A DNA stretch of 64,000 bases from Candidatus Latescibacterota bacterium (lineage in GTDB: Bacteria; Latescibacterota; UBA2968; GCA-2709665). Location of the stretch: the NCBI GenBank assembly GCA_965222075.1, contig OZ244937.1, forward strand, positions 2,944,001-3,008,000, written 5' to 3'. Every line of letters starts with the position of its first letter. The stretch's first letter is position 1. The position numbers were made by a program, and so were the translations under genes. The notes below the pieces were generated by a model. It worked only from the letters and a program-made list of their open reading frames with translations. It searched no databases and was not told where the DNA came from. Below, one piece after another: positions 1-64,000 of the stretch.

Positions 1-2811
1 GATCTGGTGGATGTGGATCTTCTGGGCCTCACGCTCGTCCTCCGGGTGGTCTAAAAGGTAGGCCTGCGTCACCTCTTTGGCCGACTCGTCAATCTGGTAT
101 TTCAGGTACGCCTTCTCCGCCGCAGCAGCCTCTCGCCGGCGTCCCAGCGCCCGCAGCGCCAGCATCCGGTGGTAGTTCGCGGCCCGATCCTCAGGATCGA
201 TCGCCAGCGCCCTGTCCAGGGCCTGCAGCGCCCCCTCAAACTGGCCGTTCAGATAACGCACACGGCCCAGGTTCCGCCAGGCCGCCCGGTCCTCAGGAAA
301 ATCCTGAAGGAGGCGTGAGTAAGCGGCCGCTGCTTCGTCGTATCGTCCCTCCTCCTGCAGAACCACGCCCCAGACCCAGGCGGTCTGCGCGTTGCCCGGG
401 GCGATCGCCTCGCACTTTTGAAGGTACCCATAGGCCACCTTCAGATCCCCGTCCTGAACCGCGGCTCTCGCCAGGTTGCGATACCCGTCAATCCGTTCGG
501 GCGCAGCGTCCACAACCTTCCGGAACGCCCACGTTGACGCGCGAGTCTCCCCCTGCAGCATCAGCCCGATGCCGTAGTCGTTGAACCGCACCCAATCCTC
601 GGAAACCGGGCCGACCTCACCCGCCGCCCGCTCCCCCACTCCGGAAGCCAGCACAGACAAACGCATCTCATCCACTGCAATCTCGGTAATCGGCAGATCC
701 GGGACTGCATCAAACGCCCGAAAGCCGGCCGGGTTGGCGCGATACGCGAATTCGGTATACGCCCGGTCAAACTTACGCCACAGCAGGCGCGCCCGGAGGG
801 TCAGCGTCCGTCCCACCTGAGCTTCCGGCACTCGGAAGCGATAGCGGGCCACATCCGCTGTACCGGGGCCGATCACGTTGACGTAGACAGCCGTATAAAT
901 GTCCTGCGCGTTGCGCCGGTGAATCGGTCCGCTGTGTCGATCCAGAATCAGCGCCCTGTAGAAATGCGCCCCCGGATCCACATACCCGTCCTCCCGGACA
1001 AACCCGCTCACACCCACGGGCCGCCCCCCCTCGTCCAACAGCGCAACCTCCAGCCACCCCTCGTTGGAATCGTTCGTCCCACCCGGAAACGTGTGGCCCA
1101 CCCCCTGGTTGCGCACCACCACCTCCACCTGCACCTCCTCACCCGCCATAAGCGGAGGGACCACGCGGTCGAGCGGGGCAATGGGCGCCTCGAAACCAGG
1201 CCCCCGCCTCAGGGCGAAAACGTCCACACGCAGCTTCTCGTCCCTCAGGAAGGCCTCGATCCGCCGGATCGTCCCCTCGTCTCCCCGAACGTAGGGCAGG
1301 GCGGTATTGACGGCGGTGAACCGGTGAGACCGGACGTATCCGCTCCTGGCCGAAACGTCTCCCAAGACTGCCTTTTCAGGCGGCATGTGGCAGTCCTGAC
1401 AGACCCGTTTTGCGGGCGGAAGGTAAAAAGTGCGCGAGGCGTTGTGGGACACCCCGCTGTCGTGCCAGGCATCGAACTCGTCCTGTCCCCGAAGCCAGCG
1501 GTAATCGTTCACCGGCACATCCAGACTCACCTTGTGGCAGGTCGCGCAGTAGTCGGCCGTCCGGAAAAACGGCTTCAGCATCTGCCGTTTGTGCACCGTC
1601 GGCTTGGCCTTCACTGCAGCATCGTGGAGAACCCTCCCGATCCCGGACTTCGCATCCGGAAAGAGATAGGGGTCCTCCTGCGCGTCCGCGATATTGTAGT
1701 TCCCGTTGCCGGTCCGGTTGTGGATCTGATCAATCGCGTGACAGGCCAGACAAGTCAGCCCGGCCTGCGCTGTGGGCGACGTCCGGTCAATCTCCCCCGA
1801 CATCATCCCCGCCAGCATCAGCGCCGGATCGTGGCAGCCGCTGCACCACTTCGACTTCTCGTTCCCCACGGCCCGGCGCATATCGTTCACCGTCGCTTCA
1901 TAGAAAGGATTGTTGAACGAGGCAAACCGGTGCGCCGAGACCGCCCACTGGGCGACGATATCCGCGTGACACCGCTTGCAGGTCTCAGCCCCGATCTTCT
2001 CGTGCACGACAAACCCGTAGCGCTCCAGATCCGGCTTCAGCGCCTCCGGATGGGACACATCCCCCCGCGTAATAATCCGCGAAGGGAGGAAATCTCCCGT
2101 CGTCGTCGTAGCCGCCGAAGGGAAGAAAGGGCTCTCCGGGGGCACATACCCGGCAGCCACAAATCCGGCTTCGTCAACATAGCCCTCTAAGCTGCGGCCC
2201 TTTGACCCCGGCCCCGTGTGCTTGCCCGCCGCAATCGCCCGTACTGCCTCTTCTGTCAGGTGATCCTCCCGATAGGTCACCCCGTGCAGCAAAACGAGGA
2301 GCCCCGTCAACCCTGCCGTGGCGCCTATCCCCACCCGGCAGGCTCGCCGCGTCGGCTTCCAGACCGACGCTCGCCGGTGAGCAAGGTAGAGCGCCGGCAC
2401 CAGAACCGCGCAGACTGCGTGCGCCCAGAACGCCCAGCGGTTGTCCCGGCTGTTGGCCTCCGTCAAAATAAAAAGCCCGGACACGGCCAGCGCCAGGCCA
2501 AGCGTCAACACCAGAAGGCCTGAGAAAAGCGCGGTCCGATTGCGGCGCCGGATCCAGACCCGCGTGAGGTGCCACAGGGCAAAAACGATTGCGATCCCCG
2601 CAAGCGCCAGACCCACGCCGGTATGCGAGAGCACCATCGCCTGGTAGAGCCCGGGCAGCGAGGTCTCCGTTAATGCGAAGATACGCAGATCGAACCAGTC
2701 GGCCAGCCGGAAACACAGGAGATAGAGCGTATCTGCCAGCATAAAGATCCCGACCACGACGACGACCTTCAGAAGTCGCCGCTGAGCGCCCGTCAATCTG
2801 CTCATAGACAT
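1..2811 (-). CDS. Membrane-anchored multiheme c-type cytochrome with C-terminal TPR repeats (3' end runs off the window)
   Basis: Not in the ORF track because there is no stop in the window. Manual translation from ATG 2811 (GGGAG upstream): MSMSRLTGAQRRLL..., several N-terminal TM helices, CxxCH motifs CKRCH, CSGCH, CLACH, CATCH, CQDCH, then TPR-like helices (AWRNLGRVRYLNGQFEGALQALDRALAIDPED). Confidence 0.85.
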   Translation of the reverse strand, partial: MSMSRLTGAQRRLLKVVVVVGIFMLADTLYLLCFRLADWFDLRIFALTETSLPGLYQAMVLSHTGVGLALAGIAIVFALWHLTRVWIRRRNRTALFSGLLVLTLGLALAVSGLFILTEANSRDNRWAFWAHAVCAVLVPALYLAHRRASVWKPTRRACRVGIGATAGLTGLLVLLHGVTYREDHLTEEAVRAIAAGKHTGPGSKGRSLEGYVDEAGFVAAGYVPPESPFFPSAATTTTGDFLPSRIITRGDVSHPEALKPDLERYGFVVHEKIGAETCKRCHADIVAQWAVSAHRFASFNNPFYEATVNDMRRAVGNEKSKWCSGCHDPALMLAGMMSGEIDRTSPTAQAGLTCLACHAIDQIHNRTGNGNYNIADAQEDPYLFPDAKSGIGRVLHDAAVKAKPTVHKRQMLKPFFRTADYCATCHKVSLDVPVNDYRWLRGQDEFDAWHDSGVSHNASRTFYLPPAKRVCQDCHMPPEKAVLGDVSARSGYVRSHRFTAVNTALPYVRGDEGTIRRIEAFLRDEKLRVDVFALRRGPGFEAPIAPLDRVVPPLMAGEEVQVEVVVRNQGVGHTFPGGTNDSNEGWLEVALLDEGGRPVGVSGFVREDGYVDPGAHFYRALILDRHSGPIHRRNAQDIYTAVYVNVIGPGTADVARYRFRVPEAQVGRTLTLRARLLWRKFDRAYTEFAYRANPAGFRAFDAVPDLPITEIAVDEMRLSVLASGVGERAAGEVGPVSEDWVRFNDYGIGLMLQGETRASTWAFRKVVDAAPERIDGYRNLARAAVQDGDLKVAYGYLQKCEAIAPGNAQTAWVWGVVLQEEGRYDEAAAAYSRLLQDFPEDRAAWRNLGRVRYLNGQFEGALQALDRALAIDPEDRAANYHRMLALRALGRRREAAAAEKAYLKYQIDESAKEVTQAYLLDHPEDEREAQKIHIHQI

Positions 2812-2896
2812 TGGCTCCCGCCCTCCCGGCTCAATTCGCCGTCCGCGGCAACGCCCGCCCTCAGCCCCACCGGACAGATCAAACAAAGTGCGAAGC

Positions 2897-4408
2897 TCAT
2901 CCCTCAAACCATATTGGGCTGCTCCAGGCCATCTGCCCGTTCTCCTGCGTCACCCGCACGTAATAACAGGCCCCCCTGTCGTCGCCGCGATGCCGGTATT
3001 CTCCCAACAGCGTGTAAAGCGCCTTCGGCGCCGCCCGGTGGACCTTCACCCACCCCGGCACCTTCCCCATCCCGAACCCCTGGCTCCCCTCCAGCAGTTC
3101 GCCGATTGTAAACGCGCGTTTCTGGTCCGAAAAGGTGTTGGCAACCGACCAGTCCAGAGACGTTGCAAAAAGGCTCTGCCGGGTCTGGCAGTGCAGGCCG
3201 ACCTCGATCCGGGTCGCCTCGCTGCCCTGTACCTCAACACAAAGCGCATCGTTGGCCGAATGGACCGGAAACGTATTTCGGGATGCGAACATCCCTCCCC
3301 GCGAAGTATACGACTGCCAGCGGCAGCCGGCGCCATCCTGCTCCAGGATGCGCTTGCGCCGGTGCTCGTCAAATGGATCCGAGGAAAAACAGGGCATAAC
3401 CTCGCGTATCTCCCCGCCCTCGACCGCCAGCGTACCCTCCCAGTCAAAAATCGGAAACCCCTTCATCGGCCCCCACCCCCATTCCAGCCGCAGCCGGTAG
3501 GCCTGCTCGCCTCCGGTCGCTCCCGACGCATAGTCCGGCGTCTGTGCAAGAACCGGCACGTTGTTCCGGACCAACTCCACCAGCTTGATAAAATCCCATC
3601 CCTCAACCTCAAACCTCAGATCCTGCGCAGCCCCCCCTGCCACGATGCTCCCCATGCCGGACTCCCCCACGTTCAGATCCACATCAATCCGGTCTCCGGT
3701 CACCGCAATCGTCCGCCGGTTCAGAATCCCATCGAAAATCGCCTCCCGCGTATTGGCCTTAGCCCGAACCCCGGTCAGCCCGAAACCGTAACCGCCGGGG
3801 TACCCGTCGTGATTGTCGGTACCCGCGGTAAACCCGAACCGTCTGCCCAAGGCCAGGCCGTGCTGGGCGGTAAACTGCGCGGGCCCCGGCCCGCCGCTGT
3901 GCCCCAGCATCGGAAACGGCCCGACATCCCGCTCCGAACAGCCGTGCTCCGAGAAGATCTCAACAACCGGTGAGAGCGCCTCGTCAAACAGCTCCCAGTC
4001 CACACCGTTCACATAGGCGGTATGGTGCGGGACCAGGATCGCCCTCTTCGACCTGTAATACGCCTGCAGCTCGGCCAGGCTCTTTGCAAAGTGCAGCGGC
4101 TGGCCATCCTCACAACAGACCACATGCACGTGCCCCCACGCGTGGGAATGCCATTCGTACGCCAGAAACGACGTAAACCTGCCCGGATCGTTATGTTCGG
4201 CCGCGGCCTTCTGGATATCCTCCCAGTGCGCATTGACAATATCATAGCCCCCGGGCGCGCTGCCGTCTGCGAACTGCGCGTGTGGCGTAAACGCATAAAA
4301 ATCCAGGTGCGACCGTGCAATATCGTAGCTGCGTGCCAAGCTGCCGATCCCGTAACCCAGCTCGTTGTGATTGTGGATATCCCCCCAGTACAGGCCATCC
4401 CTGGACAT
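2897..4408 (-). CDS. DUF3604 / CehA-McbA-like PHP-fold metallohydrolase
   Basis: YWGDIHNH, AYEW, PHH, GTDNHDG motifs and C-terminal YYVRVTQENGQMAWSSPIW; start set at MSRDG after GGAGG. Confidence 0.75.
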   Translation of the reverse strand: MSRDGLYWGDIHNHNELGYGIGSLARSYDIARSHLDFYAFTPHAQFADGSAPGGYDIVNAHWEDIQKAAAEHNDPGRFTSFLAYEWHSHAWGHVHVVCCEDGQPLHFAKSLAELQAYYRSKRAILVPHHTAYVNGVDWELFDEALSPVVEIFSEHGCSERDVGPFPMLGHSGGPGPAQFTAQHGLALGRRFGFTAGTDNHDGYPGGYGFGLTGVRAKANTREAIFDGILNRRTIAVTGDRIDVDLNVGESGMGSIVAGGAAQDLRFEVEGWDFIKLVELVRNNVPVLAQTPDYASGATGGEQAYRLRLEWGWGPMKGFPIFDWEGTLAVEGGEIREVMPCFSSDPFDEHRRKRILEQDGAGCRWQSYTSRGGMFASRNTFPVHSANDALCVEVQGSEATRIEVGLHCQTRQSLFATSLDWSVANTFSDQKRAFTIGELLEGSQGFGMGKVPGWVKVHRAAPKALYTLLGEYRHRGDDRGACYYVRVTQENGQMAWSSPIWFEG

Positions 4409-4442
4409 ATCTACCTCCCATACGCATTGAAAACGCTTCACG

Positions 4443-5297
4443 CTAAGACGCCTGTTCCGCCTCCTCCACCAACCTCAACCAGTCTAAGTGGCTCTTAGCC
4501 ACCGATGCGGGATTCGCCCTGCTGCGGGCGATGAATCCGGGCACATCGCGGCCGGTTGGCATGCCCGAATCGCTGTAGCGCAGGTCCAGGCTCCAGCGGA
4601 CGTGGTCGGAATGGTTCGGAATCGAACGGTGGATGGTTTTGTGCTGGACCAACAGCACGCCGCCCACCCGGATGGGGCAGGCCACCTGTTCGCCCGGCGG
4701 AAGCCGGTCTTCTGCGATCCCCCAGTAGTTGCGAACCCGCACGTGTTCGATCAGCCCGGCCCTGTGGCTCCCGGCAATCACCTCCATACACCCGTTCTCC
4801 ACCGTGGCGTCCACCAGCGGAATCCAGAAATTCACCATAAATGTCTCCTCCGCATCCTGCTCCAGGTAGCCCAGGTCCTGGTGCCACGGCACCACCGTCT
4901 CCTCCTGGTCGGGCAGCTTCGCCCGGGCGTTGAACTGGGGGTGCGCCAGGATCTCCGGCCCGATGATCGACTCAACAATATCCAGGATCGCCGGATGCGT
5001 CATCACCGCAAACATCCCGGCCGTTTTATGGTGCTTCCCGTGAACGGCCCGCCACAGGTCGTGGGGAGCGTCCATCGCCTCGTAGACCCTGGCGATACGG
5101 CGTTCAAACGGCTGATCCTCAAACAGATCGCTCAGCCTCCCCTCCCCATGCGCCTCCCGGGCCTTCCGGTCGATCACCTCGTTGAACTCATCGATCAGCG
5201 GCTGCAGGTCCGCCGGTGGAATCACGTCCTCTAACAGCAGGTACCCCTGCTCCTGGTAGATCGAGATCTGTTCAGAACTCAGTCCCCCCATCGCCAT
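4443..5297 (-). CDS. Phytanoyl-CoA dioxygenase (PhyH) family Fe/2OG dioxygenase
   Basis: PWHQD...IHRS...WSLDLRY; HxD...H triad intact. Confidence 0.9.
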   Translation of the reverse strand: MAMGGLSSEQISIYQEQGYLLLEDVIPPADLQPLIDEFNEVIDRKAREAHGEGRLSDLFEDQPFERRIARVYEAMDAPHDLWRAVHGKHHKTAGMFAVMTHPAILDIVESIIGPEILAHPQFNARAKLPDQEETVVPWHQDLGYLEQDAEETFMVNFWIPLVDATVENGCMEVIAGSHRAGLIEHVRVRNYWGIAEDRLPPGEQVACPIRVGGVLLVQHKTIHRSIPNHSDHVRWSLDLRYSDSGMPTGRDVPGFIARSRANPASVAKSHLDWLRLVEEAEQAS

Positions 5298-5563
5298 GCC
5301 TCCTTTCTATACAGATGCTCTGTCGGAATATCCGCGATCATGCCGGGCCGGCGGGAGCAGAAGGCGTTCACCACCAGTGCACCAGGGTGGAGCCGGGAGG
5401 CGTGCACGACCGTTTCTGCATAGGTCACCCACAGGTTGATGGCAATCACGATCAAGACCCCGAGGCCCACCGAACGAAACGTAATACCCCGCTCCGAAGG
5501 CGAACCGAAGTCTGCTTCGGACGGGGTCTGGGTCACAATCCGCTCCTGCCGGGCTGAAGACAT
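5279..5563 (-). pseudogene. N-terminal remnant of a DUF6785-like membrane transporter
   Basis: RGITFRSVGLGVLIVIAINLWVTYAETVVHASRL resembles the start of these long membrane proteins, but the ORF ends after ~94 aa. Confidence 0.55.
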
Positions 5564-5608
5564 TGAATATTGAACCCCTCCCAATCTTCAATCTTCAATC
5601 CGCAATCC

Positions 5609-6367
5609 TCACACCCCCACCTCCACCTCGCGGTAGGACGCACATCCTTCCAGGCGACGTTCCCAGTCGCTCTGTCCGGGCTCGGGCACCCCGAACAGCT
5701 GCCGGCGGTTGTGCGACGCCATCACCAGCTCCTGCACGTGCGGCGACAGATCGCTGAATTCAAACTGCGTCTTCATCCACGAATGGACGTAGGAATATTC
5801 CAGCACCTTGCGCGGCCGGTCGCTCCTGTTGTGAAACCGGGCGTGCCAGGTATACCCGTTCATCAACACCGCGTCTCCCGCCTTTACAACCATCTTCACG
5901 TGGTGCGGCATCTCTTCGTGATCCGAAATATCGGGAAGCAGCTGCCCGATCTCGTAGCGGTGGCTCCCCGGCACACAGGCTAAGCAGGCACCGTCTTTCG
6001 TCACATCTTCCAGGTACGTAAAAAGCTTCGTCATAATAATCGACTCGGGCATGTACACGCCCAGAGTCCCCGACAGGTCGCAGTGCCACCCCGATCCCGA
6101 ATCCGTACGGGGCTTGATCATACCACCCTGGGCGTAACGAAGCTGAGCATCGTCGCCCACAATGGCCCGCGCAACGGGGAACAGGACCGGATGGTCCACC
6201 ATATCCACGAAAACATCGTCCTGGTTCAGCAGGTCCCTCAGCGCGCCCGCACCCGCCGCCCGCTCAAACGCCGCCCGCACCCGTTCCAACTCATCCGGAG
6301 CCAGCGCGTTCCGGATCACAACGTACCCCTGCGCATCATACGCCTGCCTGGCCTGTTCCGGTGTCAT
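5609..6367 (-). CDS. PhyH family dioxygenase
   Basis: GWHCD, VPGSH, TWHAR motifs; start at MTPEQ. Confidence 0.9.
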   Translation of the reverse strand: MTPEQARQAYDAQGYVVIRNALAPDELERVRAAFERAAGAGALRDLLNQDDVFVDMVDHPVLFPVARAIVGDDAQLRYAQGGMIKPRTDSGSGWHCDLSGTLGVYMPESIIMTKLFTYLEDVTKDGACLACVPGSHRYEIGQLLPDISDHEEMPHHVKMVVKAGDAVLMNGYTWHARFHNRSDRPRKVLEYSYVHSWMKTQFEFSDLSPHVQELVMASHNRRQLFGVPEPGQSDWERRLEGCASYREVEVGV

Positions 6368-6383
6368 CCGTCTCACCCTCCAT

Positions 6384-7184
6384 TTATGTATTCGGCGCAA
6401 CGCCCTTGCCCACGACCTTCAACCCGGAAAAGCGGCGCTCCGGAAGACCTGTGGAGGATGAATACCCTTCCACCTTACGCCCCCAGTACCCCCTGGCATC
6501 CCTGTGAGAAATCACAAGGCCGAACAACTGGGCCAGATTGTGTGTCGAAGACGCGACCTTCACCGCGTGCGCCGACAGCTCTGGCAGGGCCTGGCGCATC
6601 CAGCAGTGGACGTAGGAATACGCCAGAAACCGCTGCGGCGTCTCGCTCCGGTTTCGAGTCTGCGCCTGCCAGAGGTTGCCGTGCAGCACCACCGCCGCCC
6701 CCGCCTTCACCCGCAGAGCAACGTGGTGGGGCATCTCCTCGATACGGGCAATCTCCGGAAAGGCGAGGTCCGGTTTGAACCGATGGCTCCCCGGCACCAC
6801 CGAAACGCAGGCCCCGTCCTCCGCCACATCGTCCAAGTGGAAAACCACCTGCACACAGACCGTGGACGCCGGATGGTAGACGCCCAGCATACCCGCCACC
6901 TCCCGGCGCCATCCCCTCCCGGCACCTCCGGGGGCGATTGTCATACCCTGGAGGGCCCGGAGTTGAACATCGTCTCCCAAAATGCGGTGGACCACGGGAA
7001 AGACCGTCGCGTGCTCGGCAAGATGGACAAAGAGATCGTCTCGATTCGGCAGGTCCTCAAGCCCCCCATCCCCCGCCGCCCGGTCAAACACCGTCCTCAC
7101 CCGCTCCAGTTCATCCGGCTCAAAGGCCCCCTCTACCACCAGATAGCCCTGCGCCCCGTACACAACCTTTTGTTCTTCTGTCAT
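6384..7184 (-). CDS. PhyH family protein lacking the iron-binding triad
   Basis: Paralog of 5609-6367 (VPGSH, AYSYVHCW) with GWRRE in place of GWHxD and LWQA in place of xWHA. Confidence 0.8.
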   Translation of the reverse strand: MTEEQKVVYGAQGYLVVEGAFEPDELERVRTVFDRAAGDGGLEDLPNRDDLFVHLAEHATVFPVVHRILGDDVQLRALQGMTIAPGGAGRGWRREVAGMLGVYHPASTVCVQVVFHLDDVAEDGACVSVVPGSHRFKPDLAFPEIARIEEMPHHVALRVKAGAAVVLHGNLWQAQTRNRSETPQRFLAYSYVHCWMRQALPELSAHAVKVASSTHNLAQLFGLVISHRDARGYWGRKVEGYSSSTGLPERRFSGLKVVGKGVAPNT

Positions 7185-7221
7185 AATAGCCTTCCTTCAA
7201 AAAAACGCAACCTCCATACCC

Positions 7222-8061
7222 TCAAGGCGCAAGCGCCTCCTCTCCGAGGTGCTCTCTCAGCCACGTCCGCAACGGCACATCCTCTTCTCTTGGCGACGTA
7301 TACCCCATCCCACCCGTAACGGTCGCGCCCAACAACTGCCGCCGGACCGGATTGCAGCGCTCCATATAGTGTTCCACCGTCATATCGTCTCTGGGGCGAA
7401 GCCACCGATAGCTGTATCCGTAGAACAGCACCTTCCGCGTGATCGTCGAATAATTATGGCCGGCCGCGTGCCAGAGGCGCCGGTCGAAAAACACCGCCGT
7501 GCCGGGCGCCACCAGGACCGGCATCGTCCCTTCAGGGTCCGAAACCCCATCGTCGGGGAACACCGCCTGCATGTGACTCCCGGGCACTACGGTGAAATTT
7601 CCCCGCTCCGGTTCTGTCATATCCGTCAGGAAGAAGCCCACCTTGAGGGAGACCCGGGGCCTCGGTTCGCTTTCCAGCTCAATATTCAACCGTCCGCTGT
7701 CCTGGTGCCACCCCAACCTCTTCTTCGCCGCCGGCTCCGGATGCGGAGGCGTCACGATCATGTGGGAGTGATAAAGCTGGATGTTCCACCCCAGGATGTC
7801 CCACACTTTCGGAAATGTCCTGGGCCAGTCGATCAGCTCTAAAAAACGCTCGTCCTTCCCCACAAAATCCAGCAGGTTCAGCCGACCGCCGGGCTCCAGC
7901 CCCTCTTCGGCCACGCAGTAATCGTAAAGCCGGTCCACCAGCCCGTTCAACTCCTCAACCCTCTGCGGCGGCAGAGCGTCCTCCACCACAAAAAATCCGT
8001 CCCGCTCGAACTTGAGGCGCTCCTCCTCTGTCAGGCAGTAATCCAGACAGGCAACGTTCAT
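7222..8061 (-). CDS. PhyH family dioxygenase
   Basis: GWHQD, VPGSH, LWHAA motifs. Confidence 0.9.
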   Translation of the reverse strand: MNVACLDYCLTEEERLKFERDGFFVVEDALPPQRVEELNGLVDRLYDYCVAEEGLEPGGRLNLLDFVGKDERFLELIDWPRTFPKVWDILGWNIQLYHSHMIVTPPHPEPAAKKRLGWHQDSGRLNIELESEPRPRVSLKVGFFLTDMTEPERGNFTVVPGSHMQAVFPDDGVSDPEGTMPVLVAPGTAVFFDRRLWHAAGHNYSTITRKVLFYGYSYRWLRPRDDMTVEHYMERCNPVRRQLLGATVTGGMGYTSPREEDVPLRTWLREHLGEEALAP

Positions 8062-8170
8062 AACCTTTCTCCTGAGTTAACGATCCCCCTGATACACGGC
8101 AAAGATGGATACCGAAAGAGATAATGCATCCTTCCTGTAGTGTCAAGCGAGAAATAAAGGTGAAGGTTCC

Positions 8171-8494
8171 TCATATCCTGGAACCCAGCCCCACCACCTT
8201 GGGCTGCTCGATGCGGTGGACGCCCTCTCGCGGTTCAAACAGTGCGCTTAAACGGGTCAGCCACTCGGTATTCGCATCGGGCGTGTACTGGGGGGAATTG
8301 AGCTCCACCCCAAAACGCTTCAGCGCCCGGTAGACCTCCACCGTGCGGGCCGCATCCGCCGCGTTGTCCTTACCCAGAATCTTCAGCTTGAAGCAGCGGT
8401 ACCCGCGCCTGCGCACCCACGGGGCGACCTCCTCCTCCAGATCCTCCGCACTCCCGACGATCCACCACGCATCCAGTCGGTATTCAGGTCTCTG
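8171..8494 (-). pseudogene. Internally deleted enolase-superfamily (mandelate racemase-like) remnant
   Basis: GYRCFKLKILGKD (KxK motif) joined directly to a C-terminal-like GVELNSPQYTPDAN...GLGSRI*; no convincing start. Confidence 0.6.
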
Positions 8495-8559
8495 TCGCGT
8501 TTATTCCTGTGGTTCATCACGCTGCTCACGCTCGTAGAACCGGCTTTATCTACTTAAGG

Positions 8560-9555
8560 TCAGGCGTCAAACTCCGACATCTGCACCGGCTCGCCCCGCT
8601 CCGCGCTCTGTTTGGCCGCCTCGATCGCCGCCATCGAATGACGTACCGACCGGCCGTTTGCATCCGGCTCACGCCCCTCCAGACAGCAGGCTGCAAACTC
8701 CCGGACCTGGTTCCGCATCCCCTCGCCGGGCCCGTCAACGGGCACCTCTTCTCCGTTCAACAGGAGCTTGCTGTGGGTGAACATCATGGACCCCTCGCTG
8801 CCGATAATATACTGATCGTGGCCGCCGGTGTGACACACCACCGATTGAGACAGCACGCTTACCGCCCCGTTCTCATGGTTCATCACAGCCGTATACGAAT
8901 CCTTCTGTCCGCGGTACCGTTCGGTACTCTCGTTCCCCTGCGCATAGACCCGCACGATCGGCGAATCGAGGTACCAGTGCAGGATATCGTATTCGTGGGG
9001 GCCGAAGCAGTAGAGCACACAGTTTCCGCCGATCTCCAGGTCCATATACCAGTGCCGCGCCTGCCCTTCCGGCGGGGCCGGATTGAAATTGCCCAGCCGC
9101 CGCCGGAGCAGGTGCCCCACCTCGCCGATGGCCCCATCGGCGATCATCCCCTTCACCTTGCGGCTCACCGGGTAATACCGCATCACCTGGCCCGCCATCA
9201 AAATCCGGTTTGCCCGGTCGCAGGCCGCAATCATCCGGTCGCACTCCTCAACCGTCAGCGCCATCGGCTTCTCCACCAGCACATGCTTTCCCGCCTCCGC
9301 CGCAGCCACCACCTGATCGCCGTGCTGGTTGTGGGGCGTACACACGATCACCCCCTCCACCTCCGAATCCGCCAGCAGGGCATCCAAATCCGTATAGGCC
9401 CTGGCCCCATGCTCTCCCGCGGCCGACTCGGCCCGCCCGGCGTCGATATCCATCACCGCAGCCACCCGAATATTGTCATTCTGCTCGATCGCTTTCATGT
9501 GCGACCGGGCAATCCCCCCCGCGCCGATCATGCCCACAGACAGTACATCGCTCAT
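8560..9555 (-). CDS. Gfo/Idh/MocA family oxidoreductase
   Basis: GMIGAGGIA Rossmann motif, AGKHVLVEKP. Confidence 0.9.
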   Translation of the reverse strand: MSDVLSVGMIGAGGIARSHMKAIEQNDNIRVAAVMDIDAGRAESAAGEHGARAYTDLDALLADSEVEGVIVCTPHNQHGDQVVAAAEAGKHVLVEKPMALTVEECDRMIAACDRANRILMAGQVMRYYPVSRKVKGMIADGAIGEVGHLLRRRLGNFNPAPPEGQARHWYMDLEIGGNCVLYCFGPHEYDILHWYLDSPIVRVYAQGNESTERYRGQKDSYTAVMNHENGAVSVLSQSVVCHTGGHDQYIIGSEGSMMFTHSKLLLNGEEVPVDGPGEGMRNQVREFAACCLEGREPDANGRSVRHSMAAIEAAKQSAERGEPVQMSEFDA

Positions 9556-9613
9556 CTCCGATCTCCTCATCAAATGGTCAACGACAGACCACGGAAAAAC
9601 CTTACGTCTCACG

Positions 9614-11446
9614 TCACGCCAGCGGCAGGTGCTCCAAAAACCAGGCCAGCACGCGCCGGGCGCAGTCCCGCCTGTTCTCCTTCTTTCTGAACCCGTGTCC
9701 CTCGCCGGGATAGACCACCAGCCCGACCGGAACCCTCCGATCCTCTAAGGCGCGGTAGGCCACCACAGACTGCGACAGCGTGCAGATCGGGTCCCGGTCG
9801 CCGTGAAGCATCAACAGCGGCGCCTGGATTGACCCTAAGTGGGGAAACACATCGCTCCTCTGGGCCTTCTTCGTAAGAGGCCACGAAAGGGGGGCGATGT
9901 ATTCCGTCTCGTACGTAAAATCCCCTGTCTCCAGGGTCATCCAGCGGTTGCTCACAAAGCCGAACAGCGCCACGCCCGCCACGAATCGGTCGGTCACCGC
10001 CAGGGCGCGCAGCGTCATATACCCGCCATAAGATCCGCCGAAAATCCCCACCCGGTCGACTGACGCCTGCCCGGCTTCGACCAGGTGATTGACCCCCGAC
10101 AGAATATCCTCTAAGTCCGCCTCGCCCTGGCAGCCGATATTGCCCTGTACAAATGCGTCTCCAAACCCCAAGGACCCCCGAAACGCCGGGTTGAACACCC
10201 GGTAGCCCGCCCGCAGCAGGTGTCGGTGGCGCACCGCATGGCTGCGCAGCGCCTCCACAGTCGAGGCCGGTCCACCGTGGGCCGACACCAGCAGAGGCGC
10301 GTCTTCGGGCGTTCCCTCCACCTCGTACACAACCCCTTCAACGACCAGCCCGTCCGGGGCGGTCCACTGCACGGAGGCGATTTGCAAATCCTCATATTTT
10401 TCGGTTTGCGGAAGCGGCACGCATCGATCTCCCGTCCGGATCGCCGGAAACGCCTCCGGTCCTTCGGTTTCAAAGACCGCCGTCCCGTCGGCCAGCCAGG
10501 CCACCGGCGACGTGGCGGGCCGGTCCTCGAACGCCGTCCCTGCCGATCCGTCCAGCATCACCACCCCGGTCACCACCTCCAGGCCTTCCACCACCGTCAT
10601 CCAGACCCGGTCCTCCGCCACCCCCCAACCGAAATCTTTGATACACCGGCCGCCCCCTGTCAGATTGCGCCGACCTTTTCCATCCCACCCCATCCACCAG
10701 AGGTCCGTATGGGTCGTAATCGGCCGTTTGATCTGGTGGTTCGCCTGATAAATCACCCCCGAGCCGTCCGGCGCCACCAGCGCTTTCCCGACCCGCCCGG
10801 CCCCTTCCGTCAGCCTCCGGACCTTCCCCTCCCCCAGATCGAACCCCCAGAACTCGCCCCGCTGTGCTTCCTCCGGCACCACATTGACCGGCTCGGTCCA
10901 CACCATCCGCCGGCCGTCCCGCGACATGCTCAATCCACTGCATCCCCAGGGCGCCTCCGCCAGATTGACCCACCCTGCGGTGGGCGCATACCGGCACAGC
11001 GTCACTGTTTCCCGGGGCCGTGGGTAGAACCTCGGCGCATCCGGATCGGGCACCTCCCGGCGGTCCACCAGGGCGCCCACAATCAGGCCGTCTGCCCCCC
11101 ACGCGACATCCAGGGAAACCAGTCCCTCCGGCAGATCAACCAGCCTTCCCTTCCGGCCGTCCAGTTCCAGCCGCCACAGCGCCCCTCCCGACTGCACGAT
11201 CGCCCCCTCCGGCCCGGCGGGCCAGACTTCTTCCACCCCATCGAACCCTCCAATGCGCCAGAGCCGTTTCCCCCCCGGCTTCAACAGCCGAAGCGCCCCG
11301 TCCTCTTTGCCGCTCAGGGCCACCAGCAGCGCTCCGCCCGCCATCGGCACAATCCGCTCCACGCGGCACAGATCCAGATCCGGATTGGTCAGCCGGTCCA
11401 GACGGGGCGGCAGTTTGACCTCTGGAGACAGCACATTCATACGCAT
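9614..11446 (-). CDS. S9 family (prolyl oligopeptidase-like) peptidase
   Basis: HGGP, GGSYGG nucleophile elbow, HGDRD, EGHGF; N-terminal propeller region. Confidence 0.88.
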   Translation of the reverse strand: MRMNVLSPEVKLPPRLDRLTNPDLDLCRVERIVPMAGGALLVALSGKEDGALRLLKPGGKRLWRIGGFDGVEEVWPAGPEGAIVQSGGALWRLELDGRKGRLVDLPEGLVSLDVAWGADGLIVGALVDRREVPDPDAPRFYPRPRETVTLCRYAPTAGWVNLAEAPWGCSGLSMSRDGRRMVWTEPVNVVPEEAQRGEFWGFDLGEGKVRRLTEGAGRVGKALVAPDGSGVIYQANHQIKRPITTHTDLWWMGWDGKGRRNLTGGGRCIKDFGWGVAEDRVWMTVVEGLEVVTGVVMLDGSAGTAFEDRPATSPVAWLADGTAVFETEGPEAFPAIRTGDRCVPLPQTEKYEDLQIASVQWTAPDGLVVEGVVYEVEGTPEDAPLLVSAHGGPASTVEALRSHAVRHRHLLRAGYRVFNPAFRGSLGFGDAFVQGNIGCQGEADLEDILSGVNHLVEAGQASVDRVGIFGGSYGGYMTLRALAVTDRFVAGVALFGFVSNRWMTLETGDFTYETEYIAPLSWPLTKKAQRSDVFPHLGSIQAPLLMLHGDRDPICTLSQSVVAYRALEDRRVPVGLVVYPGEGHGFRKKENRRDCARRVLAWFLEHLPLA

Positions 11447-11690
11447 AACACCCTCACGGTCAGCCAGATCCCGGATGACAGCCAAGATAGACCGAATCGA
11501 TGTCCGACGCAACACTTGACTTCTCTTCCCCCGTGCCGTAGAATACGCCAACCCATTTTCCCTGTCCTGCTGCTCCGTACTCTCAGGGGCAGCATGCGCT
11601 GGGGCTTTGCAACAGTTGTACCCAAAGTACGGCGTTCCGATCTACCACAGGGCCGAATTTGAAAATTTTTTATAACAGGAGGTCTTCTCC

Positions 11691-13127
11691 ATGCCCGCCA
11701 ATCTCCTCTTCATCACCACCGACCAGCAGCGCTGGGACAGCCTGCCCTGCTACGGCCTCGACTTCATGCAGACCCCTGCCTTAGACCGCCTGGCGGGGGA
11801 CGGCCTTGTCTTTGAAAACTGTATCGTCCCGGCCCCCCTCTGCGTCCCCTGCCGGGCCGCCATTTTAAGCGGGCAGTATCCCTCCACCACCGGGGTGCTG
11901 GGCAACGGCCACGGGTTGCCCGATGCGGTTCCCACCTGGCCCTCCCGCCTTGGCGAGGCGGGCAGGCGCACCGCCGCCATTGGCAAAATGCACTTCAACC
12001 CCTGGGACGACATGGGCGGCTTCCAGGAGCGCATTATCGCCGAAGACAAACGGCACTTCTACCTGCCCGACGACCACGTCAAATTCCTCCAGGCCCACGG
12101 CATGGAACGCTTTCACGCCACGGCCAAACCCGGATACTTCGAAACGCTCCAGGCATCCGTCACCCCCCGTCCCAAAAAATTCCACATCGACGGCTTTGTT
12201 GGAGACCGGGCCGCAGACTGGCTGGCGCAAAACAGCAGCGAACCCTTCGCCGTCTGGGTCAGCTTTCCCGGCCCCCACGACCCCTACGATCCCCCCGAAG
12301 AGATGGCCGACCTCTACACCGACGCCCCCATCCCGGACCCGGTCGGCTCAGTTGAAGAGCTGGTCCACAAACCTCCGGCCCAGCGCAAAAGCAGCCAGGA
12401 CCGTCTCAGCAGTTCCGTGTACCGCCTGGACCTCTCTCAGGCCACGCTTGAACACTACCGCCGCTGGCGCGCCCACTACTATGCCAACATCACCCTCATC
12501 GACAATGGCATCGGTAAAATGCTCGCCGCCCTCGAAGCCGGCGGCGTCTTAGAGGACACCCTCATCATCTTCACCAGCGACCACGGAGACGCCCTGGGCG
12601 ACCACGGGCTGGCCTACAAGAGCTTCTTCTACGATTCGATGGTCCGCGTCCCCCTCATCATCGCCGGCCCCGGCGTCCCAAAAGGCGGGCGGTGCGCCTC
12701 GCTTGTCAGCACCCTGGACCTGGTCCCCCTCTTCTACCGCGTCTGTGACGTCGATCCTCCCGACACGCTTCAGGGAGAGGATCTCACAGCGCTCCTCCAG
12801 GACCCCACCGCCTCGGTCCGGGACGCCGCCTTCAGCGAAACCCTGGGACGGGTCATGGTCCGGACCGCCTGCTATAAATATGCCCACTACGAAGACGGCT
12901 CGGCCGAACTCTACGACCTGAAGGCCGACCCCCACGAACGCATCAACTTAGCCGGCGATCCCCAGCACGCCGAAACGGAACGCCACCTCCGCTGTCTCCT
13001 CCTGGAACACGGGTTGCGCAACCACGCCTGCCATGCCCGGGCCGTCAGCCGCCCCCAGAGCCCGATCCGGATCGCGCTGGAAGAGGAATACCGGAAAGAA
13101 CTTGAAGCGCAGGAAAAATCGGAGTAA
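11691..13127 (+). CDS. Sulfatase (Cys-type, formylglycine-dependent)
   Basis: TDQQR, CVPCR, GKMH, SDHG motifs; GGAGG RBS. Confidence 0.92.
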   Translation: MPANLLFITTDQQRWDSLPCYGLDFMQTPALDRLAGDGLVFENCIVPAPLCVPCRAAILSGQYPSTTGVLGNGHGLPDAVPTWPSRLGEAGRRTAAIGKMHFNPWDDMGGFQERIIAEDKRHFYLPDDHVKFLQAHGMERFHATAKPGYFETLQASVTPRPKKFHIDGFVGDRAADWLAQNSSEPFAVWVSFPGPHDPYDPPEEMADLYTDAPIPDPVGSVEELVHKPPAQRKSSQDRLSSSVYRLDLSQATLEHYRRWRAHYYANITLIDNGIGKMLAALEAGGVLEDTLIIFTSDHGDALGDHGLAYKSFFYDSMVRVPLIIAGPGVPKGGRCASLVSTLDLVPLFYRVCDVDPPDTLQGEDLTALLQDPTASVRDAAFSETLGRVMVRTACYKYAHYEDGSAELYDLKADPHERINLAGDPQHAETERHLRCLLLEHGLRNHACHARAVSRPQSPIRIALEEEYRKELEAQEKSE

Positions 13128-13184
13128 GCGCGAGGATGGCCTGGATTGGGCAATCCAAGCCGGCCCGAAACGTTGGCATTGCCC

Positions 13185-14264
13185 TCACCTCTCTGTTCTA
13201 TATTCCTCAACAAACGCCTCGTCCAGATCCATGCCCAGGCCGGGCCGGTCGGACATCCGGATCTGTCCATCCACAATCTGAAAGGCGGGATCGTAGAGCC
13301 GGCTCCAGATTTGGTACGGCTCGGTGTGGGGGCACGCCGAAACCATCAGCCCGTTGGGCACGGCGGCCAGCAGGTGGCAGTTGATCTCGGGATAGGAGGC
13401 TCCGTGAGGCGCAATATAGACCTGGTGGGCCTCGGCGAGCGCCGCAAGCCGCATCAGGCCCGTAAACCCGCCCCCGCCCAGGATATCGGTCTGCACCACC
13501 TGCAGTCCCCCCTCCACAATAAGCTGCCGGATCCCGGAAAGCGTGGGCTCCCCTTCTCCTCCGGCCACCAGCGCACTGGTCGCCTCCCGGACCATCCGCA
13601 TAAACCGCAGCTCGTCGTCGGCTCGCACCGGCTCTTCGATCCAGTAGAGATCGTAGGTTTCGAACTTCCGGGCCATCTCCGCCGCAAGCCGGCCGTGCCA
13701 CATCCGGTGGATGTCGACCATCAACTTCCGGTCCGGCCCCAGCATCTCCCGGGAAAGCCGCACCTTCTCAAGCGCCAGATCCGGGTCGGGATCGGCTAAG
13801 TGAAACTTAACCGCACCGAACCCCAGCCCCGCGTGCTTCCGCACGAGCCCGAGCATCTCCTCGGCCGTCAATTCGGTATAACCGATGCCGTCGGCATAGG
13901 CGGGCACCCGGCTGCGGTATCCCCCCAGAAGCCGCCAGACCGGCTCGCCGCATCCCTTTCCCAGAAGATCCCACAGGGCCACGTCGAGCGCCCCAATCGT
14001 GCCCATCGCGGATCGCCCCGGCCCCCGAAACCCCCAGGCCACGTCGTACATACGCTGCCAGAGCCGGGCCGTACGCCGGGGGTCTTCCCCCACCAGGAGA
14101 GGGGCAAACACCTGTTCAATCAGCCCGGGATTGCCCCCCCGGCCGATGCCGAAAAGGCCGTTGTCCGCATAGATGCGGTGAACGGGAAAGGTGCGGGTCT
14201 TGCCCTGCCCGGGGGGGCCCCAGGGGATGTCCAGCGTAACCGTCTCGATCCTGTCGATGCGCAT
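13185..14264 (-). CDS. Mandelate racemase/muconate lactonizing enzyme family protein
   Basis: ALDVALWDLLGK, LMVD, WIEEP, GGEGE, RPGLG motifs; start at MRIDR after GGAGG. Confidence 0.88.
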   Translation of the reverse strand: MRIDRIETVTLDIPWGPPGQGKTRTFPVHRIYADNGLFGIGRGGNPGLIEQVFAPLLVGEDPRRTARLWQRMYDVAWGFRGPGRSAMGTIGALDVALWDLLGKGCGEPVWRLLGGYRSRVPAYADGIGYTELTAEEMLGLVRKHAGLGFGAVKFHLADPDPDLALEKVRLSREMLGPDRKLMVDIHRMWHGRLAAEMARKFETYDLYWIEEPVRADDELRFMRMVREATSALVAGGEGEPTLSGIRQLIVEGGLQVVQTDILGGGGFTGLMRLAALAEAHQVYIAPHGASYPEINCHLLAAVPNGLMVSACPHTEPYQIWSRLYDPAFQIVDGQIRMSDRPGLGMDLDEAFVEEYRTER

Positions 14265-14413
14265 GGCCGGCCTCCTTTGAATTTGCACAAGCGGATGGAA
14301 GAGAAATCGGAATCGAAAAGCCAGGGAAAAAACGGAGAGGCAAAAATGGCGGAAAAACAAAGGAGACGAGAAACAGGAAATCTCCCAGATCGAAGATCTA
14401 TATGAAGTACCTT

Positions 14414-14445
14414 TTATCTGTGTGTATCTGCGGGCATCTGTGGTT
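14414..14445. repeat. ATCTGYG short repeat tract
   Basis: ttatctgtgtgtatctgcgggcatctgtggtt in the intergenic space. Confidence 0.5.
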
Positions 14446-14463
14446 GCTTAAAAAAACAGCAGA

Positions 14464-14889
14464 TCAGGCACTCAGACGCTTGAACATCACCACTTCGGTC
14501 CCCTCCCTTGAGAAGTCGAAGTCGACCCTGTCCATCATGGACCGCATCACCAGCAGCCCGCGTCCGGAGGGTTTTAACAGGTTCTCCTCTGCCAGAGGGT
14601 TGGGTACTGCTTCCGGGTCAAACCCCGACCCCTGATCCAGTACCCGGATGCGCAAATGCTCCGTCTCCCGGCTGAACCGGATCGCCACCAGCCTGTCCTG
14701 CATCCCCCCATTGCCGTGATAAATGGCGTTGTTCACCGCCTCGGTCAGGGCAATGGCCACCTCTTCGGCAGCCGATTCGGGCAGCCCCAATTGCGCGGCC
14801 ACCTCCTCCACCGCCGCCACCACCTCCGGGAGCGCCTCGGCGGAGCTTGGAATCTCCAGCACCTTCACTTCGACTTCCTGGCCAGCCAT
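14464..14889 (-). CDS. rsbW: Anti-sigma factor / Ser kinase (RsbW-like HATPase_c_2)
   Basis: EAVNNAIYHGN, DQGSGFDP, SGRGL boxes. Confidence 0.88.
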   Translation of the reverse strand: MAGQEVEVKVLEIPSSAEALPEVVAAVEEVAAQLGLPESAAEEVAIALTEAVNNAIYHGNGGMQDRLVAIRFSRETEHLRIRVLDQGSGFDPEAVPNPLAEENLLKPSGRGLLVMRSMMDRVDFDFSREGTEVVMFKRLSA

Positions 14890-14922
14890 CGTCTGTCCCT
14901 CGTCTGAGCTCCGGCAACCTCC

Positions 14923-15606
14923 TCATGATGCGTTGAAACTGTCCACCGCCTCTTCTACCGTCCCGTACGACTGGAAAATCTGATCCAGCCAGGTTTCGAC
15001 AAACACGCTGGAAACCTGCTGGCTGACCCGGGCCAGACGAATATCCCCACCGGCCTCTCTCACCCCCTTCAGACTGGACGCCAGAATGCCGATGGCCGAG
15101 CTGTTCATCCACCTCACCTCTCCCAGGTTCATCACGATCTGCATAACATTGTCCTGGACCAGACGCTGAACACAATCTCTAAACTCGGTCGTCTCCACCC
15201 CCCCCATCAGCCTCCCACTCAGGTGCAGCACCGCCACGTCACCCTGCATCTCCTCTTCCAGCTGCATGCTGAAACTGGTCACTGCGTCTTCCACCGTTTC
15301 GTACGACTTGAAGATCTTCTCCAGCTGCATCGTCACAAACACGCTGATAATCCGCTCGCCCGCTCGTGCCAGACGAATGTCCCCTCCGGCCTGCTTCGCC
15401 TCCTGCAGGCCGGAAGTCAGAATGCCGATGGCCGAACTGTTCATCCACTTCACCCGTCCCAGGTCCACGACAACCTGTGTAACCCTTCTATCCTGGACCA
15501 GCCGATGGATGTAGCCTTTAAACTCACTCGTCTCTCCCCCTCCCATCATCGTCCCGCTCAGACGCAACACCGCCACTTCGCCCTGCATTTTCTCCTTGAT
15601 GTTCAT
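14923..15606 (-). CDS. Tandem (double) STAS anti-anti-sigma factor
   Basis: Two ~113-aa copies, each with WMNSSAIGIL and AGGDIRLAR. Confidence 0.88.
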   Translation of the reverse strand: MNIKEKMQGEVAVLRLSGTMMGGGETSEFKGYIHRLVQDRRVTQVVVDLGRVKWMNSSAIGILTSGLQEAKQAGGDIRLARAGERIISVFVTMQLEKIFKSYETVEDAVTSFSMQLEEEMQGDVAVLHLSGRLMGGVETTEFRDCVQRLVQDNVMQIVMNLGEVRWMNSSAIGILASSLKGVREAGGDIRLARVSQQVSSVFVETWLDQIFQSYGTVEEAVDSFNAS

Positions 15607-15725
15607 AACGCTTCTCCTGTTTTATGAAGAATCCAGAGGGGCCCTGGAGAGAAATAATGCAACCTCTGACGGCTATGCCTTACCTTTGAAATTGCTTGAA
15701 CACTCGGCTGTCGGCCCCCTTAACC

Positions 15726-16868
15726 TCAAGCCCCGCCCGCTCTGATCACAACCACGGTCTTGTCATCCGGCGTCTGCTGATTGCCCAGCTCAAACTGCTC
15801 CGACGCTTCACAGATGGCGCCGGCCAGTTCGGCTGCCGGAAGCGCACGGTACTGATGGACCACCTCCCTGATGCCGTGCTCACCGAAGAAATCCTCCTGT
15901 TTGTTCTGGGCCTCGAACACACCGTCGGAGTAGGTCACCAGGAGATCTCCCGGTGAGAGAGGCGCCTGCTGCTGGCAGTAGGAAGCATCCGGAAACATCC
16001 CCAGCGCAGGGCCCGATGACGCTAAGGACAGTACCTGCCCTTCCTGGAAGAGGAGTGCGGAAGCATGCCCGGCGTTTACATAGGTCACGCTCCCGTGAGG
16101 CGCATCCAGCACCACGTAGAAAAGCGTGACAAATCTTTCCATCTCATTGTCCCGACACAGCACCCGGTTCAGCCTGGTAATCACATCTGAAACCTCATCC
16201 ACGCTCTCTGCCTGTGCGCGTAGAACCCCCTGTGCCTTGGCAATCAGCAGCGCACCCGGGATGCCCTTGCCAGCCGCATCGCCCACGGCCATCCCCACCT
16301 TCCCATCCGGCAGGGGGAGAAAATCGTAAAAGTCCCCGCCAATCTGCCCACTGGGCCTCAGGCGCCCGCCCAGATCCAGCCCTCTCACCTGAGGGGGAGC
16401 TCCGGGAAGAAACCCCTTCTGAATCTCGGCGGCCAGCCTCAACTCCTCCTCAACCCGCTGCATCTTCTCAGCCAGCAGCCGATGCCGTTCGATGGCATAG
16501 CGTATGGCGCGCACCAGCAGGTCGTCATTGACGCGTCCCTTAACCAGGTAATCCTGCGCCCCTTCCTGTACGGCCTGCATAGCAAGTTCTTCGTCATCCA
16601 GACCGGTCAGCACGACAATCGGCACGCCGGGGGCTTGTGAATGCGCCCTCATAAACGTATCGAACCCCTGGCTGTCCGGCAGTGACAGGTCCAACAGGAC
16701 CACGTCGATTCTACCTTCGGCAAGGCGTTCCAATCCCGCCGAAAGCCGATCGGAGTACACCACCTTAAACAGACCGCCTCCCGCCTCATCCAGCATGTCC
16801 TGGATCAGCAGGACATCGTCGGGATCGTCCTCAACCAGCAAAACGTCGATGGGCGTATTGTTCATCAC
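15726..16868 (-). CDS. Response regulator receiver + SpoIIE/PP2C phosphatase (RsbU-like)
   Basis: LLVEDD...LLDL...DYLVKG receiver; GGDFYD, GDAAGKG, NAGH, YSDG, DDKT phosphatase motifs. Confidence 0.92.
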   Translation of the reverse strand: MMNNTPIDVLLVEDDPDDVLLIQDMLDEAGGGLFKVVYSDRLSAGLERLAEGRIDVVLLDLSLPDSQGFDTFMRAHSQAPGVPIVVLTGLDDEELAMQAVQEGAQDYLVKGRVNDDLLVRAIRYAIERHRLLAEKMQRVEEELRLAAEIQKGFLPGAPPQVRGLDLGGRLRPSGQIGGDFYDFLPLPDGKVGMAVGDAAGKGIPGALLIAKAQGVLRAQAESVDEVSDVITRLNRVLCRDNEMERFVTLFYVVLDAPHGSVTYVNAGHASALLFQEGQVLSLASSGPALGMFPDASYCQQQAPLSPGDLLVTYSDGVFEAQNKQEDFFGEHGIREVVHQYRALPAAELAGAICEASEQFELGNQQTPDDKTVVVIRAGGA

Positions 16869-16885
16869 CTTTCACTCGCGGTGTG

Positions 16886-17347
16886 TTACTTCCGTGCGGT
16901 TTCGGGTGGAAGCTCAACAATTTCGAACCAGTATTTGCTCAACGTTTTCATCACATCGACCAAAGACTCAAAACTCACCGGTTTGACGATATATCCGCTT
17001 ACGCACAGATCATAGGTACGCAAAATATCTTCCTCTGCCTTTGAAGTCGTCAACACCACAACCGGGATTCGCCGCAGGTCGGGATCGGCCTTGATCTCTT
17101 CAAGCGCCTCACGCCCGTCTTTTTTGGGCATGTTCAAATCCAGCAGGACCAGCCCCGGGCACGGCGAAACGCTCAGGTCAGCGTATTTGCCTCGATGGTA
17201 CAGATAGTCCATCAATTCTTCGCCATCTTCCACAAAGTGTAGAGGGTTGGTCAGCCGGGCCTCTTTAAGCGCATCCTCGATGAGCAGGCGGTCGTCCGCA
17301 TCGTCCTCGGCCACCAGGATCGTGATCGGTCTTCCTTTTTTTTTCAT
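16886..17347 (-). CDS. Single-domain response regulator (Rcp1-like)
   Basis: ILVAEDD, LLDLNMPKKDGRE, IPVVVLTTS, YIVKP. Confidence 0.92.
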   Translation of the reverse strand: MKKKGRPITILVAEDDADDRLLIEDALKEARLTNPLHFVEDGEELMDYLYHRGKYADLSVSPCPGLVLLDLNMPKKDGREALEEIKADPDLRRIPVVVLTTSKAEEDILRTYDLCVSGYIVKPVSFESLVDVMKTLSKYWFEIVELPPETARK

Positions 17348-19041
17348 GGTATCTCTTCTCCCGCGCGTTGTCTGACGGGCAGGGTAGCGATGAATTTCGC
17401 CCCCTGTCCCGGCCTGCTCTCCGCCGTGATGCTCCCTCTATGGCGCTCTACGATCTTGCGGCAGATCGCCAGGCCCATGCCCGTCCCCTCATATTCGGAC
17501 CGGGTGTGCAGGCGCTGAAAAGGGACGAAGATACGGTCGAGATACTTTTCATCAAGACCGATGCCGTTGTCTTCCACGGTGATCTGACAAACCGCATCGG
17601 CCAAAGACGCCTCGGCCGGACGCTGCACCGCACCGTTATGTGTACCGGAAACCTTGACAACCGGCGCCGCACCCTGCCGGTGAAACTTCAATCCATTCCC
17701 GATCAGGTTCTGGAACAATTGGCGCATCTGCATTGGGTCGGCCTCAATGGTCGGCAAATCGCCCACGTCCACACGTCCCCCTGTGCGCTCGATATGCACT
17801 TCCAGATCGGACACCACCTCTCGCGCCACCTCGGCGAGGTTAATCGGAACAAAGGGCTGAGCCTTCGTCGTGATTCGCGAAAGCGTCAGCAGATCGCTAA
17901 TCAGGACCTGCATCCGCCCCGCCGCATCCTGCATCCGCTCTAAGAAGTCACGCCCCCGGTCGTCGAACGCCTCGCCGTACCTGGCCTTCAACCGGTCACC
18001 AAACGCCTGGAGCTTCCGAAGCGGCTCCTGTAAATCGTGCGATGCCACATATGCGAAATCCTGCAGCTCGCGGTTGCTCTGTTCCAGCCTTGCGGCAAAT
18101 GCCTTCAACTCTTCCTCGGCCCGCTTGCGCTCGGCGATCTCTTTATGAAGCTGTTCATTGGCGGCCTTCAGATCGGCCGTTCGTTCCTCCACCCGCCGCT
18201 CTAACTCATTGTGCGCCTTCCGCAGCGCCTCCTCCGCCCGCTTGCGCCCGGTAATGTCCATGACCGTCCCGAGCAGGTGCACCGATTTGCCAGCCTCGTC
18301 GCGGAAAACCCGCCCTTTGTTTTCCACCCATCGGACCGTGCCGTCGGGCCAGACCGTGCGGTGCTCAACATCGAAGTCTACGCCCTCCTCCACGGCCCGG
18401 GTCACCGCTTGGCTGACGGTTTCGCGGTCTTCGGGGTGAACAAGCTCGTAGAAGGCCTCACGGGTTCCGCCGAAGGTGCCCGGGGCCAGACCGAACAGTG
18501 GTTCCACAGACTCCGACCAGAAAAGGTCACCGGTGAGCAGGTTGGAGTCCCAGGTGCCCATATGGGCGGCGTCTAAGGCCACCTTCAGCCGCACCTCGCT
18601 CTCCCGGAGTGTCTCCCTCGAACGGTGCTGCGCTATTTGAATCAGATGGACCGTCAACGCCAGCAGCACAGCCATCAGAAGTCCCACAGCCAGGATGACT
18701 TCCGGAAGATGGGATTGAACGCGCTCCTGTGCAACCATCGCCTGCCACAGACACAGAGTGGCCATAACGGCGCCGACGCCAATAAGGGCCGGAAGCCACC
18801 GTGGTGCGCCCCTTTCTTCAGCCCTGCCGTCACGCCAGGCAAATGCAATCACGCCAACACCCAGCACTGCAAATCCGGCCGCTGTATGCACGGCCATACG
18901 TGTCAGATGCCCCCAGCCATAGGCCGTCTCAATTCCGCTGAGATAACCGAAAAACACAACCGTACCCAGAGCGGCGGAGGCCCCCCCTGCGACAATCACC
19001 ACGAGATTTGACAAATAATTGGATGCGTTCTCTGTTTTCAT
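17344..19041 (-). CDS. Membrane PAS-domain sensor histidine kinase
   Basis: TM helices, PAS_3 (VHPEDR...DITGRK), H-box ASHDLQEPLR, NLIGN, DNGIG, GTGMGL. Confidence 0.92.
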   Translation of the reverse strand: MKTENASNYLSNLVVIVAGGASAALGTVVFFGYLSGIETAYGWGHLTRMAVHTAAGFAVLGVGVIAFAWRDGRAEERGAPRWLPALIGVGAVMATLCLWQAMVAQERVQSHLPEVILAVGLLMAVLLALTVHLIQIAQHRSRETLRESEVRLKVALDAAHMGTWDSNLLTGDLFWSESVEPLFGLAPGTFGGTREAFYELVHPEDRETVSQAVTRAVEEGVDFDVEHRTVWPDGTVRWVENKGRVFRDEAGKSVHLLGTVMDITGRKRAEEALRKAHNELERRVEERTADLKAANEQLHKEIAERKRAEEELKAFAARLEQSNRELQDFAYVASHDLQEPLRKLQAFGDRLKARYGEAFDDRGRDFLERMQDAAGRMQVLISDLLTLSRITTKAQPFVPINLAEVAREVVSDLEVHIERTGGRVDVGDLPTIEADPMQMRQLFQNLIGNGLKFHRQGAAPVVKVSGTHNGAVQRPAEASLADAVCQITVEDNGIGLDEKYLDRIFVPFQRLHTRSEYEGTGMGLAICRKIVERHRGSITAESRPGQGAKFIATLPVRQRAGEEIP

Positions 19042-19272
19042 AGTCTATCCTGCTTATCGGTTGTGCTGTTGCAACTCTGCTTCACTCTCCTGGAGCGCCT
19101 CCACATCAAGATAGCAGGCAGAACATAGCTGTCAAGGCAAAACAGAAGGTGGCGGTGACGGAAATGCGCCATCCCGTGGAACCAAAACGCCCTCGATTTC
19201 ATGATCAAGGATCCGGCTGTAGACAGAGCACCCTTTTCAGGCACTCAGGCCTTTCCCTGGGGGCCCTGACCC

Positions 19273-19644
19273 CTACTTCAGGTCGTCTGGAAGCCGGGTG
19301 GTTGCATCTGCAACGGCCTCCTCGATCTGTTCCCGGGTCAGTCCTCTTGCACCCCTCAAATCGGCTCCGGTAAGATCGGCAAACAGAAGTCTGGCCCCTT
19401 GCAGGTCGCCCCCCCTCAGGTCCGCCCCGCTCAGGTCTGCCCACCCCAGGTCCGCCCCCCTGAAACTGGCGCTGCTGAGGTCTGCTCCGCTCAGATTGAC
19501 CTTTTTCAGGTCCATCTTGCTGAAGTCTCGTCCGCTGAGTTTTGCCCCCGTGAGGCCCGGTCTCAATTTCGGATTCACCTCCCGCCACGCATTCCAAACC
19601 TCCGGTCCCTGGTTGAGCAGAGCAAGGTGTTTTGCAACGGCCAT
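19273..19644 (-). CDS. Pentapeptide repeat protein
   Basis: Repeated A(D/N)LxG units; N-terminal WNAWR. Confidence 0.88.
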   Translation of the reverse strand: MAVAKHLALLNQGPEVWNAWREVNPKLRPGLTGAKLSGRDFSKMDLKKVNLSGADLSSASFRGADLGWADLSGADLRGGDLQGARLLFADLTGADLRGARGLTREQIEEAVADATTRLPDDLK

Positions 19645-19844
19645 ACAGATCGCCTCCCGATACCGACTGAACCGAAACCTGAAATGTTCTTGACAAACCA
19701 ACCTTATCACATTCATAATGATAAACAGATTTTTGTGAGTTGCAAAGCCATTTGGAAACCCAAAAATCTCTTGATTTCTTGGGTAAAATGGTTATATTTG
19801 ATAGTGGAGATGCAGTCTCCGAAAAAGTGCCTTGAATCTACATG

Positions 19845-19946
19845 AAGGTGACCCAACCGGAAGTTATTCCACTTTATAAGTGGAACTTCGTCAATAATTT
19901 TCGGCACCTGGTAGGTTAGGCGCTTTTTTTTTACCGGCCGAAAATT
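19845..19946 (+). promoter_or_regulatory. Putative structured leader upstream of ridA
   Basis: TTCCACTT/AAGTGGAA hairpin, outer stem closing on a 9-T run (19924-19932), and an AATTTTCGGC/GCCGAAAATT inverted repeat. Confidence 0.35.
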
Positions 19947-20005
19947 CAGTGGAAGACGCGCCTGTCCTGCACAGCCCTAACCCCATAAAGAGGAGGAAAT
20001 CAAAC

Positions 20006-20386
20006 ATGAAAAAGGAAGTGATCACCAGCAATAAAGCCGCCCTTCCCGTGGGACCCTACTCACAGGCCATCCGGGTGGGAGATCTCATCTTTGTTGCGGG
20101 AGAGAAAGGAATCGATCCTGTAATCAACAAGATCGTGGAGGGGGGCATCGCAGCCGAGACCCGTCAGACCCTGGAAAACATCAAGGCCATCCTCGGTGCG
20201 GCCGGGGCGACGATGGAAAACGTGGTCCGCACGGTTGTCTACCTGACCGACATCGGCGACTTCGCGGAAATGAACGCCGTCTACGCCGAATACTTCACCA
20301 CCGACCCACCGGGGCGCTCCTGCGTGCAGGTCGTCGCCCTACCCGCAGGCGCCCATGTGGAGATCGAAGCCACGGCGGCCCTTTAA
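20006..20386 (+). CDS. ridA: RidA/YjgF/UK114 family deaminase
   Basis: GPYSQAI, FAEMNAVYAEYF, PPGRSCVQV, VEIE; AGGAGG RBS. Confidence 0.9.
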   Translation: MKKEVITSNKAALPVGPYSQAIRVGDLIFVAGEKGIDPVINKIVEGGIAAETRQTLENIKAILGAAGATMENVVRTVVYLTDIGDFAEMNAVYAEYFTTDPPGRSCVQVVALPAGAHVEIEATAAL

Positions 20387-20428
20387 CCACTGGCAATGAA
20401 AAAGGAGGCCCGTGAATGACCCGTATTG

Positions 20429-21274
20429 TCAAACGCGGAAGACCTTTTCCGCATTCTTCCGGGTTATTCGTTCAAACGCATCCACAGACAGATTGGCCGT
20501 TTCAAGATACGCAAGCATGGGCGGCTTGCCCTTTATCGAACAGAATTCCATCGGCCTGGTGTGTATGGTATCTGTGGCAAACATCAGCCGATGCTTCCAG
20601 CGCTTGAGAAAGCCCAGCCCGAATTCAGGATCTCGCGTAATCGCGGTATATCCCGATTGGGCCGAGAGATCGGCGTAAAGGTTTGGGTATTTTTTAAATA
20701 GCTTCTCAACCCGCCCCCCCCGCACCACCGGCCCCCTGGGATAGCGCACCTCGGGCTTGACCGCCCCTGAAATCTCCCGCCAGAAATATTGGGCATGCCC
20801 GACAAACCGGACGTTCTTGTACGTCGCCAGCACCTTCTCGAACCCCCTCAACCCCGGTTTGTCCCGGTTAATCCAGTGGTCAAAATGCATGACCACGGCC
20901 AGCTTCAACCGATCACAAGCCTCGTAGACCCGCTGCTGCATGGGATCGTCCACCGGCAGGCCGCAGAGGTTTTCGCCGTAGCCCACGCATCCCTGGTCCA
21001 TATAGTGGGCAAGAATCGGGTAGGGATCAAACCGCCCCGGATAGCGATGGCGGGGATCGGTCGCACAGAGGGGCAAAAGGCGGTCCCGATGCGGCCTGGT
21101 CATTCGCAGCATCTCTTTTGTTGTCGCGAAAAAATCGAGTTCTTCCGGCACTTCTACCGCCATCACGATCGCCTTTTCAATGCCGTGCCGATCCATCCAG
21201 CGCAAAACCTGCAACGGTTTCAGGCCCGGATCTTCGCGAACAAGCCGCCCCAGATGAACGTGGGTATCGATCAT
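20429..21274 (-). CDS. Amidohydrolase_2 family protein
   Basis: IDTHVH, MHFD, GHA, YADLSA, FATD motifs. Confidence 0.85.
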   Translation of the reverse strand: MIDTHVHLGRLVREDPGLKPLQVLRWMDRHGIEKAIVMAVEVPEELDFFATTKEMLRMTRPHRDRLLPLCATDPRHRYPGRFDPYPILAHYMDQGCVGYGENLCGLPVDDPMQQRVYEACDRLKLAVVMHFDHWINRDKPGLRGFEKVLATYKNVRFVGHAQYFWREISGAVKPEVRYPRGPVVRGGRVEKLFKKYPNLYADLSAQSGYTAITRDPEFGLGFLKRWKHRLMFATDTIHTRPMEFCSIKGKPPMLAYLETANLSVDAFERITRKNAEKVFRV

Positions 21275-21487
21275 CTCTTCAGCCTCTCCCCCGGTAATAG
21301 TGTGAACGCCCTAAGAAGCATCCGCTCCTCCAAAATAAGTCCAACGCCTCTGAAAGGCAAGCGGTGATACAACCGTTGAAAAAACCGCAAGGCCTCCGGT
21401 CACGAGCTTTTTGTATTGACAACCGCCTGCTCTCGTACATTATTGTCCGCATCGTCAACGATGTAAACTCCAAGAGGAGACAGACAG

Positions 21488-22822
21488 ATGACCAGATTCC
21501 CGTTTGTAAGGAAAAGAGGCTTTGTGTCCTTGATCGCCTGCCTCGTTGCGCTGGTTTTCACCTATAGCAGTACACAGGGGGAAGGTGAGGCGGTCACCGA
21601 AGCAGACGCAAAAGTTGCCAAGCGGTCGGCCAAGGTCTACTTGAAACATGGGGAGACAGAGAAGGCAGCGGAACAGTTAAGAATTGCTATAAAAGGCACC
21701 CCCAACGACAAAGAGACGAAAAAAATGTGGGCGCAACTCTACAAGGAACCGGCCAAAACACTTCTCAAACGGAGAATGTTCGACAAGGCCATTGAACAGT
21801 TTAAACTCACCCTGGAAGGCATTCCCCACGACATGGAATCGCACTACCTGCTGGGCTGGCTCTACTCGGAAAAAGGCCTTATCGACGAGGTGAACCAGCA
21901 GTTCGAAGCAGTCCTTAAACAGGAGAAAGGAAGGAAAAAATATGGAAAAGAGATCCAGCAGATAAGGGAAAATCTGTGGATGCTCAAATACAACGCCGGC
22001 GTGGAAGCGCTCCAGGCCCAGGATTATAACAAAGCCGTAGGTGAATTCCAGTCGGCCGAGAAATGTGTTCCCGACCGGGTGGACACCGTTAAAGGCCTCG
22101 GACTCGCCTACCTGCAGATGGGGCGGCAGAAGGATGGGATCAACGCCTTTCTCAAAGCAGCGTCGCTCGACAGCACCGACGCTTCCACATACATCCGCCT
22201 GGGAGTCGTCTATATTAACACCGGCAAGCACCAGGAAGCGATAAACGCCCTCCGCAAGGCCCACGAACTGAAGCCGGACGACCCGGACGCCCTGGACAAG
22301 CTGGCCATCGCCCAGTTGCGGGCGGACGATATGGCAGGGGCGCTTCAATCCACCGAAAAAGTTCTTAAGATTGCCCCCAACCACCCCAGGTCCCTCAGCA
22401 GGGCGGGACAGTTGTATGTGATGGGAGAAAATTTTGCCCGGGCTGCCGAAGTTCTGGAAAAGGTCGTGGAACAGAAACCAGACGACAAAATCGCCATCTT
22501 CAACCTGGCGACATCGTATAAGGCGTTGAACCAACTCGATAAAGCCGAGACCCTGTTCCAAAAATCCCTGGAATTCAATGCCTCCGACCACGAGGCGTGG
22601 TATCAACTGGGCGTTCTCTACGACAAGCAGAATCGTTTGGACGATGCCATCCAGGCATTCGAGAAAGTCGTCGAAATAACACCTGCAAACGGACAGGCCT
22701 GGAGGGCCCTGGGGCAGACATGTACCCGCAAGTCGGAGACTTCAGAGGGGGAGGTGAAAAAAGAATATGCGAAAAAGGGCGAAGAGGCTCATAAAATGGC
22801 CGACAGCCTGGGGGCACCATAA
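21488..22822 (+). CDS. Exported tetratricopeptide repeat protein
   Basis: N-terminal signal/TM segment and many TPR units (e.g. EAWYQLGVLYDKQNRLDDAIQAFEKVVEITP). Confidence 0.88.
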   Translation: MTRFPFVRKRGFVSLIACLVALVFTYSSTQGEGEAVTEADAKVAKRSAKVYLKHGETEKAAEQLRIAIKGTPNDKETKKMWAQLYKEPAKTLLKRRMFDKAIEQFKLTLEGIPHDMESHYLLGWLYSEKGLIDEVNQQFEAVLKQEKGRKKYGKEIQQIRENLWMLKYNAGVEALQAQDYNKAVGEFQSAEKCVPDRVDTVKGLGLAYLQMGRQKDGINAFLKAASLDSTDASTYIRLGVVYINTGKHQEAINALRKAHELKPDDPDALDKLAIAQLRADDMAGALQSTEKVLKIAPNHPRSLSRAGQLYVMGENFARAAEVLEKVVEQKPDDKIAIFNLATSYKALNQLDKAETLFQKSLEFNASDHEAWYQLGVLYDKQNRLDDAIQAFEKVVEITPANGQAWRALGQTCTRKSETSEGEVKKEYAKKGEEAHKMADSLGAP

Positions 22823-22995
22823 ATGCCCCGCACCCCCTGTAATCGAGCAATCGCAGATGACGACGAGACTTCGCGGGCGATCCATCCTCGATTTACTTGA
22901 ACCCATACGCGGAAAAGAAGCGTTCTGCATAAAAACAGGGTTATGCCAGTAACATAACCCATTGTTCCTCAGCTATTCAGACCTGGTCTATCCCC

Positions 22996-23655
22996 TCATC
23001 GAAACCCCTCCAGCTTGAACTCTATGGGAACAACCACCCACACCGGCACCGGCTTGCCGTTCTGGATCGCCGGCTTGAAGACAAACCGCATGACGGCCTT
23101 CAGCGTGGCCTTGTGAAAAATCTCCTTGCCCCTCAGCACCGTCGCCTTTTTCACCCTTCCGTCACTCCCCACGAGAAGCTTCACATCCACGGTGCCCTCC
23201 AGACCGGCCTTCTCTGCCAGGTTCGGATATTCCAGAATCAGTTCGTTGGTCAGTTCCGGCTTTTTCTCCACCTGCCAGATCTCTAAGGGCTCTTCCTCTT
23301 CGCCAAGGTGCACGGACTTATGAGCGCTTATCGGAGGAGGAGGCAGGTCAATCGGGACCTGGTCAAAGACCAGCTCGGTTGTCTCGATCGTTACATCGTC
23401 AGGCACCTCTTCGCTTCCGACTTCGATTGGGACCGCCGGCCGCGGCAGCGAGCGTTGCACCTGGCGCGTCTGCGGAATCTCCTCCATGTGGATCACGATC
23501 TGATTCTTTCGGGACGTAACGGCTCGAATCTTAAAGTTGGGAAGTACGACTGCAGTGATTGCAATCAGGGCAGCGGACAGGAACAGAGAAGCTACGAAAA
23601 CCTTCTTGTACTGTCGCCTCAGATCCGCCTCCGGGTTTTTAGTACGCGTTTTCAT
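22996..23655 (-). CDS. tonB: Energy transducer TonB (start uncertain; alternative at 23769)
   Basis: TM helix, Pro-rich linker, TonB_C YPNLAEKAGLEGTV...FKPAIQNGKPV. Confidence 0.85.
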   Translation of the reverse strand: MKTRTKNPEADLRRQYKKVFVASLFLSAALIAITAVVLPNFKIRAVTSRKNQIVIHMEEIPQTRQVQRSLPRPAVPIEVGSEEVPDDVTIETTELVFDQVPIDLPPPPISAHKSVHLGEEEEPLEIWQVEKKPELTNELILEYPNLAEKAGLEGTVDVKLLVGSDGRVKKATVLRGKEIFHKATLKAVMRFVFKPAIQNGKPVPVWVVVPIEFKLEGFR

Positions 23656-24109
23656 CCGGATGCGGATGGGGTGATCTGCAAGCAGGCGCTGAAACTGTTC
23701 GCGCTTCTCGCGCAGCCTGGCCAGCGTAGCTAAGAACGTGTTGTCAAAACGGAGGTGAGTAACTTTCATTCTGCGCAACCTCGGAAGCGGCAGTACACGC
23801 AGCACCTATGGGCTCATTCGACCGCGATGGACACAATCAGCAGTTTACGATCGGGGCATTTCCGCATTCGGAGGCAGACCGTAGAAAGAACCGATTCTTT
23901 CTGGATCTTCTGAGGCCCACGTTCGGCAGGCAAATCGCCTATGGGGTGCAGGACCGAAACCGGCTGGGCTGGAGGGGGTGCAACCAGATACCTTTGTTGG
24001 GCGATACCGCTTTTCTCGATCTCGACACTGGGCAGGAAGCGTGTCAACAACGCCGGTCACGCTTCAGTGAAGCCGTTGAATAAAGACAGGCTCTTGGGAT
24101 TGCTGCTCC

Positions 24110-26725
24110 CTATAAATTGAAGCCGAATTTTCCGTACCAGAACGCGCCACCAAAACCAAATGGGCTAAACTGGCTGTACTTGTTGCCGGTCCTTTCGGCG
24201 GCTTTTTGATGTTCGTCGGGATAGGTATTGAGGACATTCTGCACGCCAATGGCTATCGCAGATCTATTATCAAATGAGATGCTGGTTTCAAGGTCAAACG
24301 TCGCCTTGCCATTATAGGTCTGATCATCTTCAGAATCGTACCAGGTGCCGAAGTAGTTGGCACGCCCCAGCACACCCCAACGACTCGTTAGGGATTGTGT
24401 CAGAGTTAGATTCCCGCGCTGCTTGGGAAGATTCTCCTCCAATTCTTTGATCCGGAGATCGTCCAGAATGTCCGGGTTGTATTCGGTAACTTCGGTGCCC
24501 GTGTAGTTATAGGCGATGCTCAGCGCGCCCAAACCCACCGGCGCTGAAAAAACGGCGTCAATCCCCCTGGTATGGGAGTTGAAATCATTGGTGAAGAAGC
24601 GGAACTCCTGCAGGCCGGCCGCACTGGTGATACCCTCCCTGATGAGCTGGTCTCTCTCTGTATCGGCAAGCGAGAAGTCTTGCGAGACCGTCAGGCGGCC
24701 CTTCACTCTGATGTCAAAGTAGTCGATGGTCATACTTGCCCTGCCCAGATCGACAACGAGGCCCGTAGAGAGGTTGTTGGACTTTTCAGCACCAAGAGGC
24801 TTGGCGCCCTTCAACTCGGCTGCGCGACTGGTGGAAGGGACCGTTCCGTTGTTCACCAGATCGTTCTTATCGAAGTTGAACTCCGTCGTTATATTGAAGG
24901 CATTTTGCTGGCCAGGAGTCGGCGCCTTGAAACCGGTGCTGTAACTACTGCGCACCCTCAGGTCGTCGGTAATGCCGAGGTTGGTGGCTATCTTGTAGTT
25001 GGAGGTGGCACCGAAGTCTTCGAAATTCTCATAGCGCAGAGCCACGTCAAGCAACCACCGGTTACTGGGCTGAAAATTCCCTTCCACATAGACGGCAGAG
25101 TTGGACCGATCCCATCTGCCGGCGGCCACCTTACTGAAACCCGAGAACCCATTGGTAGCTGGTTGAAATCCCTGGCTGGCCAACGGCTGGCCAATTATAT
25201 AAGACTCAATCTGTCCCTCCACGATCTCAAATGTTTCGGTTCGATATTCGAGACCCGTCGCGAAGAAAATCTGGTTGTTGACAGGGTACGTAATGCCGAG
25301 GTTCAGGTTGACGTCCGATTGGATATAGGAGCCAGGATCGAAATACGTCGGCGTAGCGGGACCCAGAGAGGCATTCACCGTGTTGAAGATGAAGTAGTCC
25401 GCCTCGTGACGGCCGTAGGATATGCTTAAGTCCCAACCCACCAACTCTTCTTTCCCAATACCAGTACCTTCAAGACCAAGCAGGATGGATTCATCCGTAG
25501 TGAATGCGCCGAATCGGGGCGTAAAACCACCGGGGAACATTTTCAGAAAAGAGAAGCAATTGGGGTCATCGCGAACCTTTAGCCAGGCATCGGGGTCCGG
25601 CTTGTTGTTGATGATGGGCACCTCGGCGCATTCACTGCCCTGACCCACGCCGTCCAAATCGCCAATTAGTAGTGATGGCAGCGTCTGGCCGTCTCTTTCT
25701 ATCGTAGGCCCCTTGAACACGCCACTGCGGGTATGGGGATTGCGGAAATAGAACCCGCCTTCCGTTTCCTTATTGGCATAGTTGGCGTGACCGTAGAAAT
25801 TGAGGCCCTCGCCAAGGGTGCCGCCGTAGTTGGCAAAGAATTTCAGGTCGTCTCGAATAAAAGGTTGCCCCCAGATTTGGGCGGGATTGGCCACATTGAT
25901 ATTGCCCGCGGCAATCAGATCGGCGGCATCATTGCGCTGCACCGAGCGGATGGTTTCACCCGAGTTGCCATATTCCAGGCTGAGGTTGGCCCAGGTGTTC
26001 TCATTGCCCAAGCCGATATTGAAAGCGGCCGTGAACAACTCACCATCGCCGAGGAATTTGCCCTCACCGTCCTGAAAACTGCCAAATTTGACCTCCGCAG
26101 AAATCCCTTCATAATTGTCTTTTAGACGGAAGTCCAATACGCCCGCAATGGCATCGGATCCATACTGCGCCGAGGCGCCGTCGCGGAGGACTTCCACCCG
26201 TTTGAGGGCAATTGACGGGATGACGGATATGTCGGGACCCTGCGCGCCATCAGATACGCCATTGCCCAGCCAGTGAATCACCGCAGCCCGATGGCGGCGC
26301 TTGCCGTTGACAAGTACCAGCGCGTGGTCGGGTGCCAGACTCCGCAGGTTGGGAGGCCGGACAACTGTTCCCGCATCGCTGATTGGCTGAGTGTTGACAT
26401 TGTAAGAGGGTATGATGTTTCTCATCAGATCGGATAAATCCGTGCCGCCTTGCTTGGCGATGTCTTTGCCCTCGACAATATCGACAGGCACTGCCGAATT
26501 CGTTACAGAACGTGGTTGCCCACGCGAACCGACCACCACTATTTTCCCGAGCTCCAACACTTCTTCTCCGAATATATCCTGCGGCTTGGCTGCGACGGAA
26601 GTTGAATCAGCGTCTGCGGGATGCTGAGTATCCTGCGACACGGCCACGGACACGACACTCATAGAAAGCGCTACCGCGATACCAAGTGCAAAAACAAGAG
26701 ACTTAAAACCAGGCCTGTGTTTCAT
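24110..26725 (-). CDS. TonB-dependent outer membrane receptor
   Basis: Signal peptide, IVVVGSR TonB box, VLVNGKRRH, VEVLRDGASAQYGSDAIAGV plug motifs, aromatic C-terminus. Confidence 0.93.
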   Translation of the reverse strand: MKHRPGFKSLVFALGIAVALSMSVVSVAVSQDTQHPADADSTSVAAKPQDIFGEEVLELGKIVVVGSRGQPRSVTNSAVPVDIVEGKDIAKQGGTDLSDLMRNIIPSYNVNTQPISDAGTVVRPPNLRSLAPDHALVLVNGKRRHRAAVIHWLGNGVSDGAQGPDISVIPSIALKRVEVLRDGASAQYGSDAIAGVLDFRLKDNYEGISAEVKFGSFQDGEGKFLGDGELFTAAFNIGLGNENTWANLSLEYGNSGETIRSVQRNDAADLIAAGNINVANPAQIWGQPFIRDDLKFFANYGGTLGEGLNFYGHANYANKETEGGFYFRNPHTRSGVFKGPTIERDGQTLPSLLIGDLDGVGQGSECAEVPIINNKPDPDAWLKVRDDPNCFSFLKMFPGGFTPRFGAFTTDESILLGLEGTGIGKEELVGWDLSISYGRHEADYFIFNTVNASLGPATPTYFDPGSYIQSDVNLNLGITYPVNNQIFFATGLEYRTETFEIVEGQIESYIIGQPLASQGFQPATNGFSGFSKVAAGRWDRSNSAVYVEGNFQPSNRWLLDVALRYENFEDFGATSNYKIATNLGITDDLRVRSSYSTGFKAPTPGQQNAFNITTEFNFDKNDLVNNGTVPSTSRAAELKGAKPLGAEKSNNLSTGLVVDLGRASMTIDYFDIRVKGRLTVSQDFSLADTERDQLIREGITSAAGLQEFRFFTNDFNSHTRGIDAVFSAPVGLGALSIAYNYTGTEVTEYNPDILDDLRIKELEENLPKQRGNLTLTQSLTSRWGVLGRANYFGTWYDSEDDQTYNGKATFDLETSISFDNRSAIAIGVQNVLNTYPDEHQKAAERTGNKYSQFSPFGFGGAFWYGKFGFNL

Positions 26726-27028
26726 ACAAACCCCTTTCTTATTTTCTTCCTGAAAATATTCTTGAAAAATGTCAAAAACAATAATACGAAAAATTCCTCT
26801 ACAAACCAAGTGTTTTTTAGCCTGATTCTGGTGCCTGCGCGTGGATAACAGCAAATTTCAAAGGGCATTTCCGTGAACGCGTCGGAGAAATTCTGCTTGC
26901 TATCGCCGCATGGGAGCAGTACGTTACCCAAAATCAGGGATCAGAGATCAGGGGTCGGTTAAACAAGAATTGATTCACTGATTCCTTCTGCCGTCTCACA
27001 GTTCGCGTCTCACCATTTTGGAGTGCCT

Positions 27029-28168
27029 ATGTCCGGCAACCCCATCCTCATCATTGACGGCCACCTCGACATGGCCTTCAACGCCCTCTTTTACCGGCGC
27101 GACCTCACCCGGCCTGTTCGCGTCCTGCGGGAGCGGGAAGACAGCGTGCGGTCCGGCATCTCTCAGCACGCCGATTCACTGGAAAGGCGGCAGGGGCCTC
27201 AGAGGGTGAACTACACCGTCACCGTCTCCCTCCCTGAAATGCGCAAGGGGCATGTGGGCATTATGCTCTCCACCATCATGGCCCGCGTGCAGGTCCCAGG
27301 CAACGCATCCCACAACTCGGTGCGCACCCAGGGCGTGGCTTACGCCCGCGGACAGAGCCACCTGCATTACTACAAGGCGCTCGAACGCGAAGGGGAGATC
27401 GCCTTTATCAAAACCGTTGAAGACTTGGATGCCTGCGTCGCTGCCTGGGAAAACCCCACCCCCCAAACCCCAATCGGCCTCATCCTCACCATGGAAAGCG
27501 CCGACCCCATCCTCGGTCCCGATCAGGTCCCCAAATGGTGGGAGGCCGGCCTCCGGTCGGTCTCCCTCACCCATTTCGGGGCCAACACCTACGGCCACGG
27601 CACCGGCACGGTCGGCGGCCTCTATCCCCCTGCGTACCCTTTGATGGACGCCCTAAAGGAAACGGACATTATCCTCGACCTCACCCACGCCTCCGACCTC
27701 GCCTTCTGGCAGATCCTGGACTACTGGGACGGACCCGTCCACGCCAGCCACTGCAACTGCCGCGCCCTCGTCCCCGGCCAGCGCCACCTCAGCGATGATA
27801 TGATCAAAGCCATCACCGAACGCGGCGGCGTCATCGGCATGGTCTTCGCCGAGCAGATGCTCAGCCCCACCTGGAACTGGGACGACCCCGGCACCCACTA
27901 CGCAACGGCCACCCGTCCCATGAAGGCCGTGCTGGAGCACATGGATCACATCTGCGAACTCACCGGCAGCACCGACCACATCGCGTTCGGAACCGACCTG
28001 GACGGAGGCTTCGGACTGGAGCTTTCTCCCACAGACTACAACACCATCGACGACCTGCAGCGCTTCCTGAACATCCTCCGAAACTCGGGATACACCGAAG
28101 AAGACGTGGCCAAATTTGCCCATGGCAACCTGATACGCCTCTTTAAAAACGCCTGGAGGGCCGCCTGA
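27029..28168 (+). CDS. Membrane dipeptidase (peptidase M19)
   Basis: DGHLD, MESAD, DLTH, ASHCN, GTDLDGG. Confidence 0.9.
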   Translation: MSGNPILIIDGHLDMAFNALFYRRDLTRPVRVLREREDSVRSGISQHADSLERRQGPQRVNYTVTVSLPEMRKGHVGIMLSTIMARVQVPGNASHNSVRTQGVAYARGQSHLHYYKALEREGEIAFIKTVEDLDACVAAWENPTPQTPIGLILTMESADPILGPDQVPKWWEAGLRSVSLTHFGANTYGHGTGTVGGLYPPAYPLMDALKETDIILDLTHASDLAFWQILDYWDGPVHASHCNCRALVPGQRHLSDDMIKAITERGGVIGMVFAEQMLSPTWNWDDPGTHYATATRPMKAVLEHMDHICELTGSTDHIAFGTDLDGGFGLELSPTDYNTIDDLQRFLNILRNSGYTEEDVAKFAHGNLIRLFKNAWRAA

Positions 28169-29253
28169 TGCCCGACAATCCCATGCTTATCGTAGACAGC
28201 CACCTCGACCTGGCCTTCAGCGCCATCCAGGTCAACCGGGACCTCACCCAGCCCGCGGCCGCCGTGCGCATCCACGACCCCGAATCGGTCATGCGCAGCT
28301 TTGGGAGCTGCACCGTCACCTTCCCCGAACTCCGAAAGGGCCGCGTCGGCATCGTCTTCGGCACCGTTATGTCCCGCCTGGATCCCAACGACCACTGGAC
28401 CCGCACCGGCATGTACTGTCAGACCCAGTGTCACGGCGTCGGACGCGGGCACCTCGCCTACTACCAGGCCCTGGAACGGGAGGGCGTCATCCGCTTCATC
28501 CGAAACACGGCTGACCTCGAGGAGGTCGCCGCTGCCTGGGAGGACCCGGCGCCCGACACCCCCATCGGCCTGGTGCTTGCCATGGAAAGCGCCGACCCCA
28601 TCCTGGATCCCGACCAGGTCCCCGAATGGTACGACCTGGGCCTGCGCATGGTCAGCATCTCCCACTACGGCACCAGTGCCTATTCCCACGGCACCGGCAC
28701 CGAAGGCGGCGTTCTCCCCACAGCCAAACCGCTCCTCAACGCCCTGGGTGAAGCCGGCATCGTTGTGGATCTCACCCACACCACCGACCAGGCCTTCTAT
28801 GAGATCCTGGACCTCTACGACGGCCCCGTCGTCGCTTCCCACCACAACTGCCGCGCCCTCGTCCCCGGCCAGCGCCAGCTTACCGACGACATGGTCAACG
28901 CCATTGTCCAAAGAGGCGGCGTCATCGGCGCGGCCTTCGACGCCTGGATGCTCGACCCGGGCTGGAGGCGCGAGGTCCCCTGCTATGAACAGACCACAAA
29001 AGCCACCCTCGAAACCGTCGCCGACCACATCGACCACGTCTGCCAGCTCGCCGGCAATGCCCGGCACGCGGGCATCGGCACCGACCTGGACGGCGGCTTC
29101 GGCCAGGAACAGTCGCCCAGAGATCTCAACACCATCGCCGACCTCCAGAACCTCCGTGACATCTTCGACCGCCGGGGATATTCGGAAGAGGACGCGCGGG
29201 ATATTTTCTCGCGGAACTGGATTCGGTTTTTAAAGAAAACGTGGACCCACTGA
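28168..29253 (+). CDS. Membrane dipeptidase (peptidase M19), tandem paralog
   Basis: DSHLD, MESAD, ASHHN, GTDLDGG; TGATG overlap with the upstream paralog. Confidence 0.9.
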   Translation: MPDNPMLIVDSHLDLAFSAIQVNRDLTQPAAAVRIHDPESVMRSFGSCTVTFPELRKGRVGIVFGTVMSRLDPNDHWTRTGMYCQTQCHGVGRGHLAYYQALEREGVIRFIRNTADLEEVAAAWEDPAPDTPIGLVLAMESADPILDPDQVPEWYDLGLRMVSISHYGTSAYSHGTGTEGGVLPTAKPLLNALGEAGIVVDLTHTTDQAFYEILDLYDGPVVASHHNCRALVPGQRQLTDDMVNAIVQRGGVIGAAFDAWMLDPGWRREVPCYEQTTKATLETVADHIDHVCQLAGNARHAGIGTDLDGGFGQEQSPRDLNTIADLQNLRDIFDRRGYSEEDARDIFSRNWIRFLKKTWTH

Positions 29254-29282
29254 GCGGTCAATACCTTTGAGCAAGTCCGGAT

Positions 29283-30764
29283 ATGGAGAACGCGCCCGTG
29301 CCCAGCCGACCCAACCTCATCCTCATCACCACCGACCAGCAGCGCGGCGACTGTCTCGGTTGCGACGGGCATCCCGTCCTGGAAACCCCCTATCTGGACG
29401 AACTGGCCGAAGGGGGCGCCCGCTTTCCCCACGCCTACACCTCCGTCCCGTCCTGCACCCCGGCCCGGGCCGCCATCTTAACCGGCATGGACCAGTGGAA
29501 CCACGGTCGCCTCACCATGACCGGGGCCGACGCGCTCGAATACCCGGCCACTCTACCCGGTGAACTCGCAAAAGCCGGCTACCACACCCAGGCCGTGGGC
29601 AAAATGCACTTCCATCCCCAGCGCAAACTCTACGGCTTCCACCACATGGTCCTGGACGAAAGCGCCCGTCGCATCGGCAATTTCATCAGCGACTACCACC
29701 TCTGGTTCGACGAGCACAGGGAGGGCGCCTACGGCTACCGGGACCACAGCGTCGACTGGAACTCCTGGATGGGCCGTCCCACGCACCTGCCCGAACACCT
29801 CCACCCCACCCACTGGACCGCGGGCGAAGGCATCCGCTTCCTCCAGCAGCGCGATCCCACCAAACCCTTCTTCCTCTGGCTCTCCTTCGCCCGGCCCCAC
29901 TCCCCCTATGATCCGCCCCAGACCTATTATGATATGTATATCAATAATCCCGACATCCCCAAACCCGCCATCGGCGGCTGGGCCGCCCTCTACGATAAAA
30001 AGATCGCCGACGTGAACGCCCCCCGAACGAACCGCACCGACGCGGAAGTCCACCGGGCCAGAGCCGCGTATTACGGCAACATCACCTTTATCGACCACCA
30101 GATCGGCCGCGTCCTCTACGAACTCCGGCGGCACGACCGCGGAACCTTTGCCAACACCCTCATCCTCTTCACCTCCGACCACGGCGACATGATGGGCGAC
30201 CATTATCACTGGCGAAAAACCTACGCCTACGAAGGCTCCGCCCGCATCCCCTTCCTGATGAAGTATCCCGACGCCTGGACCTTCGACCGCAACCGGGCCC
30301 TCCACCAACCGGTCGAACTCCGCGACCTCATGCCCACCTTCCTGGATGCCGCCGGCCTGGACATTCCCGAATCGGTCGACGGCCAGAGCCTCCTCGACCT
30401 CTCGCGGGGGAAAACCGACACCTGGCGGACGTTCGTCCAGGGCGAACACACCACCTGCTACGACAAAGAGCACGGCATGCAGTACGTGACCGACGGCCGC
30501 GAAAAATATATCTGGTTCCACCACACCGGAAAAGAACAGTTCTTCGACCTCGACACGGATCCCCTGGAATGCCACGACCTCGCGGACCATCCCGCCCACC
30601 GATCCCGCGTGGAACGCTGGCGAAAGCGCCTGGCCGGAATCAACGAAGAGCGCGGCGACCCCCGGGGTCAAAACAGCACCCTCGTCCCCCAGCCAGACGG
30701 CGCCCTCACCCTCTCGCCCAACTATCAAAGATGGAAAGAACGGGCCGAGGAACTGATGGAGTAA
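29283..30764 (+). CDS. Arylsulfatase (Cys-type)
   Basis: RPNLILITTDQQR, SCTPAR, GKMH, SDHG. Confidence 0.92.
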   Translation: MENAPVPSRPNLILITTDQQRGDCLGCDGHPVLETPYLDELAEGGARFPHAYTSVPSCTPARAAILTGMDQWNHGRLTMTGADALEYPATLPGELAKAGYHTQAVGKMHFHPQRKLYGFHHMVLDESARRIGNFISDYHLWFDEHREGAYGYRDHSVDWNSWMGRPTHLPEHLHPTHWTAGEGIRFLQQRDPTKPFFLWLSFARPHSPYDPPQTYYDMYINNPDIPKPAIGGWAALYDKKIADVNAPRTNRTDAEVHRARAAYYGNITFIDHQIGRVLYELRRHDRGTFANTLILFTSDHGDMMGDHYHWRKTYAYEGSARIPFLMKYPDAWTFDRNRALHQPVELRDLMPTFLDAAGLDIPESVDGQSLLDLSRGKTDTWRTFVQGEHTTCYDKEHGMQYVTDGREKYIWFHHTGKEQFFDLDTDPLECHDLADHPAHRSRVERWRKRLAGINEERGDPRGQNSTLVPQPDGALTLSPNYQRWKERAEELME

Positions 30765-30810
30765 ACCGGACCCGGCCAACAATCCACCCCCATCCAAAAA
30801 GAGGCCCCCC

Positions 30811-31884
30811 ATGGCGTCCCGAAAGAGATTTCACTTCTCCCCCTCCCTTCACCACGGGCACCTCCTGAAACAGACCCAACAGGCCCTGGCCTACAAAGGC
30901 GGCGACGTCAAAACCTGGCAGCGTAAACTCCGTCGCAAACTCCGCGAACTGGTCGGCGAGATGCCCGATGAACCGGTTCCGCTCAACGTCCGGACCCTGT
31001 GGAAGCGGGACCACCCCCTCGGCGCCATCGAAAAGATCGTCTTCACCAGCGAGCCTTACGCCGACGTCCCCGCCTTCCTCTGCCTCCCGAAAAATGCAGC
31101 CCCCCCCTACACCACCTTCGTCTGCGTCCAGGGCCACTCCACCGGCATGCACAACTCCATCCGCGTAGACCGGGACGACAATACCCAGCCGATTGACGTC
31201 CCCGGCGACCGCGACTTCGGCCTCCTCTGCATGGAGCAGGGCATCGCCGCCCTCTGCATTGAACAGCGCTCCTTCGGTGAGCGGAGGGAACGCGACCAGA
31301 AAAAAACCGCCCGCCACGGCTGCCAGGACGCCACCATGCACGCCCTCATGCTCGGCCGCACCCTCATCGGCGAACGGGTCTACGACGTGGACCGCGGCAT
31401 CGACTACCTCAAAGCCCGGGGCGAGACCGACATGAACCGCATCGGGATCATGGGCAACTCTGGCGGCGGCACCATCAGCCTCTTCGCCGCCGCCCTCCTG
31501 CCCCGGATCCGGTATGCCATGCCCTCCTGCTACTTCTGTACCTTCAAAGACTCCATCATGTCGATCGGCCACTGCGTGGACAACTACCTCCCCCGCCTTC
31601 TCAAATACGCTGAAATGCCCGACGTCATGGGCCTCTTCGCCCCCAGACCGGTCGTCCTGGTGGCAGGCAAAGAGGACGGCATCTTCCCTATCGCCGGCGT
31701 CCGCAAAGCCTTCAGACACCTGAAAACCATCTACGCCGCCGCGGGCGCGGCCGGCCGGTGCCACCTCGTCGTGGGAGGGGAAGGGCACCGCTTCTACGCC
31801 AAAGAGGCCTGGCCTGAGATGCTGAAAGAGATCGCGCCGAAAGAAGGGAACGAAGCGCCATGCCGAAAAAATACTGGCTCATGA
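30811..31884 (+). CDS. Alpha/beta hydrolase (acetylxylan esterase/dienelactone hydrolase-like)
   Basis: GNSGGG nucleophile, EDGIFP, EGHRFY. Confidence 0.85.
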   Translation: MASRKRFHFSPSLHHGHLLKQTQQALAYKGGDVKTWQRKLRRKLRELVGEMPDEPVPLNVRTLWKRDHPLGAIEKIVFTSEPYADVPAFLCLPKNAAPPYTTFVCVQGHSTGMHNSIRVDRDDNTQPIDVPGDRDFGLLCMEQGIAALCIEQRSFGERRERDQKKTARHGCQDATMHALMLGRTLIGERVYDVDRGIDYLKARGETDMNRIGIMGNSGGGTISLFAAALLPRIRYAMPSCYFCTFKDSIMSIGHCVDNYLPRLLKYAEMPDVMGLFAPRPVVLVAGKEDGIFPIAGVRKAFRHLKTIYAAAGAAGRCHLVVGGEGHRFYAKEAWPEMLKEIAPKEGNEAPCRKNTGS

Positions 31885-32330
31885 AATGCGAATATGACGA
31901 ATGCACCTTTGACGAACTCAAAGCCAGACCCGACCGCATCGGCCGCTGGCGCGGCGTGCGTAACTATCAGGCCCGCAACTTCATCCGGGACGAAATGAGA
32001 ATCGGCGACCTCGCATTCTTCTACCAATCCAACTGCAGTGAACCGGGCACTGCGGGGCTGGTGGAAATCGTCCGGGAAGGCTACCCCGACCCGTCCCAGT
32101 TCGATCCCGAACAGACCTATTACGACCCCAAAGCCACCCAGGACAACCCCAGGTGGTTCTCCGTGGACGTCAAGTGGAAAAAGGCCTTCCAGACCTTCGT
32201 CCACCTCAAAGACCTCAAAGCCAACCCCGAACTCAAAGACATGAAAGCCGTCCAGAGAGGCCAACGCCTCTCCATCCAGCCGGTCACAAAAAAGGAATTT
32301 GACACCGTCTGCAAAATGGGCGGGGTGTGA
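31860..32330 (+). CDS. EVE domain protein
   Basis: YWLMKCE, WRGVRNYQARNF, FFYQSNC, YYDPK, RLSIQPV. Confidence 0.92.
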   Translation: MPKKYWLMKCEYDECTFDELKARPDRIGRWRGVRNYQARNFIRDEMRIGDLAFFYQSNCSEPGTAGLVEIVREGYPDPSQFDPEQTYYDPKATQDNPRWFSVDVKWKKAFQTFVHLKDLKANPELKDMKAVQRGQRLSIQPVTKKEFDTVCKMGGV

Positions 32331-32342
32331 ACAGAGGCAGAC

Positions 32343-35300
32343 ATGGCAAAATACGAACACATTCTGGACAATCGCCAGCGCAGCGTTGTCGACTATCTGC
32401 GGTCGCACCTGTCCGACGCCAACGGGTTTCGCCTCGTTTCGGCGTATTTCACCATTTACGGATACGAGGCCCTGGAACGCGAATTGCGCGGCGTTGAGGA
32501 TGTCCGCTTTCTCTTTGGCGATCCGGCCTCGGTCGGCGAGTTGGACCCGGGAGAAAAAGAGCGGAAATCCTTTGACCTGACCGAAGATGGGCTGTCGCCA
32601 CGACACGTTCTACAACAGAAGCATCTGGCGCGGAGGTGCGCTGATTGGGTACGACGCGAGGGCGTGAGCATACGTTCCATCGGCAAGTCCAACTTCCTTC
32701 ACGGCAAAATGTATCTGGTCGAATCATGCGACGGAGGCGCAGCGGTAGTCGGCAGTTCTAACTTTACAAAAAGAGGGCTTGGTCGCGACCAGGGTGCGAA
32801 CGTGGAAATCAATCTTTCAACCACCGATTCGACGATTCGTGCCGAACTGCGAGCATGGTTTGACGATCTCTGGACGAACAAGGATGTCACCTACGACGTC
32901 AAGGAAGACGTGCTCCTGGCTCTCAACAGGATTGGCGAGGACCATCCGCCGGAACTTATCTATTACAAGACTCTATATCAGTTGTTCCGCGATGACATAG
33001 AAGCAAGAGAAGCCAGAGACCAGAGGCTGGAAGACACTCACCTGTATGACACGGAAATCTGGAATACGCTGTACGACTTCCAGAAGGATGGCGCAAAAAG
33101 CGTGATTACACGCCTGTTGAGGCACAATGGCTGCATCCTGGCAGACAGCGTAGGATTGGGAAAGACATATACAGCACTGGCGGTAATCAAGTATTTTGAG
33201 TTGAGAAACGAGCGGGTGCTGGTATTGTGCCCAAAAAAGCTGCGGGAAAACTGGGCGCTGTATCCGGCCTATAACGCCCACGAGAACAATCCCTTTGAGA
33301 AAGACCGCTTTGGATACACGTTGCTATCGCATACTGACTTGTCCCGAAATAGCGGAAAATCGGGCGACATCGATCTGGCAAACTTCAATTGGCGCAATTT
33401 TGATATGGTGGTCATCGACGAATCCCATAATTTCAGGAATGACTCAAATCCCCGAAAGGATGAAGACGGCAAAACCCGCCACAGTCGCTATTCTCGTTTG
33501 CTGGAAGAGGTGATCAAGGAGGGCACAAAAACAAAAGTGCTAATGCTCTCGGCGACACCTGTAAACACCTCCCTCATCGATCTGCGCAATCAAATCTATC
33601 TGATGACCGAAAAGCGCGACAACGTGTTCCAGGATAGCCTGGGCATCGGCAATATTGGCGAGTTGCTGAAACAGGCCCAAAGGGAATTTAAATCGTGGGA
33701 GAACACGACTGCGCAGGACGGCAGGAAGGACAAAACGAAGCTGCTGGAACAACTGGGCGCAGACTTTTTCCAGTTGCTTGGTGGTGTCTCCATTGCCAGA
33801 TCCCGACGCCAGATTGAGACATTTTACTCAGACGAAATGAGTCGAATTGGTGAGTTTCCGATACAGTTGAGCCCCGAAAACCACCATCCACGGACCGACT
33901 TGACGGGCGGACTATCCTATCAGAGTCTGGCCGAACAGATAGAAGCGTTCGCCCTTTCGGTGTACAGGCCGTCCAGATACGTCGCGAGCGAAGAGGCAAA
34001 ACGACGTTTGGCGGATGAAAAACAAACTCTGAGATTCAACCAGGAGGACCGTGAGCGTTTTCTTATCGGCATGATCCGGACCAACTTCCTCAAGCGCCTG
34101 GAGAGTTCGGCCCACTCGCTTGCCGAAACGCTTGGTCGCACGGTCGGTAAGATTGACGACTTGCTCCAAAAAATAGACCGCTACGAACAAAACCAGCCGT
34201 TGGACGTGCAGGACACTCTCCCGGATGACGACGAAGACGATGAGGAGTTTCTGGTTAATCGGGCACGCAACCCCTATCACCTGCGAGAACTCGACCTGTC
34301 ACGCTGGAAGGCAGATCTATTGACAGATCGGGAAACGCTTGCTGCGGCATGGGAGAAAGTCCGGGGGATCTCACCCGATCGGGACGGAAAGCTGAGAAAG
34401 ATAAGGGCGCATATTCGAAACAGGGTGCTCAGCCCATCCACGGACAAGGATGGCAGGGTCAATCGCAAGATTTTGGTGTTTACGACCTTCAGAGATACGG
34501 CGGAATATCTGTACGAGAACCTGGCGAATTTGGCGAGCGAACTGGGGTTGAACATGGCGATAGTCTCAGGGGACGCAACGCGCACTACTTTCGACGACAA
34601 CAACTTCAACGCCATTCTGACCAACTTCTCGCCCCGGGCGCGTGGGCGTGCCAGCACCGCAAACGGGGAGATTGACTTACTAATCGCGACCGACTGCATC
34701 TCGGAGGGGCAAAACCTTCAAGATTGCGACACTGTTTTGAATTACGATATCCACTGGAATCCCATACGAATTATCCAGCGCTTCGGGCGGATTGACCGGA
34801 TCGGCAGTCGCAGCAAGGCAGTGCGGATGATCAATTACTGGCCTACCGACGATATGGAAGTCTACCTGCGCCTGCAAAGCCGTGTGCAGGCTCGAATGGC
34901 GCTTGCAGACGCGGCGGCAAGCGGCGCCGATGATCCCCTGGACGAAGACACATATGACGGGGTCCAGAGAGAACTGAATTTTCGCGACCGGCAACTTCAG
35001 CAACTTCGCGAGGAAGTGCTTGATCTGGACGAAGTCACGGATGGCGTCGTAATAAGTGATTTTACGCTTGATTACTTCTTTGCCCAACTGTTGCAGTATT
35101 TGGAGAAAAACAAGGCGGAACTGGAAGCAATGCCCAACGGGGCCTACGCAGTAACCGAAGGGGACGACGACACCAGGCGCCCGGGCGTGCTATTTTTCCT
35201 GCGCCAACGCAATGCCGGCACCGACAAGCGGGAAAAAACCGCCAGCCCGATACATCCGTATTATGCGGTGTACATACGCGACAACGGTGACATTCGCTAC

Positions 35301-35606
35301 GGTTGCGCAAGTGCCAGACAGGTGCTGGAGTTGTTTGAATCGGCGGCCATCGGAAAAACCGAGCCGCTGCAAAAACTCTGCGATCAGTTTGACCACGAAA
35401 CCCAAAACGGCAAAGACATGGCGCGTTACAACCAGCTATTGGCCGCGGTTATGGCCCACATCAGCAGGGCGAACAAAACGACGCGGAGTCGGCAACTGGG
35501 CATTCACGGGAGACGCGATGCCAGACTGCCCATCCAATCCGCCAACCCGCACAACAGCGATTTTGAGCTGGTAACCTGGCTCGTTATATTTGAACGCAAA
35601 GGCTGA
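32343..35606 (+). CDS. PLD-nuclease + SNF2-type helicase (R-M-associated family)
   Basis: LHGKMY...GSSNFT (PLD HxK), LADSVGLGKT, IDESHNFRN, LSATP, ISEGQNLQ, QRFGRIDRIG. Confidence 0.9.
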   Translation: MAKYEHILDNRQRSVVDYLRSHLSDANGFRLVSAYFTIYGYEALERELRGVEDVRFLFGDPASVGELDPGEKERKSFDLTEDGLSPRHVLQQKHLARRCADWVRREGVSIRSIGKSNFLHGKMYLVESCDGGAAVVGSSNFTKRGLGRDQGANVEINLSTTDSTIRAELRAWFDDLWTNKDVTYDVKEDVLLALNRIGEDHPPELIYYKTLYQLFRDDIEAREARDQRLEDTHLYDTEIWNTLYDFQKDGAKSVITRLLRHNGCILADSVGLGKTYTALAVIKYFELRNERVLVLCPKKLRENWALYPAYNAHENNPFEKDRFGYTLLSHTDLSRNSGKSGDIDLANFNWRNFDMVVIDESHNFRNDSNPRKDEDGKTRHSRYSRLLEEVIKEGTKTKVLMLSATPVNTSLIDLRNQIYLMTEKRDNVFQDSLGIGNIGELLKQAQREFKSWENTTAQDGRKDKTKLLEQLGADFFQLLGGVSIARSRRQIETFYSDEMSRIGEFPIQLSPENHHPRTDLTGGLSYQSLAEQIEAFALSVYRPSRYVASEEAKRRLADEKQTLRFNQEDRERFLIGMIRTNFLKRLESSAHSLAETLGRTVGKIDDLLQKIDRYEQNQPLDVQDTLPDDDEDDEEFLVNRARNPYHLRELDLSRWKADLLTDRETLAAAWEKVRGISPDRDGKLRKIRAHIRNRVLSPSTDKDGRVNRKILVFTTFRDTAEYLYENLANLASELGLNMAIVSGDATRTTFDDNNFNAILTNFSPRARGRASTANGEIDLLIATDCISEGQNLQDCDTVLNYDIHWNPIRIIQRFGRIDRIGSRSKAVRMINYWPTDDMEVYLRLQSRVQARMALADAAASGADDPLDEDTYDGVQRELNFRDRQLQQLREEVLDLDEVTDGVVISDFTLDYFFAQLLQYLEKNKAELEAMPNGAYAVTEGDDDTRRPGVLFFLRQRNAGTDKREKTASPIHPYYAVYIRDNGDIRYGCASARQVLELFESAAIGKTEPLQKLCDQFDHETQNGKDMARYNQLLAAVMAHISRANKTTRSRQLGIHGRRDARLPIQSANPHNSDFELVTWLVIFERKG

Positions 35607-35618
35607 CAACAGGTCAAC

Positions 35619-36854
35619 ATGAGCGGAGCAATCGCAATGCCGGATTTCACAGAAGAAGAGCTACTGCAAATCATCGCAGCCGGCGAAGCTGACCGCGTCG
35701 AATTCAAGGAGTCTTTGTCCGGTGACGCCGCCACCAGGATCAGGGAAGCCATCTGCGCTTTTGCCAACGACCTGCCCGACCACGGAAAACCCGGTCTCGT
35801 CTTCGTCGGAGTAAGGGACAACAAAACGATCGGGGATATATCGGTCACAAACCAATTGCTCCGACAGTTGGCCGATATGAAAACCGACGGCAATATCGTG
35901 CCGCCGCCATCGCTGACCGTTGAAAAGCGGGTGCTGCAAGGCAAAGAAGTGGCGCTGATCACAGTGCAACCCTCCAACTCGCCGCCGGTTCGCTGCAAAG
36001 GAGCCATCCACATCCGCATCGGCCCGCGCCGCGGCATCGCCACATCTCAGGATGAAAGGATGCTCAACGAAAAGCGGCGATACGGAGACCGCCCTTTCGA
36101 CCTCCAGCCAATTCCTACCGCCGGCTTGCCCGACCTCAATCTGACCCAGTTTGAGAACGAATACTTAACCGCAGCATTTCCGGATGAGGTACTGGCAGCA
36201 AACGATCGCAGCCTGAATGAGCAACTCGCCGCGACAAAAATGATCGTCGCTGCCGACCAGCCCACCGCGACCGTGCTGGGCATACTCACGATCGGCAAAA
36301 ACCCGCAGGATTTTCTGCCAGGTGCTTATGTGCAATTCCTCAGAATTAATGGCAACGAATATGCTAATGAAATAATTGATGCCGAAGAGATACGCGGTGC
36401 CATTCCAGAGCTTCTTCGCCATCTCGAAGAAAAACTGACGGCCCACAATCGCATCGCTGTGGATATCACAACGAGCTACATTGAACAACGAACTGAGCTG
36501 TACCCTATGGAAGCGTTGCACCAGATCACCCGCAACGCAGTGATGCACAGGACGTACGAAACAACCAACGCGCCGGTTCATGTCTATTGGTTCAATGACC
36601 GTATTGAGGTGATGAGCCCCGGTGGCGCGTTCGGGGCGGTGACAATCGAGAGCTTTGGGAAACCGGGATTGGTCGATTACCGCAACCCCAACCTGGCGGA
36701 ATCCATGAAAACACTGGGATATGTCCAGCGTTTTGGCGTAGGAATACCAATCGCCAAACGGCAGTTGGCGGCCGCGGGACATCCGGAACCTGAATTCGAT
36801 ATTTCCGATCACTTTGTGTCGGTAACGGTAAGGGGCAGGGGAGCAAAACAATGA
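35619..36854 (+). CDS. AlbA_2 (Schlafen-like) + HATPase_c_4 domain protein
   Basis: GEADRVEFKES, ICAFAN, FVGVRD; NAVMHRTY, RIEVMSPGG, YRNPNLA, GVGI. Confidence 0.85.
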   Translation: MSGAIAMPDFTEEELLQIIAAGEADRVEFKESLSGDAATRIREAICAFANDLPDHGKPGLVFVGVRDNKTIGDISVTNQLLRQLADMKTDGNIVPPPSLTVEKRVLQGKEVALITVQPSNSPPVRCKGAIHIRIGPRRGIATSQDERMLNEKRRYGDRPFDLQPIPTAGLPDLNLTQFENEYLTAAFPDEVLAANDRSLNEQLAATKMIVAADQPTATVLGILTIGKNPQDFLPGAYVQFLRINGNEYANEIIDAEEIRGAIPELLRHLEEKLTAHNRIAVDITTSYIEQRTELYPMEALHQITRNAVMHRTYETTNAPVHVYWFNDRIEVMSPGGAFGAVTIESFGKPGLVDYRNPNLAESMKTLGYVQRFGVGIPIAKRQLAAAGHPEPEFDISDHFVSVTVRGRGAKQ

Positions 36855-37894
36855 CCGTTCCCGTTTTGACTTTCTTCAACAACAAGAGCGGCGTCGGCAA
36901 AACTTCCCTTGTCTACCATCTGGCGTGGATGCTGTCCGACATCGGTTATCGGGTATTGGCCTGTGACCTGGACCCGCAGGCGAACCTCACCGCTGCATTT
37001 CTGAATGAAGAACAGTTGGAAAAGCTGTGGGACGAAGACAACGATGCCTCCGGGCGGACCATCCTGCAGTGCGTCCGGCCTTTGACGAAAGTAGGCGACA
37101 TTGAGGCCCCTACACTCGCAAATATCAGTCCTGCGCTGAGTCTGATACCAGGAGACTTAGCTTTGGCCGGATTTGAAGACACCCTCTCGTCAGAATGGCC
37201 CAACGCATTGGGCTCCGGCGAACTCTACCGCCCCTTCCGTATTCTGACTGCCTTCTCGACCGTCATGCAATCCGGGGCAAAACAGATGAACGCCTCGGTC
37301 ATCCTGGCCGACGTCGGCCCCAATCTTGGTGCGATTAACCGCTCCGCATTGATTGCCACCGATTACATCATCGTTCCGCTGGGTACCGACCTGTTTTCAC
37401 TCCAGGGCCTGCGCAACCTCGGCCCGACGCTGAATCGGTGGCGGCAAGACTGGCAGCGGCGAAGGGACAACTGGAGACAACCGGGCTTTCCACTGCCGGA
37501 TGGGGAGATGCAACCCGTCGGCTATGTGGTACAACAGCACGGCGTACGCCTGAGCCGCCCCGTCAAGGCGTATGACAAGTGGGTCAATCGAATGCCGGAA
37601 GAATACGCCCGCAACCTGCGCGGCGATAACGAAGGACCTTACCCCGCGACACCGGCACAAGATGAAGAACACGCCCTCGCCACCGTCAAGCACTACCGGA
37701 GCTTAGTGCCAATGGCTCAGGAAGCGCGCAAGCCCATTTTTCACCTCACCACGGCCGACGGTGCCATTGGCAGCCATGCCGCCGCTGCAAATGACGCACG
37801 CCGGGATTTCAGGGATTTGGCGAAGAAGATCGTACAAAGAATCAAGCTCAGGGACCTGCGGAGCACAGGAAAAGAGGCAACATGGAAAACGTAA
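36851..37894 (+). CDS. ParA-like (AAA_31) ATPase
   Basis: FFNNKSGVGKT, DLDPQANLT, DVGPNLGAINR; ATGA overlap with the upstream gene. Confidence 0.87.
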   Translation: MTVPVLTFFNNKSGVGKTSLVYHLAWMLSDIGYRVLACDLDPQANLTAAFLNEEQLEKLWDEDNDASGRTILQCVRPLTKVGDIEAPTLANISPALSLIPGDLALAGFEDTLSSEWPNALGSGELYRPFRILTAFSTVMQSGAKQMNASVILADVGPNLGAINRSALIATDYIIVPLGTDLFSLQGLRNLGPTLNRWRQDWQRRRDNWRQPGFPLPDGEMQPVGYVVQQHGVRLSRPVKAYDKWVNRMPEEYARNLRGDNEGPYPATPAQDEEHALATVKHYRSLVPMAQEARKPIFHLTTADGAIGSHAAAANDARRDFRDLAKKIVQRIKLRDLRSTGKEATWKT

Positions 37895-38028
37895 AAGAAG
37901 ATATAGGCGCCGCCAAAGCTGCCGATCCGACGGCGGACACCAGCGAGCAGGAAGCGGAGATAGATCAACAGGTCTATACACTGTACGGACTGACGGCGGA
38001 AGAGATCGCGGCGGTGGAAACTGTCTGA
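37882..38028 (+). pseudogene. 48-aa collapsed type IIG (Eco57I-like) R-M gene: start fused to C-terminal tail
   Basis: GAGG RBS; MENVKEDIGAAKAADPTADTSEQEAEIDQQVYTLYGLTAEEIAAVETV*. Confidence 0.7.
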
Positions 38029-38031
38029 ATC

Positions 38032-38315
38032 AGGATTATCAGGATGATAGGATTTTCAGGATGGAGGGATAGGTGGTTAAGCAGAGAGGAGGGGGTTCAG
38101 GATGAGCAGGATGGGAGGATGGGAGAATGAATGGATAAGTGGAGGGCAGAGTTTTCAAGATGGGAGGATTATCAGGATGATAGGATTTTCAGGATGGAGG
38201 GATAGGTGGTTAAGCAGAGAGGAGGGGGTTCAGGATGAGCAGGATGGGAGGATGGGAGAATGAATGGATAAGTGGAGGGCAGAGTTTTCAAGATGGGAGG
38301 ATTATCAGGATGATA
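38032..38315. repeat. 133-bp purine-rich tandem duplication (2 copies + 18 bp)
   Basis: aggattatcaggatgata recurs at 38032, 38165 and 38298 with identical intervening sequence. Confidence 0.93.
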
Positions 38316-38319
38316 CAGG

Positions 38320-38715
38320 ATGATAAATGATCCGCTGACATATAAGATTATTGGTTGTGCTATGAAAGTACACAATACGCTTGGGAATGGGTTTCAGGAA
38401 GTTATTTATCAGAGGTGCCTCGCTATTGAGTTGGAACGGACTGGAATCGATTTCAGTCGGGAGGTGGAGCAGACGATTTTTTATGATGGCATTGTAGTGG
38501 GAACGAGAAGAGCCGACTTTGTTGTCGCTAATCAAGTTGTGGTTGAGTTAAAAGCGGTCATTGAGCTGGCGGATGTTCACATTGCACAGGTGAAAAACTA
38601 TGTGGTGGCGTACGATTTTAATCTCGGTCTTTTGATCAACTTCGGGACAGAAAGTCTGGAATACAGACGGATATTCAACACGAAAAAGAATCCTGCAAAT
38701 CCAAAAATCCAGTAA
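38320..38715 (+). CDS. GxxExxY protein (PD-(D/E)xK-like)
   Basis: LGNGFQEVIY, RRADFVV, VELKA, GLLINFG. Confidence 0.92.
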   Translation: MINDPLTYKIIGCAMKVHNTLGNGFQEVIYQRCLAIELERTGIDFSREVEQTIFYDGIVVGTRRADFVVANQVVVELKAVIELADVHIAQVKNYVVAYDFNLGLLINFGTESLEYRRIFNTKKNPANPKIQ

Positions 38716-38716
38716 A

Positions 38717-38774
38717 GAAATCGCTCGAATCGGACGATCCCCGGCCAAAAGCCGGGGCATTCTGCGAGATTTTC
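38717..38774. repeat. 58-bp imperfect palindrome, copy A
   Basis: gaaatcgctcgaatcggacgatccccggccaaaagccggggcattctgcgagattttc flanked by GTAA. Confidence 0.9.
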
Positions 38775-38860
38775 GTAACCATACACCGTTTGCCAACGCC
38801 CAAACGTCGGCGGCAACACCTTCCACTGGCAGCCGATTTTGGTCCGGTAGAGGATGCCAG

Positions 38861-38914
38861 TATGAGCTGTACAGACTGACAGCGGAAGAAGTCGCGGCAG
38901 TGGAGGAGCGGTAG
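38861..38914 (+). pseudogene. Orphan type IIG R-M C-terminal tail, copy 2
   Basis: YELYRLTAEEVAAVEER*. Confidence 0.65.
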
Positions 38915-38923
38915 GGTTGACAG

Positions 38924-39085
38924 ATGAGGAACTCGTTCATCCGCCTGGCAGACCGCATCCTGACGGCCAAATCCGCCGACCCGAAGGCCAATACCAGTGA
39001 GCTGGAAGCGGAGATAGATCGGCTGGTCTATGCGCTGTACGGCCTGACGGAGGAAGAAATAGCAACAATAGAGGTGAAGATATGA
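38924..39085 (+). pseudogene. Orphan type IIG R-M C-terminal tail, copy 3
   Basis: MRNSFIRLADRILTAKSADPKANTSELEAEIDRLVYALYGLTEEEIATIEVKI*; stop overlaps the next ATG. Confidence 0.75.
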
Positions 39086-40496
39086 AAATCAGCGTGAAAA
39101 ATCTGGGCGTCCTGAAGCAGGCGGAATTTGAACTGGGCGAGTTGACCCTTATTTGCGGCGGCAATAATACGGGCAAAACCTACGCGACGTACGCCCTGTT
39201 TGGCTTTTTACGGCGCTGGGAACATTTGTTGAAAGTCGAAATTCCCAGTCAGGCTATTGACGCCCTACTGAGGGACGGCGTAACGCGGGTTGATATTGAG
39301 CCCTATGCCATCATGGAAGCGAACGACATCCTTAGACAGGGTTGCCGAGAGTACACCCGGCGACTCCCGAGAGTCTTTGCTTCGAAACCGGACCGCTTCA
39401 AAGACGCGACATTTCAAGTGTCTCTTGAACCGGAAACAATATCATCGATAAAGAGCCGTGCTTTTGAGCGCAGAAGAGGATCTGCCGAAGACGATCTTCT
39501 CTCCCTGTCCAAGTCTGAAGGAGAAAAGGACCTGGTGATCTCGCTACTGATGGACAAGGGGAAAAGAGCATTGCCCGCTGAAATGATTAAGGAAATAATC
39601 TCAGACGGGATTGTTGAATTACTCTTCGACCAATTTTTTCCCCGGCCTTTTATCGCCAGCACAGAGCGCACCGGCGCGGCAATTTTTCGCAAGGAACTGA
39701 ATTTTGCCCGAAACCGCTTGCTGGAAGAAATGAGTCGAGCGGATGAAAACATTAACCCGATGGAATTGTTGTTCAAGTCCTACCAGGACTATCCCTTGCC
39801 TGTCAAAGTCAACGTGGACTTTATCCGGCAACTTGAGAACGTTGCCAAAGAAGACAGCTTTCTTGTCGAAAACCATCATACTGAATGATTTCGCCGACAT
39901 CATCGGTGGCGAATACATCGCGGAAAGTAATGACACGATTTACTTCAAGCCCGCACGCAGACAACTGAAGCTGACAATGGACGAAAGTTCCAGCGCGGTG
40001 CGTTCCCTGTTGGATCGCGGGAATTGACACGATTTTTATTTGAGTCATGTCGCAAAATGTCGCAAAACCTGGCGACCTGCTGATGGTAGATGAGCCGGAA
40101 TTAAACCTGCACCCGGAAAATCAGCGTCGCATGGCTCGGCTCTTTGCGCGGTTGGTAAATCTGGGTATCCGCGTCTTCGTGACCACGCACAGCGACTATA
40201 TTGTCAAGGAACTCAACACCCTGATTATGTTGAATCAGAACAAGCCCTACCTGAAGCAAATCGCGCAAGAGGAAGGCTACCAAACCGAAGAGCTTATAGC
40301 TGCTGAAAAAATCAGGGTTTATATCGCAGAGAAAGCGTTGGTGAAGCTGGAAAACAAAAGCAGGAGAAGCCGACACCCAACGCTCGTGCCAACCAGGATA
40401 GACCCAGAGTTGGGGATTGAGGCACGTAGTTTCGACGAGACCATCAATAAAATGAATGAGATTCAGGAAGCCATTGTGTGGGGTGGAGATGAATGA
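39082..40496 (+). pseudogene. AAA_15/AAA_21 ABC-type ATPase, disrupted
   Basis: GGNNTGKT Walker A, ESSSAVRSL signature, VDEPELNLHP Walker B and TTHS fall in separate ORF pieces; lesions near 39875 and 40015-40060 include a 10-bp duplication (atgtcgcaaa). Confidence 0.85.
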
Positions 40497-41080
40497 TGTC
40501 CGACTTTGATATATTACGAGATTTGATTCGGGATGAGACGTTGGCCTCGGTTGAGTGTCAACATGGCAAAAAGATTATCGTCCTGGAGGAACCTGGCAAT
40601 CAACAACAATCAGCATATTCCCTGAAGATATGCAACGTGCCGGATGACATTATCGCGTTCAAAGCGGATGCTTTCCCGCCGCCAAACAGTATTTTCAAAA
40701 ACAGCAAAGGAGAATGTAAGCGGGCCGATTTTGTGGTCATCGCCAGTGACGACAAAGCAAACTGGATTGTTTACATAGAAATGAAAAGTGGCAAAGGCGA
40801 TTCGGAAAAAGAAATCGAGCAACAATTGCGTGGAGCACAATGCCTTGTCGCCTACTGCCGCGCCATTGGTCAGGAATTCTGGCAAGAGCCGAAATTCCTT
40901 GAAAAAAAGAATTACCAACAGCGTTTTATCAGCGTTAAAAATATTGGGATACCAAAACGGCCAACACAAATGCGGCCAGAATCCGGTCAGCACGACACGC
41001 CGGAACGTATGCTGAAAATCAACGCGCCAGCTGAAGGCGACCTGCGATTTAACAAACTGGTCGGATCAAATCGTGGTTGA
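40493..41080 (+). CDS. Hypothetical PD-(D/E)xK-like nuclease, partner of the ATPase
   Basis: CKRADFVV...YIEMKS; ATGA overlap with the ATPase. Confidence 0.6.
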   Translation: MMSDFDILRDLIRDETLASVECQHGKKIIVLEEPGNQQQSAYSLKICNVPDDIIAFKADAFPPPNSIFKNSKGECKRADFVVIASDDKANWIVYIEMKSGKGDSEKEIEQQLRGAQCLVAYCRAIGQEFWQEPKFLEKKNYQQRFISVKNIGIPKRPTQMRPESGQHDTPERMLKINAPAEGDLRFNKLVGSNRG

Positions 41081-41102
41081 GTAAATCCCAAAATCCAGTA
41101 AA

Positions 41103-41160
41103 GAAATCGCTCGAATCGGACGACCTCCGGCCAAAGGCCGGGGCATTCTGCGAGATTTTC
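41103..41160. repeat. 58-bp imperfect palindrome, copy B
   Basis: Near-identical to 38717-38774; flanked by GTAAA on both sides and followed by tcctgatcctgacaa. Confidence 0.9.
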
Positions 41161-41226
41161 GTAAATCCTGATCCTGACAATTGCACGGTCTCACGCCGAA
41201 GAAACTGCTATTGTGGAGGAAAGAGA

Positions 41227-43924
41227 ATGAGCGAACCACTAAAAGTATTCATCACTTATTCGCATAAGGATACAGACGCAAAGGATAAATTGATAGAGTG
41301 TCTTGCTGTGATGAAACAACAAGGCATCATAGCGATTTGGCACGATAACGAAATCCTCCCAGGTGACGAGTGGCGTGAAGACATTTCCAACAACCTTACC
41401 GGTTCAAACATTCTGCTTTACCTCGTCTCCGCTTCGAGTCTTGCTTCTGAAAACTGCAACAAGGAATTGGGCGAGTCATTAGACTCCAGGATAAGAGTCA
41501 TCCCCATTATCCTTGAGCGTTGCGATTGGCAAAATCATCAACTCAGCGACATCCAGGCTCTGCCTGATGAAGGCATGCCCATTAACGAATGGACGCCTGA
41601 GAGCACGGCCTGGCAAAATGTGGTAGAGGGTATCCGAAAAGTCGTTGACGAAATGCAAGATCAGCCAAAACTCTCATTTGTATAACACAAGAGGAAATAG
41701 AAATACTGACTTATTTGGCACTACAACGGGGTAACTTTCTGATGATGCTGAGGCAAATCGACAGGGCAATGGAAGCCTACTCACGTGCAATTGAGCTTAA
41801 CCCGGAATATGCCACTGCCTATAACAACCGTGGCAATACTTACGGCATCGAAGACGATGTTGACCGGGCTATCGAGGACTACAACAAGGCCATAGACCTG
41901 AACCCGGAATATGCCACTGCCTATAACAACCGCGGCATTGCTTACAGCCACAAAGGTGCGTATGACCGGGCTATCGAGGACTACAACAAGGCCATAGACC
42001 TGAACCCGGAATATGACTTAGCCTATAACAACCGCGGCACTGTTTACCACTTCCAAAAGGAGTATGACCATGCCATCGCAGACTATAGCCAAGCGATAGG
42101 CCTGAACCCGGATTATGCCACTGCCTATAACAACCGCGGCAATGCTTACAGTCACAAAGGCGCGTATGACCGGCCATCGTAGACTATAGCAAGGCGATAG
42201 GCCTGAACCCGGATTATGCCACTGCCTATAACAACCGCGGCAATGCTTATCGCAGAAAAGGCGCGTATGACCGGGCTGTCGAGGACTATAGCAAGGCGAT
42301 AGGCCTGAACCCGGATGATGCTACTGCCTATAACAACCGCGGCAATGCTTACAGCGACAGAGATGAGGTTGAACAGGCCATCGCAGACTATAGCAAGGCG
42401 ATAGAGTTGAACCCGGATGATGCCACTGCCTATAACAATCGCGGTGCTACTTACCGCTGCGAAGGTGTGGTTGACCGTGCTATTGCGGACTACAACAAGG
42501 CGATAGAATTGAACCCGCACTATGCCTTGGCCTATAACAATCGCGGCAATGCTTACAGCGACAAAGGCGCGTATGACCGGGCCATCGCAGACTACAACAA
42601 GGCGATAGACCTGAACCCGGAGTTTGCCTTGGCCTATTGCAATCGCGGCATGTATTGGCTGCGCTTGCAAAATTGGCAAGGAGCCAGATCAGACCTGACA
42701 GTTGCCAAGAGCATGGGCATGGATATTATCGCAGCATTTCGTAACGATTACAAAAATGTTGCGGCATTTGAGCGGAGATATGGTTTTCAGTTACCGGAAG
42801 ATATCACAATAATGCTGACGCAACGGCGACGGAGCCGTTTCCCCAAAACGTCAGAAGATTTGAGACAGCAGGTATCCCTTCTTCAAGACCAATCTTCCAA
42901 GACGGAAGAAGTCTTTAGTGCCGATGACACGTCCTCGCCTGATGTGTTGAACTTACTCACGAAACTTTGCAACGCCGGTACGCCGTTGGCGGAATACGTC
43001 AAGACGCGACCCTATTTCGGCATCAAGGTAGACAGGAACGAAGCGTTTGTCGTGGATAGCACGACGCGGGATAAGCTCATTGCGGAGCACCCTTCATCCG
43101 CTGATATTTTGAAGCCGTTTTTGCACGGGCGGGACATAAGACGCTGGCAGGTAGGTGCACAGGATTTGTGGTTGATCTTTGCCTACCGAGGAATAGAGAT
43201 AAACGGTTATCCCGCCATCCAGAAATACTTGGGGAAATACAGAGGTTCCCTGAGCAAAAGGGGGGGTAAACAGGAATGGTACGAGCTACAAGCGTCCCTC
43301 GACGACTCCGAGCGCTTTACGCAAACGAAGCTTGTCTGTCCAAATCTCTATAACCACCAAACTTTCGCCGTTGAGACGGATGGTTTTTACTGTGGGCATA
43401 CATGCTACCTTATCCCGACCGCAGAAAAGTGGTTATGCGGTGTCCTCAATTCCCGCGTTGTGGAGTGGTTTTATTCACATGAGTCGAACCAATTAACAGG
43501 CAAGGAACTTCGGGCACTCAGTGGCTATATGCAGCAGATCCCGATCCCCAATGTCACGTCAACGCAGAAGGGACTGATCGGCAAAATCGTCGATTATCTC
43601 ATCTATCTCCAGAAACAGCCGACTACAAACAGCAAGGATTTGGCACACGCCCGCGACCACGTAATGCTCAGATATTTTGAGCGGATAATCGACGGACTGG
43701 TTTATGAATTCTATTTGCCCGAGGAACTTCATCAGGGTGGCAAATATTTTTTCAAACCACTGTTGGACGAACAGTTGCCGCAACTTAAAGAGATTCAGGG
43801 TGATAAAATGTCTGCATTCCGGGGCATCTTCGAGCACCTGTATGAAAAAACTCATCCAGTTCGGAAGAACCTCTTCTTTCTCGATAGTTTAAAACCTATC
43901 CGCATCATTGAGGGCAAGCTATGA
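41227..43924 (+). pseudogene. TIR + TPR repeats + TaqI_C-like target recognition domain fusion, with two frameshifts
   Basis: TIR (VFITYSHKD, WHDNEILPG, SENCNKEL); shift near 41680; TPR units; 1-nt loss near 42172; then YFGIK...NEAFVVD...LKPFLHGRDIRRW...EWYELQ...LNSR...IPIP (IIG TRD-like). Confidence 0.8.
41770..42650 (+). repeat. 102-bp TPR-coding tandem repeat (9 units)
   Basis: AACCCG at 41799, 41901, 42003, 42105, 42206, 42308, 42410, 42512, 42614; the single 101-bp interval marks the frameshift. Confidence 0.9.
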
Positions 43925-45339
43925 GAGTTACCAAAATTGAGATTAAAAACTTCAGAGGCTTTTATGGAACCTACCAAATCAACCTGCATCAGGCAGGAAA
44001 AAACCTGCTGGTCTACGGCGAAAATGGAAGCGGAAAATCGTCGCTTTATCTTGCGTTAAAATTCTTCCTTGAATCCGGCGAGGATGCTTCCTACATATTT
44101 GAAAACTATCAGAACATCTTTATCACAGATGACGGCTACATCAAACTACATCTCAGTGCTAACCAACGGTCAAAGGCACGCATCTACGAATGGTCACAGA
44201 GCGTTAAAAAGACGAATGACCGTCTAATTATCGAAGCATCAAAGGCAAAGGGCTTCCTCGACTATAAGGCACTTCTGGAGACGCACTATATCCATCGCGA
44301 AAGCGGTACTGTGAATGTGTTCGATTTGCTGATTAAGAATCTCTTGGCAAACACCGTCAGCGTCCTAACAGGTCGAAGCCTTACCGACGATTGGGCTGAC
44401 ATTCAGCCACCATTTCCACGCCGAGATGCAACCTATAAAATTGCAACCCTTGAAGGACAGATAGAGAATTTCAACCACGAATTAGCAAGCAAATTAGCAG
44501 AACTGCAAACGAAGGCGTCCGAAATCCTCGGCAAATTTGGATACGACGTTGCCCTTGACTTCCAGTTTCAGGGGATTACATACAATCGCGACGAAAAAGC
44601 GCTTGATGGGGAGCAGATTCTATTAACAGTCAAGTTCTTTGACAAAGAGATTCCTGCACACCACCGCTTCCTGAACGAGGCTAAACTGTCGGCGATTGCG
44701 ATTGCTATCTACTTTTCTTCAATTTTGCTCCAGCCAGCCAGCGACCTGAAAATTCTCGCCTTAGATGACGTGCTAATCGGCTTGGACATGTCAAACCGCT
44801 TGCCTGTAATCGACATTATAGAAGAATACTTCTCAGATTATCAGATATTCTTCATGACCTATGATCGCACTTGGTATGAAATTGCCAAGCAACGGACGGC
44901 AGATAGTGAATGGAAATATGCTGAATTCTACTTCTCGAAAACCGACGAATACGAGATTCCGGTCTATATGGAAGATCGCGCGTATCTTGAAAAGGCGAAG
45001 GAGTATTTCGCTGCCAACGACTACAAAGCCTGCGTAATTTACCTTCGCACCGCCTTTGAAGTGGCAATCAAGAAATTCTGCGAGAAGAAGAATCTCCAAG
45101 TCAAGTACCGAGAAAATCCGAAGCGCCTGACAAGCGACGATTTCTGGACGCCAATAAAAAAGGGAAAGGACAGGTGGGGTGTGCCCTTTTTAGAACCGAC
45201 TCTCGTTAAAGAGATTGAACTGTACCGAAGCGTTATCCTAAACCCGCTTAGCCATGCTACCATTGTCACCACCATCAAAAAAGAGATCTCCGAGGCAATA
45301 AAAGCAGTGGGAAAACTTGAGGCGAAATTAAATCAGTAA
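43921..45339 (+). CDS. ABC/SMC-like ATPase with C-terminal HEPN-like domain (RloC/PrrC-like architecture)
   Basis: IEIKNFRG, GENGSGKSS, LNEAKL signature, LDDVLIGLD Walker B, C-terminal LRTAFE...YRSVILNPLSH. Confidence 0.75.
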   Translation: MRVTKIEIKNFRGFYGTYQINLHQAGKNLLVYGENGSGKSSLYLALKFFLESGEDASYIFENYQNIFITDDGYIKLHLSANQRSKARIYEWSQSVKKTNDRLIIEASKAKGFLDYKALLETHYIHRESGTVNVFDLLIKNLLANTVSVLTGRSLTDDWADIQPPFPRRDATYKIATLEGQIENFNHELASKLAELQTKASEILGKFGYDVALDFQFQGITYNRDEKALDGEQILLTVKFFDKEIPAHHRFLNEAKLSAIAIAIYFSSILLQPASDLKILALDDVLIGLDMSNRLPVIDIIEEYFSDYQIFFMTYDRTWYEIAKQRTADSEWKYAEFYFSKTDEYEIPVYMEDRAYLEKAKEYFAANDYKACVIYLRTAFEVAIKKFCEKKNLQVKYRENPKRLTSDDFWTPIKKGKDRWGVPFLEPTLVKEIELYRSVILNPLSHATIVTTIKKEISEAIKAVGKLEAKLNQ

Positions 45340-45340
45340 A

Positions 45341-45378
45341 GAAATTGCTCGAATCGGACGGTCCCCGGCCAAAAGCCG
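45341..45378. repeat. 58-bp palindrome, truncated copy C
   Basis: cagtaaa-gaaattgctcgaatcggacggtccccggccaaaagccg directly after the ATPase stop codon. Confidence 0.85.
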
Positions 45379-45496
45379 CCGATTTAGCCCCGTCCCTGAG
45401 TTTTACGAAAAACAGCCAATATTTTATAAATATTTATATTATAAAGACTTATGTCTTATCAATCGAGAACCTGTCAATTAAAACCTAAAAATTGTG

Positions 45497-45525
45497 TTGA
45501 CTATCAACTCAACTTTCGATATATT
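45497..45525 (+). promoter_or_regulatory. Sigma70-like promoter of the HTH operon
   Basis: TTGACT-17 bp-TATATT with AT-rich upstream DNA. Confidence 0.55.
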
Positions 45526-45575
45526 TAGCTCAGGCTGTTTAACCTCAATCATCAACGCCCTCATAGGAACTGCTC

Positions 45576-45920
45576 ATGCCAACATCATTTGGACAGGCTT
45601 TAAGAGAATTGCGACGATCCAAAAACGTGATCCAGAGAGACCTGGCTGCCCGGGTCGGCGTAGATTTTTCTTACATCAGCAAAGTGGAAAATGATCGCTT
45701 ACCCCCACCATCTGCTGATACCATTGTGAAAATTTGTGAAGCACTTTCCGTTCCAGCCGATCGTTTGCTCTCAATGACAGGCAAAGTACCTACACCGGTC
45801 CGCGAAATGGTAGGTAAAAGCACGGCTGCCCAACAGTTTATGCAACAGGCTCATAGCCTTGATCTCTCAGAAGAAGAGTGGGAAAAACTAACTCAAAACC
45901 TGAAACGATTGCGAAATTGA
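45576..45920 (+). CDS. XRE-family helix-turn-helix regulator
   Basis: FGQALRELR...QRDLAARVGVDFSYISKVEND. Confidence 0.88.
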   Translation: MPTSFGQALRELRRSKNVIQRDLAARVGVDFSYISKVENDRLPPPSADTIVKICEALSVPADRLLSMTGKVPTPVREMVGKSTAAQQFMQQAHSLDLSEEEWEKLTQNLKRLRN

Positions 45921-45960
45921 GCGTTTTGTATGCAGAAGTGTATTTCAGGAAGAAAATCTG

Positions 45961-46413
45961 ATGAGCACACAGTGGCTGGATATTCAGAGCTTCCAACAGA
46001 GTCAGGAACTCCTGTCCGCGACCAACACCCTGTCCATTCACCGTAAATTGACTGCCAGAGGTTATCCCGATACGAATAGAAAAGAAGCCGCAGAACAGGC
46101 GAGAGAGACCCTTGTAGCTTTTTTTCAGAAACTGGATAAAATCGTTCAGAACATCGAAGATGGGCATCGAAAGCCTGTCCTGGGTGTGGATGCCCGGTTG
46201 CGTCATCTGGCGGAAAATTACGTCCATGCAAAACGCGCTCGCGGTCAATCTCGTTCTCCATTTCTCGAACATCCTCTTTCTCAAGTCAGGGATTTGTTCT
46301 ATTCCGAACGCCCCGAAGACCGCCGTGAAGTACTGGCAGTCCTGGCGGCATTTCGCGAACTGCTTGAGGAACATGTCAGTGTTGATGCGAAGCGTTTGCT
46401 GGGAGATATCTGA
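45961..46413 (+). CDS. Hypothetical alpha-helical protein
   Basis: 150-aa ORF co-oriented between the HTH and ATPase genes; no family recognised. Confidence 0.6.
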   Translation: MSTQWLDIQSFQQSQELLSATNTLSIHRKLTARGYPDTNRKEAAEQARETLVAFFQKLDKIVQNIEDGHRKPVLGVDARLRHLAENYVHAKRARGQSRSPFLEHPLSQVRDLFYSERPEDRREVLAVLAAFRELLEEHVSVDAKRLLGDI

Positions 46414-46514
46414 TTGTTTCACATCCTCCGACAAAACTTAATTTGACCTGGCCCATAAGGGATCCAGGAATAGCCAGATACATTGGAAAAACTGTTGCGT
46501 TGAGAGAGGCAAAA

Positions 46515-48023
46515 ATGGTGAGCAAGCAGAGTTCACTTTTTTGGGATGATGGAATTTCGCCGCAATTGGCCGCTGACTTGCGTCGTCTGAATCCATGGTG
46601 GGAGGACGATCCTATGCCTCCACAGCCAAAGACGCGCCGCCACCTGGTCGCACAGATACGCCGTCTTTTGGAGGCAGAGATTGCTCCGATCGTCGTGGTG
46701 CGCGGCCCTCGGCAGGTGGGAAAGACGACCGCGCAGTTTCAAATCATCGCGGACTTGCTTGAAGAAGGCGTACCTTCCACAAACATCCTCCGGGTCCAGT
46801 TCGACGAATTAGCCTCACTGCGAGGGACGAAGGAGCCGATTCTTTCCATCTCCAACTGGTTTGAACGGAAGATAACAGAGGATCGTTTCAACGCGCTGGC
46901 GCGAGACGGCCGGAAGGCTTATCTCTTTTTTGACGAAGTGCAGAACCTCGATGACTGGGACGCGCAACTCAAGTCTCTTGTGGACAACGCCGCGGTAAAG
47001 GCCGTGGTCACGGGAAGTTCCGCACTGAGGATTGAAATGGGCCGGGACAGCCTGGCCGGGCGCGTCAATACGGTCGAAGCGGGTGTGCTTTCGCTGACTG
47101 AAATCGGTGCGTTGCGCGAGTTGGAAACTCTGAAGCCATTCCTGCCGGACAACGGTCTGAGTCACTTGATCGACAAGGGTTTCTGGCAGGAACTGCGTGC
47201 GTACGGACAGGAAAACACGGGATTTCTGAAAGAGGTGTTCGGGCATTTTTCAGAGCGTGGAGGCTATCCGATCGTCCACAAGCTAAGGGATGTCGAATGG
47301 GCTTTGCTTGCGGACCAGTTGAACGAAACTGTGATTAAGCGCGTTATTGAACACGACCTCCGGGTGGGTCGCCGCGGGCGAAAGAGGGATGCCCAACTAC
47401 TTGAGGAGCTTTTCCGCCTGACCTGCCGCTATGCCGGGCAGGCGCCGACAGTTTCGACGCTTGCGGACGAGGTCCGGCAATCACTCGGCGCAAATATTGG
47501 CAGCCAGCGAGTCACTCATTATTTGAAGTTTCTCAGTGAGACGCTTCTGCTTCGGTTGATTCCTCCGCTTGAGATACGTCTCAAAAGAAAGCGAGGAAGT
47601 TCCAAACTTTGTCTGGTCGATCACGGCTTGCGAGCCAGTTGGCTTCAGGAACAGATACCATTAACGCCTGAAGCCCTGGCAGAACACCCTGAACTCACCT
47701 CGTTAGCCGGCCATCTCGCTGAGAGTATTTTCGGCTCGGTTGCTTCGACAATTCACGGCCTGGACATCGCCCATTTCCCCGAACGAGGAATGGATCGTGA
47801 AGTGGATTTCGTTTTGACCATCGGCGCTCAACGCTTGCCGGTGGAAATCAAATATCAACGTAAGATAGATCCCCTGCGGGATACGCTGGGCATTCGGTCA
47901 TTCCTCGAAAAATCAGTCAACAACGCCTCATTTGGCTTGCTGATCACTCAGGACTATTCCGGGGAAGTTGACGACCCCCGAATCGTGAGCCTGCCTCTTT
48001 CAACCTTTATGCTTATCAGATGA
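46515..48023 (+). CDS. AAA_14 ATPase + DUF4143 domain protein
   Basis: NPWW, GPRQVGKTT, FFDEVQ, VTGSS, GGYP, EVDFV...PVEIK. Confidence 0.88.
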   Translation: MVSKQSSLFWDDGISPQLAADLRRLNPWWEDDPMPPQPKTRRHLVAQIRRLLEAEIAPIVVVRGPRQVGKTTAQFQIIADLLEEGVPSTNILRVQFDELASLRGTKEPILSISNWFERKITEDRFNALARDGRKAYLFFDEVQNLDDWDAQLKSLVDNAAVKAVVTGSSALRIEMGRDSLAGRVNTVEAGVLSLTEIGALRELETLKPFLPDNGLSHLIDKGFWQELRAYGQENTGFLKEVFGHFSERGGYPIVHKLRDVEWALLADQLNETVIKRVIEHDLRVGRRGRKRDAQLLEELFRLTCRYAGQAPTVSTLADEVRQSLGANIGSQRVTHYLKFLSETLLLRLIPPLEIRLKRKRGSSKLCLVDHGLRASWLQEQIPLTPEALAEHPELTSLAGHLAESIFGSVASTIHGLDIAHFPERGMDREVDFVLTIGAQRLPVEIKYQRKIDPLRDTLGIRSFLEKSVNNASFGLLITQDYSGEVDDPRIVSLPLSTFMLIR

Positions 48024-48108
48024 TGAATGAAAATCGATCACCTCCATCTCTCAAGATTAACCCCGCTGCCAGAACCACAGGTTTGGCACGAACCGAAAGG
48101 AATGCACA

Positions 48109-49308
48109 ATGAACACCGATCAATCGCCGTCTGCAGCCGCGTCCGAGCCGAACTCCAAATCTTACCGCGCCTCGGCCTTTGCTGACGCCAGGCCCGAGCT
48201 TGCGGCTCCCGGGGCCACGCCAGAACGGTTGGCCCACCTGAAGGAGCATGGGTTCGTCATCGTCACCGACTTTGTCGACAACCCATGGATCCCCATTCTC
48301 CGCGAGGCGGGCCGCCGTGTTACCGAGGCCTGCTCACCCAACCATGGCTACAGCAAGATCGACTGCTCGAAGGGCTACGTACACCGCACGGGAAACGATG
48401 AGCCGTGGGCAATCCGGGGCCTCGTCCACCCCGCTTTCGGGGAGCCCGGTTTTGCCGAGTTCCACGGCTCTCCGGATTTCCTGAGCTTTGTCCACTCCTG
48501 GTGTAACGGGCTGCGGTCGGAGGATATGGTGATGGGTGGCCTGCTGCTGTGGTGCAACCCCCAGCAGAAGGAACATGCCCTCGGTTGGCACCGGGACGTG
48601 ACGTGGTGGGGTACCGGGAAGCCCTATTTCGCGCAGAGGGAGATCCGGGGCGAGGGACCTGAGGCGTACTCCGAGGAGGTCGAGAAAGAACGCTGGAAGG
48701 AAATTCGCGCAAACAACGCGAAGGCGATTGTGGAGCGGAACGGAGTGAGCATGTTCCTGGCGCTGGTCAACGACGAGTGCCACGAGCTCGTACTGGAGAG
48801 CCATGATCGATGGCGTACGCCATTTGAGCATGACGTGCTCCTGCCGAAAGCCATGAAGGACCAGGGCGTTCCGTACACACCCAGCTGGAACGGCGTGGAC
48901 CCGCTGCCAGACCAGGTGGCGATCCGGCTCAAGGCCGGGGAAGCCCTCATCCGCAATGGGGCTACGATCCACACGGGGCACACCGTCCCCGATCGCGAGC
49001 GCAACACATTGTCGATCGGTTGGTCAAAGTGGTCCGGCGCGTTCACCGGGCAACCGTCGGTGGCGGACGTGCGAAGCGCGTGGCAACTCGATCCCGCCGT
49101 GCGAGCAACTTTGCCACACGAGTGGATGAAAACAGCGTGGGACCGATGGGCCGAAACGCAGAAACTGGGGGATACGCTTGAGGACCGGTACGCGGGGTTT
49201 GACATCAGGCATATCAAAGCTGGGGAAGTGTTGGGTTGGCGCGGTGAGTTGGAGCGCCAGGCTGCGGCGGCGGGCGAAGCCTGGAAGCCCTTCCAAACCG
49301 CGGGGTGA
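48109..49308 (+). CDS. Divergent PhyH-like dioxygenase
   Basis: EHGFVIV, GWHRD, IRLKAGEALI...TIHTG, ERNTL. Confidence 0.65.
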   Translation: MNTDQSPSAAASEPNSKSYRASAFADARPELAAPGATPERLAHLKEHGFVIVTDFVDNPWIPILREAGRRVTEACSPNHGYSKIDCSKGYVHRTGNDEPWAIRGLVHPAFGEPGFAEFHGSPDFLSFVHSWCNGLRSEDMVMGGLLLWCNPQQKEHALGWHRDVTWWGTGKPYFAQREIRGEGPEAYSEEVEKERWKEIRANNAKAIVERNGVSMFLALVNDECHELVLESHDRWRTPFEHDVLLPKAMKDQGVPYTPSWNGVDPLPDQVAIRLKAGEALIRNGATIHTGHTVPDRERNTLSIGWSKWSGAFTGQPSVADVRSAWQLDPAVRATLPHEWMKTAWDRWAETQKLGDTLEDRYAGFDIRHIKAGEVLGWRGELERQAAAAGEAWKPFQTAG

Positions 49309-49361
49309 CTGGTTGCGGAGTGGCAAATCCACAGCAGACGATTGAAAGTCAGCTTGCCCTT

Positions 49362-49390
49362 CGGGGGCTGGGGTTATGGGATCAGCCCCC
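49362..49390. terminator. Hairpin between convergent genes
   Basis: gggggctg...cagccccc inverted repeat. Confidence 0.4.
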
Positions 49391-49392
49391 CC

Positions 49393-50223
49393 TCACTCCT
49401 CCGGTATCTCCACAGGCAGATCCAGCCTGTCTCCCCACTCCTTCCACGACCCGATATAGTTGCGCGCCTTCGGATACCCCAAAAGGCGCAGCGCCAGGTA
49501 CGAGTGGGAGGAGCGGTACCCCCCCTGTCAGTAGCAGGCGATCGTCTGCTCCGGCGTCACCCCGGCCCGTTCATACATCTCCCGGAGTTCCCCGGCCGGC
49601 CTGAAAGCCCCCTTCTCATCCAGATTATGCACATACTCGATATGCACCGCTCCCGGAATCGACCCGCCCCTTGCCGCGCGGACGTTTCGGGCGTAGTACT
49701 CATCGTCGCCCCGCGTATCCAGCGCCACAAAATCATCCTGTCCCAGTGAGTCCCGCACCTCTTCAACCCCGATATGGCGTTCGGGCGCCGGCTCGGCCTT
49801 GAACTCCGCACGGTCCGGAACCGGACACGTCGTCGTCACCGGGTACTCCGCCTCCGTCCAGGCGTTCAGCCCCCTGTCCAGTACGTGCACATTCCCGTGT
49901 CCCAGATACTCGCAGATCCAGAACCCCCGTGCTGCGCGTATGCCCGAATCATTCTCGTAAAACACAATCGTCCGGTCCGACCCGATCCCCCGGCTTCCCA
50001 TCAAATACCCGAACATCCACATAAACGCTTCGAACGCCTCCTGTCCCGTATTGTTCAGGCTGATCCCATAGAGATCCAGGTGGATCGCCCCCGGAATATG
50101 CCCCGCCGCGTACTCGTGCGTCGGCCGCGTATCCACAATGCACAGCAACGCGTCACCCAGCCGCGCGTGCAATTCTTCCGGCGCCATCAGCAGCTGCGGA
50201 TTGGCATAGCCTTTATCGCTCAT
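49393..50223 (-). CDS. Tandem-domain rhodanese/sulfurtransferase, probable selenoprotein (UGA at 49528-49530)
   Basis: GHIPGA and GSIPGA; reading through TGA gives [37 protein letters not shown]...EE*, the conserved rhodanese C-terminus. Confidence 0.85.
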
Positions 50224-50360
50224 ACGGTCACCTCCTTAAACAGCCTCCTGGATGGGTTCGTCAAGCGCCTTCCCATCCAGAGTGCAAAAAGGTGTCGGTT
50301 GTGGACTGCGGATTGAGCGTCTTTCATTCCCGCAATCCGCAGTCCGCATTCCTTTGTTCC

Positions 50361-51428
50361 CTATCCCTTCAGCACCTCATCGATCCGCTTCAAATCCCCC
50401 TCCGCCAACGCCACCTTCGTCGCCTGAACATTGTCCTCCAAATGCTCCATCTTCGTCACCCCGGCGATCACCGACGACACCTGCGAATTCGCCAGCAGCC
50501 ACGCGATAGCAAGCTGGGCCAGCGAAACCCCCTTCTCCTCCGCCACCCCCGTCAGTCTCTCCACGGCCCTTAGATTGGCATCGGTAAAAAACTCCGCCTG
50601 CGTGCCGTCGTCGATAATCCGCCCGCTCACCGAATCCAGCCTATCCTTCCGGTAGCGCCCCGTCAGCAGCCCGCTGGCCAGCGGATAGAAGGGCACCATG
50701 CCCGCCCCGGCCTTCTCGGCGGCCTTCAGAAAATCCGCCTCTTTGCCCCCCTCCTCACAGGCCACCTGGTCCCGCTCCAACAGGTTGTAGCGGTTCTGCA
50801 CGGCCACAATCCGCCGCGACACATCTTTGCCCACCTGTCCCATCACCCTGACGACATGCTTCATCTGCCCCGCTGAATGGTTGGACACCGCCAGATAATG
50901 CACCTTTCCCTGCGTCACCAGGTCGTCAAACGCCCCCCACGTCTCCTCCGGGGGCACCCGGTAGTTCCCCTCCTCGTCCATACCGTTCTGGTGCAGGTAA
51001 AGCAGATCGATGTAGTCGGTCCGGAGGCGCTGCAAACATTTGTCCACAGCGAACCGGATGTAGGCCCGCGACGCCCCGAGCTGGTTCGGGGTAAAGTCCG
51101 CCTGCATCGCGTGCTCTTCCCGCACCGGGTTGTGAATCTTCGTTGCCAGCACCACCTGTTCCCGCACCGACCGCCCCCGGGAGGCGAAGTAGCGCCCCAT
51201 CACCCGTTCGGAATTTCCCGACCCCAGGTTGTAGGAACAGGCCGTATCCCAGTGGAATACGCCCAGCTCCAGCGCCCGGTCAAACACTTCAAACCCTTCG
51301 TGATCCCCGATTCGAGACCCATCGTACAGCGGGTCCCCCCACTTCCACATCCCCAGCCCGATCGCCGACACGAACAGCCCGGAATTTCCGACGCGCCGGC
51401 ACGGCATCCCTCTGAATGCTTCAGCCAT
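50361..51428 (-). CDS. Aldo/keto reductase
   Basis: VSAIGLG, WDTACSY, LATK, DYIDLLYLH, PLASGLLTG. Confidence 0.9.
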   Translation of the reverse strand: MAEAFRGMPCRRVGNSGLFVSAIGLGMWKWGDPLYDGSRIGDHEGFEVFDRALELGVFHWDTACSYNLGSGNSERVMGRYFASRGRSVREQVVLATKIHNPVREEHAMQADFTPNQLGASRAYIRFAVDKCLQRLRTDYIDLLYLHQNGMDEEGNYRVPPEETWGAFDDLVTQGKVHYLAVSNHSAGQMKHVVRVMGQVGKDVSRRIVAVQNRYNLLERDQVACEEGGKEADFLKAAEKAGAGMVPFYPLASGLLTGRYRKDRLDSVSGRIIDDGTQAEFFTDANLRAVERLTGVAEEKGVSLAQLAIAWLLANSQVSSVIAGVTKMEHLEDNVQATKVALAEGDLKRIDEVLKG

Positions 51429-51625
51429 AGCAAACCTCCAAGGAAACACCCGGCTCATGCCGGGTAGAGAATCGGCGTTTCGGACCGATGAACCCTTCGG
51501 GTTCACGACTCCAAAACCCTTGACACCTGAACAAATTGATATAATCGTACGGGACGTGCCCCCGGATACGCGACGCAAAGGTCCTCCGGATCCAGCGTTC
51601 CGCTTCAAAAACGCACATCCACCGC

Positions 51626-52318
51626 TCAGCCTATCTCTATCCTCACCACCCACCCCGATGTCGCATCGCAATACAGAAACCCCGTCTCGTAAATCGACAG
51701 CCCGTGCGGCTGCGGGTGGGGCGTCGGCACCTCAATCCGGTCCAGTTCACCCTCCCCTTCCAGGCCGAGCTTCACAACCACGCGGTCCGCCGTATGCACC
51801 ACCCAGATCCCATCCCGGACCCGCACCACCCCGTGCGCGCGTGTATAGGGCAGCGGAATCGTCCGCAGGGACGACCAGTCTGAAATCCGGACCTGTGTCA
51901 GCGTCTGGCTCTTCAGCGTGGACAGCCAGAGCGTCCCCTCCTCATACCGGTCGTACTCCAGCCCGTGCGTGCCCCCTCCCCCCGGCAGCGGATAGCGGTT
52001 CAGCGTCGCTCCCGTCTCCGGGTCCACCTTCAAAATCTCCCCCGACTGCGCATCGGTGGGCCGCTCCCGCCGCCACCGCGCTCCCGTCCCGTTCGCCGCC
52101 AGCCACAGCGCTCCGTCGCCCCACGTCAACCCGCTCGTATTGGACGACTCGGTCGGAACATCCGCCAGCAGCTGTGTCACCCCGTAATCGTTCGCCTCCG
52201 AAATCTCCACCAGCGCGGCCCGGTCGGTCATCTGGTCCACAACCCAGAGCCCGTCGTCGGTCACCTGTAAGCCGTTGGGCAGCGCATAGGGCGCCCGGAA
52301 CAGCGGTTCAATATTCAT
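51626..52318 (-). CDS. Beta-propeller protein (Vgb/glutaminyl cyclase-like)
   Basis: Repeated blades PNGL, TSGLTW, THGLEY, AHGVV, PHGLS. Confidence 0.6.
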   Translation of the reverse strand: MNIEPLFRAPYALPNGLQVTDDGLWVVDQMTDRAALVEISEANDYGVTQLLADVPTESSNTSGLTWGDGALWLAANGTGARWRRERPTDAQSGEILKVDPETGATLNRYPLPGGGGTHGLEYDRYEEGTLWLSTLKSQTLTQVRISDWSSLRTIPLPYTRAHGVVRVRDGIWVVHTADRVVVKLGLEGEGELDRIEVPTPHPQPHGLSIYETGFLYCDATSGWVVRIEIG

Positions 52319-52328
52319 ATCATTTCCC

Positions 52329-53438
52329 TCAACTCGCGGCCCGGGCCGACTCTGCCTTAAAAAGCCTGTATTCCACCCACTCGTGCTCGCACGCCGGCCC
52401 GCACACAAACCACGCCCTCCCCTCCATCGGCGCCAGCACAATCCCGCAGATTGTCTGTCCGCACCCCTCCCCATCGTGCACCTCATTGTGCCGACAGATC
52501 GCGATCGGGTAGTTCACATGGTCGCTGAGCATTCCCTTCAGGGCATCCGCGTCAGGCCGTTCGCACCCCCGCAGCAACCGGGTGGCGCGCCCCCACCGGG
52601 CAATACTCTGCCCGCGCTGGTCCCACGCCCGCCGCTCCAGAGGCTTGAGCCGGTCGGTCAGATAATGGTTCGAATGCGCCATCGGCCCCTCAAAGGGACA
52701 GAGCACCTCCACCTCTCTGGCCGTTGTTTCCAGGTCGTAGACCTCCCCGTGCCGATCGCAGATTACATAGTTCATCCCCGACGCCCGGCGGGTCCCCCCC
52801 ACCGCGTTGAGCGCATCGCCGATCTGCTCCTGCGACAGAATCCGCCGGATCACGAACGGATAGGGCACCCCGGGACCTGCATCGGCCGGAATCAGCTTGT
52901 TGATCACCACCCCGATCCCCGCACTGTTGAGCCCTGCGCACCCCAGCATCCCCGCCGAAGTGTAGACCAGAGCGTCCGGCCCCTCACCCCCTCTCACCTT
53001 CAACAGCACCGCCGCGGGCGCAAAAATCGCCGGCAGATCGTAATTCTGCCCGATCATCGCTCCGTCGGTGCCGCCCGGCGCCATCAGCGTCGTGCACCCC
53101 GCCCCCACAAAGGCCGGGGAAAGGGAATCGAACAGGTCCAAAAAGGCGTTCAGCGCCAGAATCTCCCCAAACGGAACATCCGCCCCCTCGGCGATCCCCC
53201 TTGCCTCTTCCACCAGCCCCGGCGCATACCGCTCCGCCGGCCCGAGGTAGGTCCCGGCAGTCCCCAGCGCCCGTTCCATCGTCACCGGCTCGACGCCGTG
53301 GTCCCGGCTCGTGGCGTCCATATAGTCAAAGTAGGCCGGCAGAAGCGCTCCGATCTCCTCCCGAAACGCCTCCCCGTGCGCCCGCCCCCTCTCCCTCGGC
53401 CCCCCGGACACCTCAAGCAGCGGAAGCCCTGCGTCCAT
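52329..53438 (-). CDS. C45 family Ntn-hydrolase (isopenicillin-N acyltransferase-like)
   Basis: ERGRAHGE, AGCTT, GQNYD, GLNSAG, HSNHY; start at MDAGL after GGAGG. Confidence 0.85.
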   Translation of the reverse strand: MDAGLPLLEVSGGPRERGRAHGEAFREEIGALLPAYFDYMDATSRDHGVEPVTMERALGTAGTYLGPAERYAPGLVEEARGIAEGADVPFGEILALNAFLDLFDSLSPAFVGAGCTTLMAPGGTDGAMIGQNYDLPAIFAPAAVLLKVRGGEGPDALVYTSAGMLGCAGLNSAGIGVVINKLIPADAGPGVPYPFVIRRILSQEQIGDALNAVGGTRRASGMNYVICDRHGEVYDLETTAREVEVLCPFEGPMAHSNHYLTDRLKPLERRAWDQRGQSIARWGRATRLLRGCERPDADALKGMLSDHVNYPIAICRHNEVHDGEGCGQTICGIVLAPMEGRAWFVCGPACEHEWVEYRLFKAESARAAS

Positions 53439-53457
53439 ATCTACCTCCCTCCGAAAC

Positions 53458-54339
53458 TCACACTCGCACAAACTTCTGCAACCGCTGTCCTTGATCCTCC
53501 ATCCCGATCTCCGCCACGTAGATGCTCCCCTCGTCGTCCACGCAGATCCCGTGCGGCGACTGCACCTCCCGCTCCCCTTCAAACCGGCAGAGCCGCTCCC
53601 CCTCCGGCGACCAGGCGCTGATGCGTCCACCCGCCCCCTGTTCGGCCACATAGATCGTGTTGTCGTTTGTAATCCACACATCCCCCGGTGCGGCCACATC
53701 CGTCCACGCCTCCATAAACACCCCCTCCGGATCGAAAATCTGGATCCGATCGTTCTCCCGGTCGCAGACCAGCACCCGGCCCGTCTTGTCGCACCCGATA
53801 TTGTGCACCACCGCAAACTGGCCTGGCTCGCTGCCCGCCTCGCCCCACGACAGCAGGTGCTCCCCCTCCTTCGAGTACCTGTGCACACGTCGGTTGCCGT
53901 ACCCGTCCGACACGTAGAACGACGCTCCGTCCGGAGCAAACGCGACCCCGGTCGGCATGTTGTACTCGCGGCCGTAGAACGTCACCCCGGGCACCCCCGG
54001 TGCCCCCCACTCCCGTTCCATCTCGCCCAGCAGCGTGTACCGGCGCACCACATGCTGGTATGCATCGGTCAGATAGACCCCATCGTCCGGCCCGATAAAA
54101 ATCCCGTGCGACTGGCTCACCAGGTGCGGAGAGATACCGAACTCCCCGTAGCCCCACGACGTCACGAAATTCCCTTCCTTATCGAACACGACAATCGGAT
54201 GCTTCCCCCGGGTAAACGCATAGATGCGCCCCCGGGAATCGACCGCCGCATCCGACACCTGCGTAAACACCCACCCCTCGGGCAGCCTCGCCCACCCCTC
54301 TACCACTTCATACTTGTAGTCTCCCTCCCCCAGAACCAT
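53458..54339 (-). CDS. NHL-repeat protein (peptidyl-alpha-hydroxyglycine lyase-like)
   Basis: HGIFIG, PTGVAF, YVSDGYGNRRVH, GQFAVVH, DRENDRIQIFD. Confidence 0.85.
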   Translation of the reverse strand: MVLGEGDYKYEVVEGWARLPEGWVFTQVSDAAVDSRGRIYAFTRGKHPIVVFDKEGNFVTSWGYGEFGISPHLVSQSHGIFIGPDDGVYLTDAYQHVVRRYTLLGEMEREWGAPGVPGVTFYGREYNMPTGVAFAPDGASFYVSDGYGNRRVHRYSKEGEHLLSWGEAGSEPGQFAVVHNIGCDKTGRVLVCDRENDRIQIFDPEGVFMEAWTDVAAPGDVWITNDNTIYVAEQGAGGRISAWSPEGERLCRFEGEREVQSPHGICVDDEGSIYVAEIGMEDQGQRLQKFVRV

Positions 54340-54364
54340 ATCATACCTCCTTGAGGGCTACTTT

Positions 54365-55783
54365 CTACCCCTCGTCTTCTTCGCCTTCTTCACCCTTCGC
54401 ATCCCTGGCCTGCAGCCGTTCCGCCGTCTTCACCGACCCGATGTAGAGTCCGTTATAAGCCGCTTCCGAGCTGGAAAAAGGCCCCTGGCCCTCCTTCCCG
54501 TGCCACTGCAGGTTCGTAACCATCGGATTCCTCTTCCCCGTCTCCTTTTCCCGCCGGGCGATCCAGGCCTCCATCCGATCCTTCAGCATCCGCACCACCT
54601 CCGGCTCCTTCCCGGCCAGGTTCACATTCTCCCCCGGGTCCTCCACCAGATTGTAAAGCTCCACCTCCGGCTTGAAATGAAAATCCGGCTCTAAGGCCAC
54701 AATCAACTTCCACGCCGGCGTCCGCCACCCGTGCTTCCGCATCCAGGTCGCCTCCGTAATGTAGAATTCCGGCGAATGGGACGCTCGCCGGCCCCGGATC
54801 AACGGCATCAGGCTTCGGCCGTCGAACCGGATCTTCGTCTTCACCCCCAGCAGCTCCAGGATCGTGGGCGCCAGATCCTGGTGCGTCGTATACCCCCCCA
54901 CCCGCGCCCCCTCCGGCAGCCGTCCGGGCAGCCGGAGAATCAACGGCACATACAGGGTGCAGTCGTAGATCCCGTGGTGGTCGAAATAACACTCGTGGTC
55001 CATCAGCGTCTCGCCGTGGTCCCCATTGAACACCACCAGCGTATCCTCGGCCAGCCCCAGCTCGTCCAGCCGCGTCAGAATCCGCTGGATGCAGGCGTCC
55101 ATATAGGCAACTTCGCCGTCGTACTGCGCAATCACGTAATCCGCATCCGTAATCCCCGGTGGCATCCAGCTTGCAAAAAAATCCCGAAACGGCTTGAACC
55201 GCATCACCGGCTCCATCGACGCCTTCGCTGGATCGCACGGATCGCCGCTGTAAAACATCGTGTCATAAGGCGGTGGCGGAAGATAGGGCGCGTGGGGGTC
55301 CATATGTCTCAGGAAAAGGGAAAAGGGCCGATCGTCCTTTGCCAGACACTCCAGCTCCGGAATCGTCACCTCGTTCAACCCCTCCGCCTTGCGCAGCGGC
55401 CGCTCCTGCCAGCTCCCCCACTGCGGGTAGTCCAGATACGTGTCGAACCCTCGCGAACTCGGATTCCCCGTAAACCCCACGCAGGTCGTGTTGTACCCCG
55501 CCTCCCGCAGAATCTCCGGCAGCGAGGCCATATCCCCCCTTAATCCCCCCCTGTGTCGCAGCGCCACCACCTGCGTCGAAAAGCAGTCCATCCCGGTCAG
55601 CATCGACGCGTACGCCGACGTGGTCGGGATATGGGGGCTGTAATTCCGCTCGAACAGCACCCCCTGGGTCGCCAGCCGGTCAATATGCGGCGTTGTCAAC
55701 CGCCCGTACCCGTAACAGCTCATATGGTCGGCCCGGAGGCTGTCCACCCCGAACAACACCAGATTCCGCTTCCGCCTGGCCAT
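54365..55783 (-). CDS. Sulfatase-like hydrolase with non-canonical active-site motif
   Basis: DSLRADH, DPHAPY, YDGEV, GDHGE; the signature reads TTSAYASMLTG instead of C/SxPxR. Confidence 0.82.
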   Translation of the reverse strand: MARRKRNLVLFGVDSLRADHMSCYGYGRLTTPHIDRLATQGVLFERNYSPHIPTTSAYASMLTGMDCFSTQVVALRHRGGLRGDMASLPEILREAGYNTTCVGFTGNPSSRGFDTYLDYPQWGSWQERPLRKAEGLNEVTIPELECLAKDDRPFSLFLRHMDPHAPYLPPPPYDTMFYSGDPCDPAKASMEPVMRFKPFRDFFASWMPPGITDADYVIAQYDGEVAYMDACIQRILTRLDELGLAEDTLVVFNGDHGETLMDHECYFDHHGIYDCTLYVPLILRLPGRLPEGARVGGYTTHQDLAPTILELLGVKTKIRFDGRSLMPLIRGRRASHSPEFYITEATWMRKHGWRTPAWKLIVALEPDFHFKPEVELYNLVEDPGENVNLAGKEPEVVRMLKDRMEAWIARREKETGKRNPMVTNLQWHGKEGQGPFSSSEAAYNGLYIGSVKTAERLQARDAKGEEGEEDEG

Positions 55784-55863
55784 CGAACCTCCTTCAAAGT
55801 CAGTTCCAGGTTCCAGCTGTCTCTGACTTCAACCTGGAACCTGGAACACGTTCTTGCCTCTAC

Positions 55864-56958
55864 TCACCCCTGAATCAACGGCAACCTCACCGGCTTCTTC
55901 GTCTCATAACACGCAAGCGCGGCAAACACAATCTCGTGACTCACAATCGCATCTTCCAGGTTGCAGTGCGACTCCTTCTTCTCCAGAATACAGTCCACAA
56001 AATGGTCCATCTGTCCCTGGAAGGGGTGGTGCGTCACATCCGCGCTGTCCGGGAGAATCGCCGGGATCTCCACCCAGCTGTTCTGGCCCGGATACTTGTG
56101 CGACCAGACCCGGTTGTCCTTGACCGTTCCCTTGTCCCCGAAAATCTCCACCGGGAAGGTATACGGCATAACACACCCGTAATTTACCGAAACCTTTCCG
56201 ATTGCGCCGTTAGAAAACTTCACCAGAGCCACCTCTAAGTCTTCGTACTCCAGCGGCTTGCTGGCCACCCATTTATTGGCCAGATAGTTGAACTCCTTTG
56301 TCAACCCCTTTCGGTAGCCGCCCGAATAGGCGAACACCTCCACCGGCTTTGCCGCCTCGAACTCCCCCCGTCCGGCAAACCAGCGCAACGAGTCAATGGC
56401 GTGACACCCTCCCGTCAAAAACGCGCTGACCCCCGTCTGCTTCTTCCGCGCCTCCTCCCAACCCGTCCACCAACTCGCGATATCGTGCTGGTAATCGGTC
56501 TCCACATAGTAGACATCCCCCAGCGCATCGTCGGCAACCATCGCCTTGATCGTCTCAAACAGCGGGTTCCACCTCAATACAAAACTGACAATGGTCCGCA
56601 CCTTCGCCTGCCGCACCGCCCGCCGCATCGCCTTCATCTCATCCAGGCTGTTGGCGATCGGTTTCTCAATCACAATATGTTTTCCCGCCTCTGCCGCCGC
56701 GATCGTATTCTCTGCGTGAAAACGCTGGGGCGTACACACCGAAACAATATCCACCCCCTCATGCTCCAATGCCTTCTCATAATTATTGTACAGCCCGATC
56801 CCCTCCAGCCCCGCCTCCTCCGCCCGCGCCCTGGCGCTCGCCAGCTTCCGGCTTGAAACCGCCACCACCTCGGTGTGCGGATTGTTGTGAAACGCCATAA
56901 TATGCTGCGTTGACACCCACCCTGCGCCGTGAACCAGTACGCCCAGTTTCTTTGCCAT
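55864..56958 (-). CDS. Gfo/Idh/MocA family oxidoreductase
   Basis: HGAGWV, AGKHIVIEKP, GCHAID. Confidence 0.9.
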   Translation of the reverse strand: MAKKLGVLVHGAGWVSTQHIMAFHNNPHTEVVAVSSRKLASARARAEEAGLEGIGLYNNYEKALEHEGVDIVSVCTPQRFHAENTIAAAEAGKHIVIEKPIANSLDEMKAMRRAVRQAKVRTIVSFVLRWNPLFETIKAMVADDALGDVYYVETDYQHDIASWWTGWEEARKKQTGVSAFLTGGCHAIDSLRWFAGRGEFEAAKPVEVFAYSGGYRKGLTKEFNYLANKWVASKPLEYEDLEVALVKFSNGAIGKVSVNYGCVMPYTFPVEIFGDKGTVKDNRVWSHKYPGQNSWVEIPAILPDSADVTHHPFQGQMDHFVDCILEKKESHCNLEDAIVSHEIVFAALACYETKKPVRLPLIQG

Positions 56959-57012
56959 CCTTCCCTCCTTTAACTCAAACTTGGAACGTGGAACCTGAAA
57001 CCTGGAACTTTC

Positions 57013-57190
57013 TTACAACCGCGACTGATCAAACAGCGGCACTTCTGTAAACGCTGCGTCCCCTACTTCCAGAGACCCCCGCGTCAACTCCCGGTTTTTC
57101 TCGATATAATCCATAAGCTTCTCGTGATACTCGGCCGCAACATCCGGATGCTCGGCCACCACGTTGTGCAGCTCGTCGGGATCGCCCCTC
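57013..57190 (-). pseudogene. Orphan C-terminal fragment of a sulfatase-like gene
   Basis: GDPDELHNVVAEHPDVAAEYHEKLMDYI...* with no start, abutting the stop of the upstream gene. Confidence 0.6.
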
Positions 57191-58009
57191 TCAGAACGCT
57201 TCCACGATTCCCCGAAACCCCTCCGCATACTGCCCCAGCACCCCGTCCACATCGTGCTCGCTGCCGGGCCTGTGGATCACCTCCACCGAAAAGTACCCGT
57301 CGAACCCCGCCTCGTTCAGCAGGCGCAGCGGCGTTGCATGGTCAATCGTACCCTCTCCCAGCCCCACATTGGTCATTCGCGACTCCGGCGTCTCGTAGCG
57401 CCCGTCGTGCGCGTGCAAATGCGCCGTCAGATGCCCGATGGTCTGAAACGTCTCCTGCGGCCGCTCCATAAACCGCTGCGTGTGCATCAGGTCCCACAGC
57501 ACCCGCAAATGCGGGTGGTTCACCCGCTCCACCACCTCCCGGACCTGCGTGGACACGCACCACTCATCGTGCGTCTCCATCAACACCCTCACCCCCTTCT
57601 CCACGGCCCGGTCCATCACCCGCTGGTAGGCCTCGGCCGTCCGGTGCACGATTCCGTGCAGCTCGCCGCTTCCCCGGGGGCCGCCAAACGTCCGGATACA
57701 CGACGCCCCCAGGTCCGCAGCCAGATCGATCCCCGCCACCGCCTCCTCGATCGACGTCTCCAACTCCTCCGGATCGGGCGTGGCAAACCGGGCGCCGGTC
57801 GCCACACAGCAAATCGCCAGCCCCTCCTTCTCAAACCGCTCCCGCACGGCCCTGCGCATGTCCGCCGGCATCTCCGGCTCGATCCCCGCTGCATGCCCCC
57901 AGCCGATGCGCGGCTCCAGCCCCTGGTACCCGTGGCGTTTCATGCCCTCAACAACCTGATCCAGGCTCCAATCCGGACAAACGCTCGTCATCGTCGCCAG
58001 CTTGACCAT
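57191..58009 (-). CDS. Sugar phosphate isomerase/epimerase (AP_endonuc_2 TIM barrel)
   Basis: GYQGLE, LMETHD, LWDLMH, HLHAHD, FSVE. Confidence 0.88.
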   Translation of the reverse strand: MVKLATMTSVCPDWSLDQVVEGMKRHGYQGLEPRIGWGHAAGIEPEMPADMRRAVRERFEKEGLAICCVATGARFATPDPEELETSIEEAVAGIDLAADLGASCIRTFGGPRGSGELHGIVHRTAEAYQRVMDRAVEKGVRVLMETHDEWCVSTQVREVVERVNHPHLRVLWDLMHTQRFMERPQETFQTIGHLTAHLHAHDGRYETPESRMTNVGLGEGTIDHATPLRLLNEAGFDGYFSVEVIHRPGSEHDVDGVLGQYAEGFRGIVEAF

Positions 58010-58147
58010 CCCGCCCTCCTTTCACAATACCCACCCTGACCGCTTCAAAAGATAACCATAACCTAATACGATCTTTCACCAATCGCAAGCAGAATTCACA
58101 ACGCCGAATCCTGGGTTCACCCCCTCAATCCACGACCCGAAACAGAA

Positions 58148-58176
58148 TTGACATCCCACCCCACGAACCCTATCTT
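58148..58176 (+). promoter_or_regulatory. Sigma70-like promoter of manA
   Basis: TTGACA-17 bp-TATCTT. Confidence 0.55.
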
Positions 58177-58233
58177 CTAACCCATCGCCCACCCCCGCTT
58201 TTCAATCCTCAATCCCTCTTCAAGGAGCCCTCC

Positions 58234-59220
58234 ATGCTCCCTGCCCTCCTCCCCATGCGCCCTTACCTTCGGGAAATGATCTGGGGAGGCCGCGGTCTCC
58301 AGCTCCATTACAACAAACCTCTACCGCCCGGCAAATCCATCGGCGAATCCTGGGAAGTCTCCGCCTATCCGGACATGGAAAGCACGGTCGCCGCCGGCCC
58401 TCTCGCAGGTCAACCTCTTCGCCAACTCGTAGAAATTCACGGTCATGAGCTTCTTGGCAGGACGGTTTACAACCGTTACGATGGCGAGTTTCCCCTGCTC
58501 GTCAAACTGCTGGACGCGCAGAAGGATCTCTCCATTCAGGTGCATCCGGACGACGCTTATGCCCGAATGAAAAACATCGGCAATTTTGGAAAAATGGAAG
58601 CCTGGTACGTCCTCCACTCAGACAACGGCCAAATCGCCTGTGGCCTGAAAGACGGCGTTGACAAACCCGCCTTTGTCGAAGCCATTCGCAACAACCGCGT
58701 CGAAGACGCCGTTCAGTTCTTCACCGCCCGTCCCGGCGACGTCATCTTTATCCCGCCCGGCACCGTCCACGCCCTCTGCAGGGGTGTGATGGTCTACGAA
58801 GTCCAGCAGTCCAGTGACCTCACCTTCCGGATCTACGACTACAACCGCCCCGGATCGGATGGAAAACCCCGGGAATTGCATATCGAAAACGCACTGGAGG
58901 TTATCACCTTCGGCGAATCCAGCCGTGCACCCGTTTCGTGGTGCGACCTGCCGGGGGCGACGTCCAACCACACCCTCCTCATTGAATCCGAACATTTCCG
59001 CCTGGAACGCTGCAATCCGCCCGAACGCAAAACCGAACATTCAGCCTATCCTTCGCTCGCCGCGGTCACCTTTCTTGAAGGAAACGCCGAAATCACCAGC
59101 GCGCGGGAATCCTATCCTGGGAAAAAAGGCGACACGTTTCTTATCCGCGCGGGCCGCCCTTTCCAGGTTCTCCATCGGGACGGCCTCCACCCCGAATACC
59201 TCATCTCCTCGATTCCCTGA
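58234..59220 (+). CDS. manA: Mannose-6-phosphate isomerase, class I
   Basis: IWGG, GESWE, FPLLVKLLDA, LSIQVHP, GKMEAW, GTVHA, EVQQSSDLTFRIYD. Confidence 0.92.
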   Translation: MLPALLPMRPYLREMIWGGRGLQLHYNKPLPPGKSIGESWEVSAYPDMESTVAAGPLAGQPLRQLVEIHGHELLGRTVYNRYDGEFPLLVKLLDAQKDLSIQVHPDDAYARMKNIGNFGKMEAWYVLHSDNGQIACGLKDGVDKPAFVEAIRNNRVEDAVQFFTARPGDVIFIPPGTVHALCRGVMVYEVQQSSDLTFRIYDYNRPGSDGKPRELHIENALEVITFGESSRAPVSWCDLPGATSNHTLLIESEHFRLERCNPPERKTEHSAYPSLAAVTFLEGNAEITSARESYPGKKGDTFLIRAGRPFQVLHRDGLHPEYLISSIP

Positions 59221-59242
59221 ACAACCGCGGCGCTGGAAAAAA

Positions 59243-59278
59243 CGAAGCCCCGGAGAAGCGAATCCCCAGGGCTTTCTT
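59243..59278. terminator. Possible terminator after manA
   Basis: aagccccgg...ccagggcttt imperfect stem flanked by A/T tracts. Confidence 0.4.
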
Positions 59279-59417
59279 GTGTGGGTTACAATTGCCAACA
59301 GCGATGGATCAGGCGTCCTGGTCCTGACCGTTTCCCCTCTCATCGGTAGCCTTTGGACGCTGCATCGTTCGTTCCACCTGGTCGGCCAAGCCGCCGTAAA
59401 CGGCCGGGGCGGGTGTC

Positions 59418-60101
59418 TCACCAGCACCCTGTCCACTTGCCCGTTACCCTTGCCAATTCCTCCATCACGGGTTCATCGGTGTTTCGCCGCTTCAGCACCC
59501 TGAATCCGTGATCTGCCGTATCCACCACATGAAGCGTCGCGTGCTTCAGCTTCTTCACCACCGGCTCCAACAGGTTCAAATCCGCCATCTTATCCCGCTG
59601 TCCGGACAAAAACAGCATCGGCACTGCCACATCCTTCAAATGCTCAGCGCGCTTTGTATTCGGTTTGCCCGCGTGAAGCGGAAATGCAAAAAACACAATA
59701 CCCTTCAGTCCGTCTATGGGTTCCTGAGCAGAGGCCATGGATACCATGCGTCCGCTCATGGAATGCCCACCGGCAAACACCGGCAATCCCCGCGCCTGTT
59801 TCATCGCCGTTGCGATTGCCGCACGCACGGTTGCCAACCGCACCTTCTCACCGTCCATCCCACCGCCCTTTTCAGAATAGGGATAGTTAAAACAAAACGT
59901 CGCCAGACCCACGTTGTTCAACGCATCGCTCAGTTCCTGCATAAATTGATGTCGCATATTCGTGCCCGCTCCGTGACCCAACACCAATAATGCCTTTGCC
60001 CCACGCGGTCGCGCGTACAGTGCCGACACCTCACCCTTTTCCTCTGTCGCCAGAAATTTCAACCCCACGGGTTCAACGGCCACTTTCTTCCCTTCCTCCA
60101 T
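59418..60101 (-). CDS. Alpha/beta hydrolase (KANSL3/Tex30-like)
   Basis: GHGAG, GGHSMSGR, FPLH, GQRD, ADHGF. Confidence 0.82.
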   Translation of the reverse strand: MEEGKKVAVEPVGLKFLATEEKGEVSALYARPRGAKALLVLGHGAGTNMRHQFMQELSDALNNVGLATFCFNYPYSEKGGGMDGEKVRLATVRAAIATAMKQARGLPVFAGGHSMSGRMVSMASAQEPIDGLKGIVFFAFPLHAGKPNTKRAEHLKDVAVPMLFLSGQRDKMADLNLLEPVVKKLKHATLHVVDTADHGFRVLKRRNTDEPVMEELARVTGKWTGCW

Positions 60102-60134
60102 GGTGCAGCGTGTCACAAAGGGGGCTTCCGTAAT

Positions 60135-60159
60135 GGGCGATCACAAGGATCGCCCCTAC
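60135..60159 (-). repeat. GTAG-type REP-like palindrome
   Basis: GTAG-GGGCGATC-CTTGT-GATCGCCC on the minus strand. Confidence 0.65.
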
Positions 60160-60185
60160 CGACCCCTGACCCCTGATTTCTGACC

Positions 60186-60316
60186 CCTCTGCATCCTCGC
60201 CCACGAATCCCGCAGCGTAATCGTCCGGTTGAATACCGGCTTCTCCGCCGACGAATCGGGATCCACGCAAAAATACCCCAACCGCTCGAACTGGTACACG
60301 GTTCCTGGAGCTGCGC
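60186..60316 (-). repeat. 131-bp duplicate of the glnS 3' end (direct repeat of 62645-62775)
   Basis: 9 mismatches in 131 bp by manual alignment; encodes [43 protein letters not shown]. Confidence 0.92.
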
Positions 60317-60339
60317 GCCTCCCGCGCTTCGGTGCGGGG

Positions 60340-60518
60340 TGAAGGGGCTTTTCCGCGCAGATCCCTCCAGCACCACCGCCCAAAAACGCCCAAAAGGTCC
60401 GCTGGGCACAAACGCCTGCTTCCACCACAGGGGCAGTTCGCGGAAAAGCAGCCCCCGCGGCGTCTGAGCGGCGCCCTTCTTTTTCGGCCTTTTTCTTGGG
60501 CGTGCAAGAAAAAGGCCA
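60340..60518. repeat. Multi-hairpin non-coding element
   Basis: gcttttccgcg/cgcggaaaagc and ggcctttttcttg/caagaaaaaggcc inverted repeats. Confidence 0.6.
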
Positions 60519-60900
60519 AGAGCAAAAGAATGGGATGAAAGGAAGCCGACCCGCTCTTATTTTTCAAGCAGTTTCTGAGAAATCCCCGGCGTACCGCAAA
60601 ACTGTTGACAAATCATCACAGGCGTAATTCAGATTCACACGTAGTCCGTAAAAACAACATCCTTCCGAAGCATCGCCTGTCGTCACCAGAGACAGTCCCG
60701 TTTCAGGAGAATCTCCATAACCAGTTGAAGGTGTTGAAAATACATCCTTCCATACCCAGCTGCCTTTCTCTCACCAGCAGAAACCAGACAGCCTTGATCC
60801 TCCTGGCACGCTTCTTGACGGACTCTTCTGACGGATATCCCGACAAACGGAGGTGCCAGATGCGGTATGCAAATTGAACCACCAGGCTCCCTCCTGTTGC

Positions 60901-61257
60901 TTACTCGTTGCTGTGATGGTGATGGTCATCGTCGTTGTTGCCGGATACGTATTCCGCTGTTCTGGCGTCGACTTGCTCCTGTGTGATCAGGCCTTTTCTT
61001 ACGGCCAGGGTCTCCAGAGAAGCGATCCATCGAGCATAGTAGCTCGATGGGTCTTTTTTGTTCTCGGCAGCGGCAATTATCGACGCCAGCGCGGCGCTGA
61101 ATTCATGCCATTCGTAGAGGCCTTGTTCGCTGAGTACGACCGCAAGACCGAAAGCGCGGGCCTCCCACGGTGCCTGAAAAACCAGCGCTCCGTTTTCTCT
61201 GGGCAGGGCGATGCCGGTTTCCATCATGGAGATTTGCCCGCCGGGCTCTGGAGTCAC
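60901..61257 (-). CDS. Nitrile hydratase accessory protein (P14K-like); start uncertain
   Basis: LPRENGALVFQAPWEARAFG, EWHEF, YYARWIASLE, His-rich tail DDDHHHH. Confidence 0.85.
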   Translation of the reverse strand: MTPEPGGQISMMETGIALPRENGALVFQAPWEARAFGLAVVLSEQGLYEWHEFSAALASIIAAAENKKDPSSYYARWIASLETLAVRKGLITQEQVDARTAEYVSGNNDDDHHHHSNE

Positions 61258-61264
61258 GCCGGCC

Positions 61265-61873
61265 TCACGCTGAAGGGGTTTCAATTTTGGCCACACCGAT
61301 CATCGAGTCGCGTGTGACGAGGGAGATAAGCTCCTCTTCGGTGTAGTCCCCGGTGCCGGCAGGACGTTCCGGCAGGACCATGTAGCGGAGATCCGAGTTG
61401 CTGTCCCAGACGCGGATTTCGACGGAGTCGGGCAGATGCAGATCGAACTCCCGTAAAACGGCTCGGGGTTCGCGGACGACCCGTGAACGGTACGCGTAGG
61501 ATTTGTACCAGCCGGGCGGCAGACCGAGTACCGGCCACGGGTAACAGGAGCAGAGGGTGCACACGACCACGTGGTGAACCGTTGACGTGTTCTCCAGTAC
61601 GACCATTCTCGCGCCGTGCGTTCCGCCAAAACCCAGCTCGGCGATGGCCGCTGTACCGTCTTCCAGCAGCCGGCGCTTGTAATCCGCATCGATCCATGCA
61701 CGGGCAACCACTCTGGCGCCGTTTAGCGGGCCGACATCTTTTTCGTACTTGTGCACCACTTTGTCGATCAGATCCGCTGTAAGCAACCCCTTCTCGATCA
61801 GGAGCGACTCGAGTGCACGGGTCCGCAGGGCGGGATCCGATTCGGTCTGGACAGGTTCCTGATGCGTGTTCAT
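61265..61873 (-). CDS. nthA: Nitrile hydratase alpha subunit, Co-type
   Basis: [11 protein letters not shown] metal site (CTLCSCY = cobalt type). Confidence 0.95.
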
Positions 61874-61888
61874 GGGCGTGGAATCCCT

Positions 61889-62575
61889 TTATGATGAGGA
61901 TGACGTCGCCGGTTCCAGATAGCTCTCCCACATATCCAGATAGACGGCGCTTTTCGATTCGGCCGATTCGCCCCATAGCTCCGAGGCTTCGAAACGGACG
62001 GCATACAGGGGCTGCCGGCGGTGGCCACACCCGCTGGGCAAGACGCTGTCCTGCAGGTTGTGGATTCCGTAGAAAGCGTCGACCTCGCCAGCCTTGCCCC
62101 GCACGTATCGAGGAAGGCGGGTGTGACCGGAAGGATGCAAATTGCGCGCGCTTACGCGGTCCCCCCTGGAAAACCGCGGCGGGATGTCCAGCTTCTCCGC
62201 GCGCGGCTCCGCACGGCGCGAACGCTCGAATTTCGCCCTGACGGCATCGGGGTTGGGATGAAGGGGCGTTTTGGCGTTGGGGTTCTTCCGGAAGAGCGCC
62301 ATCCGCGTCTCCAGCTCCTCCGCGGTCAGCACCCCGGCATCGATGAGGCCTTTGACCCGGGAATAAAGCCACTTTTCGTAATAGCTGGACGACAGGTAGT
62401 GCGCCGGGTCCATGTTCTCGATATTGTTGCGTGATCCTCCGGGGACGGCGACGGGCGTGACCACGGCGATGGCCAGCACCCGGCTTTCCCACCAGTGGTG
62501 AAAGATGGGTTCGTTTTCTTCGCGCACGATGGGGCCGAATCCGTGCATCCCGCCCATGTCGTGAATGCCGTCCAT
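61889..62575 (-). CDS. nthB: Nitrile hydratase beta subunit
   Basis: MDGIHDMGGMHGFG, YYEKW, GHTRLPRYVRGK, DMWESYL. Confidence 0.95.
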   Translation of the reverse strand: MDGIHDMGGMHGFGPIVREENEPIFHHWWESRVLAIAVVTPVAVPGGSRNNIENMDPAHYLSSSYYEKWLYSRVKGLIDAGVLTAEELETRMALFRKNPNAKTPLHPNPDAVRAKFERSRRAEPRAEKLDIPPRFSRGDRVSARNLHPSGHTRLPRYVRGKAGEVDAFYGIHNLQDSVLPSGCGHRRQPLYAVRFEASELWGESAESKSAVYLDMWESYLEPATSSSS

Positions 62576-62638
62576 GTTCGCTCCTGTGGTTCAGCGCGGC
62601 CGCCAGGCTGGCGCGGATGCCCGCTCGCTGGACGATGA

Positions 62639-64000
62639 TTATTTCCTCTGCATCCTCGCCCACGAATCCCGCAGCGTAATCGTCCGGTTGAACACCGGCT
62701 TATCGGGCGTGGAATCCGGATCCACGCAAAAATACCCCAACCGCTCGAACTGGTACACGGTTCCCGGCGCTGCGCCTTTCACACTGGGCTCGATATAACA
62801 CGCAGGCCTCACCTCCAGCGAGTTCGGGTTCAGACTGGCCTTAAAATCCTGGCCCTCGAGCGGGTTCTCCTTCAAAAACAGCCGATCGAACAGCCGCACT
62901 TCGGCCTCAACCGCGTGTTTGACCGATACCCAGTGCAGCGTGCTGCGTACCTTCCGGCCGTCCGGTGTGGACCCGCCCCGGCTCTCCGGATCGAACGTGC
63001 AGCGCAATTCCACCACCTTGCCGTTTTCGTCCTTCACCGCCTTCTGGCAGGTAATATAACACGCCGCCCTGAGCCGCACCTCTCGCCCCGGCGCCAGCCG
63101 GCGGAATCTTCTGGGCGGATCCTCCATAAAATCGTCCCGCTCGATGTAGACCACCCGTGAAAACGGCACTTTACGCATCCCGGCCGACGGGTCCTCCGGA
63201 TTAATCAGCGCCTCGAACGTCTCCTCTTCACCCTCTGGATAGTTTTCGATCACCACCTTCAGCGGATCAACCACCCCCATCACACGGGGCGCAGTCTTGT
63301 TCAGATGCTCGCGAATGTACGACTCAAACAGATCCATTTCCGCCACCGTATCCCGCCGATTCACCCCCACCCGCCGGATAAAATCCCTGATCGCCCCGGG
63401 TGGCACCCCTCTTCTGCGCATGCCTCTCAGGGTGGGCATACGTGGATCGTCCCAGCCGCTGACGTACCCCGCTTCCACCAGTTGCCGCAAATATCGCTTG
63501 CTCACCACCGTAAACGTAATGTTCAATAGAGAAAACTCAATCTGACGCGAGGGGAAAATCCCCAGTTCCTTGATATACCAGTTGTAAAGGGGCTGGTGGT
63601 CGGCAAACTCAATGCTGCAAAGCGAATGGGTCACCCCCTCAATGGCATCCGACTGCCCGTGCGCCCAATCGTACGTCGGGTAGATGCACCACCTGTCCCC
63701 CGTCCGGTGATGCGCTGTATGAATAATCCGGTACATCACCGGATCACGCATGTTCATATTTGGCGATGCCATATCAATCTTTGCCCTGAGCGTCCGGCAC
63801 CCGTCCGCGAATTCCCCATTTTTCATTCGCTCGAACAAATCCAGATTCTCCTCCACCAATCGGTTTCGGTAGGGACTCTCTTTCCCCGGCCTGGTCACCG
63901 ATCCCCGGTATTCCCGAATCTCCTCAGCGCTCAGATCGCACACATATACCTTGCCTTTTTTCATCAACCGGATCGCAAATTCGTAGAGCTGATCGAAATA
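62639..64000 (-). CDS. glnS: Glutamine--tRNA ligase (5' end outside the window)
   Basis: RAKIDM...[20 protein letters not shown] (KMSKS-equivalent), [17 protein letters not shown]. Confidence 0.95.

Follow-up and report, generated by a model that had tools for sequence, protein, structure and literature searches.

A 64,000-nt stretch of the genome of a Candidatus Latescibacterota bacterium (the window, by which the whole stretch is meant) contains several copies of a short coding sequence, the tail, beside candidate defence genes. An earlier note proposed that the 3′ end of a type IIG methylase gene is an active, integrase-free site at which modules of a tail plus linked defence genes are added serially. 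Is the locus such a site, or does it have another origin? We read the window as a variant of known embedded defence cassettes and not as an active integrase-free capture array. In relatives, the methylase of the locus is of the type IIG-like Eco57I/TaqI_C kind. Comparison of these relatives revealed the build of the family: a conserved methylase body, a hypervariable target recognition domain (TRD) and a short conserved C-terminal tail whose coding sequence runs into the start of an ABC ATPase gene downstream.

Tails and small elements in the window

The genome is a single closed 5.36-Mb contig, which argues against a chimeric or collapsed assembly as the source of the repeated tails. The junction of tails 2 and 3 and the arrangement of the ParA-like gene and tail 1 are mirrored in independent genomes, and 74-84% of sampled 31-mers of 37600-41300 are present in six runs from three studies, one of which may be the source sample. 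An assembly artefact is thus extremely improbable. The features are listed in Table 1; G+C content is back to 59-63% past about position 48000 of the window.

Table 1. Features of the locus, in window coordinates
Feature	Position	Strand	Evidence and remarks
PLD(HKD)-SNF2 helicase, intact, 1087 aa	32343-35606	+	Pfam PLDc_2, SNF2-rel_dom, Helicase_C
AlbA_2/HATPase_c_4 protein	35619-36854	+	Pfam; embedded between helicase and methylase
ParA-like ATPase	36851-37894	+	Pfam; embedded between helicase and methylase
Tail 1	37882-38028	+	48-aa ORF; resident methylase after in-frame internal deletion
Perfect tandem repeat, 133 nt x 2.1	38032-38315		Purine-rich, AGGAT-rich; directly upstream of GxxExxY gene
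GxxExxY-type PD-(D/E)XK protein (PDDEXK_3), 131 aa	38320-38715	+	Pfam E 1.3e-39
Short hairpin repeat, begins at TAA stop codon	38717-38778	+	Copies at 41103-41164 (95%) and 45341-45378 (partial)
IS4/IS5-family transposase fragment (DUF4096 N-terminal domain)	38745-38861	-	Pfam PF13340, positions 34-72 of the 76-position profile, E 9.2e-9
Tail 2	38861-38914	+	17 aa, partial, 5′-truncated; first of tandem orphan pair
Tail 3	38924-39085	+	53-aa ORF; second orphan tail of pair; hybrid by alignment
PDC-M47A / PD-T4-4_A-like ABC ATPase, pseudogene in three frames	39082-40496	+	PADLOC 1.9e-108 (N-terminal part), 1.3e-77 (C-terminal part)
PDC-M47B / PD-T4-4_B-like partner, 195 aa, open	40493-41080	+	PADLOC 3.3e-66
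TIR-TPR-TaqI_C fusion gene, ~898 codons, two frameshifts	41227-43924	+	tblastn with L047 protein; Pfam
Rad50/SMC-like ABC ATPase, 472 aa, open	43921-45339	+	Pfam SMC_N; profile search matches Rad50 chains
HTH_3 regulator	45576-45920	+	Pfam, PADLOC; right part of island
150-aa ORF, no assigned family	45961-46413	+	Recurs in 5/10 relatives' loci
AAA_14/DUF4143 ATPase (PDC-S01)	46443-48023	+	Pfam, PADLOC

Three type-A tails, all in direct orientation, lie where the earlier note had placed them. Tail 1 and tail 3 matched each other with E values of 2.9e-11 to 2.9e-12 in tblastn searches against the whole 5.36-Mb genome, and their DNA is 82% identical over 98 nt; judged by sequence, this similarity is far beyond chance. 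Tail 2 alone gave a weak match (E 0.037 to 0.26) and was confirmed because tails 2 and 3 together match a tandem tail pair in the related genome G101. No further copies of the type-A tail were found in the genome by tblastn.

Tail 1 consists of the first 8 codons of the methylase fused to its last ~39 codons. Its start region is 83% identical to the start of the G101 methylase over 42 nt, and its end matches the methylase tails of G020 (87.6% over 121 nt), G018 (88%) and G016 (83%). Thus, tail 1 is what a deletion left of the resident gene and not an acquired module, which speaks against serial capture. A methylase of about 1000-1258 aa is kept in all ten orthologous loci. In contrast to the earlier view that a type IIG gene ends here, the genome's ten Eco57I-domain matches all lie outside the window, and a tblastn search with the methylase of a relative found only the tails and the TRD ending at 43924. 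No polypeptide of the window carries an N6-adenine methyltransferase domain beside a TRD. Eco57I and TaqI_C domains occur in one polypeptide in G021 and L051. The first ~450-600 residues of these two methylases have no Pfam match; the adjacent helicase bears a PLD nuclease domain, and the best PADLOC matches of the relatives' methylases are type IIG models.

The segment 38861-39062 is 82% identical over 202 nt to orphan tails a and b of G101, junction included. Given the common junction, tails 2 and 3 were inherited together and not captured singly here; the junction is older than this genome, so the tails were not built up serially in it. The 5′ part of tail 3 is nearest to orphan b of G101 (83%), whereas its identity to the resident tail 1 is only 72%, like a foreign arrival, which favours capture. 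Homology to an ATPase-linked remnant begins at 39022 (G013), 39047 (G018) or 39063 (G016). By these alignments, tail 3 is of hybrid make-up: its final 20-60 nt represent the remnant found ahead of the PD-T4-4-like ATPase gene in relatives; here the breakpoint inside a tail that the earlier note had predicted was found. Tail 3 and orphan b differ with a dN/dS of 0.17 over 48 codons. This apparent purifying selection on an orphan tail is unexplained by a pure fossil reading. Tail copies within a single genome are only 68-84% identical, which argues against any recent event. The near-identical repeats that would mark recent capture were not found, and the idea of ongoing capture was not supported.

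The claim that tail 1 runs straight into GxxExxY as defence cargo failed on both counts: the tandem repeat intervenes, and GxxExxY is no established defence gene. AGGAT-type tandem repeats also lie ahead of the other GxxExxY gene of the genome, and remnants of the 3′ end of the gene at 38320-38715 occur in G002, in G020 and at 41065-41102 of the window. On the 5′ side, tail 2 is cut by the transposase fragment; no second copy of the segment 38779-38860 exists in the genome. What follows three of the units is the hairpin repeat and not a tail, contrary to the capture model. At least five partial copies of it lie elsewhere in the genome, several immediately after stop codons, and none was found in the relatives' loci searched; its folding z-scores are weak (-2.6, -1.7 and -1.3). 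Features of an integron were also looked for. As to an IntI-type tyrosine recombinase by the array, no match to a relative's tyrosine recombinase was found anywhere in the window. There is no attC-like palindrome per cassette, since the hairpin repeat is a genome-wide element after stop codons, and no attC core motif was seen in it by eye.

Cargo and methylase tails in related genomes

The PLD-SNF2 helicase is the conserved left flank of the locus, with full-length orthologues of 72-83% identity in 11 relatives. Its best PADLOC match is C3a139 'HKD+Snf2' (6.3e-112); HmaA is much weaker at 1.7e-23. The AlbA_2/HATPase_c_4 and ParA-like pair also lies upstream of the methylase in G018, G002 and G020, and the ParA part in G101. 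Downstream of the methylase, the region differs across all ten orthologous loci, as expected by the earlier note. Furthermore, direct tail copies bracket differing cargo in the window and in six relatives, a point in favour of capture: PDC-M11A/B lies between the methylase tail and two orphan tails in G101, a DUF2806 gene lies between tails in G020, RhuM in G055 and G057, and a 505-aa ORF in G059, while G013 holds the same cassette as G101 with the same left and right ends.

G134 provides an empty-site comparator for G101; none was found for the window itself. The G101 insert is ~2.9 kb long, lacks a mobility gene and has direct repeats of more than 30 bp on both sides. These repeats are ~114-172 bp long, 77-78% identical to the G134 empty site and 79-83% identical to each other. 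This agrees in each point with insertion with long target duplication, which the available text of Furuta, Abe and Kobayashi 2010 (PMC2853133) defines by an insert below 20 kb without mobility genes, direct repeats of more than 30 bp and a comparator with an empty site; TRD substitution within a type IIG gene is also listed there. Unlike the cases in that text, in which the R-M system is the insert, here the duplicated target is the 3′ end of an R-M-like gene, into which other defence candidates have gone as the insert; in addition, the repeats are old, and one side is a tandem pair.

It might be argued that the tails are pseudogene fragments with no role in recombination, located at junctions by chance, as the frameshifted genes, the IS fragment and the deleted methylase of the region would allow. 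However, the same tail pattern recurs in three families of the phylum, the cassette ends are common to G013 and G101, an empty site exists in G134 and tail 3 is under coding constraint. We therefore consider chance debris improbable.

The PD-T4-4-like pair shows how one cargo unit is linked to a tail. The ATGA overlap of tail 3 with the ATPase gene, described in the earlier note, is borne out by coordinates (39082-39085). Both genes of the window match PADLOC models over the full profile length, in the order of the PD-T4-4 / PDC-M47 family, ABC ATPase A and then small partner B, with A disrupted here by a 5-nt deletion and by 12-nt and 10-nt insertions. The ATPase is intact in G018 and G016 (464-468 aa), and the partner is 70-72% identical to the G018, G013 and G016 proteins. 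PD-T4-4-like genes lie a few kb downstream of a type-A methylase on the same strand in these three genomes; in G137, G088 and G028, coordinates place them ~1.7-2.4 kb downstream of the tail of such a methylase. A tail upstream of the close ATPase gene was detected by tblastn in only four of 14 loci, and the remnant was judged by eye in the rest. The alignments suggest that the tail remnant travels with the PD-T4-4-like genes as a native companion, the end of tail 3 being a native leader. The two-gene composition of ABC ATPase and small partner is that of PD-T4-4 (Vassallo et al. 2022, PMC9519451) and of the PADLOC candidate PDC-M47, whereas in the window the ATPase gene is a pseudogene and in this lineage a methylase-tail remnant overlaps the ATPase start.

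Across alleles, the methylase body is 40-89% identical and the TRD columns are only 9-43% identical even among methylases of the same tail type, while the tail is conserved within a tail type. The view of the conserved tail as a junction point is supported. Tails also occur as convergent pairs in 11 genomes, one in a long open frame and the other in an inverted frame of ~72-266 aa; in three of these genomes the first frame is shorter, cut or broken. Among the orphan forms of relatives, the inverted TRD-tail is the commonest. Four loci were examined; in each, the inverted piece corresponds to the methylase's last ~250 aa (50-70% identity) and is adjoined by a tyrosine recombinase (four of the ten orthologous loci). 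The description of the array as integrase-free is not borne out; the window itself holds no match to a relative's tyrosine recombinase, a point for capture. The relatives' arrangement resembles the Type I hsdS invertons in the available text of Huang et al. 2020 (PMC7672463), in which a full-length gene is accompanied by a partial TRD copy in inverted orientation and by a tyrosine recombinase; it differs in that the TRD belongs to a type IIG-like methylase of a single chain, and inversion was not seen. In the window, there is no inverted partial TRD copy with an invertase.

These relatives raise the alternative that orphan tails are leftovers of recombinase-driven silent TRD-tail cassettes, the TRD parts and the recombinase having been deleted later, as the convergent pairs and the four inverted methylase ends with a recombinase beside them would suggest. 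On the other hand, the tails of the window are all direct, 17-53 aa long and without a TRD, and no recombinase remnant is present. The tandem a/b pair of G101 follows the inserted cassette and is not beside a recombinase, and the inverted repeats of relatives are only 71-75% complementary. This origin is also quite unlikely.

The TIR-TPR-TaqI_C protein and its ATPase

The second tail subtype, tail B, was regarded as a complete TRD plus tail at 43924 within the array of orphans. A TaqI_C domain with a different tail is indeed present, but this module is no orphan and forms the C-terminus of a TIR-TPR-TaqI_C protein paired with its own Rad50-like ATPase. The gene is frameshifted near 41660-41676 and at 42173; the intact 898-aa protein of L047 aligned by tblastn, in three frames, to 41227-41658, 41676-42173 and 42173-43918. 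The family has 856 matches at E <= 1e-10. Its TIR domain matches ThsB (2.7e-27, PADLOC), and a full-text literature search for PF12950 gave no match. In its TIR domain and the combination of TIR with TPR repeats, the protein resembles Thoeris ThsB and the BcTir/BcTpr operon (bioRxiv 10.1101/2023.05.26.542521); in contrast, TIR-TPR is here fused to a TaqI_C DNA-recognition-type domain plus tail, with a Rad50-like ATPase as partner.

The ATGA overlap of this gene with the ATPase gene was correctly described (43921-43924). In all 15 related loci, the gene upstream of the Rad50-like ATPase gene ends 4 nt into it, and these upstream genes are nine TIR-TPR-TaqI_C genes and six methylases behind a PLD-SNF2 helicase. 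The tail-ATPase link is thus a native operon junction and not the mark of a captured module, and tail B is almost never orphaned: only two of 21 copies are in short frames, one of them a 91-aa frame possibly cut by the contig end.

Complex prediction for tail B and the Rad50-like ATPase gave 0.78 (runs 0.79, 0.00 and 0.78; stated agreement between runs at least 0%), with a partner pLDDT of at least 71, against 0.00 for the best of three controls. Of 80 solved complexes, 58 reached this mark, as did two of 110 mismatched pairs, counts that hold only roughly because our own alignments were used. The confident interface falls on the tail, at residues 285-379 of a C-terminal piece of 380 residues, and a sequence search found no solved complex of this kind. 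The prediction, which covers tail B only, supports docking of tail B on the Rad50-like ATPase.

The TIR-TPR-TaqI_C plus ATPase unit was found in none of the 21 same-family genomes searched. This suggests that the unit was imported, as the capture model would have it. Further to the right, the AAA_14 gene shares 80% identity with the genes located after the type-B systems of L051 and L055.

Relation to known systems and origin of the locus

Defence genes nested within Hma, BREX, DISARM and Type I systems have been reported previously. Payne et al. (bioRxiv 10.1101/2024.01.29.577857) state that 62.7% of 1,485 Hma systems hold embedded genes; the word 'recombination' is absent from the main text of that paper, and no embedding mechanism was found there. 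As in Hma in that text, the genes for helicase, methylase and ATPase share one strand in relatives, and further genes on this strand are nested between them or trail them. This architecture is found in L051, L055, L056, L057, L060 and L061, and in the window without the methylase. The nested genes match the PADLOC candidates PDC-M47, PDC-M11, PDC-S01 and PDC-S66, which appear to come from the guilt-by-embedding screen of Payne et al. The differences from Hma are that the helicase here has an N-terminal PLD nuclease domain, that the methylase of the window is lost and that Hma models are not the best matches: none is among the 25 best PADLOC matches listed for the methylases or the ATPase, and the locus ATPase matches LmuB, mad3 and PbeC. 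Moreover, compared with the embedding described in the available text of Payne et al., the cassette borders here coincide with methylase-tail copies.

Rhs and CDI toxin loci contain orphan C-terminal modules, displaced 3′ fragments that lie downstream in direct orientation. The present locus is like them in having a conserved sequence beside a variable C-terminal part and displaced direct 3′ fragments. However, its orphans are the conserved tail only (17-61 aa) and include neither a variable domain nor an immunity gene, and the surviving variable TRD copies in relatives are inverted.

Weighing these observations, we consider an active site that adds tails with linked defence genes serially unlikely. 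The region is probably the decayed 3′ half of an Hma-like helicase-methylase-ATPase locus together with a horizontally acquired second two-gene system, in which the tails serve as docking module and as junctions, and the array is now a fossil. The tail would be a docking and translational-coupling module for the downstream ATPase, as the complex prediction suggests for tail B, and this role would explain the joint inheritance of tail and ATPase. Because the tail is the only conserved DNA beside the hypervariable TRD, homologous recombination between alleles would cross over there. Such crossovers may have produced TRD swaps, tail duplications that bracket cargo, and hybrid tails. In many relatives, a tyrosine recombinase beside an inverted silent TRD-tail copy may add specificity switching by inversion. 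Tails 2 and 3 would then be orphans of old date that lie in tandem at the cargo slot. The array is regarded as a fossil here because the methylase is gone, two genes, the PD-T4-4-like ATPase gene and the TIR-TPR-TaqI_C gene, are broken by multi-nucleotide indels, and insertion has added an IS fragment and a GxxExxY element. Since no recent recombination or duplication was caught, the mechanism is drawn from junction patterns alone.

Tentatively, the tail may have a dual use, a possibility that we doubt somewhat less than serial capture: as protein it would dock the ABC ATPase, and as DNA its direct repeats would bracket a slot for integrase-free cassette exchange by homologous recombination, the same module having let a TIR-TPR effector replace the methylase body. 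The orphan tail would then be kept under selection perhaps to stay recombination-competent; alternatively, the orphan peptide of 53-61 aa might itself dock or regulate the cargo ATPase.

In summary, the window alone is ordinary biology, a decaying defence island. The coincidence of the borders of embedded cassettes with methylase-tail copies is a concrete, testable clue in this lineage. From their sequences, TIR-TPR-TaqI_C and its Rad50-like ATPase form a populous unnamed family and a plausible new abortive-infection system, and the presence of TIR-TPR instead of a methylase on TaqI_C plus tail would represent natural effector swapping on a shared sensor module.

Layout of the island and its methylase remains

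The source genome is one closed contig of 5.36 Mb, and an island of lower G+C content lies at 32.3-48.0 kb of the window (43-58% inside vs 59-67% outside). Gene order was taken from Pfam and PADLOC matches, and all features lie on the plus strand except for a transposase fragment. An Rfam scan of 37500-46500 returned only two matches, both far under threshold.

Features of the island in their order, with window coordinates
Feature	Coordinates	Place in the order	Strand	Source
EVE-domain gene		first, upstream of helicase	+	Pfam/PADLOC
PLD-SNF2 helicase, intact		after EVE-domain gene	+	Pfam/PADLOC
AlbA_2/HATPase_c_4 protein		after PLD-SNF2 helicase	+	Pfam/PADLOC
ParA-like ATPase		between AlbA_2/HATPase_c_4 gene and tail 1	+	Pfam/PADLOC
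Tail 1 (type A)	37882-38028	between ParA-like ATPase and GxxExxY genes	+	
Perfect tandem repeat, 133 nt x 2.1	38032-38315	between tail 1 and GxxExxY gene	+	
GxxExxY PD-(D/E)XK protein		after tandem repeat	+	Pfam/PADLOC
Short hairpin repeat	38717-38778	after GxxExxY gene	+	
IS4/IS5 transposase fragment		between hairpin repeat and tail 2	-	Pfam
Tail 2 (type A, partial)	38861-38914	between transposase fragment and PDC-M47A	+	
Tail 3 (type A)	38924-39085	between transposase fragment and PDC-M47A	+	
PDC-M47A / PD-T4-4_A-like ABC ATPase, in three frames		after tail 3	+	Pfam/PADLOC
PDC-M47B		after PDC-M47A	+	Pfam/PADLOC
Short hairpin repeat	41103-41164			
TIR, TPR and TPR+TaqI_C pieces		after PDC-M47B	+	Pfam/PADLOC
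Rad50/SMC-like ATPase	43921-45339		+	Pfam/PADLOC
Short hairpin repeat	45341-45378			
HTH regulator, 150-aa ORF, AAA_14/DUF4143 ATPase (PDC-S01)		right end, in that order	+	Pfam/PADLOC

The earlier note had placed three copies of a conserved methylase C-terminal motif, here called tails, at the 3' end of a restriction-modification gene of type IIG. The three tails do lie where it had put them, and the coordinates agree with the ATGA overlaps by which tail 3 and tail B (the C-terminal end of the module with a target-recognition domain, TRD, that finishes at 43924) run into ATPase gene starts. However, no methylase domain was found anywhere in the window, which holds only the remains of such an end. 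Tail 1 and tail 3 do repeat the motif (E about 1e-11 when the whole genome is searched; 82% DNA identity over 98 nt), whereas tail 2 alone is weak, with 17 residues, and was validated through the related genome G101. The whole-genome search revealed no copy of the motif beyond the window's tails.

The earlier note had tail 1 running straight into the GxxExxY gene, but the tandem repeat follows it. Its ORF of 48 codons opens with the methylase's own start: over 42 nt around the ATG, identity to the G101 methylase start is 83%, and 8 codons are followed in frame by the methylase's last ~39 codons. The closest methylase tails are those of the relatives G020, G018 and G016 (87.6%, 88% and 83% by BLAST; in a fixed register of 123 nt, 82%, 78% and 74%). 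Since its start matches a methylase start and its end matches methylase tails, tail 1 appears to be what an internal deletion of about 3.5 kb left of the resident methylase gene.

G101 belongs to the same class but to a different family. It has a tandem pair of orphan tails joined just as tail 2 and tail 3 are, and window 38861-39062 is 82% identical to them over 202 nt. Because the junction is common to both, the pair would have been inherited or transferred as a unit, not assembled in this genome. Tail 3 itself is a hybrid. Up to 39062 it is 83% identical to the second G101 orphan (orphan b) and only 72% identical to tail 1, and it is homologous to the sequence ahead of the PD-T4-4-like ATPase gene from 39022 (G013), 39047 (G018) or 39063 (G016) onwards. 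A tail remnant overlapping the start of this ATPase gene was observed at 4 of the 14 loci with a close homologue by tblastn (window, G009, G013 and G015); the remaining loci have a short similar stretch only, as judged by eye. Tail 3 and orphan b (locus L093 of G101) show 14.0 synonymous and 10.0 non-synonymous differences (dN/dS 0.17, 48 codons). Tail 3 is as constrained as functional tails, which is unexpected for a gene fragment and is unexplained by the reading of the tails as fossils. The ATG of the tail 3 ORF is conserved in orphan b.

Compared with G018 and G016, the window's PD-T4-4-like ATPase gene has lost 5 nt and gained insertions of 12 nt and 10 nt, none of which is a homopolymer error. 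Sampled words of 37600-41300 are present (74-84%) in six sequencing runs from three studies, and one of the runs may be the source sample. Runs with shares of 0.07-0.13 were left out of account.

AGGAT-rich tandem repeats precede both GxxExxY (PDDEXK_3) genes of the source genome; the second gene has ~17 copies of a 9-mer ahead (genome coordinates about 398300-398480), and an Eco57I-type methylase ORF adjoins. A second PLD-SNF2 helicase (1141-aa frame) with an Eco57I methylase (1120-aa frame) lies at 1221085-1228114 of this genome, has another tail variant and appears intact. The short repeat, which follows three island genes, has a 7-bp G+C hairpin and begins exactly at TAA stop codons, with the form 'TAAAGAAAT...'. 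Copies were observed in the genome near 4657347, 2769640-2769781, 3992132, 1878340 and 1473454, and longer, two-hairpin versions occur elsewhere in it. It looks like a host-specific terminator or a REP-like element. An attC-like cassette end was rejected because the repeat is genome-wide, starts at stop codons and folds weakly, and the window has no recombinase. Membership in an IS fragment is unsupported, as 38779-38860 is single-copy in the genome, yet a Pfam DUF4096 match reaches 38745.

Methylases, cargo and inverted tails in related genomes

Full-length helicase orthologues (72-83% identity) were found in 11 related genomes, and 26 kb around 10 of them were compared. At all 10 loci, a protein of about 1000-1258 aa lies downstream of the helicase and aligns with Eco57I+TaqI_C methylases over roughly the first 1000 alignment columns; PADLOC gave type IIG models for two methylases of relatives. 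The helicase-methylase interval holds a sigma-70-like protein or an AlbA_2-ParA pair. In many relatives this interval encodes a ~540-565-aa protein with sigma-70 regions 2-4 and a partial PADLOC match to MzaA (L029:14957-16576 in G021, L057:510-2204, L098:4449-6095). In G018 (L027:4512-8327) and G016, the methylase and PD-T4-4-like genes are separated by a 1271-aa protein that matches nothing in Pfam or PADLOC. In an alignment of 16 methylases, from which zones were defined, the body is a conserved mosaic (40-89% identity), the TRD is hypervariable even within one tail type (9-43%), and the tail is short and of discrete types: A (the motif of tails 1 to 3), B (as at 43924) and at least one other. 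The part of the earlier proposal that foresaw a kept left flank, here the helicase, and a region 3' of the methylase that varies by genome was supported in relatives, but tail 1 and the tail 2-tail 3 pair are no serial captures in this genome. Remnants of relatives' cargo (the sigma-like protein, an IS DDE_Tnp_1_4, the 1271-aa protein, PDC-M11A and a 404-aa TIR protein) were absent from the window at E <= 1e-4.

A census of 168 genomes from the phylum, with tail 3 as query, recorded 61 matches spread over 36 of them. Open frames of at least 950 aa hold 24 matches, 2 are intermediate, and 35 lie in frames of at most 266 aa, some of which are frameshifted gene ends. Several relatives have cargo between tails. 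The order in G101 is methylase with tail, PDC-M11A, PDC-M11B, orphan a, orphan b and the 404-aa TIR protein. In G134, the 404-aa TIR gene lies 45 nt after the methylase tail, and the 3.1 kb from there on share 84% identity with G101; G134 thus provides the empty site to set beside the filled site of G101. The M11 cassette of G013 has both ends as in G101, the left inside the tail and the right just before a decayed tail, and is followed by PD-T4-4-like genes in place of the TIR gene. A DUF2806 gene lies between methylase tail and orphan tail in G020, and a RhuM gene (G055, G057) or a 505-aa ORF (G059) lies between two tails. The RhuM-family genes, from another family of the phylum, are bracketed by direct methylase-type tails (L095 6457-7816 in G055; L096 5717-7577 in G057). 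Since tail copies inside one genome are only 68-84% identical, these events are old.

The census also revealed convergent tail pairs in 11 genomes, with one tail in a long frame and the other in an inverted frame of ~72-266 aa; in 3 of the 11 pairs the "long" frame is shorter, cut or broken. Inverted copies were studied at four loci, L029 (G021), L031 (G002), L037 (G040) and L045 (G025). At all four, the inverted piece corresponds to the methylase's last ~250 aa (50-70% identity) and is best kept at the TRD-proximal border. The gene that comes next belongs to one cluster, whose G021 member is a Phage_integrase-family recombinase. Inverted-repeat arms, 71-75% complementary, are present at three of the four loci and none at the fourth, in a search for long perfect inverted repeats. 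With a type IIG-like single-chain methylase, an inverted TRD-tail copy of ~250 aa and a tyrosine recombinase, these loci look like candidates for a specificity inverton that is not part of a Type I system. They share their architecture with the specificity invertons of Type I hsdS genes. Neither an inverted tail copy nor a recombinase was found on searching the window.

A TIR-TPR-TaqI_C family and its ATPase

Titled MAG records from Latescibacterota, Poribacteria and Gemmatimonadetes contain 16 relatives of the Rad50/SMC-like ATPase, and the gene ahead ends 4 nt into the ATPase gene at all 15 loci with upstream DNA. At 6 of the 15 loci this gene encodes a 1170-1306-aa methylase and lies behind a PLD-SNF2 helicase, and at 9 it encodes a TIR-TPR(n)-TaqI_C protein that is 646-1254 aa long (Pfam was checked for one of the six and five of the nine). 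The nine loci are L047 (3308-7422), L048, L049, L050, L052, L053, L054, L058 and L059, with an overlapping Rad50-like ATPase gene after each. In the window copy, three frames together cover 41227-43918 when aligned to the intact L047 protein of 898 aa; its breaks are a 13-nt insertion and a G run that falls one base short of the run in the three other repeat units compared.

The family comprises 856 proteins at E <= 1e-10 and is unnamed. Among the 120 matches listed, all carry PF12950 and TPR families and most carry TIR_2, and the TRD region is 66-87% identical among matches listed. The TRD is conserved in this family, whereas it is hypervariable in the methylases. PADLOC models match parts of the protein piecemeal, never as a system. 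A full-text literature search on PF12950 found nothing, and among the TIR-TPR papers listed, none describes a TaqI_C fusion, judged by title and the opening of the abstract. Upstream of the PD-T4-4-like ATPase gene at L070, L073 and L074, the TIR-TPR gene stops at the linker that runs on into the TRD in the window's gene, and a decayed tail remnant and PD-T4-4-like genes come directly after it. This suggests that further module swaps may have occurred between TIR-TPR and PD-T4-4-like systems.

Tail B is almost never orphaned: short frames hold 2 of its 21 copies. It was found in none of the 21 same-family genomes searched, which points to horizontal acquisition of the module. A complex prediction, made for tail B only, paired the last 380 residues with the ATPase and scored 0.78 (runs 0.79, 0.00 and 0.78; best of 3 controls 0.00), at a stated run agreement of at least 0% and a partner pLDDT of at least 71. 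Among solved complexes, 58 of 80 attain the 0.78 mark; among mismatched pairs, 2 of 110 do. Confident predicted contacts lie at residues 285-379, that is, in the tail. Sequence searches for a solved complex of this kind found none.

Possible roles of the tail

Active, integrase-free serial capture of tail-linked defence cargo, as proposed in the earlier note, is not needed to explain the window, and several details contradict it. In a weaker form of the proposal, tails may be the homology arms of a cargo slot. The closest known frames are Hma systems with embedded cassettes (bioRxiv 10.1101/2024.01.29.577857), insertion with long target duplication along with substitution of the TRD in type IIG genes (PMC2853133), and hsdS invertons (PMC7672463).

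We propose that the tail may be conserved for a protein-level reason, namely that it would dock the downstream ATPase, as the prediction has it, and also couple translation. The tail would also be a natural crossover point because it borders the hypervariable TRD. A tail that is both a docking and coupling module and a crossover point would explain why tails lie at cassette borders, why some of them are hybrid and why tail and ATPase are inherited together. The newest by-product of this analysis is the TIR-TPR-TaqI_C family with its ATPase.

Follow-up and report, generated by a model that had tools for sequence, protein, structure and literature searches.

A TIR-TPR-TRD fusion gene coupled to an ABC ATPase-HEPN gene: a candidate two-gene phage-defence module

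The fusion gene and the ATPase gene in the window

The window (the whole 64,000-nucleotide stretch of DNA that was analysed) contains, at positions 41227-43924, a gene for a TIR domain, about 10 TPR units, an end-tail, a TaqI_C-type target recognition domain (TRD) and a C-terminal domain (CTD). This fusion gene is split across three frames by two 1-base deletions (two -1 shifts), with open frames at 41227-41685, 41649-42182 and 42170-43924, and the window copy is unable to make the full protein. The two frameshifts noticed in the initial annotation are seen as three pieces in three frames. The ATPase gene that follows is intact (472 aa, 43921-45339, forward strand). Its predicted translational coupling to the fusion gene is borne out by a 4-nt overlap and by an upstream SD-like motif (Table 1).

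Table 1. Positions of the features of the two genes in the window
Feature	Position	Strand	Basis
TIR domain piece	41227..41685	+	Frame 1; ATG 41227, stop 41683-41685; Pfam TIR_2 match
Putative catalytic Glu of TIR	41464-41466	+	In SENCNKE (SxxCxxE string)
Frameshift 1, frame 1 to frame 0	41671..41680	.	Lacks one base that contigs of other runs contain
TPR units 1-5	41649..42182	+	Open frame 0; Pfam TPR_1 (E 1.3e-45, four full units); translation
Frameshift 2, frame 0 to frame 2	42172..42173	.	One base missing
TPR units 6-10	42170..42658	+	Open frame 2; Pfam TPR_1 and TPR_11 at start of ORF 42407-43924; translation
TPR end-tail (...AKSMGMDIIAAFRNDYKNVAAFERRYGFQLPEDITIMLTQ...)	42659..42868	+	80% identity to tail of L018 homolog
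Type IIG-derived target recognition domain (TRD)	42932..43561	+	Pfam TaqI_C at 43112-43546; PADLOC; alignment
Conserved ~120-aa C-terminal domain (CTD)	43562..43921	+	Alignment of fusion, full-length type IIG and bare TRD forms
SD-like GAGG	43910-43913	+	8-11 nt upstream of ATPase start
Stop/start overlap ATGA	43921..43924	+	Stop TGA 43922-43924, ATPase ATG 43921-43923
ABC ATPase head (residues 1-315)	43921..44865	+	Rad50 profile match, Foldseek, invariant columns
HEPN-fold C-terminal domain (residues 355-472)	44983..45339	+	VIA-align, Foldseek, invariant residues
R376	45046-45048	+	HEPN-fold domain, invariant
E380	45058-45060	+	HEPN-fold domain, invariant
N441	45241-45243	+	HEPN-fold domain, kept in 95%
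H445	45253-45255	+	HEPN-fold domain, invariant

Pfam detected TIR_2 within ORF 41077-41685 (60.3 bits, cut-off 28, E 3.2e-16). TPR_1 and related families were matched both in 41715-42182 and in the first part of ORF 42407-43924. The assignment of the C-terminal region to TaqI_C, made at first by eye, held with 52.1 bits against a cut-off of 26.5 (E 9.5e-14, residues 236-380 of the 505-aa ORF 42407-43924). PADLOC aligned this ORF to type IIG models at their C-terminal end only (PDLC03596, positions 866-1132 of 1148, E 1.1e-27). Neither Pfam nor PADLOC matched an MTase or REase family in the window pieces. Both programs agree with the domain order that had been proposed, TIR, TPR and a TaqI_C-type TRD with neither an MTase nor a REase, and intact homologs conserve it.

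The translation contains nine 'NRG' TPR units and one degenerate first unit ('QRG'), close to the nine units counted originally. The end-tail of the TPR array would once have formed the C-terminus of a TPR protein; elsewhere in this genome, a stand-alone TPR gene has the tail as well (G000:C1:1140822-1141001, 50% identity). The best PADLOC match of the TIR piece is ThsB (PDLC00420, E 2.7e-27), and its TIR is 74% identical to that of the intact L018 homolog. The glutamate of the SxxCxxE string, said in the initial annotation to be kept, is indeed present; of the 75 TIRs aligned, 74 have E in this column and the remaining one has G. We take the catalytic residue of NAD-cleaving TIRs to be the E of a WCxxE-like motif, its position coming from work on plant and bacterial TIRs. 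A TIR domain may also serve as a scaffold instead of an enzyme.

The missing bases are carried by contigs from four sequencing runs of four studies (X1, X3, X5 and X10). At frameshift 1, contigs with a 1-base insertion behind 41676-41680 make up 36.4 of 36.4 depth in X1, 14.8 of 20.4 in X3 and 9.26 of 9.26 in X5, X10 contigs lying outside this site, and the intact homolog reads through this point. At frameshift 2, an extra T behind 42172 gives GAC CGT GCC ATC (DRAI) and restores the frame; this T accounts for 19.1 of 49.6 depth in X1 and is carried by every contig of X3, X5 and X10 that spans the site.

The module lies within a low-GC island (44-52% against 60-66%), which it shares with other defence-type genes. 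Type IIG, PLD-SNF2 helicase and PDC-M47 genes are among the neighbours of the fusion. The neighbouring PDC-M47A gene is likewise in pieces, and the island contains further broken genes and orphan gene tails.

The first 315 residues of the ATPase match the Rad50 head in a PDB profile search (E 1.8e-15) and SMC/Rad50 heads in Foldseek (E 3e-13). A Walker A motif (G33-S41), an invariant LNEA (251-254) and a Walker B motif (D282-D283) are present, with G33, N35, G36, K39, D282 and D283 invariant in the family. The head insert is a single helix of about 35 residues (171-205). The ABC switch histidine is not evident at T313-Y314-D315, where Y is found in about 70% of the family. The best PADLOC matches are partial (LmuB, 1e-11; mad3, 8.5e-10). 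Pfam AAA_13 (PF13166) is not listed for the window ATPase; in two homologs it reaches 18.4 and 22.2 bits (cut-off 36), with the match confined to the P-loop region. The AF2 model of the ATPase has a pLDDT of 89.1 and the C-terminal model one of 72.7.

Assignment of the C-terminal domain to the HEPN proteins is a prediction from fold and motif. The top 8 chains found by VIA-align all belong to HEPN proteins (101-116 residues aligned, rmsd 2.5-4.1 A, Z 9.1-11.4), a Z under about 13 being one that can reflect a common arrangement in helical bundles. The top Foldseek matches are also HEPN, at weak E values (0.14-2), and DUF4145 appears below threshold in 14 of 15 ATPase members. R376, E380 and H445 are invariant in 56 ATPase sequences with identities down to 31%, and S444, directly before the histidine, is invariant or nearly so. 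The resulting set, R376-x3-E380...S444-H445, has a spacing of 64 residues, against a motif range of 31 to 52. Apart from this spacing, and together with the ABC head, it resembles the PrrC/RloC-type ATPase-HEPN protein that had been suggested. In the string RSVILNPLSH, noted earlier at the end of the ATPase, H445 is invariant and N441 is kept in 95%, but only about 60% of 65 family members share its arginine (R436), and R-x8-H differs from the canonical Rx4-6H.

Intact pairs and three forms of the upstream gene

Intact homologs with the TPR array fused to the TRD and with the same neighbour, the search for which the initial annotation had proposed, were found at three loci (L017-L019) and at named MAG loci. 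L018 encodes a fusion of 792 aa and an ATPase of 469 aa, L019 a fusion of 874 aa and an ATPase of 469 aa, and L017 a fusion of 870 aa and an ATPase gene with one TAG; identities are 72-79%. At all three, the pair stands alone between housekeeping-type genes and is all that is conserved. The 792-aa and 874-aa proteins match TIR_2 (66.3 and 62.9 bits) and TaqI_C (58.8 and 59.2 bits), and no Pfam family of the Eco57I, N6_Mtase or nuclease kind was found in them. Lacking these domains, the fusion protein cannot methylate or cut like type IIG enzymes.

Database searches returned 991 relatives at E<=1e-3, and domain content was scored for the best 120 of these 991. TaqI_C is present in 120 of the 120, TPR in 119 and a TIR in 85. 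At the N-terminus, 80 have the TIR seen here (51-100% identical across these 80 clusters), 5 another TIR_2-type domain and 1 an FRG domain; 13 are without a TIR and 21 begin inside the repeats. The fusion is therefore a real conserved architecture and not a local accident. All examples come from uncultured genomes of three phyla, carriers being common in uncultured Latescibacterota, Poribacteria and Gemmatimonadota.

The ATPase is paired in nature with three forms of upstream gene. Among 16 named MAG loci (3 of which duplicate loci from another set used here), 15 retain upstream DNA, and the upstream gene is the fusion in 9 and a full type IIG gene in 6. The stop of the upstream gene overlaps the ATPase start by 4 nt in 15 of 15 related loci. 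L020 carries a 1170-aa type IIG enzyme with an Eco57I domain (Pfam, E 9.8e-40). The third form is a bare TRD-CTD gene of 338 aa, without a TIR, on a Nostoc conjugative plasmid; it overlaps by 4 nt the ATPase gene (49.7% identity of the ATPase). Four contigs of viral collections also encode a type IIG gene with an ATPase, at 25-47% identity.

The initial annotation did not recognise this architecture as a described system. In the literature searched, we likewise found no description matching the TIR-TPR-TRD and ATPase pair, and no specific model for either protein in PADLOC-DB 2.0.0, NCBIfam 20.0 or Pfam.

The C-terminal domain and the possible working of the pair

The CTD is common to all upstream proteins, whether fusion, full-length type IIG or bare TRD, and is conserved in all comparisons (74% identity between fusions, 75% between type IIG enzymes and 62% between the two groups). 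The corresponding TRD identities are 67%, 37% and 32%. For the TRD, dN/dS has a median of 0.17 (from 36 of 45 pairs with dS<2.5); the median for the CTD is 0.124 (from 38 of 45). Part of the conservation of the last CTD residues (IIEGK) may reflect the ribosome-binding site of the second gene.

The CTD is predicted to dock on the ATPase head. The complex model reached an ipSAE of 0.86, against 0.00 for the best of 3 controls, using our own shallow partner alignment (16 rows) of related sequences that are not independent. Of 157 solved complexes, 116 attain the mark applied, as do 2 of 215 mismatched pairs; with our own alignments in use, these rates are approximate. At least 98% of contacts agreed between runs, with a partner pLDDT of at least 88. 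On the fusion side, the predicted interface comprises residues 235-329 of the 330-aa segment, that is, the CTD only; on the ATPase side, it comprises residues 101-109, 146-152, 172-193, 216-218 and 270-274.

From its sequence, the pair looks like an undescribed phage-defence system. Its role in defence, the activity of each of the two enzymes and what triggers them are inferred. The reading that we favour, and consider fairly probable, is that a type IIG enzyme with a PrrC-like guard had its nuclease-methylase part swapped for a TIR-TPR protein, giving a two-effector abortive-infection module of which the window copy is disrupted. The ancestor would have been an operon in which the same ATPase-HEPN gene came after a full-length type IIG restriction-modification gene. 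A TIR-TPR protein would have taken the place of the nuclease and methylase parts in the fusion lineage, while the TRD and CTD, in frame, and the 4-nt overlap with the ATPase gene were all retained. The CTD would grip the ATPase head, as EcoprrI holds PrrC, and the two proteins would therefore form one complex, within which the HEPN RNase and the TIR NADase would be latent. A phage cue disturbing or loading the TPR/TRD part would then release both effectors. The cue could be an anti-restriction protein, foreign DNA bound by the TRD or a phage protein bound to the TPR array. Cleavage of RNA (probably tRNA) and consumption of NAD+ would abort the infection.

A rather unlikely reading, which takes up the decoy for anti-R-M proteins suggested in the initial annotation, is an integrated decoy. 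The TRD and CTD tail, without nuclease and methylase, would serve as bait for phage anti-restriction proteins and, once it is struck, the TIR NADase and the CTD-docked ABC-HEPN RNase would fire. In a bolder variant, the TIR would produce a nucleotide signal, and loading of the ABC site with this signal would unlock the HEPN domain. If the decoy reading were true, the pair would parallel, in bacteria, the plant NLRs that carry integrated decoy domains, and the principle of PrrC as guard of a restriction enzyme would reach type IIG and be able to become independent of restriction.

The behaviour of the TRD bears on the proposal of a reader of DNA sequence or modification, made in the initial annotation, in which the TRD binds a specific unmodified incoming sequence and switches the TIR on, the ATPase-HEPN protein being a helper. 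TaqI_C domains read DNA in the parent enzymes, the TRD is kept even in the minimal 338-aa form, and purifying selection on the TRD proper indicates that it does more than link domains. However, a search with the TRD in four fusion-bearing genomes (G000, G029, G032 and G035) found no methyltransferase with a similar TRD, other matches being at most 32% identical. The host DNA would thus bear the same unmodified sites, and methylation would be read as self or non-self without a modifier. The pair stands alone among housekeeping-type genes in three genomes. Furthermore, in contrast to the divergent TRDs of active type IIG enzymes, the fused TRDs have remained similar to one another, unlike a specificity under arms-race pressure, and the shared part predicted to contact the ATPase is the CTD, not the TRD proper. 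The proposal fared poorly on these points, and we regard it as unlikely.

The constant association of CTD and ATPase would also be expected of an addiction remnant, a selfish toxin-antitoxin-like unit with no defence role, in which the CTD (with the TRD) is the antidote to a toxic ATPase-HEPN protein and the TIR-TPR part is a passenger. An antidote had to stay in frame when the TIR-TPR gene recombined into the type IIG gene. The fixed 4-nt overlap in every form, the bare form on a conjugative plasmid and a predicted contact through the CTD alone all fit. However, the retention of the TIR glutamate, the identity of the TIR across clusters and its replacement, rather than loss, by another TIR type or an FRG domain in 6 clusters indicate selection on the N-terminal part, and the TRD proper is also under purifying selection. 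We consider this quite improbable.

Several carriers are Poribacteria MAGs. This phylum includes sponge symbionts with many eukaryote-like repeat proteins, and bacterial TIR proteins that mimic host adaptors exist; a eukaryote-like symbiont protein interfering with animal TIR signalling, with an incidental restriction tail, is nevertheless very improbable, given its fusion to the TRD-CTD, its translational coupling to the ATPase-HEPN gene, the adjoining type IIG, PLD-SNF2 helicase and PDC-M47 genes and the same core without a TIR on the Nostoc plasmid. A chance deletion fusion, or pure debris of a decaying island, would suit the two frameshifts and the broken genes and orphan tails nearby but is scarcely credible, since the same junction is found in intact genes from many genomes of three phyla, dN/dS lies well under 1 and contigs of four runs, each from a different study, contain the missing bases.

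Should the pair act as a two-effector abortive-infection module, it would be a candidate defence system unnamed in the three model collections searched. The PrrC principle, an RNase guarding a restriction enzyme, would be extended from type I to type IIG through a docking domain of about 120 residues, and the recognition tail of a restriction enzyme would be reusable as adaptor or bait for a different effector, the TIR. The type IIG, TIR-TPR and bare TRD forms with the same ATPase provide a ready comparison set for experiments.

Comparison with known systems

ABC-3C systems, reportedly defined by Krishnan et al. in 2020, are said to have three components including a 'middle component', and to combine an ABC ATPase with a repeat-bearing effector in conflict systems. 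The present pair shares the ABC ATPase and the repeat-bearing effector but has only two conserved genes (L017-L019).

The likeness to Thoeris lies in the TIR, with its best PADLOC match to ThsB and its retained glutamate. The difference lies in the ThsA-type effector gene: no ThsA match is among the matches listed for 10 window ORFs including both flanking genes (the best 25 matches for two of them), and L017-L019 have no third conserved gene. In the Bacillus cereus two-gene operon BcTir/BcTpr, a TIR is reported to act with TPR repeats in phage defence (10.1101/2023.05.26.542521). Unlike in Thoeris and BcTir/BcTpr, a single chain here carries the TIR, the TPR units and a restriction-enzyme TRD, with an ABC-HEPN protein as its partner.

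RloC combines a Rad50-like ABC ATPase with a HEPN domain, as is predicted here. The motif of RloC and PrrC is given as Arg-X3-Glu-X36-52-His, where 'Ser often precedes His', and the anticodon-nuclease activity of RloC required each motif residue (PMC2610378). The spacing of 64 is outside this quoted range. RloC has a long coiled-coil/zinc-hook insert in place of the single helix seen here, and is rarely R-M-linked, whereas the link with a TRD gene is present in every examined locus with upstream DNA. From both RloC and PrrC, the family also differs in its match to AAA_13, the Pfam family to which these two belong; this match is below the cut-off and in homologs only.

PrrC, associated with EcoprrI (a type Ic R-M system of E. 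coli), has an ABC head and a C-terminal HEPN RNase domain with Arg-x3-Glu...His, and its gene, like the one here, lies within a restriction-modification gene or is coupled to one. Its RNase is described as held latent by the R-M enzyme until a phage anti-restriction factor acts (PMC2610378, PMC3710099, 10.1101/2024.01.29.577857). In contrast to the type I complex of PrrC, the partner here is a type IIG tail (TRD and CTD), and the triad spacing is 64 against 31 in PrrC. The fusion form, known here from sequence, is without R-M catalytic domains and has an added TIR-TPR part. The fusion TRD and CTD align to the C-terminal end of type IIG enzymes resembling Eco57I and MmeI that have a PLD-SNF2 helicase as neighbour. 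Their identity to the 1170-aa L020 enzyme is 42%, and the downstream ATPases are 70% identical.

A TIR-TPR-TRD fusion and its relatives

Gene 1 is a single long coding stretch, running from the ATG at 41227 to the stop at 43924 and split over three open frames in the ORF listing and three-frame translation. As the initial annotation had anticipated, Pfam matched TIR_2, TPR and TaqI_C in its pieces, and the nine TPR units proposed there were recovered from the translation as nine NRG-type units and one degenerate first unit. Piece 1 also matches ThsB (PADLOC, E 2.7e-27), and piece 3 aligned in PADLOC with type IIG models solely at their C-terminal end (positions 866–1132 of 1148). No methylase or nuclease domain was matched in the pieces by Pfam or PADLOC. 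Because the tail behind the TPR repeats, AKSMGMDIIAAFRNDYKNVAAFERRYGFQLPEDITIMLTQ, also terminates a separate TPR gene elsewhere in the genome (50% identity), the N-terminal two thirds of gene 1 look, judging from sequence, like a former complete TIR-TPR protein.

Both frame breaks are −1 shifts. At the second, the DNA reads GAC CGG CCA TCG, and one added base behind 42172 gives DRAIVDYSKAIGLNP. The breaks were examined with Logan contigs from four sequencing runs of four studies (X1, X3, X5 and X10). An extra T behind 42172 is present in every covering contig of X3, X5 and X10, and in X1 at 19.1/49.6 of the depth, the remaining 30.5/49.6 having the window reading. A 1-base insertion behind 41676–41680 was found at 36.4/36.4 of the depth in X1, 14.8/20.4 in X3 and 9.26/9.26 in X5 (X10 is without cover at this position). 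Since contigs of several runs carry the missing bases, near-identical alleles without the two frame breaks are common. The window copy of gene 1 is either a strain-specific pseudogene or the product of consensus errors. The PDC-M47A gene upstream is also broken into three frames while the long neighbours (PLD-SNF2 helicase, ATPase and AAA_14 gene) are intact, which makes genuine decay at the centre of the island likelier than consensus errors.

Full-length homologs of the ATPase encoded by gene 2 (71–79% identity) were found, among 41 related genomes searched, in four genomes from another family of the same order. At three of these loci the ATPase gene directly follows one uninterrupted TIR-TPR-TRD gene (792 aa at L018, 874 aa at L019 and 870 aa at L017), which is 72–74% identical to gene 1 over the tail and TRD part. 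Intact genes joining TPR to the TRD (the type IIG-derived target recognition domain), whose absence the initial annotation would have read as a sign of chance fusion, therefore exist. The pair stands alone between housekeeping-type genes at all three loci, and one of the three ATPases contains a TAG. At the fourth locus, L020, this place is taken by a type IIG enzyme of 1170 aa (Eco57I methylase, E 9.8e-40; TaqI_C; PADLOC PDLC03596 over its full length), preceded by a PLD-SNF2 helicase.

In a large protein collection, the tail and TRD part has 991 relatives. The best 120 of these are at least 65% identical; TaqI_C is present in 120/120 and TPR in all except P0073. Their N-termini consist of the same TIR in 80 (51–100% identical), another TIR_2-type domain in 5 and an FRG domain in 1, whereas 13 have a short N-terminus without TIR and 21, probably cut gene calls, begin inside the repeats. 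The putative catalytic Glu of the TIR is kept in 74/75. TIR-bearing relatives are 643–1154 aa long, making the TPR array the most variable part.

Scanning one genome per species yielded 16 named loci, whose MAGs bear the titles Latescibacterota, Poribacteria and Gemmatimonadetes; three duplicate loci from the 41-genome search, and 15 hold upstream DNA. The upstream gene is a fusion in nine of these 15 and a full type IIG gene in six, and in every case (15/15) its stop falls 4 nt beyond the start of the ATPase gene. Eight of the nine fusions have the window-type TIR, L034 carrying the other TIR type, and a PLD-SNF2 helicase match lies upstream in 5/6 full type IIG loci. At L033 the gene directly before the fusion is an intact type IIG gene of 1180 aa. 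Median dN/dS among fusion genes is 0.17 for the TRD (36/45 pairs with dS<2.5) and 0.124 for the conserved C-terminal domain behind it, the CTD (38/45), so both are under purifying selection. A chance deletion fusion is rejected in view of the intact homologs, the best 120 of the 991 relatives, the named loci and the low dN/dS.

The ATPase-HEPN partner and its predicted docking

The TGA stop of gene 1 overlaps the ATG of the intact 472-aa ATPase gene, and a GAGG lies 8–11 nt upstream of this ATG. The near-invariant C-terminal residues of gene 1, IIEGK (43906–43921), are encoded by ATC ATT GAG GGC AAG, and the GAGG within these codons is likely the ribosome-binding site of gene 2; protein and ribosome-binding constraints would therefore overlap here. 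Between 40900 and 45700, no signal was obtained for promoters (10 sites versus 6.5 ± 2.6 in shuffles) or terminators (7 versus 5.6 ± 2.1).

The last 330 residues of sixteen upstream proteins were aligned, and split into the TRD proper and the CTD. Mean identity in the TRD proper is 67% among fusions, 37% among type IIG enzymes, where large insertions occur, and 32% between the groups; in the CTD (last ~120 residues) the corresponding values are 74%, 75% and 62%. We modelled the ATPase, from its family alignment, in complex with this 330-residue TRD-CTD segment in three runs, with three controls. The ipSAE was 0.86 (median of three runs) versus 0.00 for the best of the three controls; the ipSAE mark is reached by 116/157 solved complexes and 2/215 mismatched pairs, counts that are rough because own alignments were used. 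The runs share at least 98% of contacts, with partner pLDDT of at least 88. In the predicted interface, the CTD (segment residues 235–329) faces ATPase residues 101–109, 146–152, 172–193, 216–218 and 270–274. The model supports binding of the CTD to the ATPase, which fits the conservation pattern.

The ATPase family is large, with 2728 representatives at E ≤ 1e-3, of which 557 also pass E ≤ 1e-30; among the best 120 relatives, two are named in their source ('ATP-binding protein' and 'AAA family ATPase'). Residues 1–315 match Rad50 heads (E 1.8e-15, profile of 56 members), and the AF2 model (pLDDT 89.1) matches SMC/Rad50 heads. Foldseek with the whole model returned SMC/Rad50 heads only, and the C-terminal domain was therefore folded and searched alone. 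Residues 355–471 are all helical (pLDDT 72.7 when modelled alone), and HEPN proteins came first in both structure searches. Foldseek retrieved 2q00, 1o3u, 1ufb, 1wol, Csm6 and 2hsb with weak E-values (0.14–0.9). VIA-align, which compared the domain with 48,161 chains, placed HEPN proteins at all eight top ranks (Z 9.1–11.4, rmsd 2.5–4.1 Å, 101–116 residues aligned), a ranking to be read with the caution that helical bundles call for; Csm6, AbiA and SO_3166 followed. Pfam matches to the C-terminal domain of 15 members were all sub-threshold, to DUF4145 of the HEPN clan in 14/15 (best E 0.003) and to HEPN in 2/15. The residues invariant in the family are R376, E380 and H445, and not the R436 favoured by the initial annotation, which is conserved in just ~60%; N441 is 95% conserved.

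The surrounding island

GC content around the pair is low (44–52% versus 60–66%). This low-GC island contains, in order, an EVE gene, a PLD-SNF2 helicase, a Schlafen/AlbA_2 gene, a ParA-like gene and two type IIG 3′ tails, followed by PDDEXK_3, a broken PDC-M47 (PD-T4-4-like) pair, the studied pair, an HTH gene and an AAA_14/DUF4143 gene. No tRNA gene was found in 25000–52000.

Features of the island, in window positions
Feature	Position	Frame	Match or remark
EVE-domain gene	31860-32330		E 4.7e-51
PLD-SNF2 helicase	32343-35606		intact, 1087 aa
Schlafen/AlbA_2 + HATPase_c_4 gene	35619-36854		
ParA-like AAA_31 gene	36851-37894		4-nt overlap with Schlafen/AlbA_2 gene
Type IIG 3′ ends, two copies	37912-38009, 38966-39063		98 nt, 82% identical
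Tandem duplication	38032-38297		perfect; 133 nt, 2 copies, 100% identical
Repeat, two copies	38697-38778, 41083-41164		82 nt, 95% identical
PDC-M47A (AAA_15 ATPase)	39082-39888, 39743-40027, 40047-40496	three frames	PADLOC E 1.9e-108, 1.3e-77
PDC-M47B	40493-41080		intact; PADLOC E 3.3e-66
Gene 1, piece 1	41227-41685	1	TIR_2, Pfam E 3.2e-16
Gene 1, piece 2	41649-42182	0	TPR families (Pfam)
Gene 1, piece 3	42170-43924	2	TPR families at start (Pfam)
TaqI_C	residues 236-380 of 505-aa ORF 42407-43924		Pfam E 9.5e-14
Gene 2, ATPase	43921-45339		intact
HTH_3 regulator	45576-45920		
150-aa ORF	45961-46413		no Pfam (E ≤ 0.01) or NCBIfam match
AAA_14/DUF4143 ATPase	46443-48023		PADLOC PDC-S01 E 6.9e-37

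The PLD-SNF2 helicase precedes type IIG and ATPase genes in related loci; at the window helicase the type IIG gene is missing. The Schlafen/AlbA_2 and ParA-like genes, possibly a further two-gene unit, gave weak PADLOC matches, to pAgo-associated models only. Both 98-nt copies correspond to the 3′ terminus of a gene from a different type IIG subfamily (...EIDxxVYxLYGLTxEEI...), and in protein they are 58–65% identical to the tail of the L033 enzyme (1180 aa). Of these copies, the second overlaps the PDC-M47A start, and a third tail-like piece (...YELYRLTAEEVAAVEE) terminates near 38915. The tandem duplication lies between the first type IIG tail and the PDDEXK_3 gene. The 82-nt repeat has a hairpin rich in GC, CCCCGGCC...GGCCGGGG; the PDDEXK_3 gene ends within one copy, and the other lies just after PDC-M47B, ~60 nt before the TIR start. 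The PDC-M47 / PD-T4-4-like two-gene system (39082–41080) is directly upstream of the studied pair, and the HTH_3 gene, the 150-aa ORF and the AAA_14/DUF4143 ATPase (45576–48023) close the island. In two related genomes, TRD-only ORFs of 258 and 262 aa stand head-to-head with the TRD end of type IIG-like ORFs of 1025 and 1272 aa (G040:C1:4836570-4838197 and G029:C1:1858125-1859755), the arrangement of an invertible specificity cassette.

A constant unit and its likeness to known systems

The conjugative plasmid pANSO36B of Nostoc cf. commune (L037, 7988–10434) carries a TRD-CTD gene and an ATPase-HEPN gene adjoining a TrbI/VirB10 gene. The first, whose 338-aa product is named 'TaqI-like C-terminal specificity domain-containing protein', overlaps the 'AAA family ATPase' by 4 nt. 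This product aligns, CTD included, to residues 194–503 of the window ORF (38% identity, E 4e-79), and the plasmid ATPase is 49.7% identical to that of the window. In sequence terms, this pair is the minimal form of the module. Other short relatives begin just before the TRD (e.g. P0395, P0399, P0401 and P0496), and many of 385–425 aa, probably fragments, have their first residue within the TPR tail. In four contigs of a viral-contig collection the ATPase (25–47% identical) comes immediately after a type IIG gene, and in a Thiospirochaeta plasmid an ATPase that is 29% identical comes after a weakly TRD-like 285-aa gene. Because these deeper relatives keep the pair while the N-terminal part differs, the constant unit is TRD-CTD plus ATPase-HEPN, with nuclease-methylase, TIR-TPR, FRG-TPR or nothing at the N-terminus.

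No specific model for either protein was found in PADLOC-DB 2.0.0, NCBIfam 20.0 or Pfam. We found no description of the TIR-TPR-TRD fusion in full-text literature searches or in a passage of 10.64898/2025.12.03.692087, although tables supplementing the cited papers may list the family. Nor was a type IIG-linked ABC-HEPN found described in these sources; the 2020 ABC ATPase classification (Krishnan et al.) may cover the clade.

The best-supported reading is a PrrC-kind guard pair attached to type IIG enzymes via the CTD, in one lineage of which the restriction-modification part was swapped for a TIR-TPR protein. Since all fusions share one junction, we infer a single origin of the fusion, followed by its spread to three phyla. 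On the analogy of EcoprrI-PrrC, as described in PMC3710099 and 10.1101/2024.01.29.577857, CTD docking would keep the HEPN RNase latent and a phage cue would free it; the TIR would, by the same analogy, contribute NAD+ depletion. In the boldest reading compatible with the data, gene 1 may act as a decoy whose engagement would be the trigger. The data speak against gene 1 as a methylation reader, as the TRD query brought up no methyltransferase with a similar TRD in the four carrier genomes.

According to PMC2610378, RloC carries the motif Arg-X3-Glu-X36-52-His, in which 'Ser often precedes His', matched to Arg320-Glu324-His356 of PrrC, and changing any of the three residues abolishes its anticodon-nuclease activity. 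In the ATPase protein, the set R376-x3-E380...S444-H445 has the form of this motif, but its spacing is 64 residues instead of X36-52, and, unlike PrrC and RloC, the protein does not reach the Pfam AAA_13 cut-off. The ATPase protein is thus built like PrrC and RloC, although we do not class it with either family.
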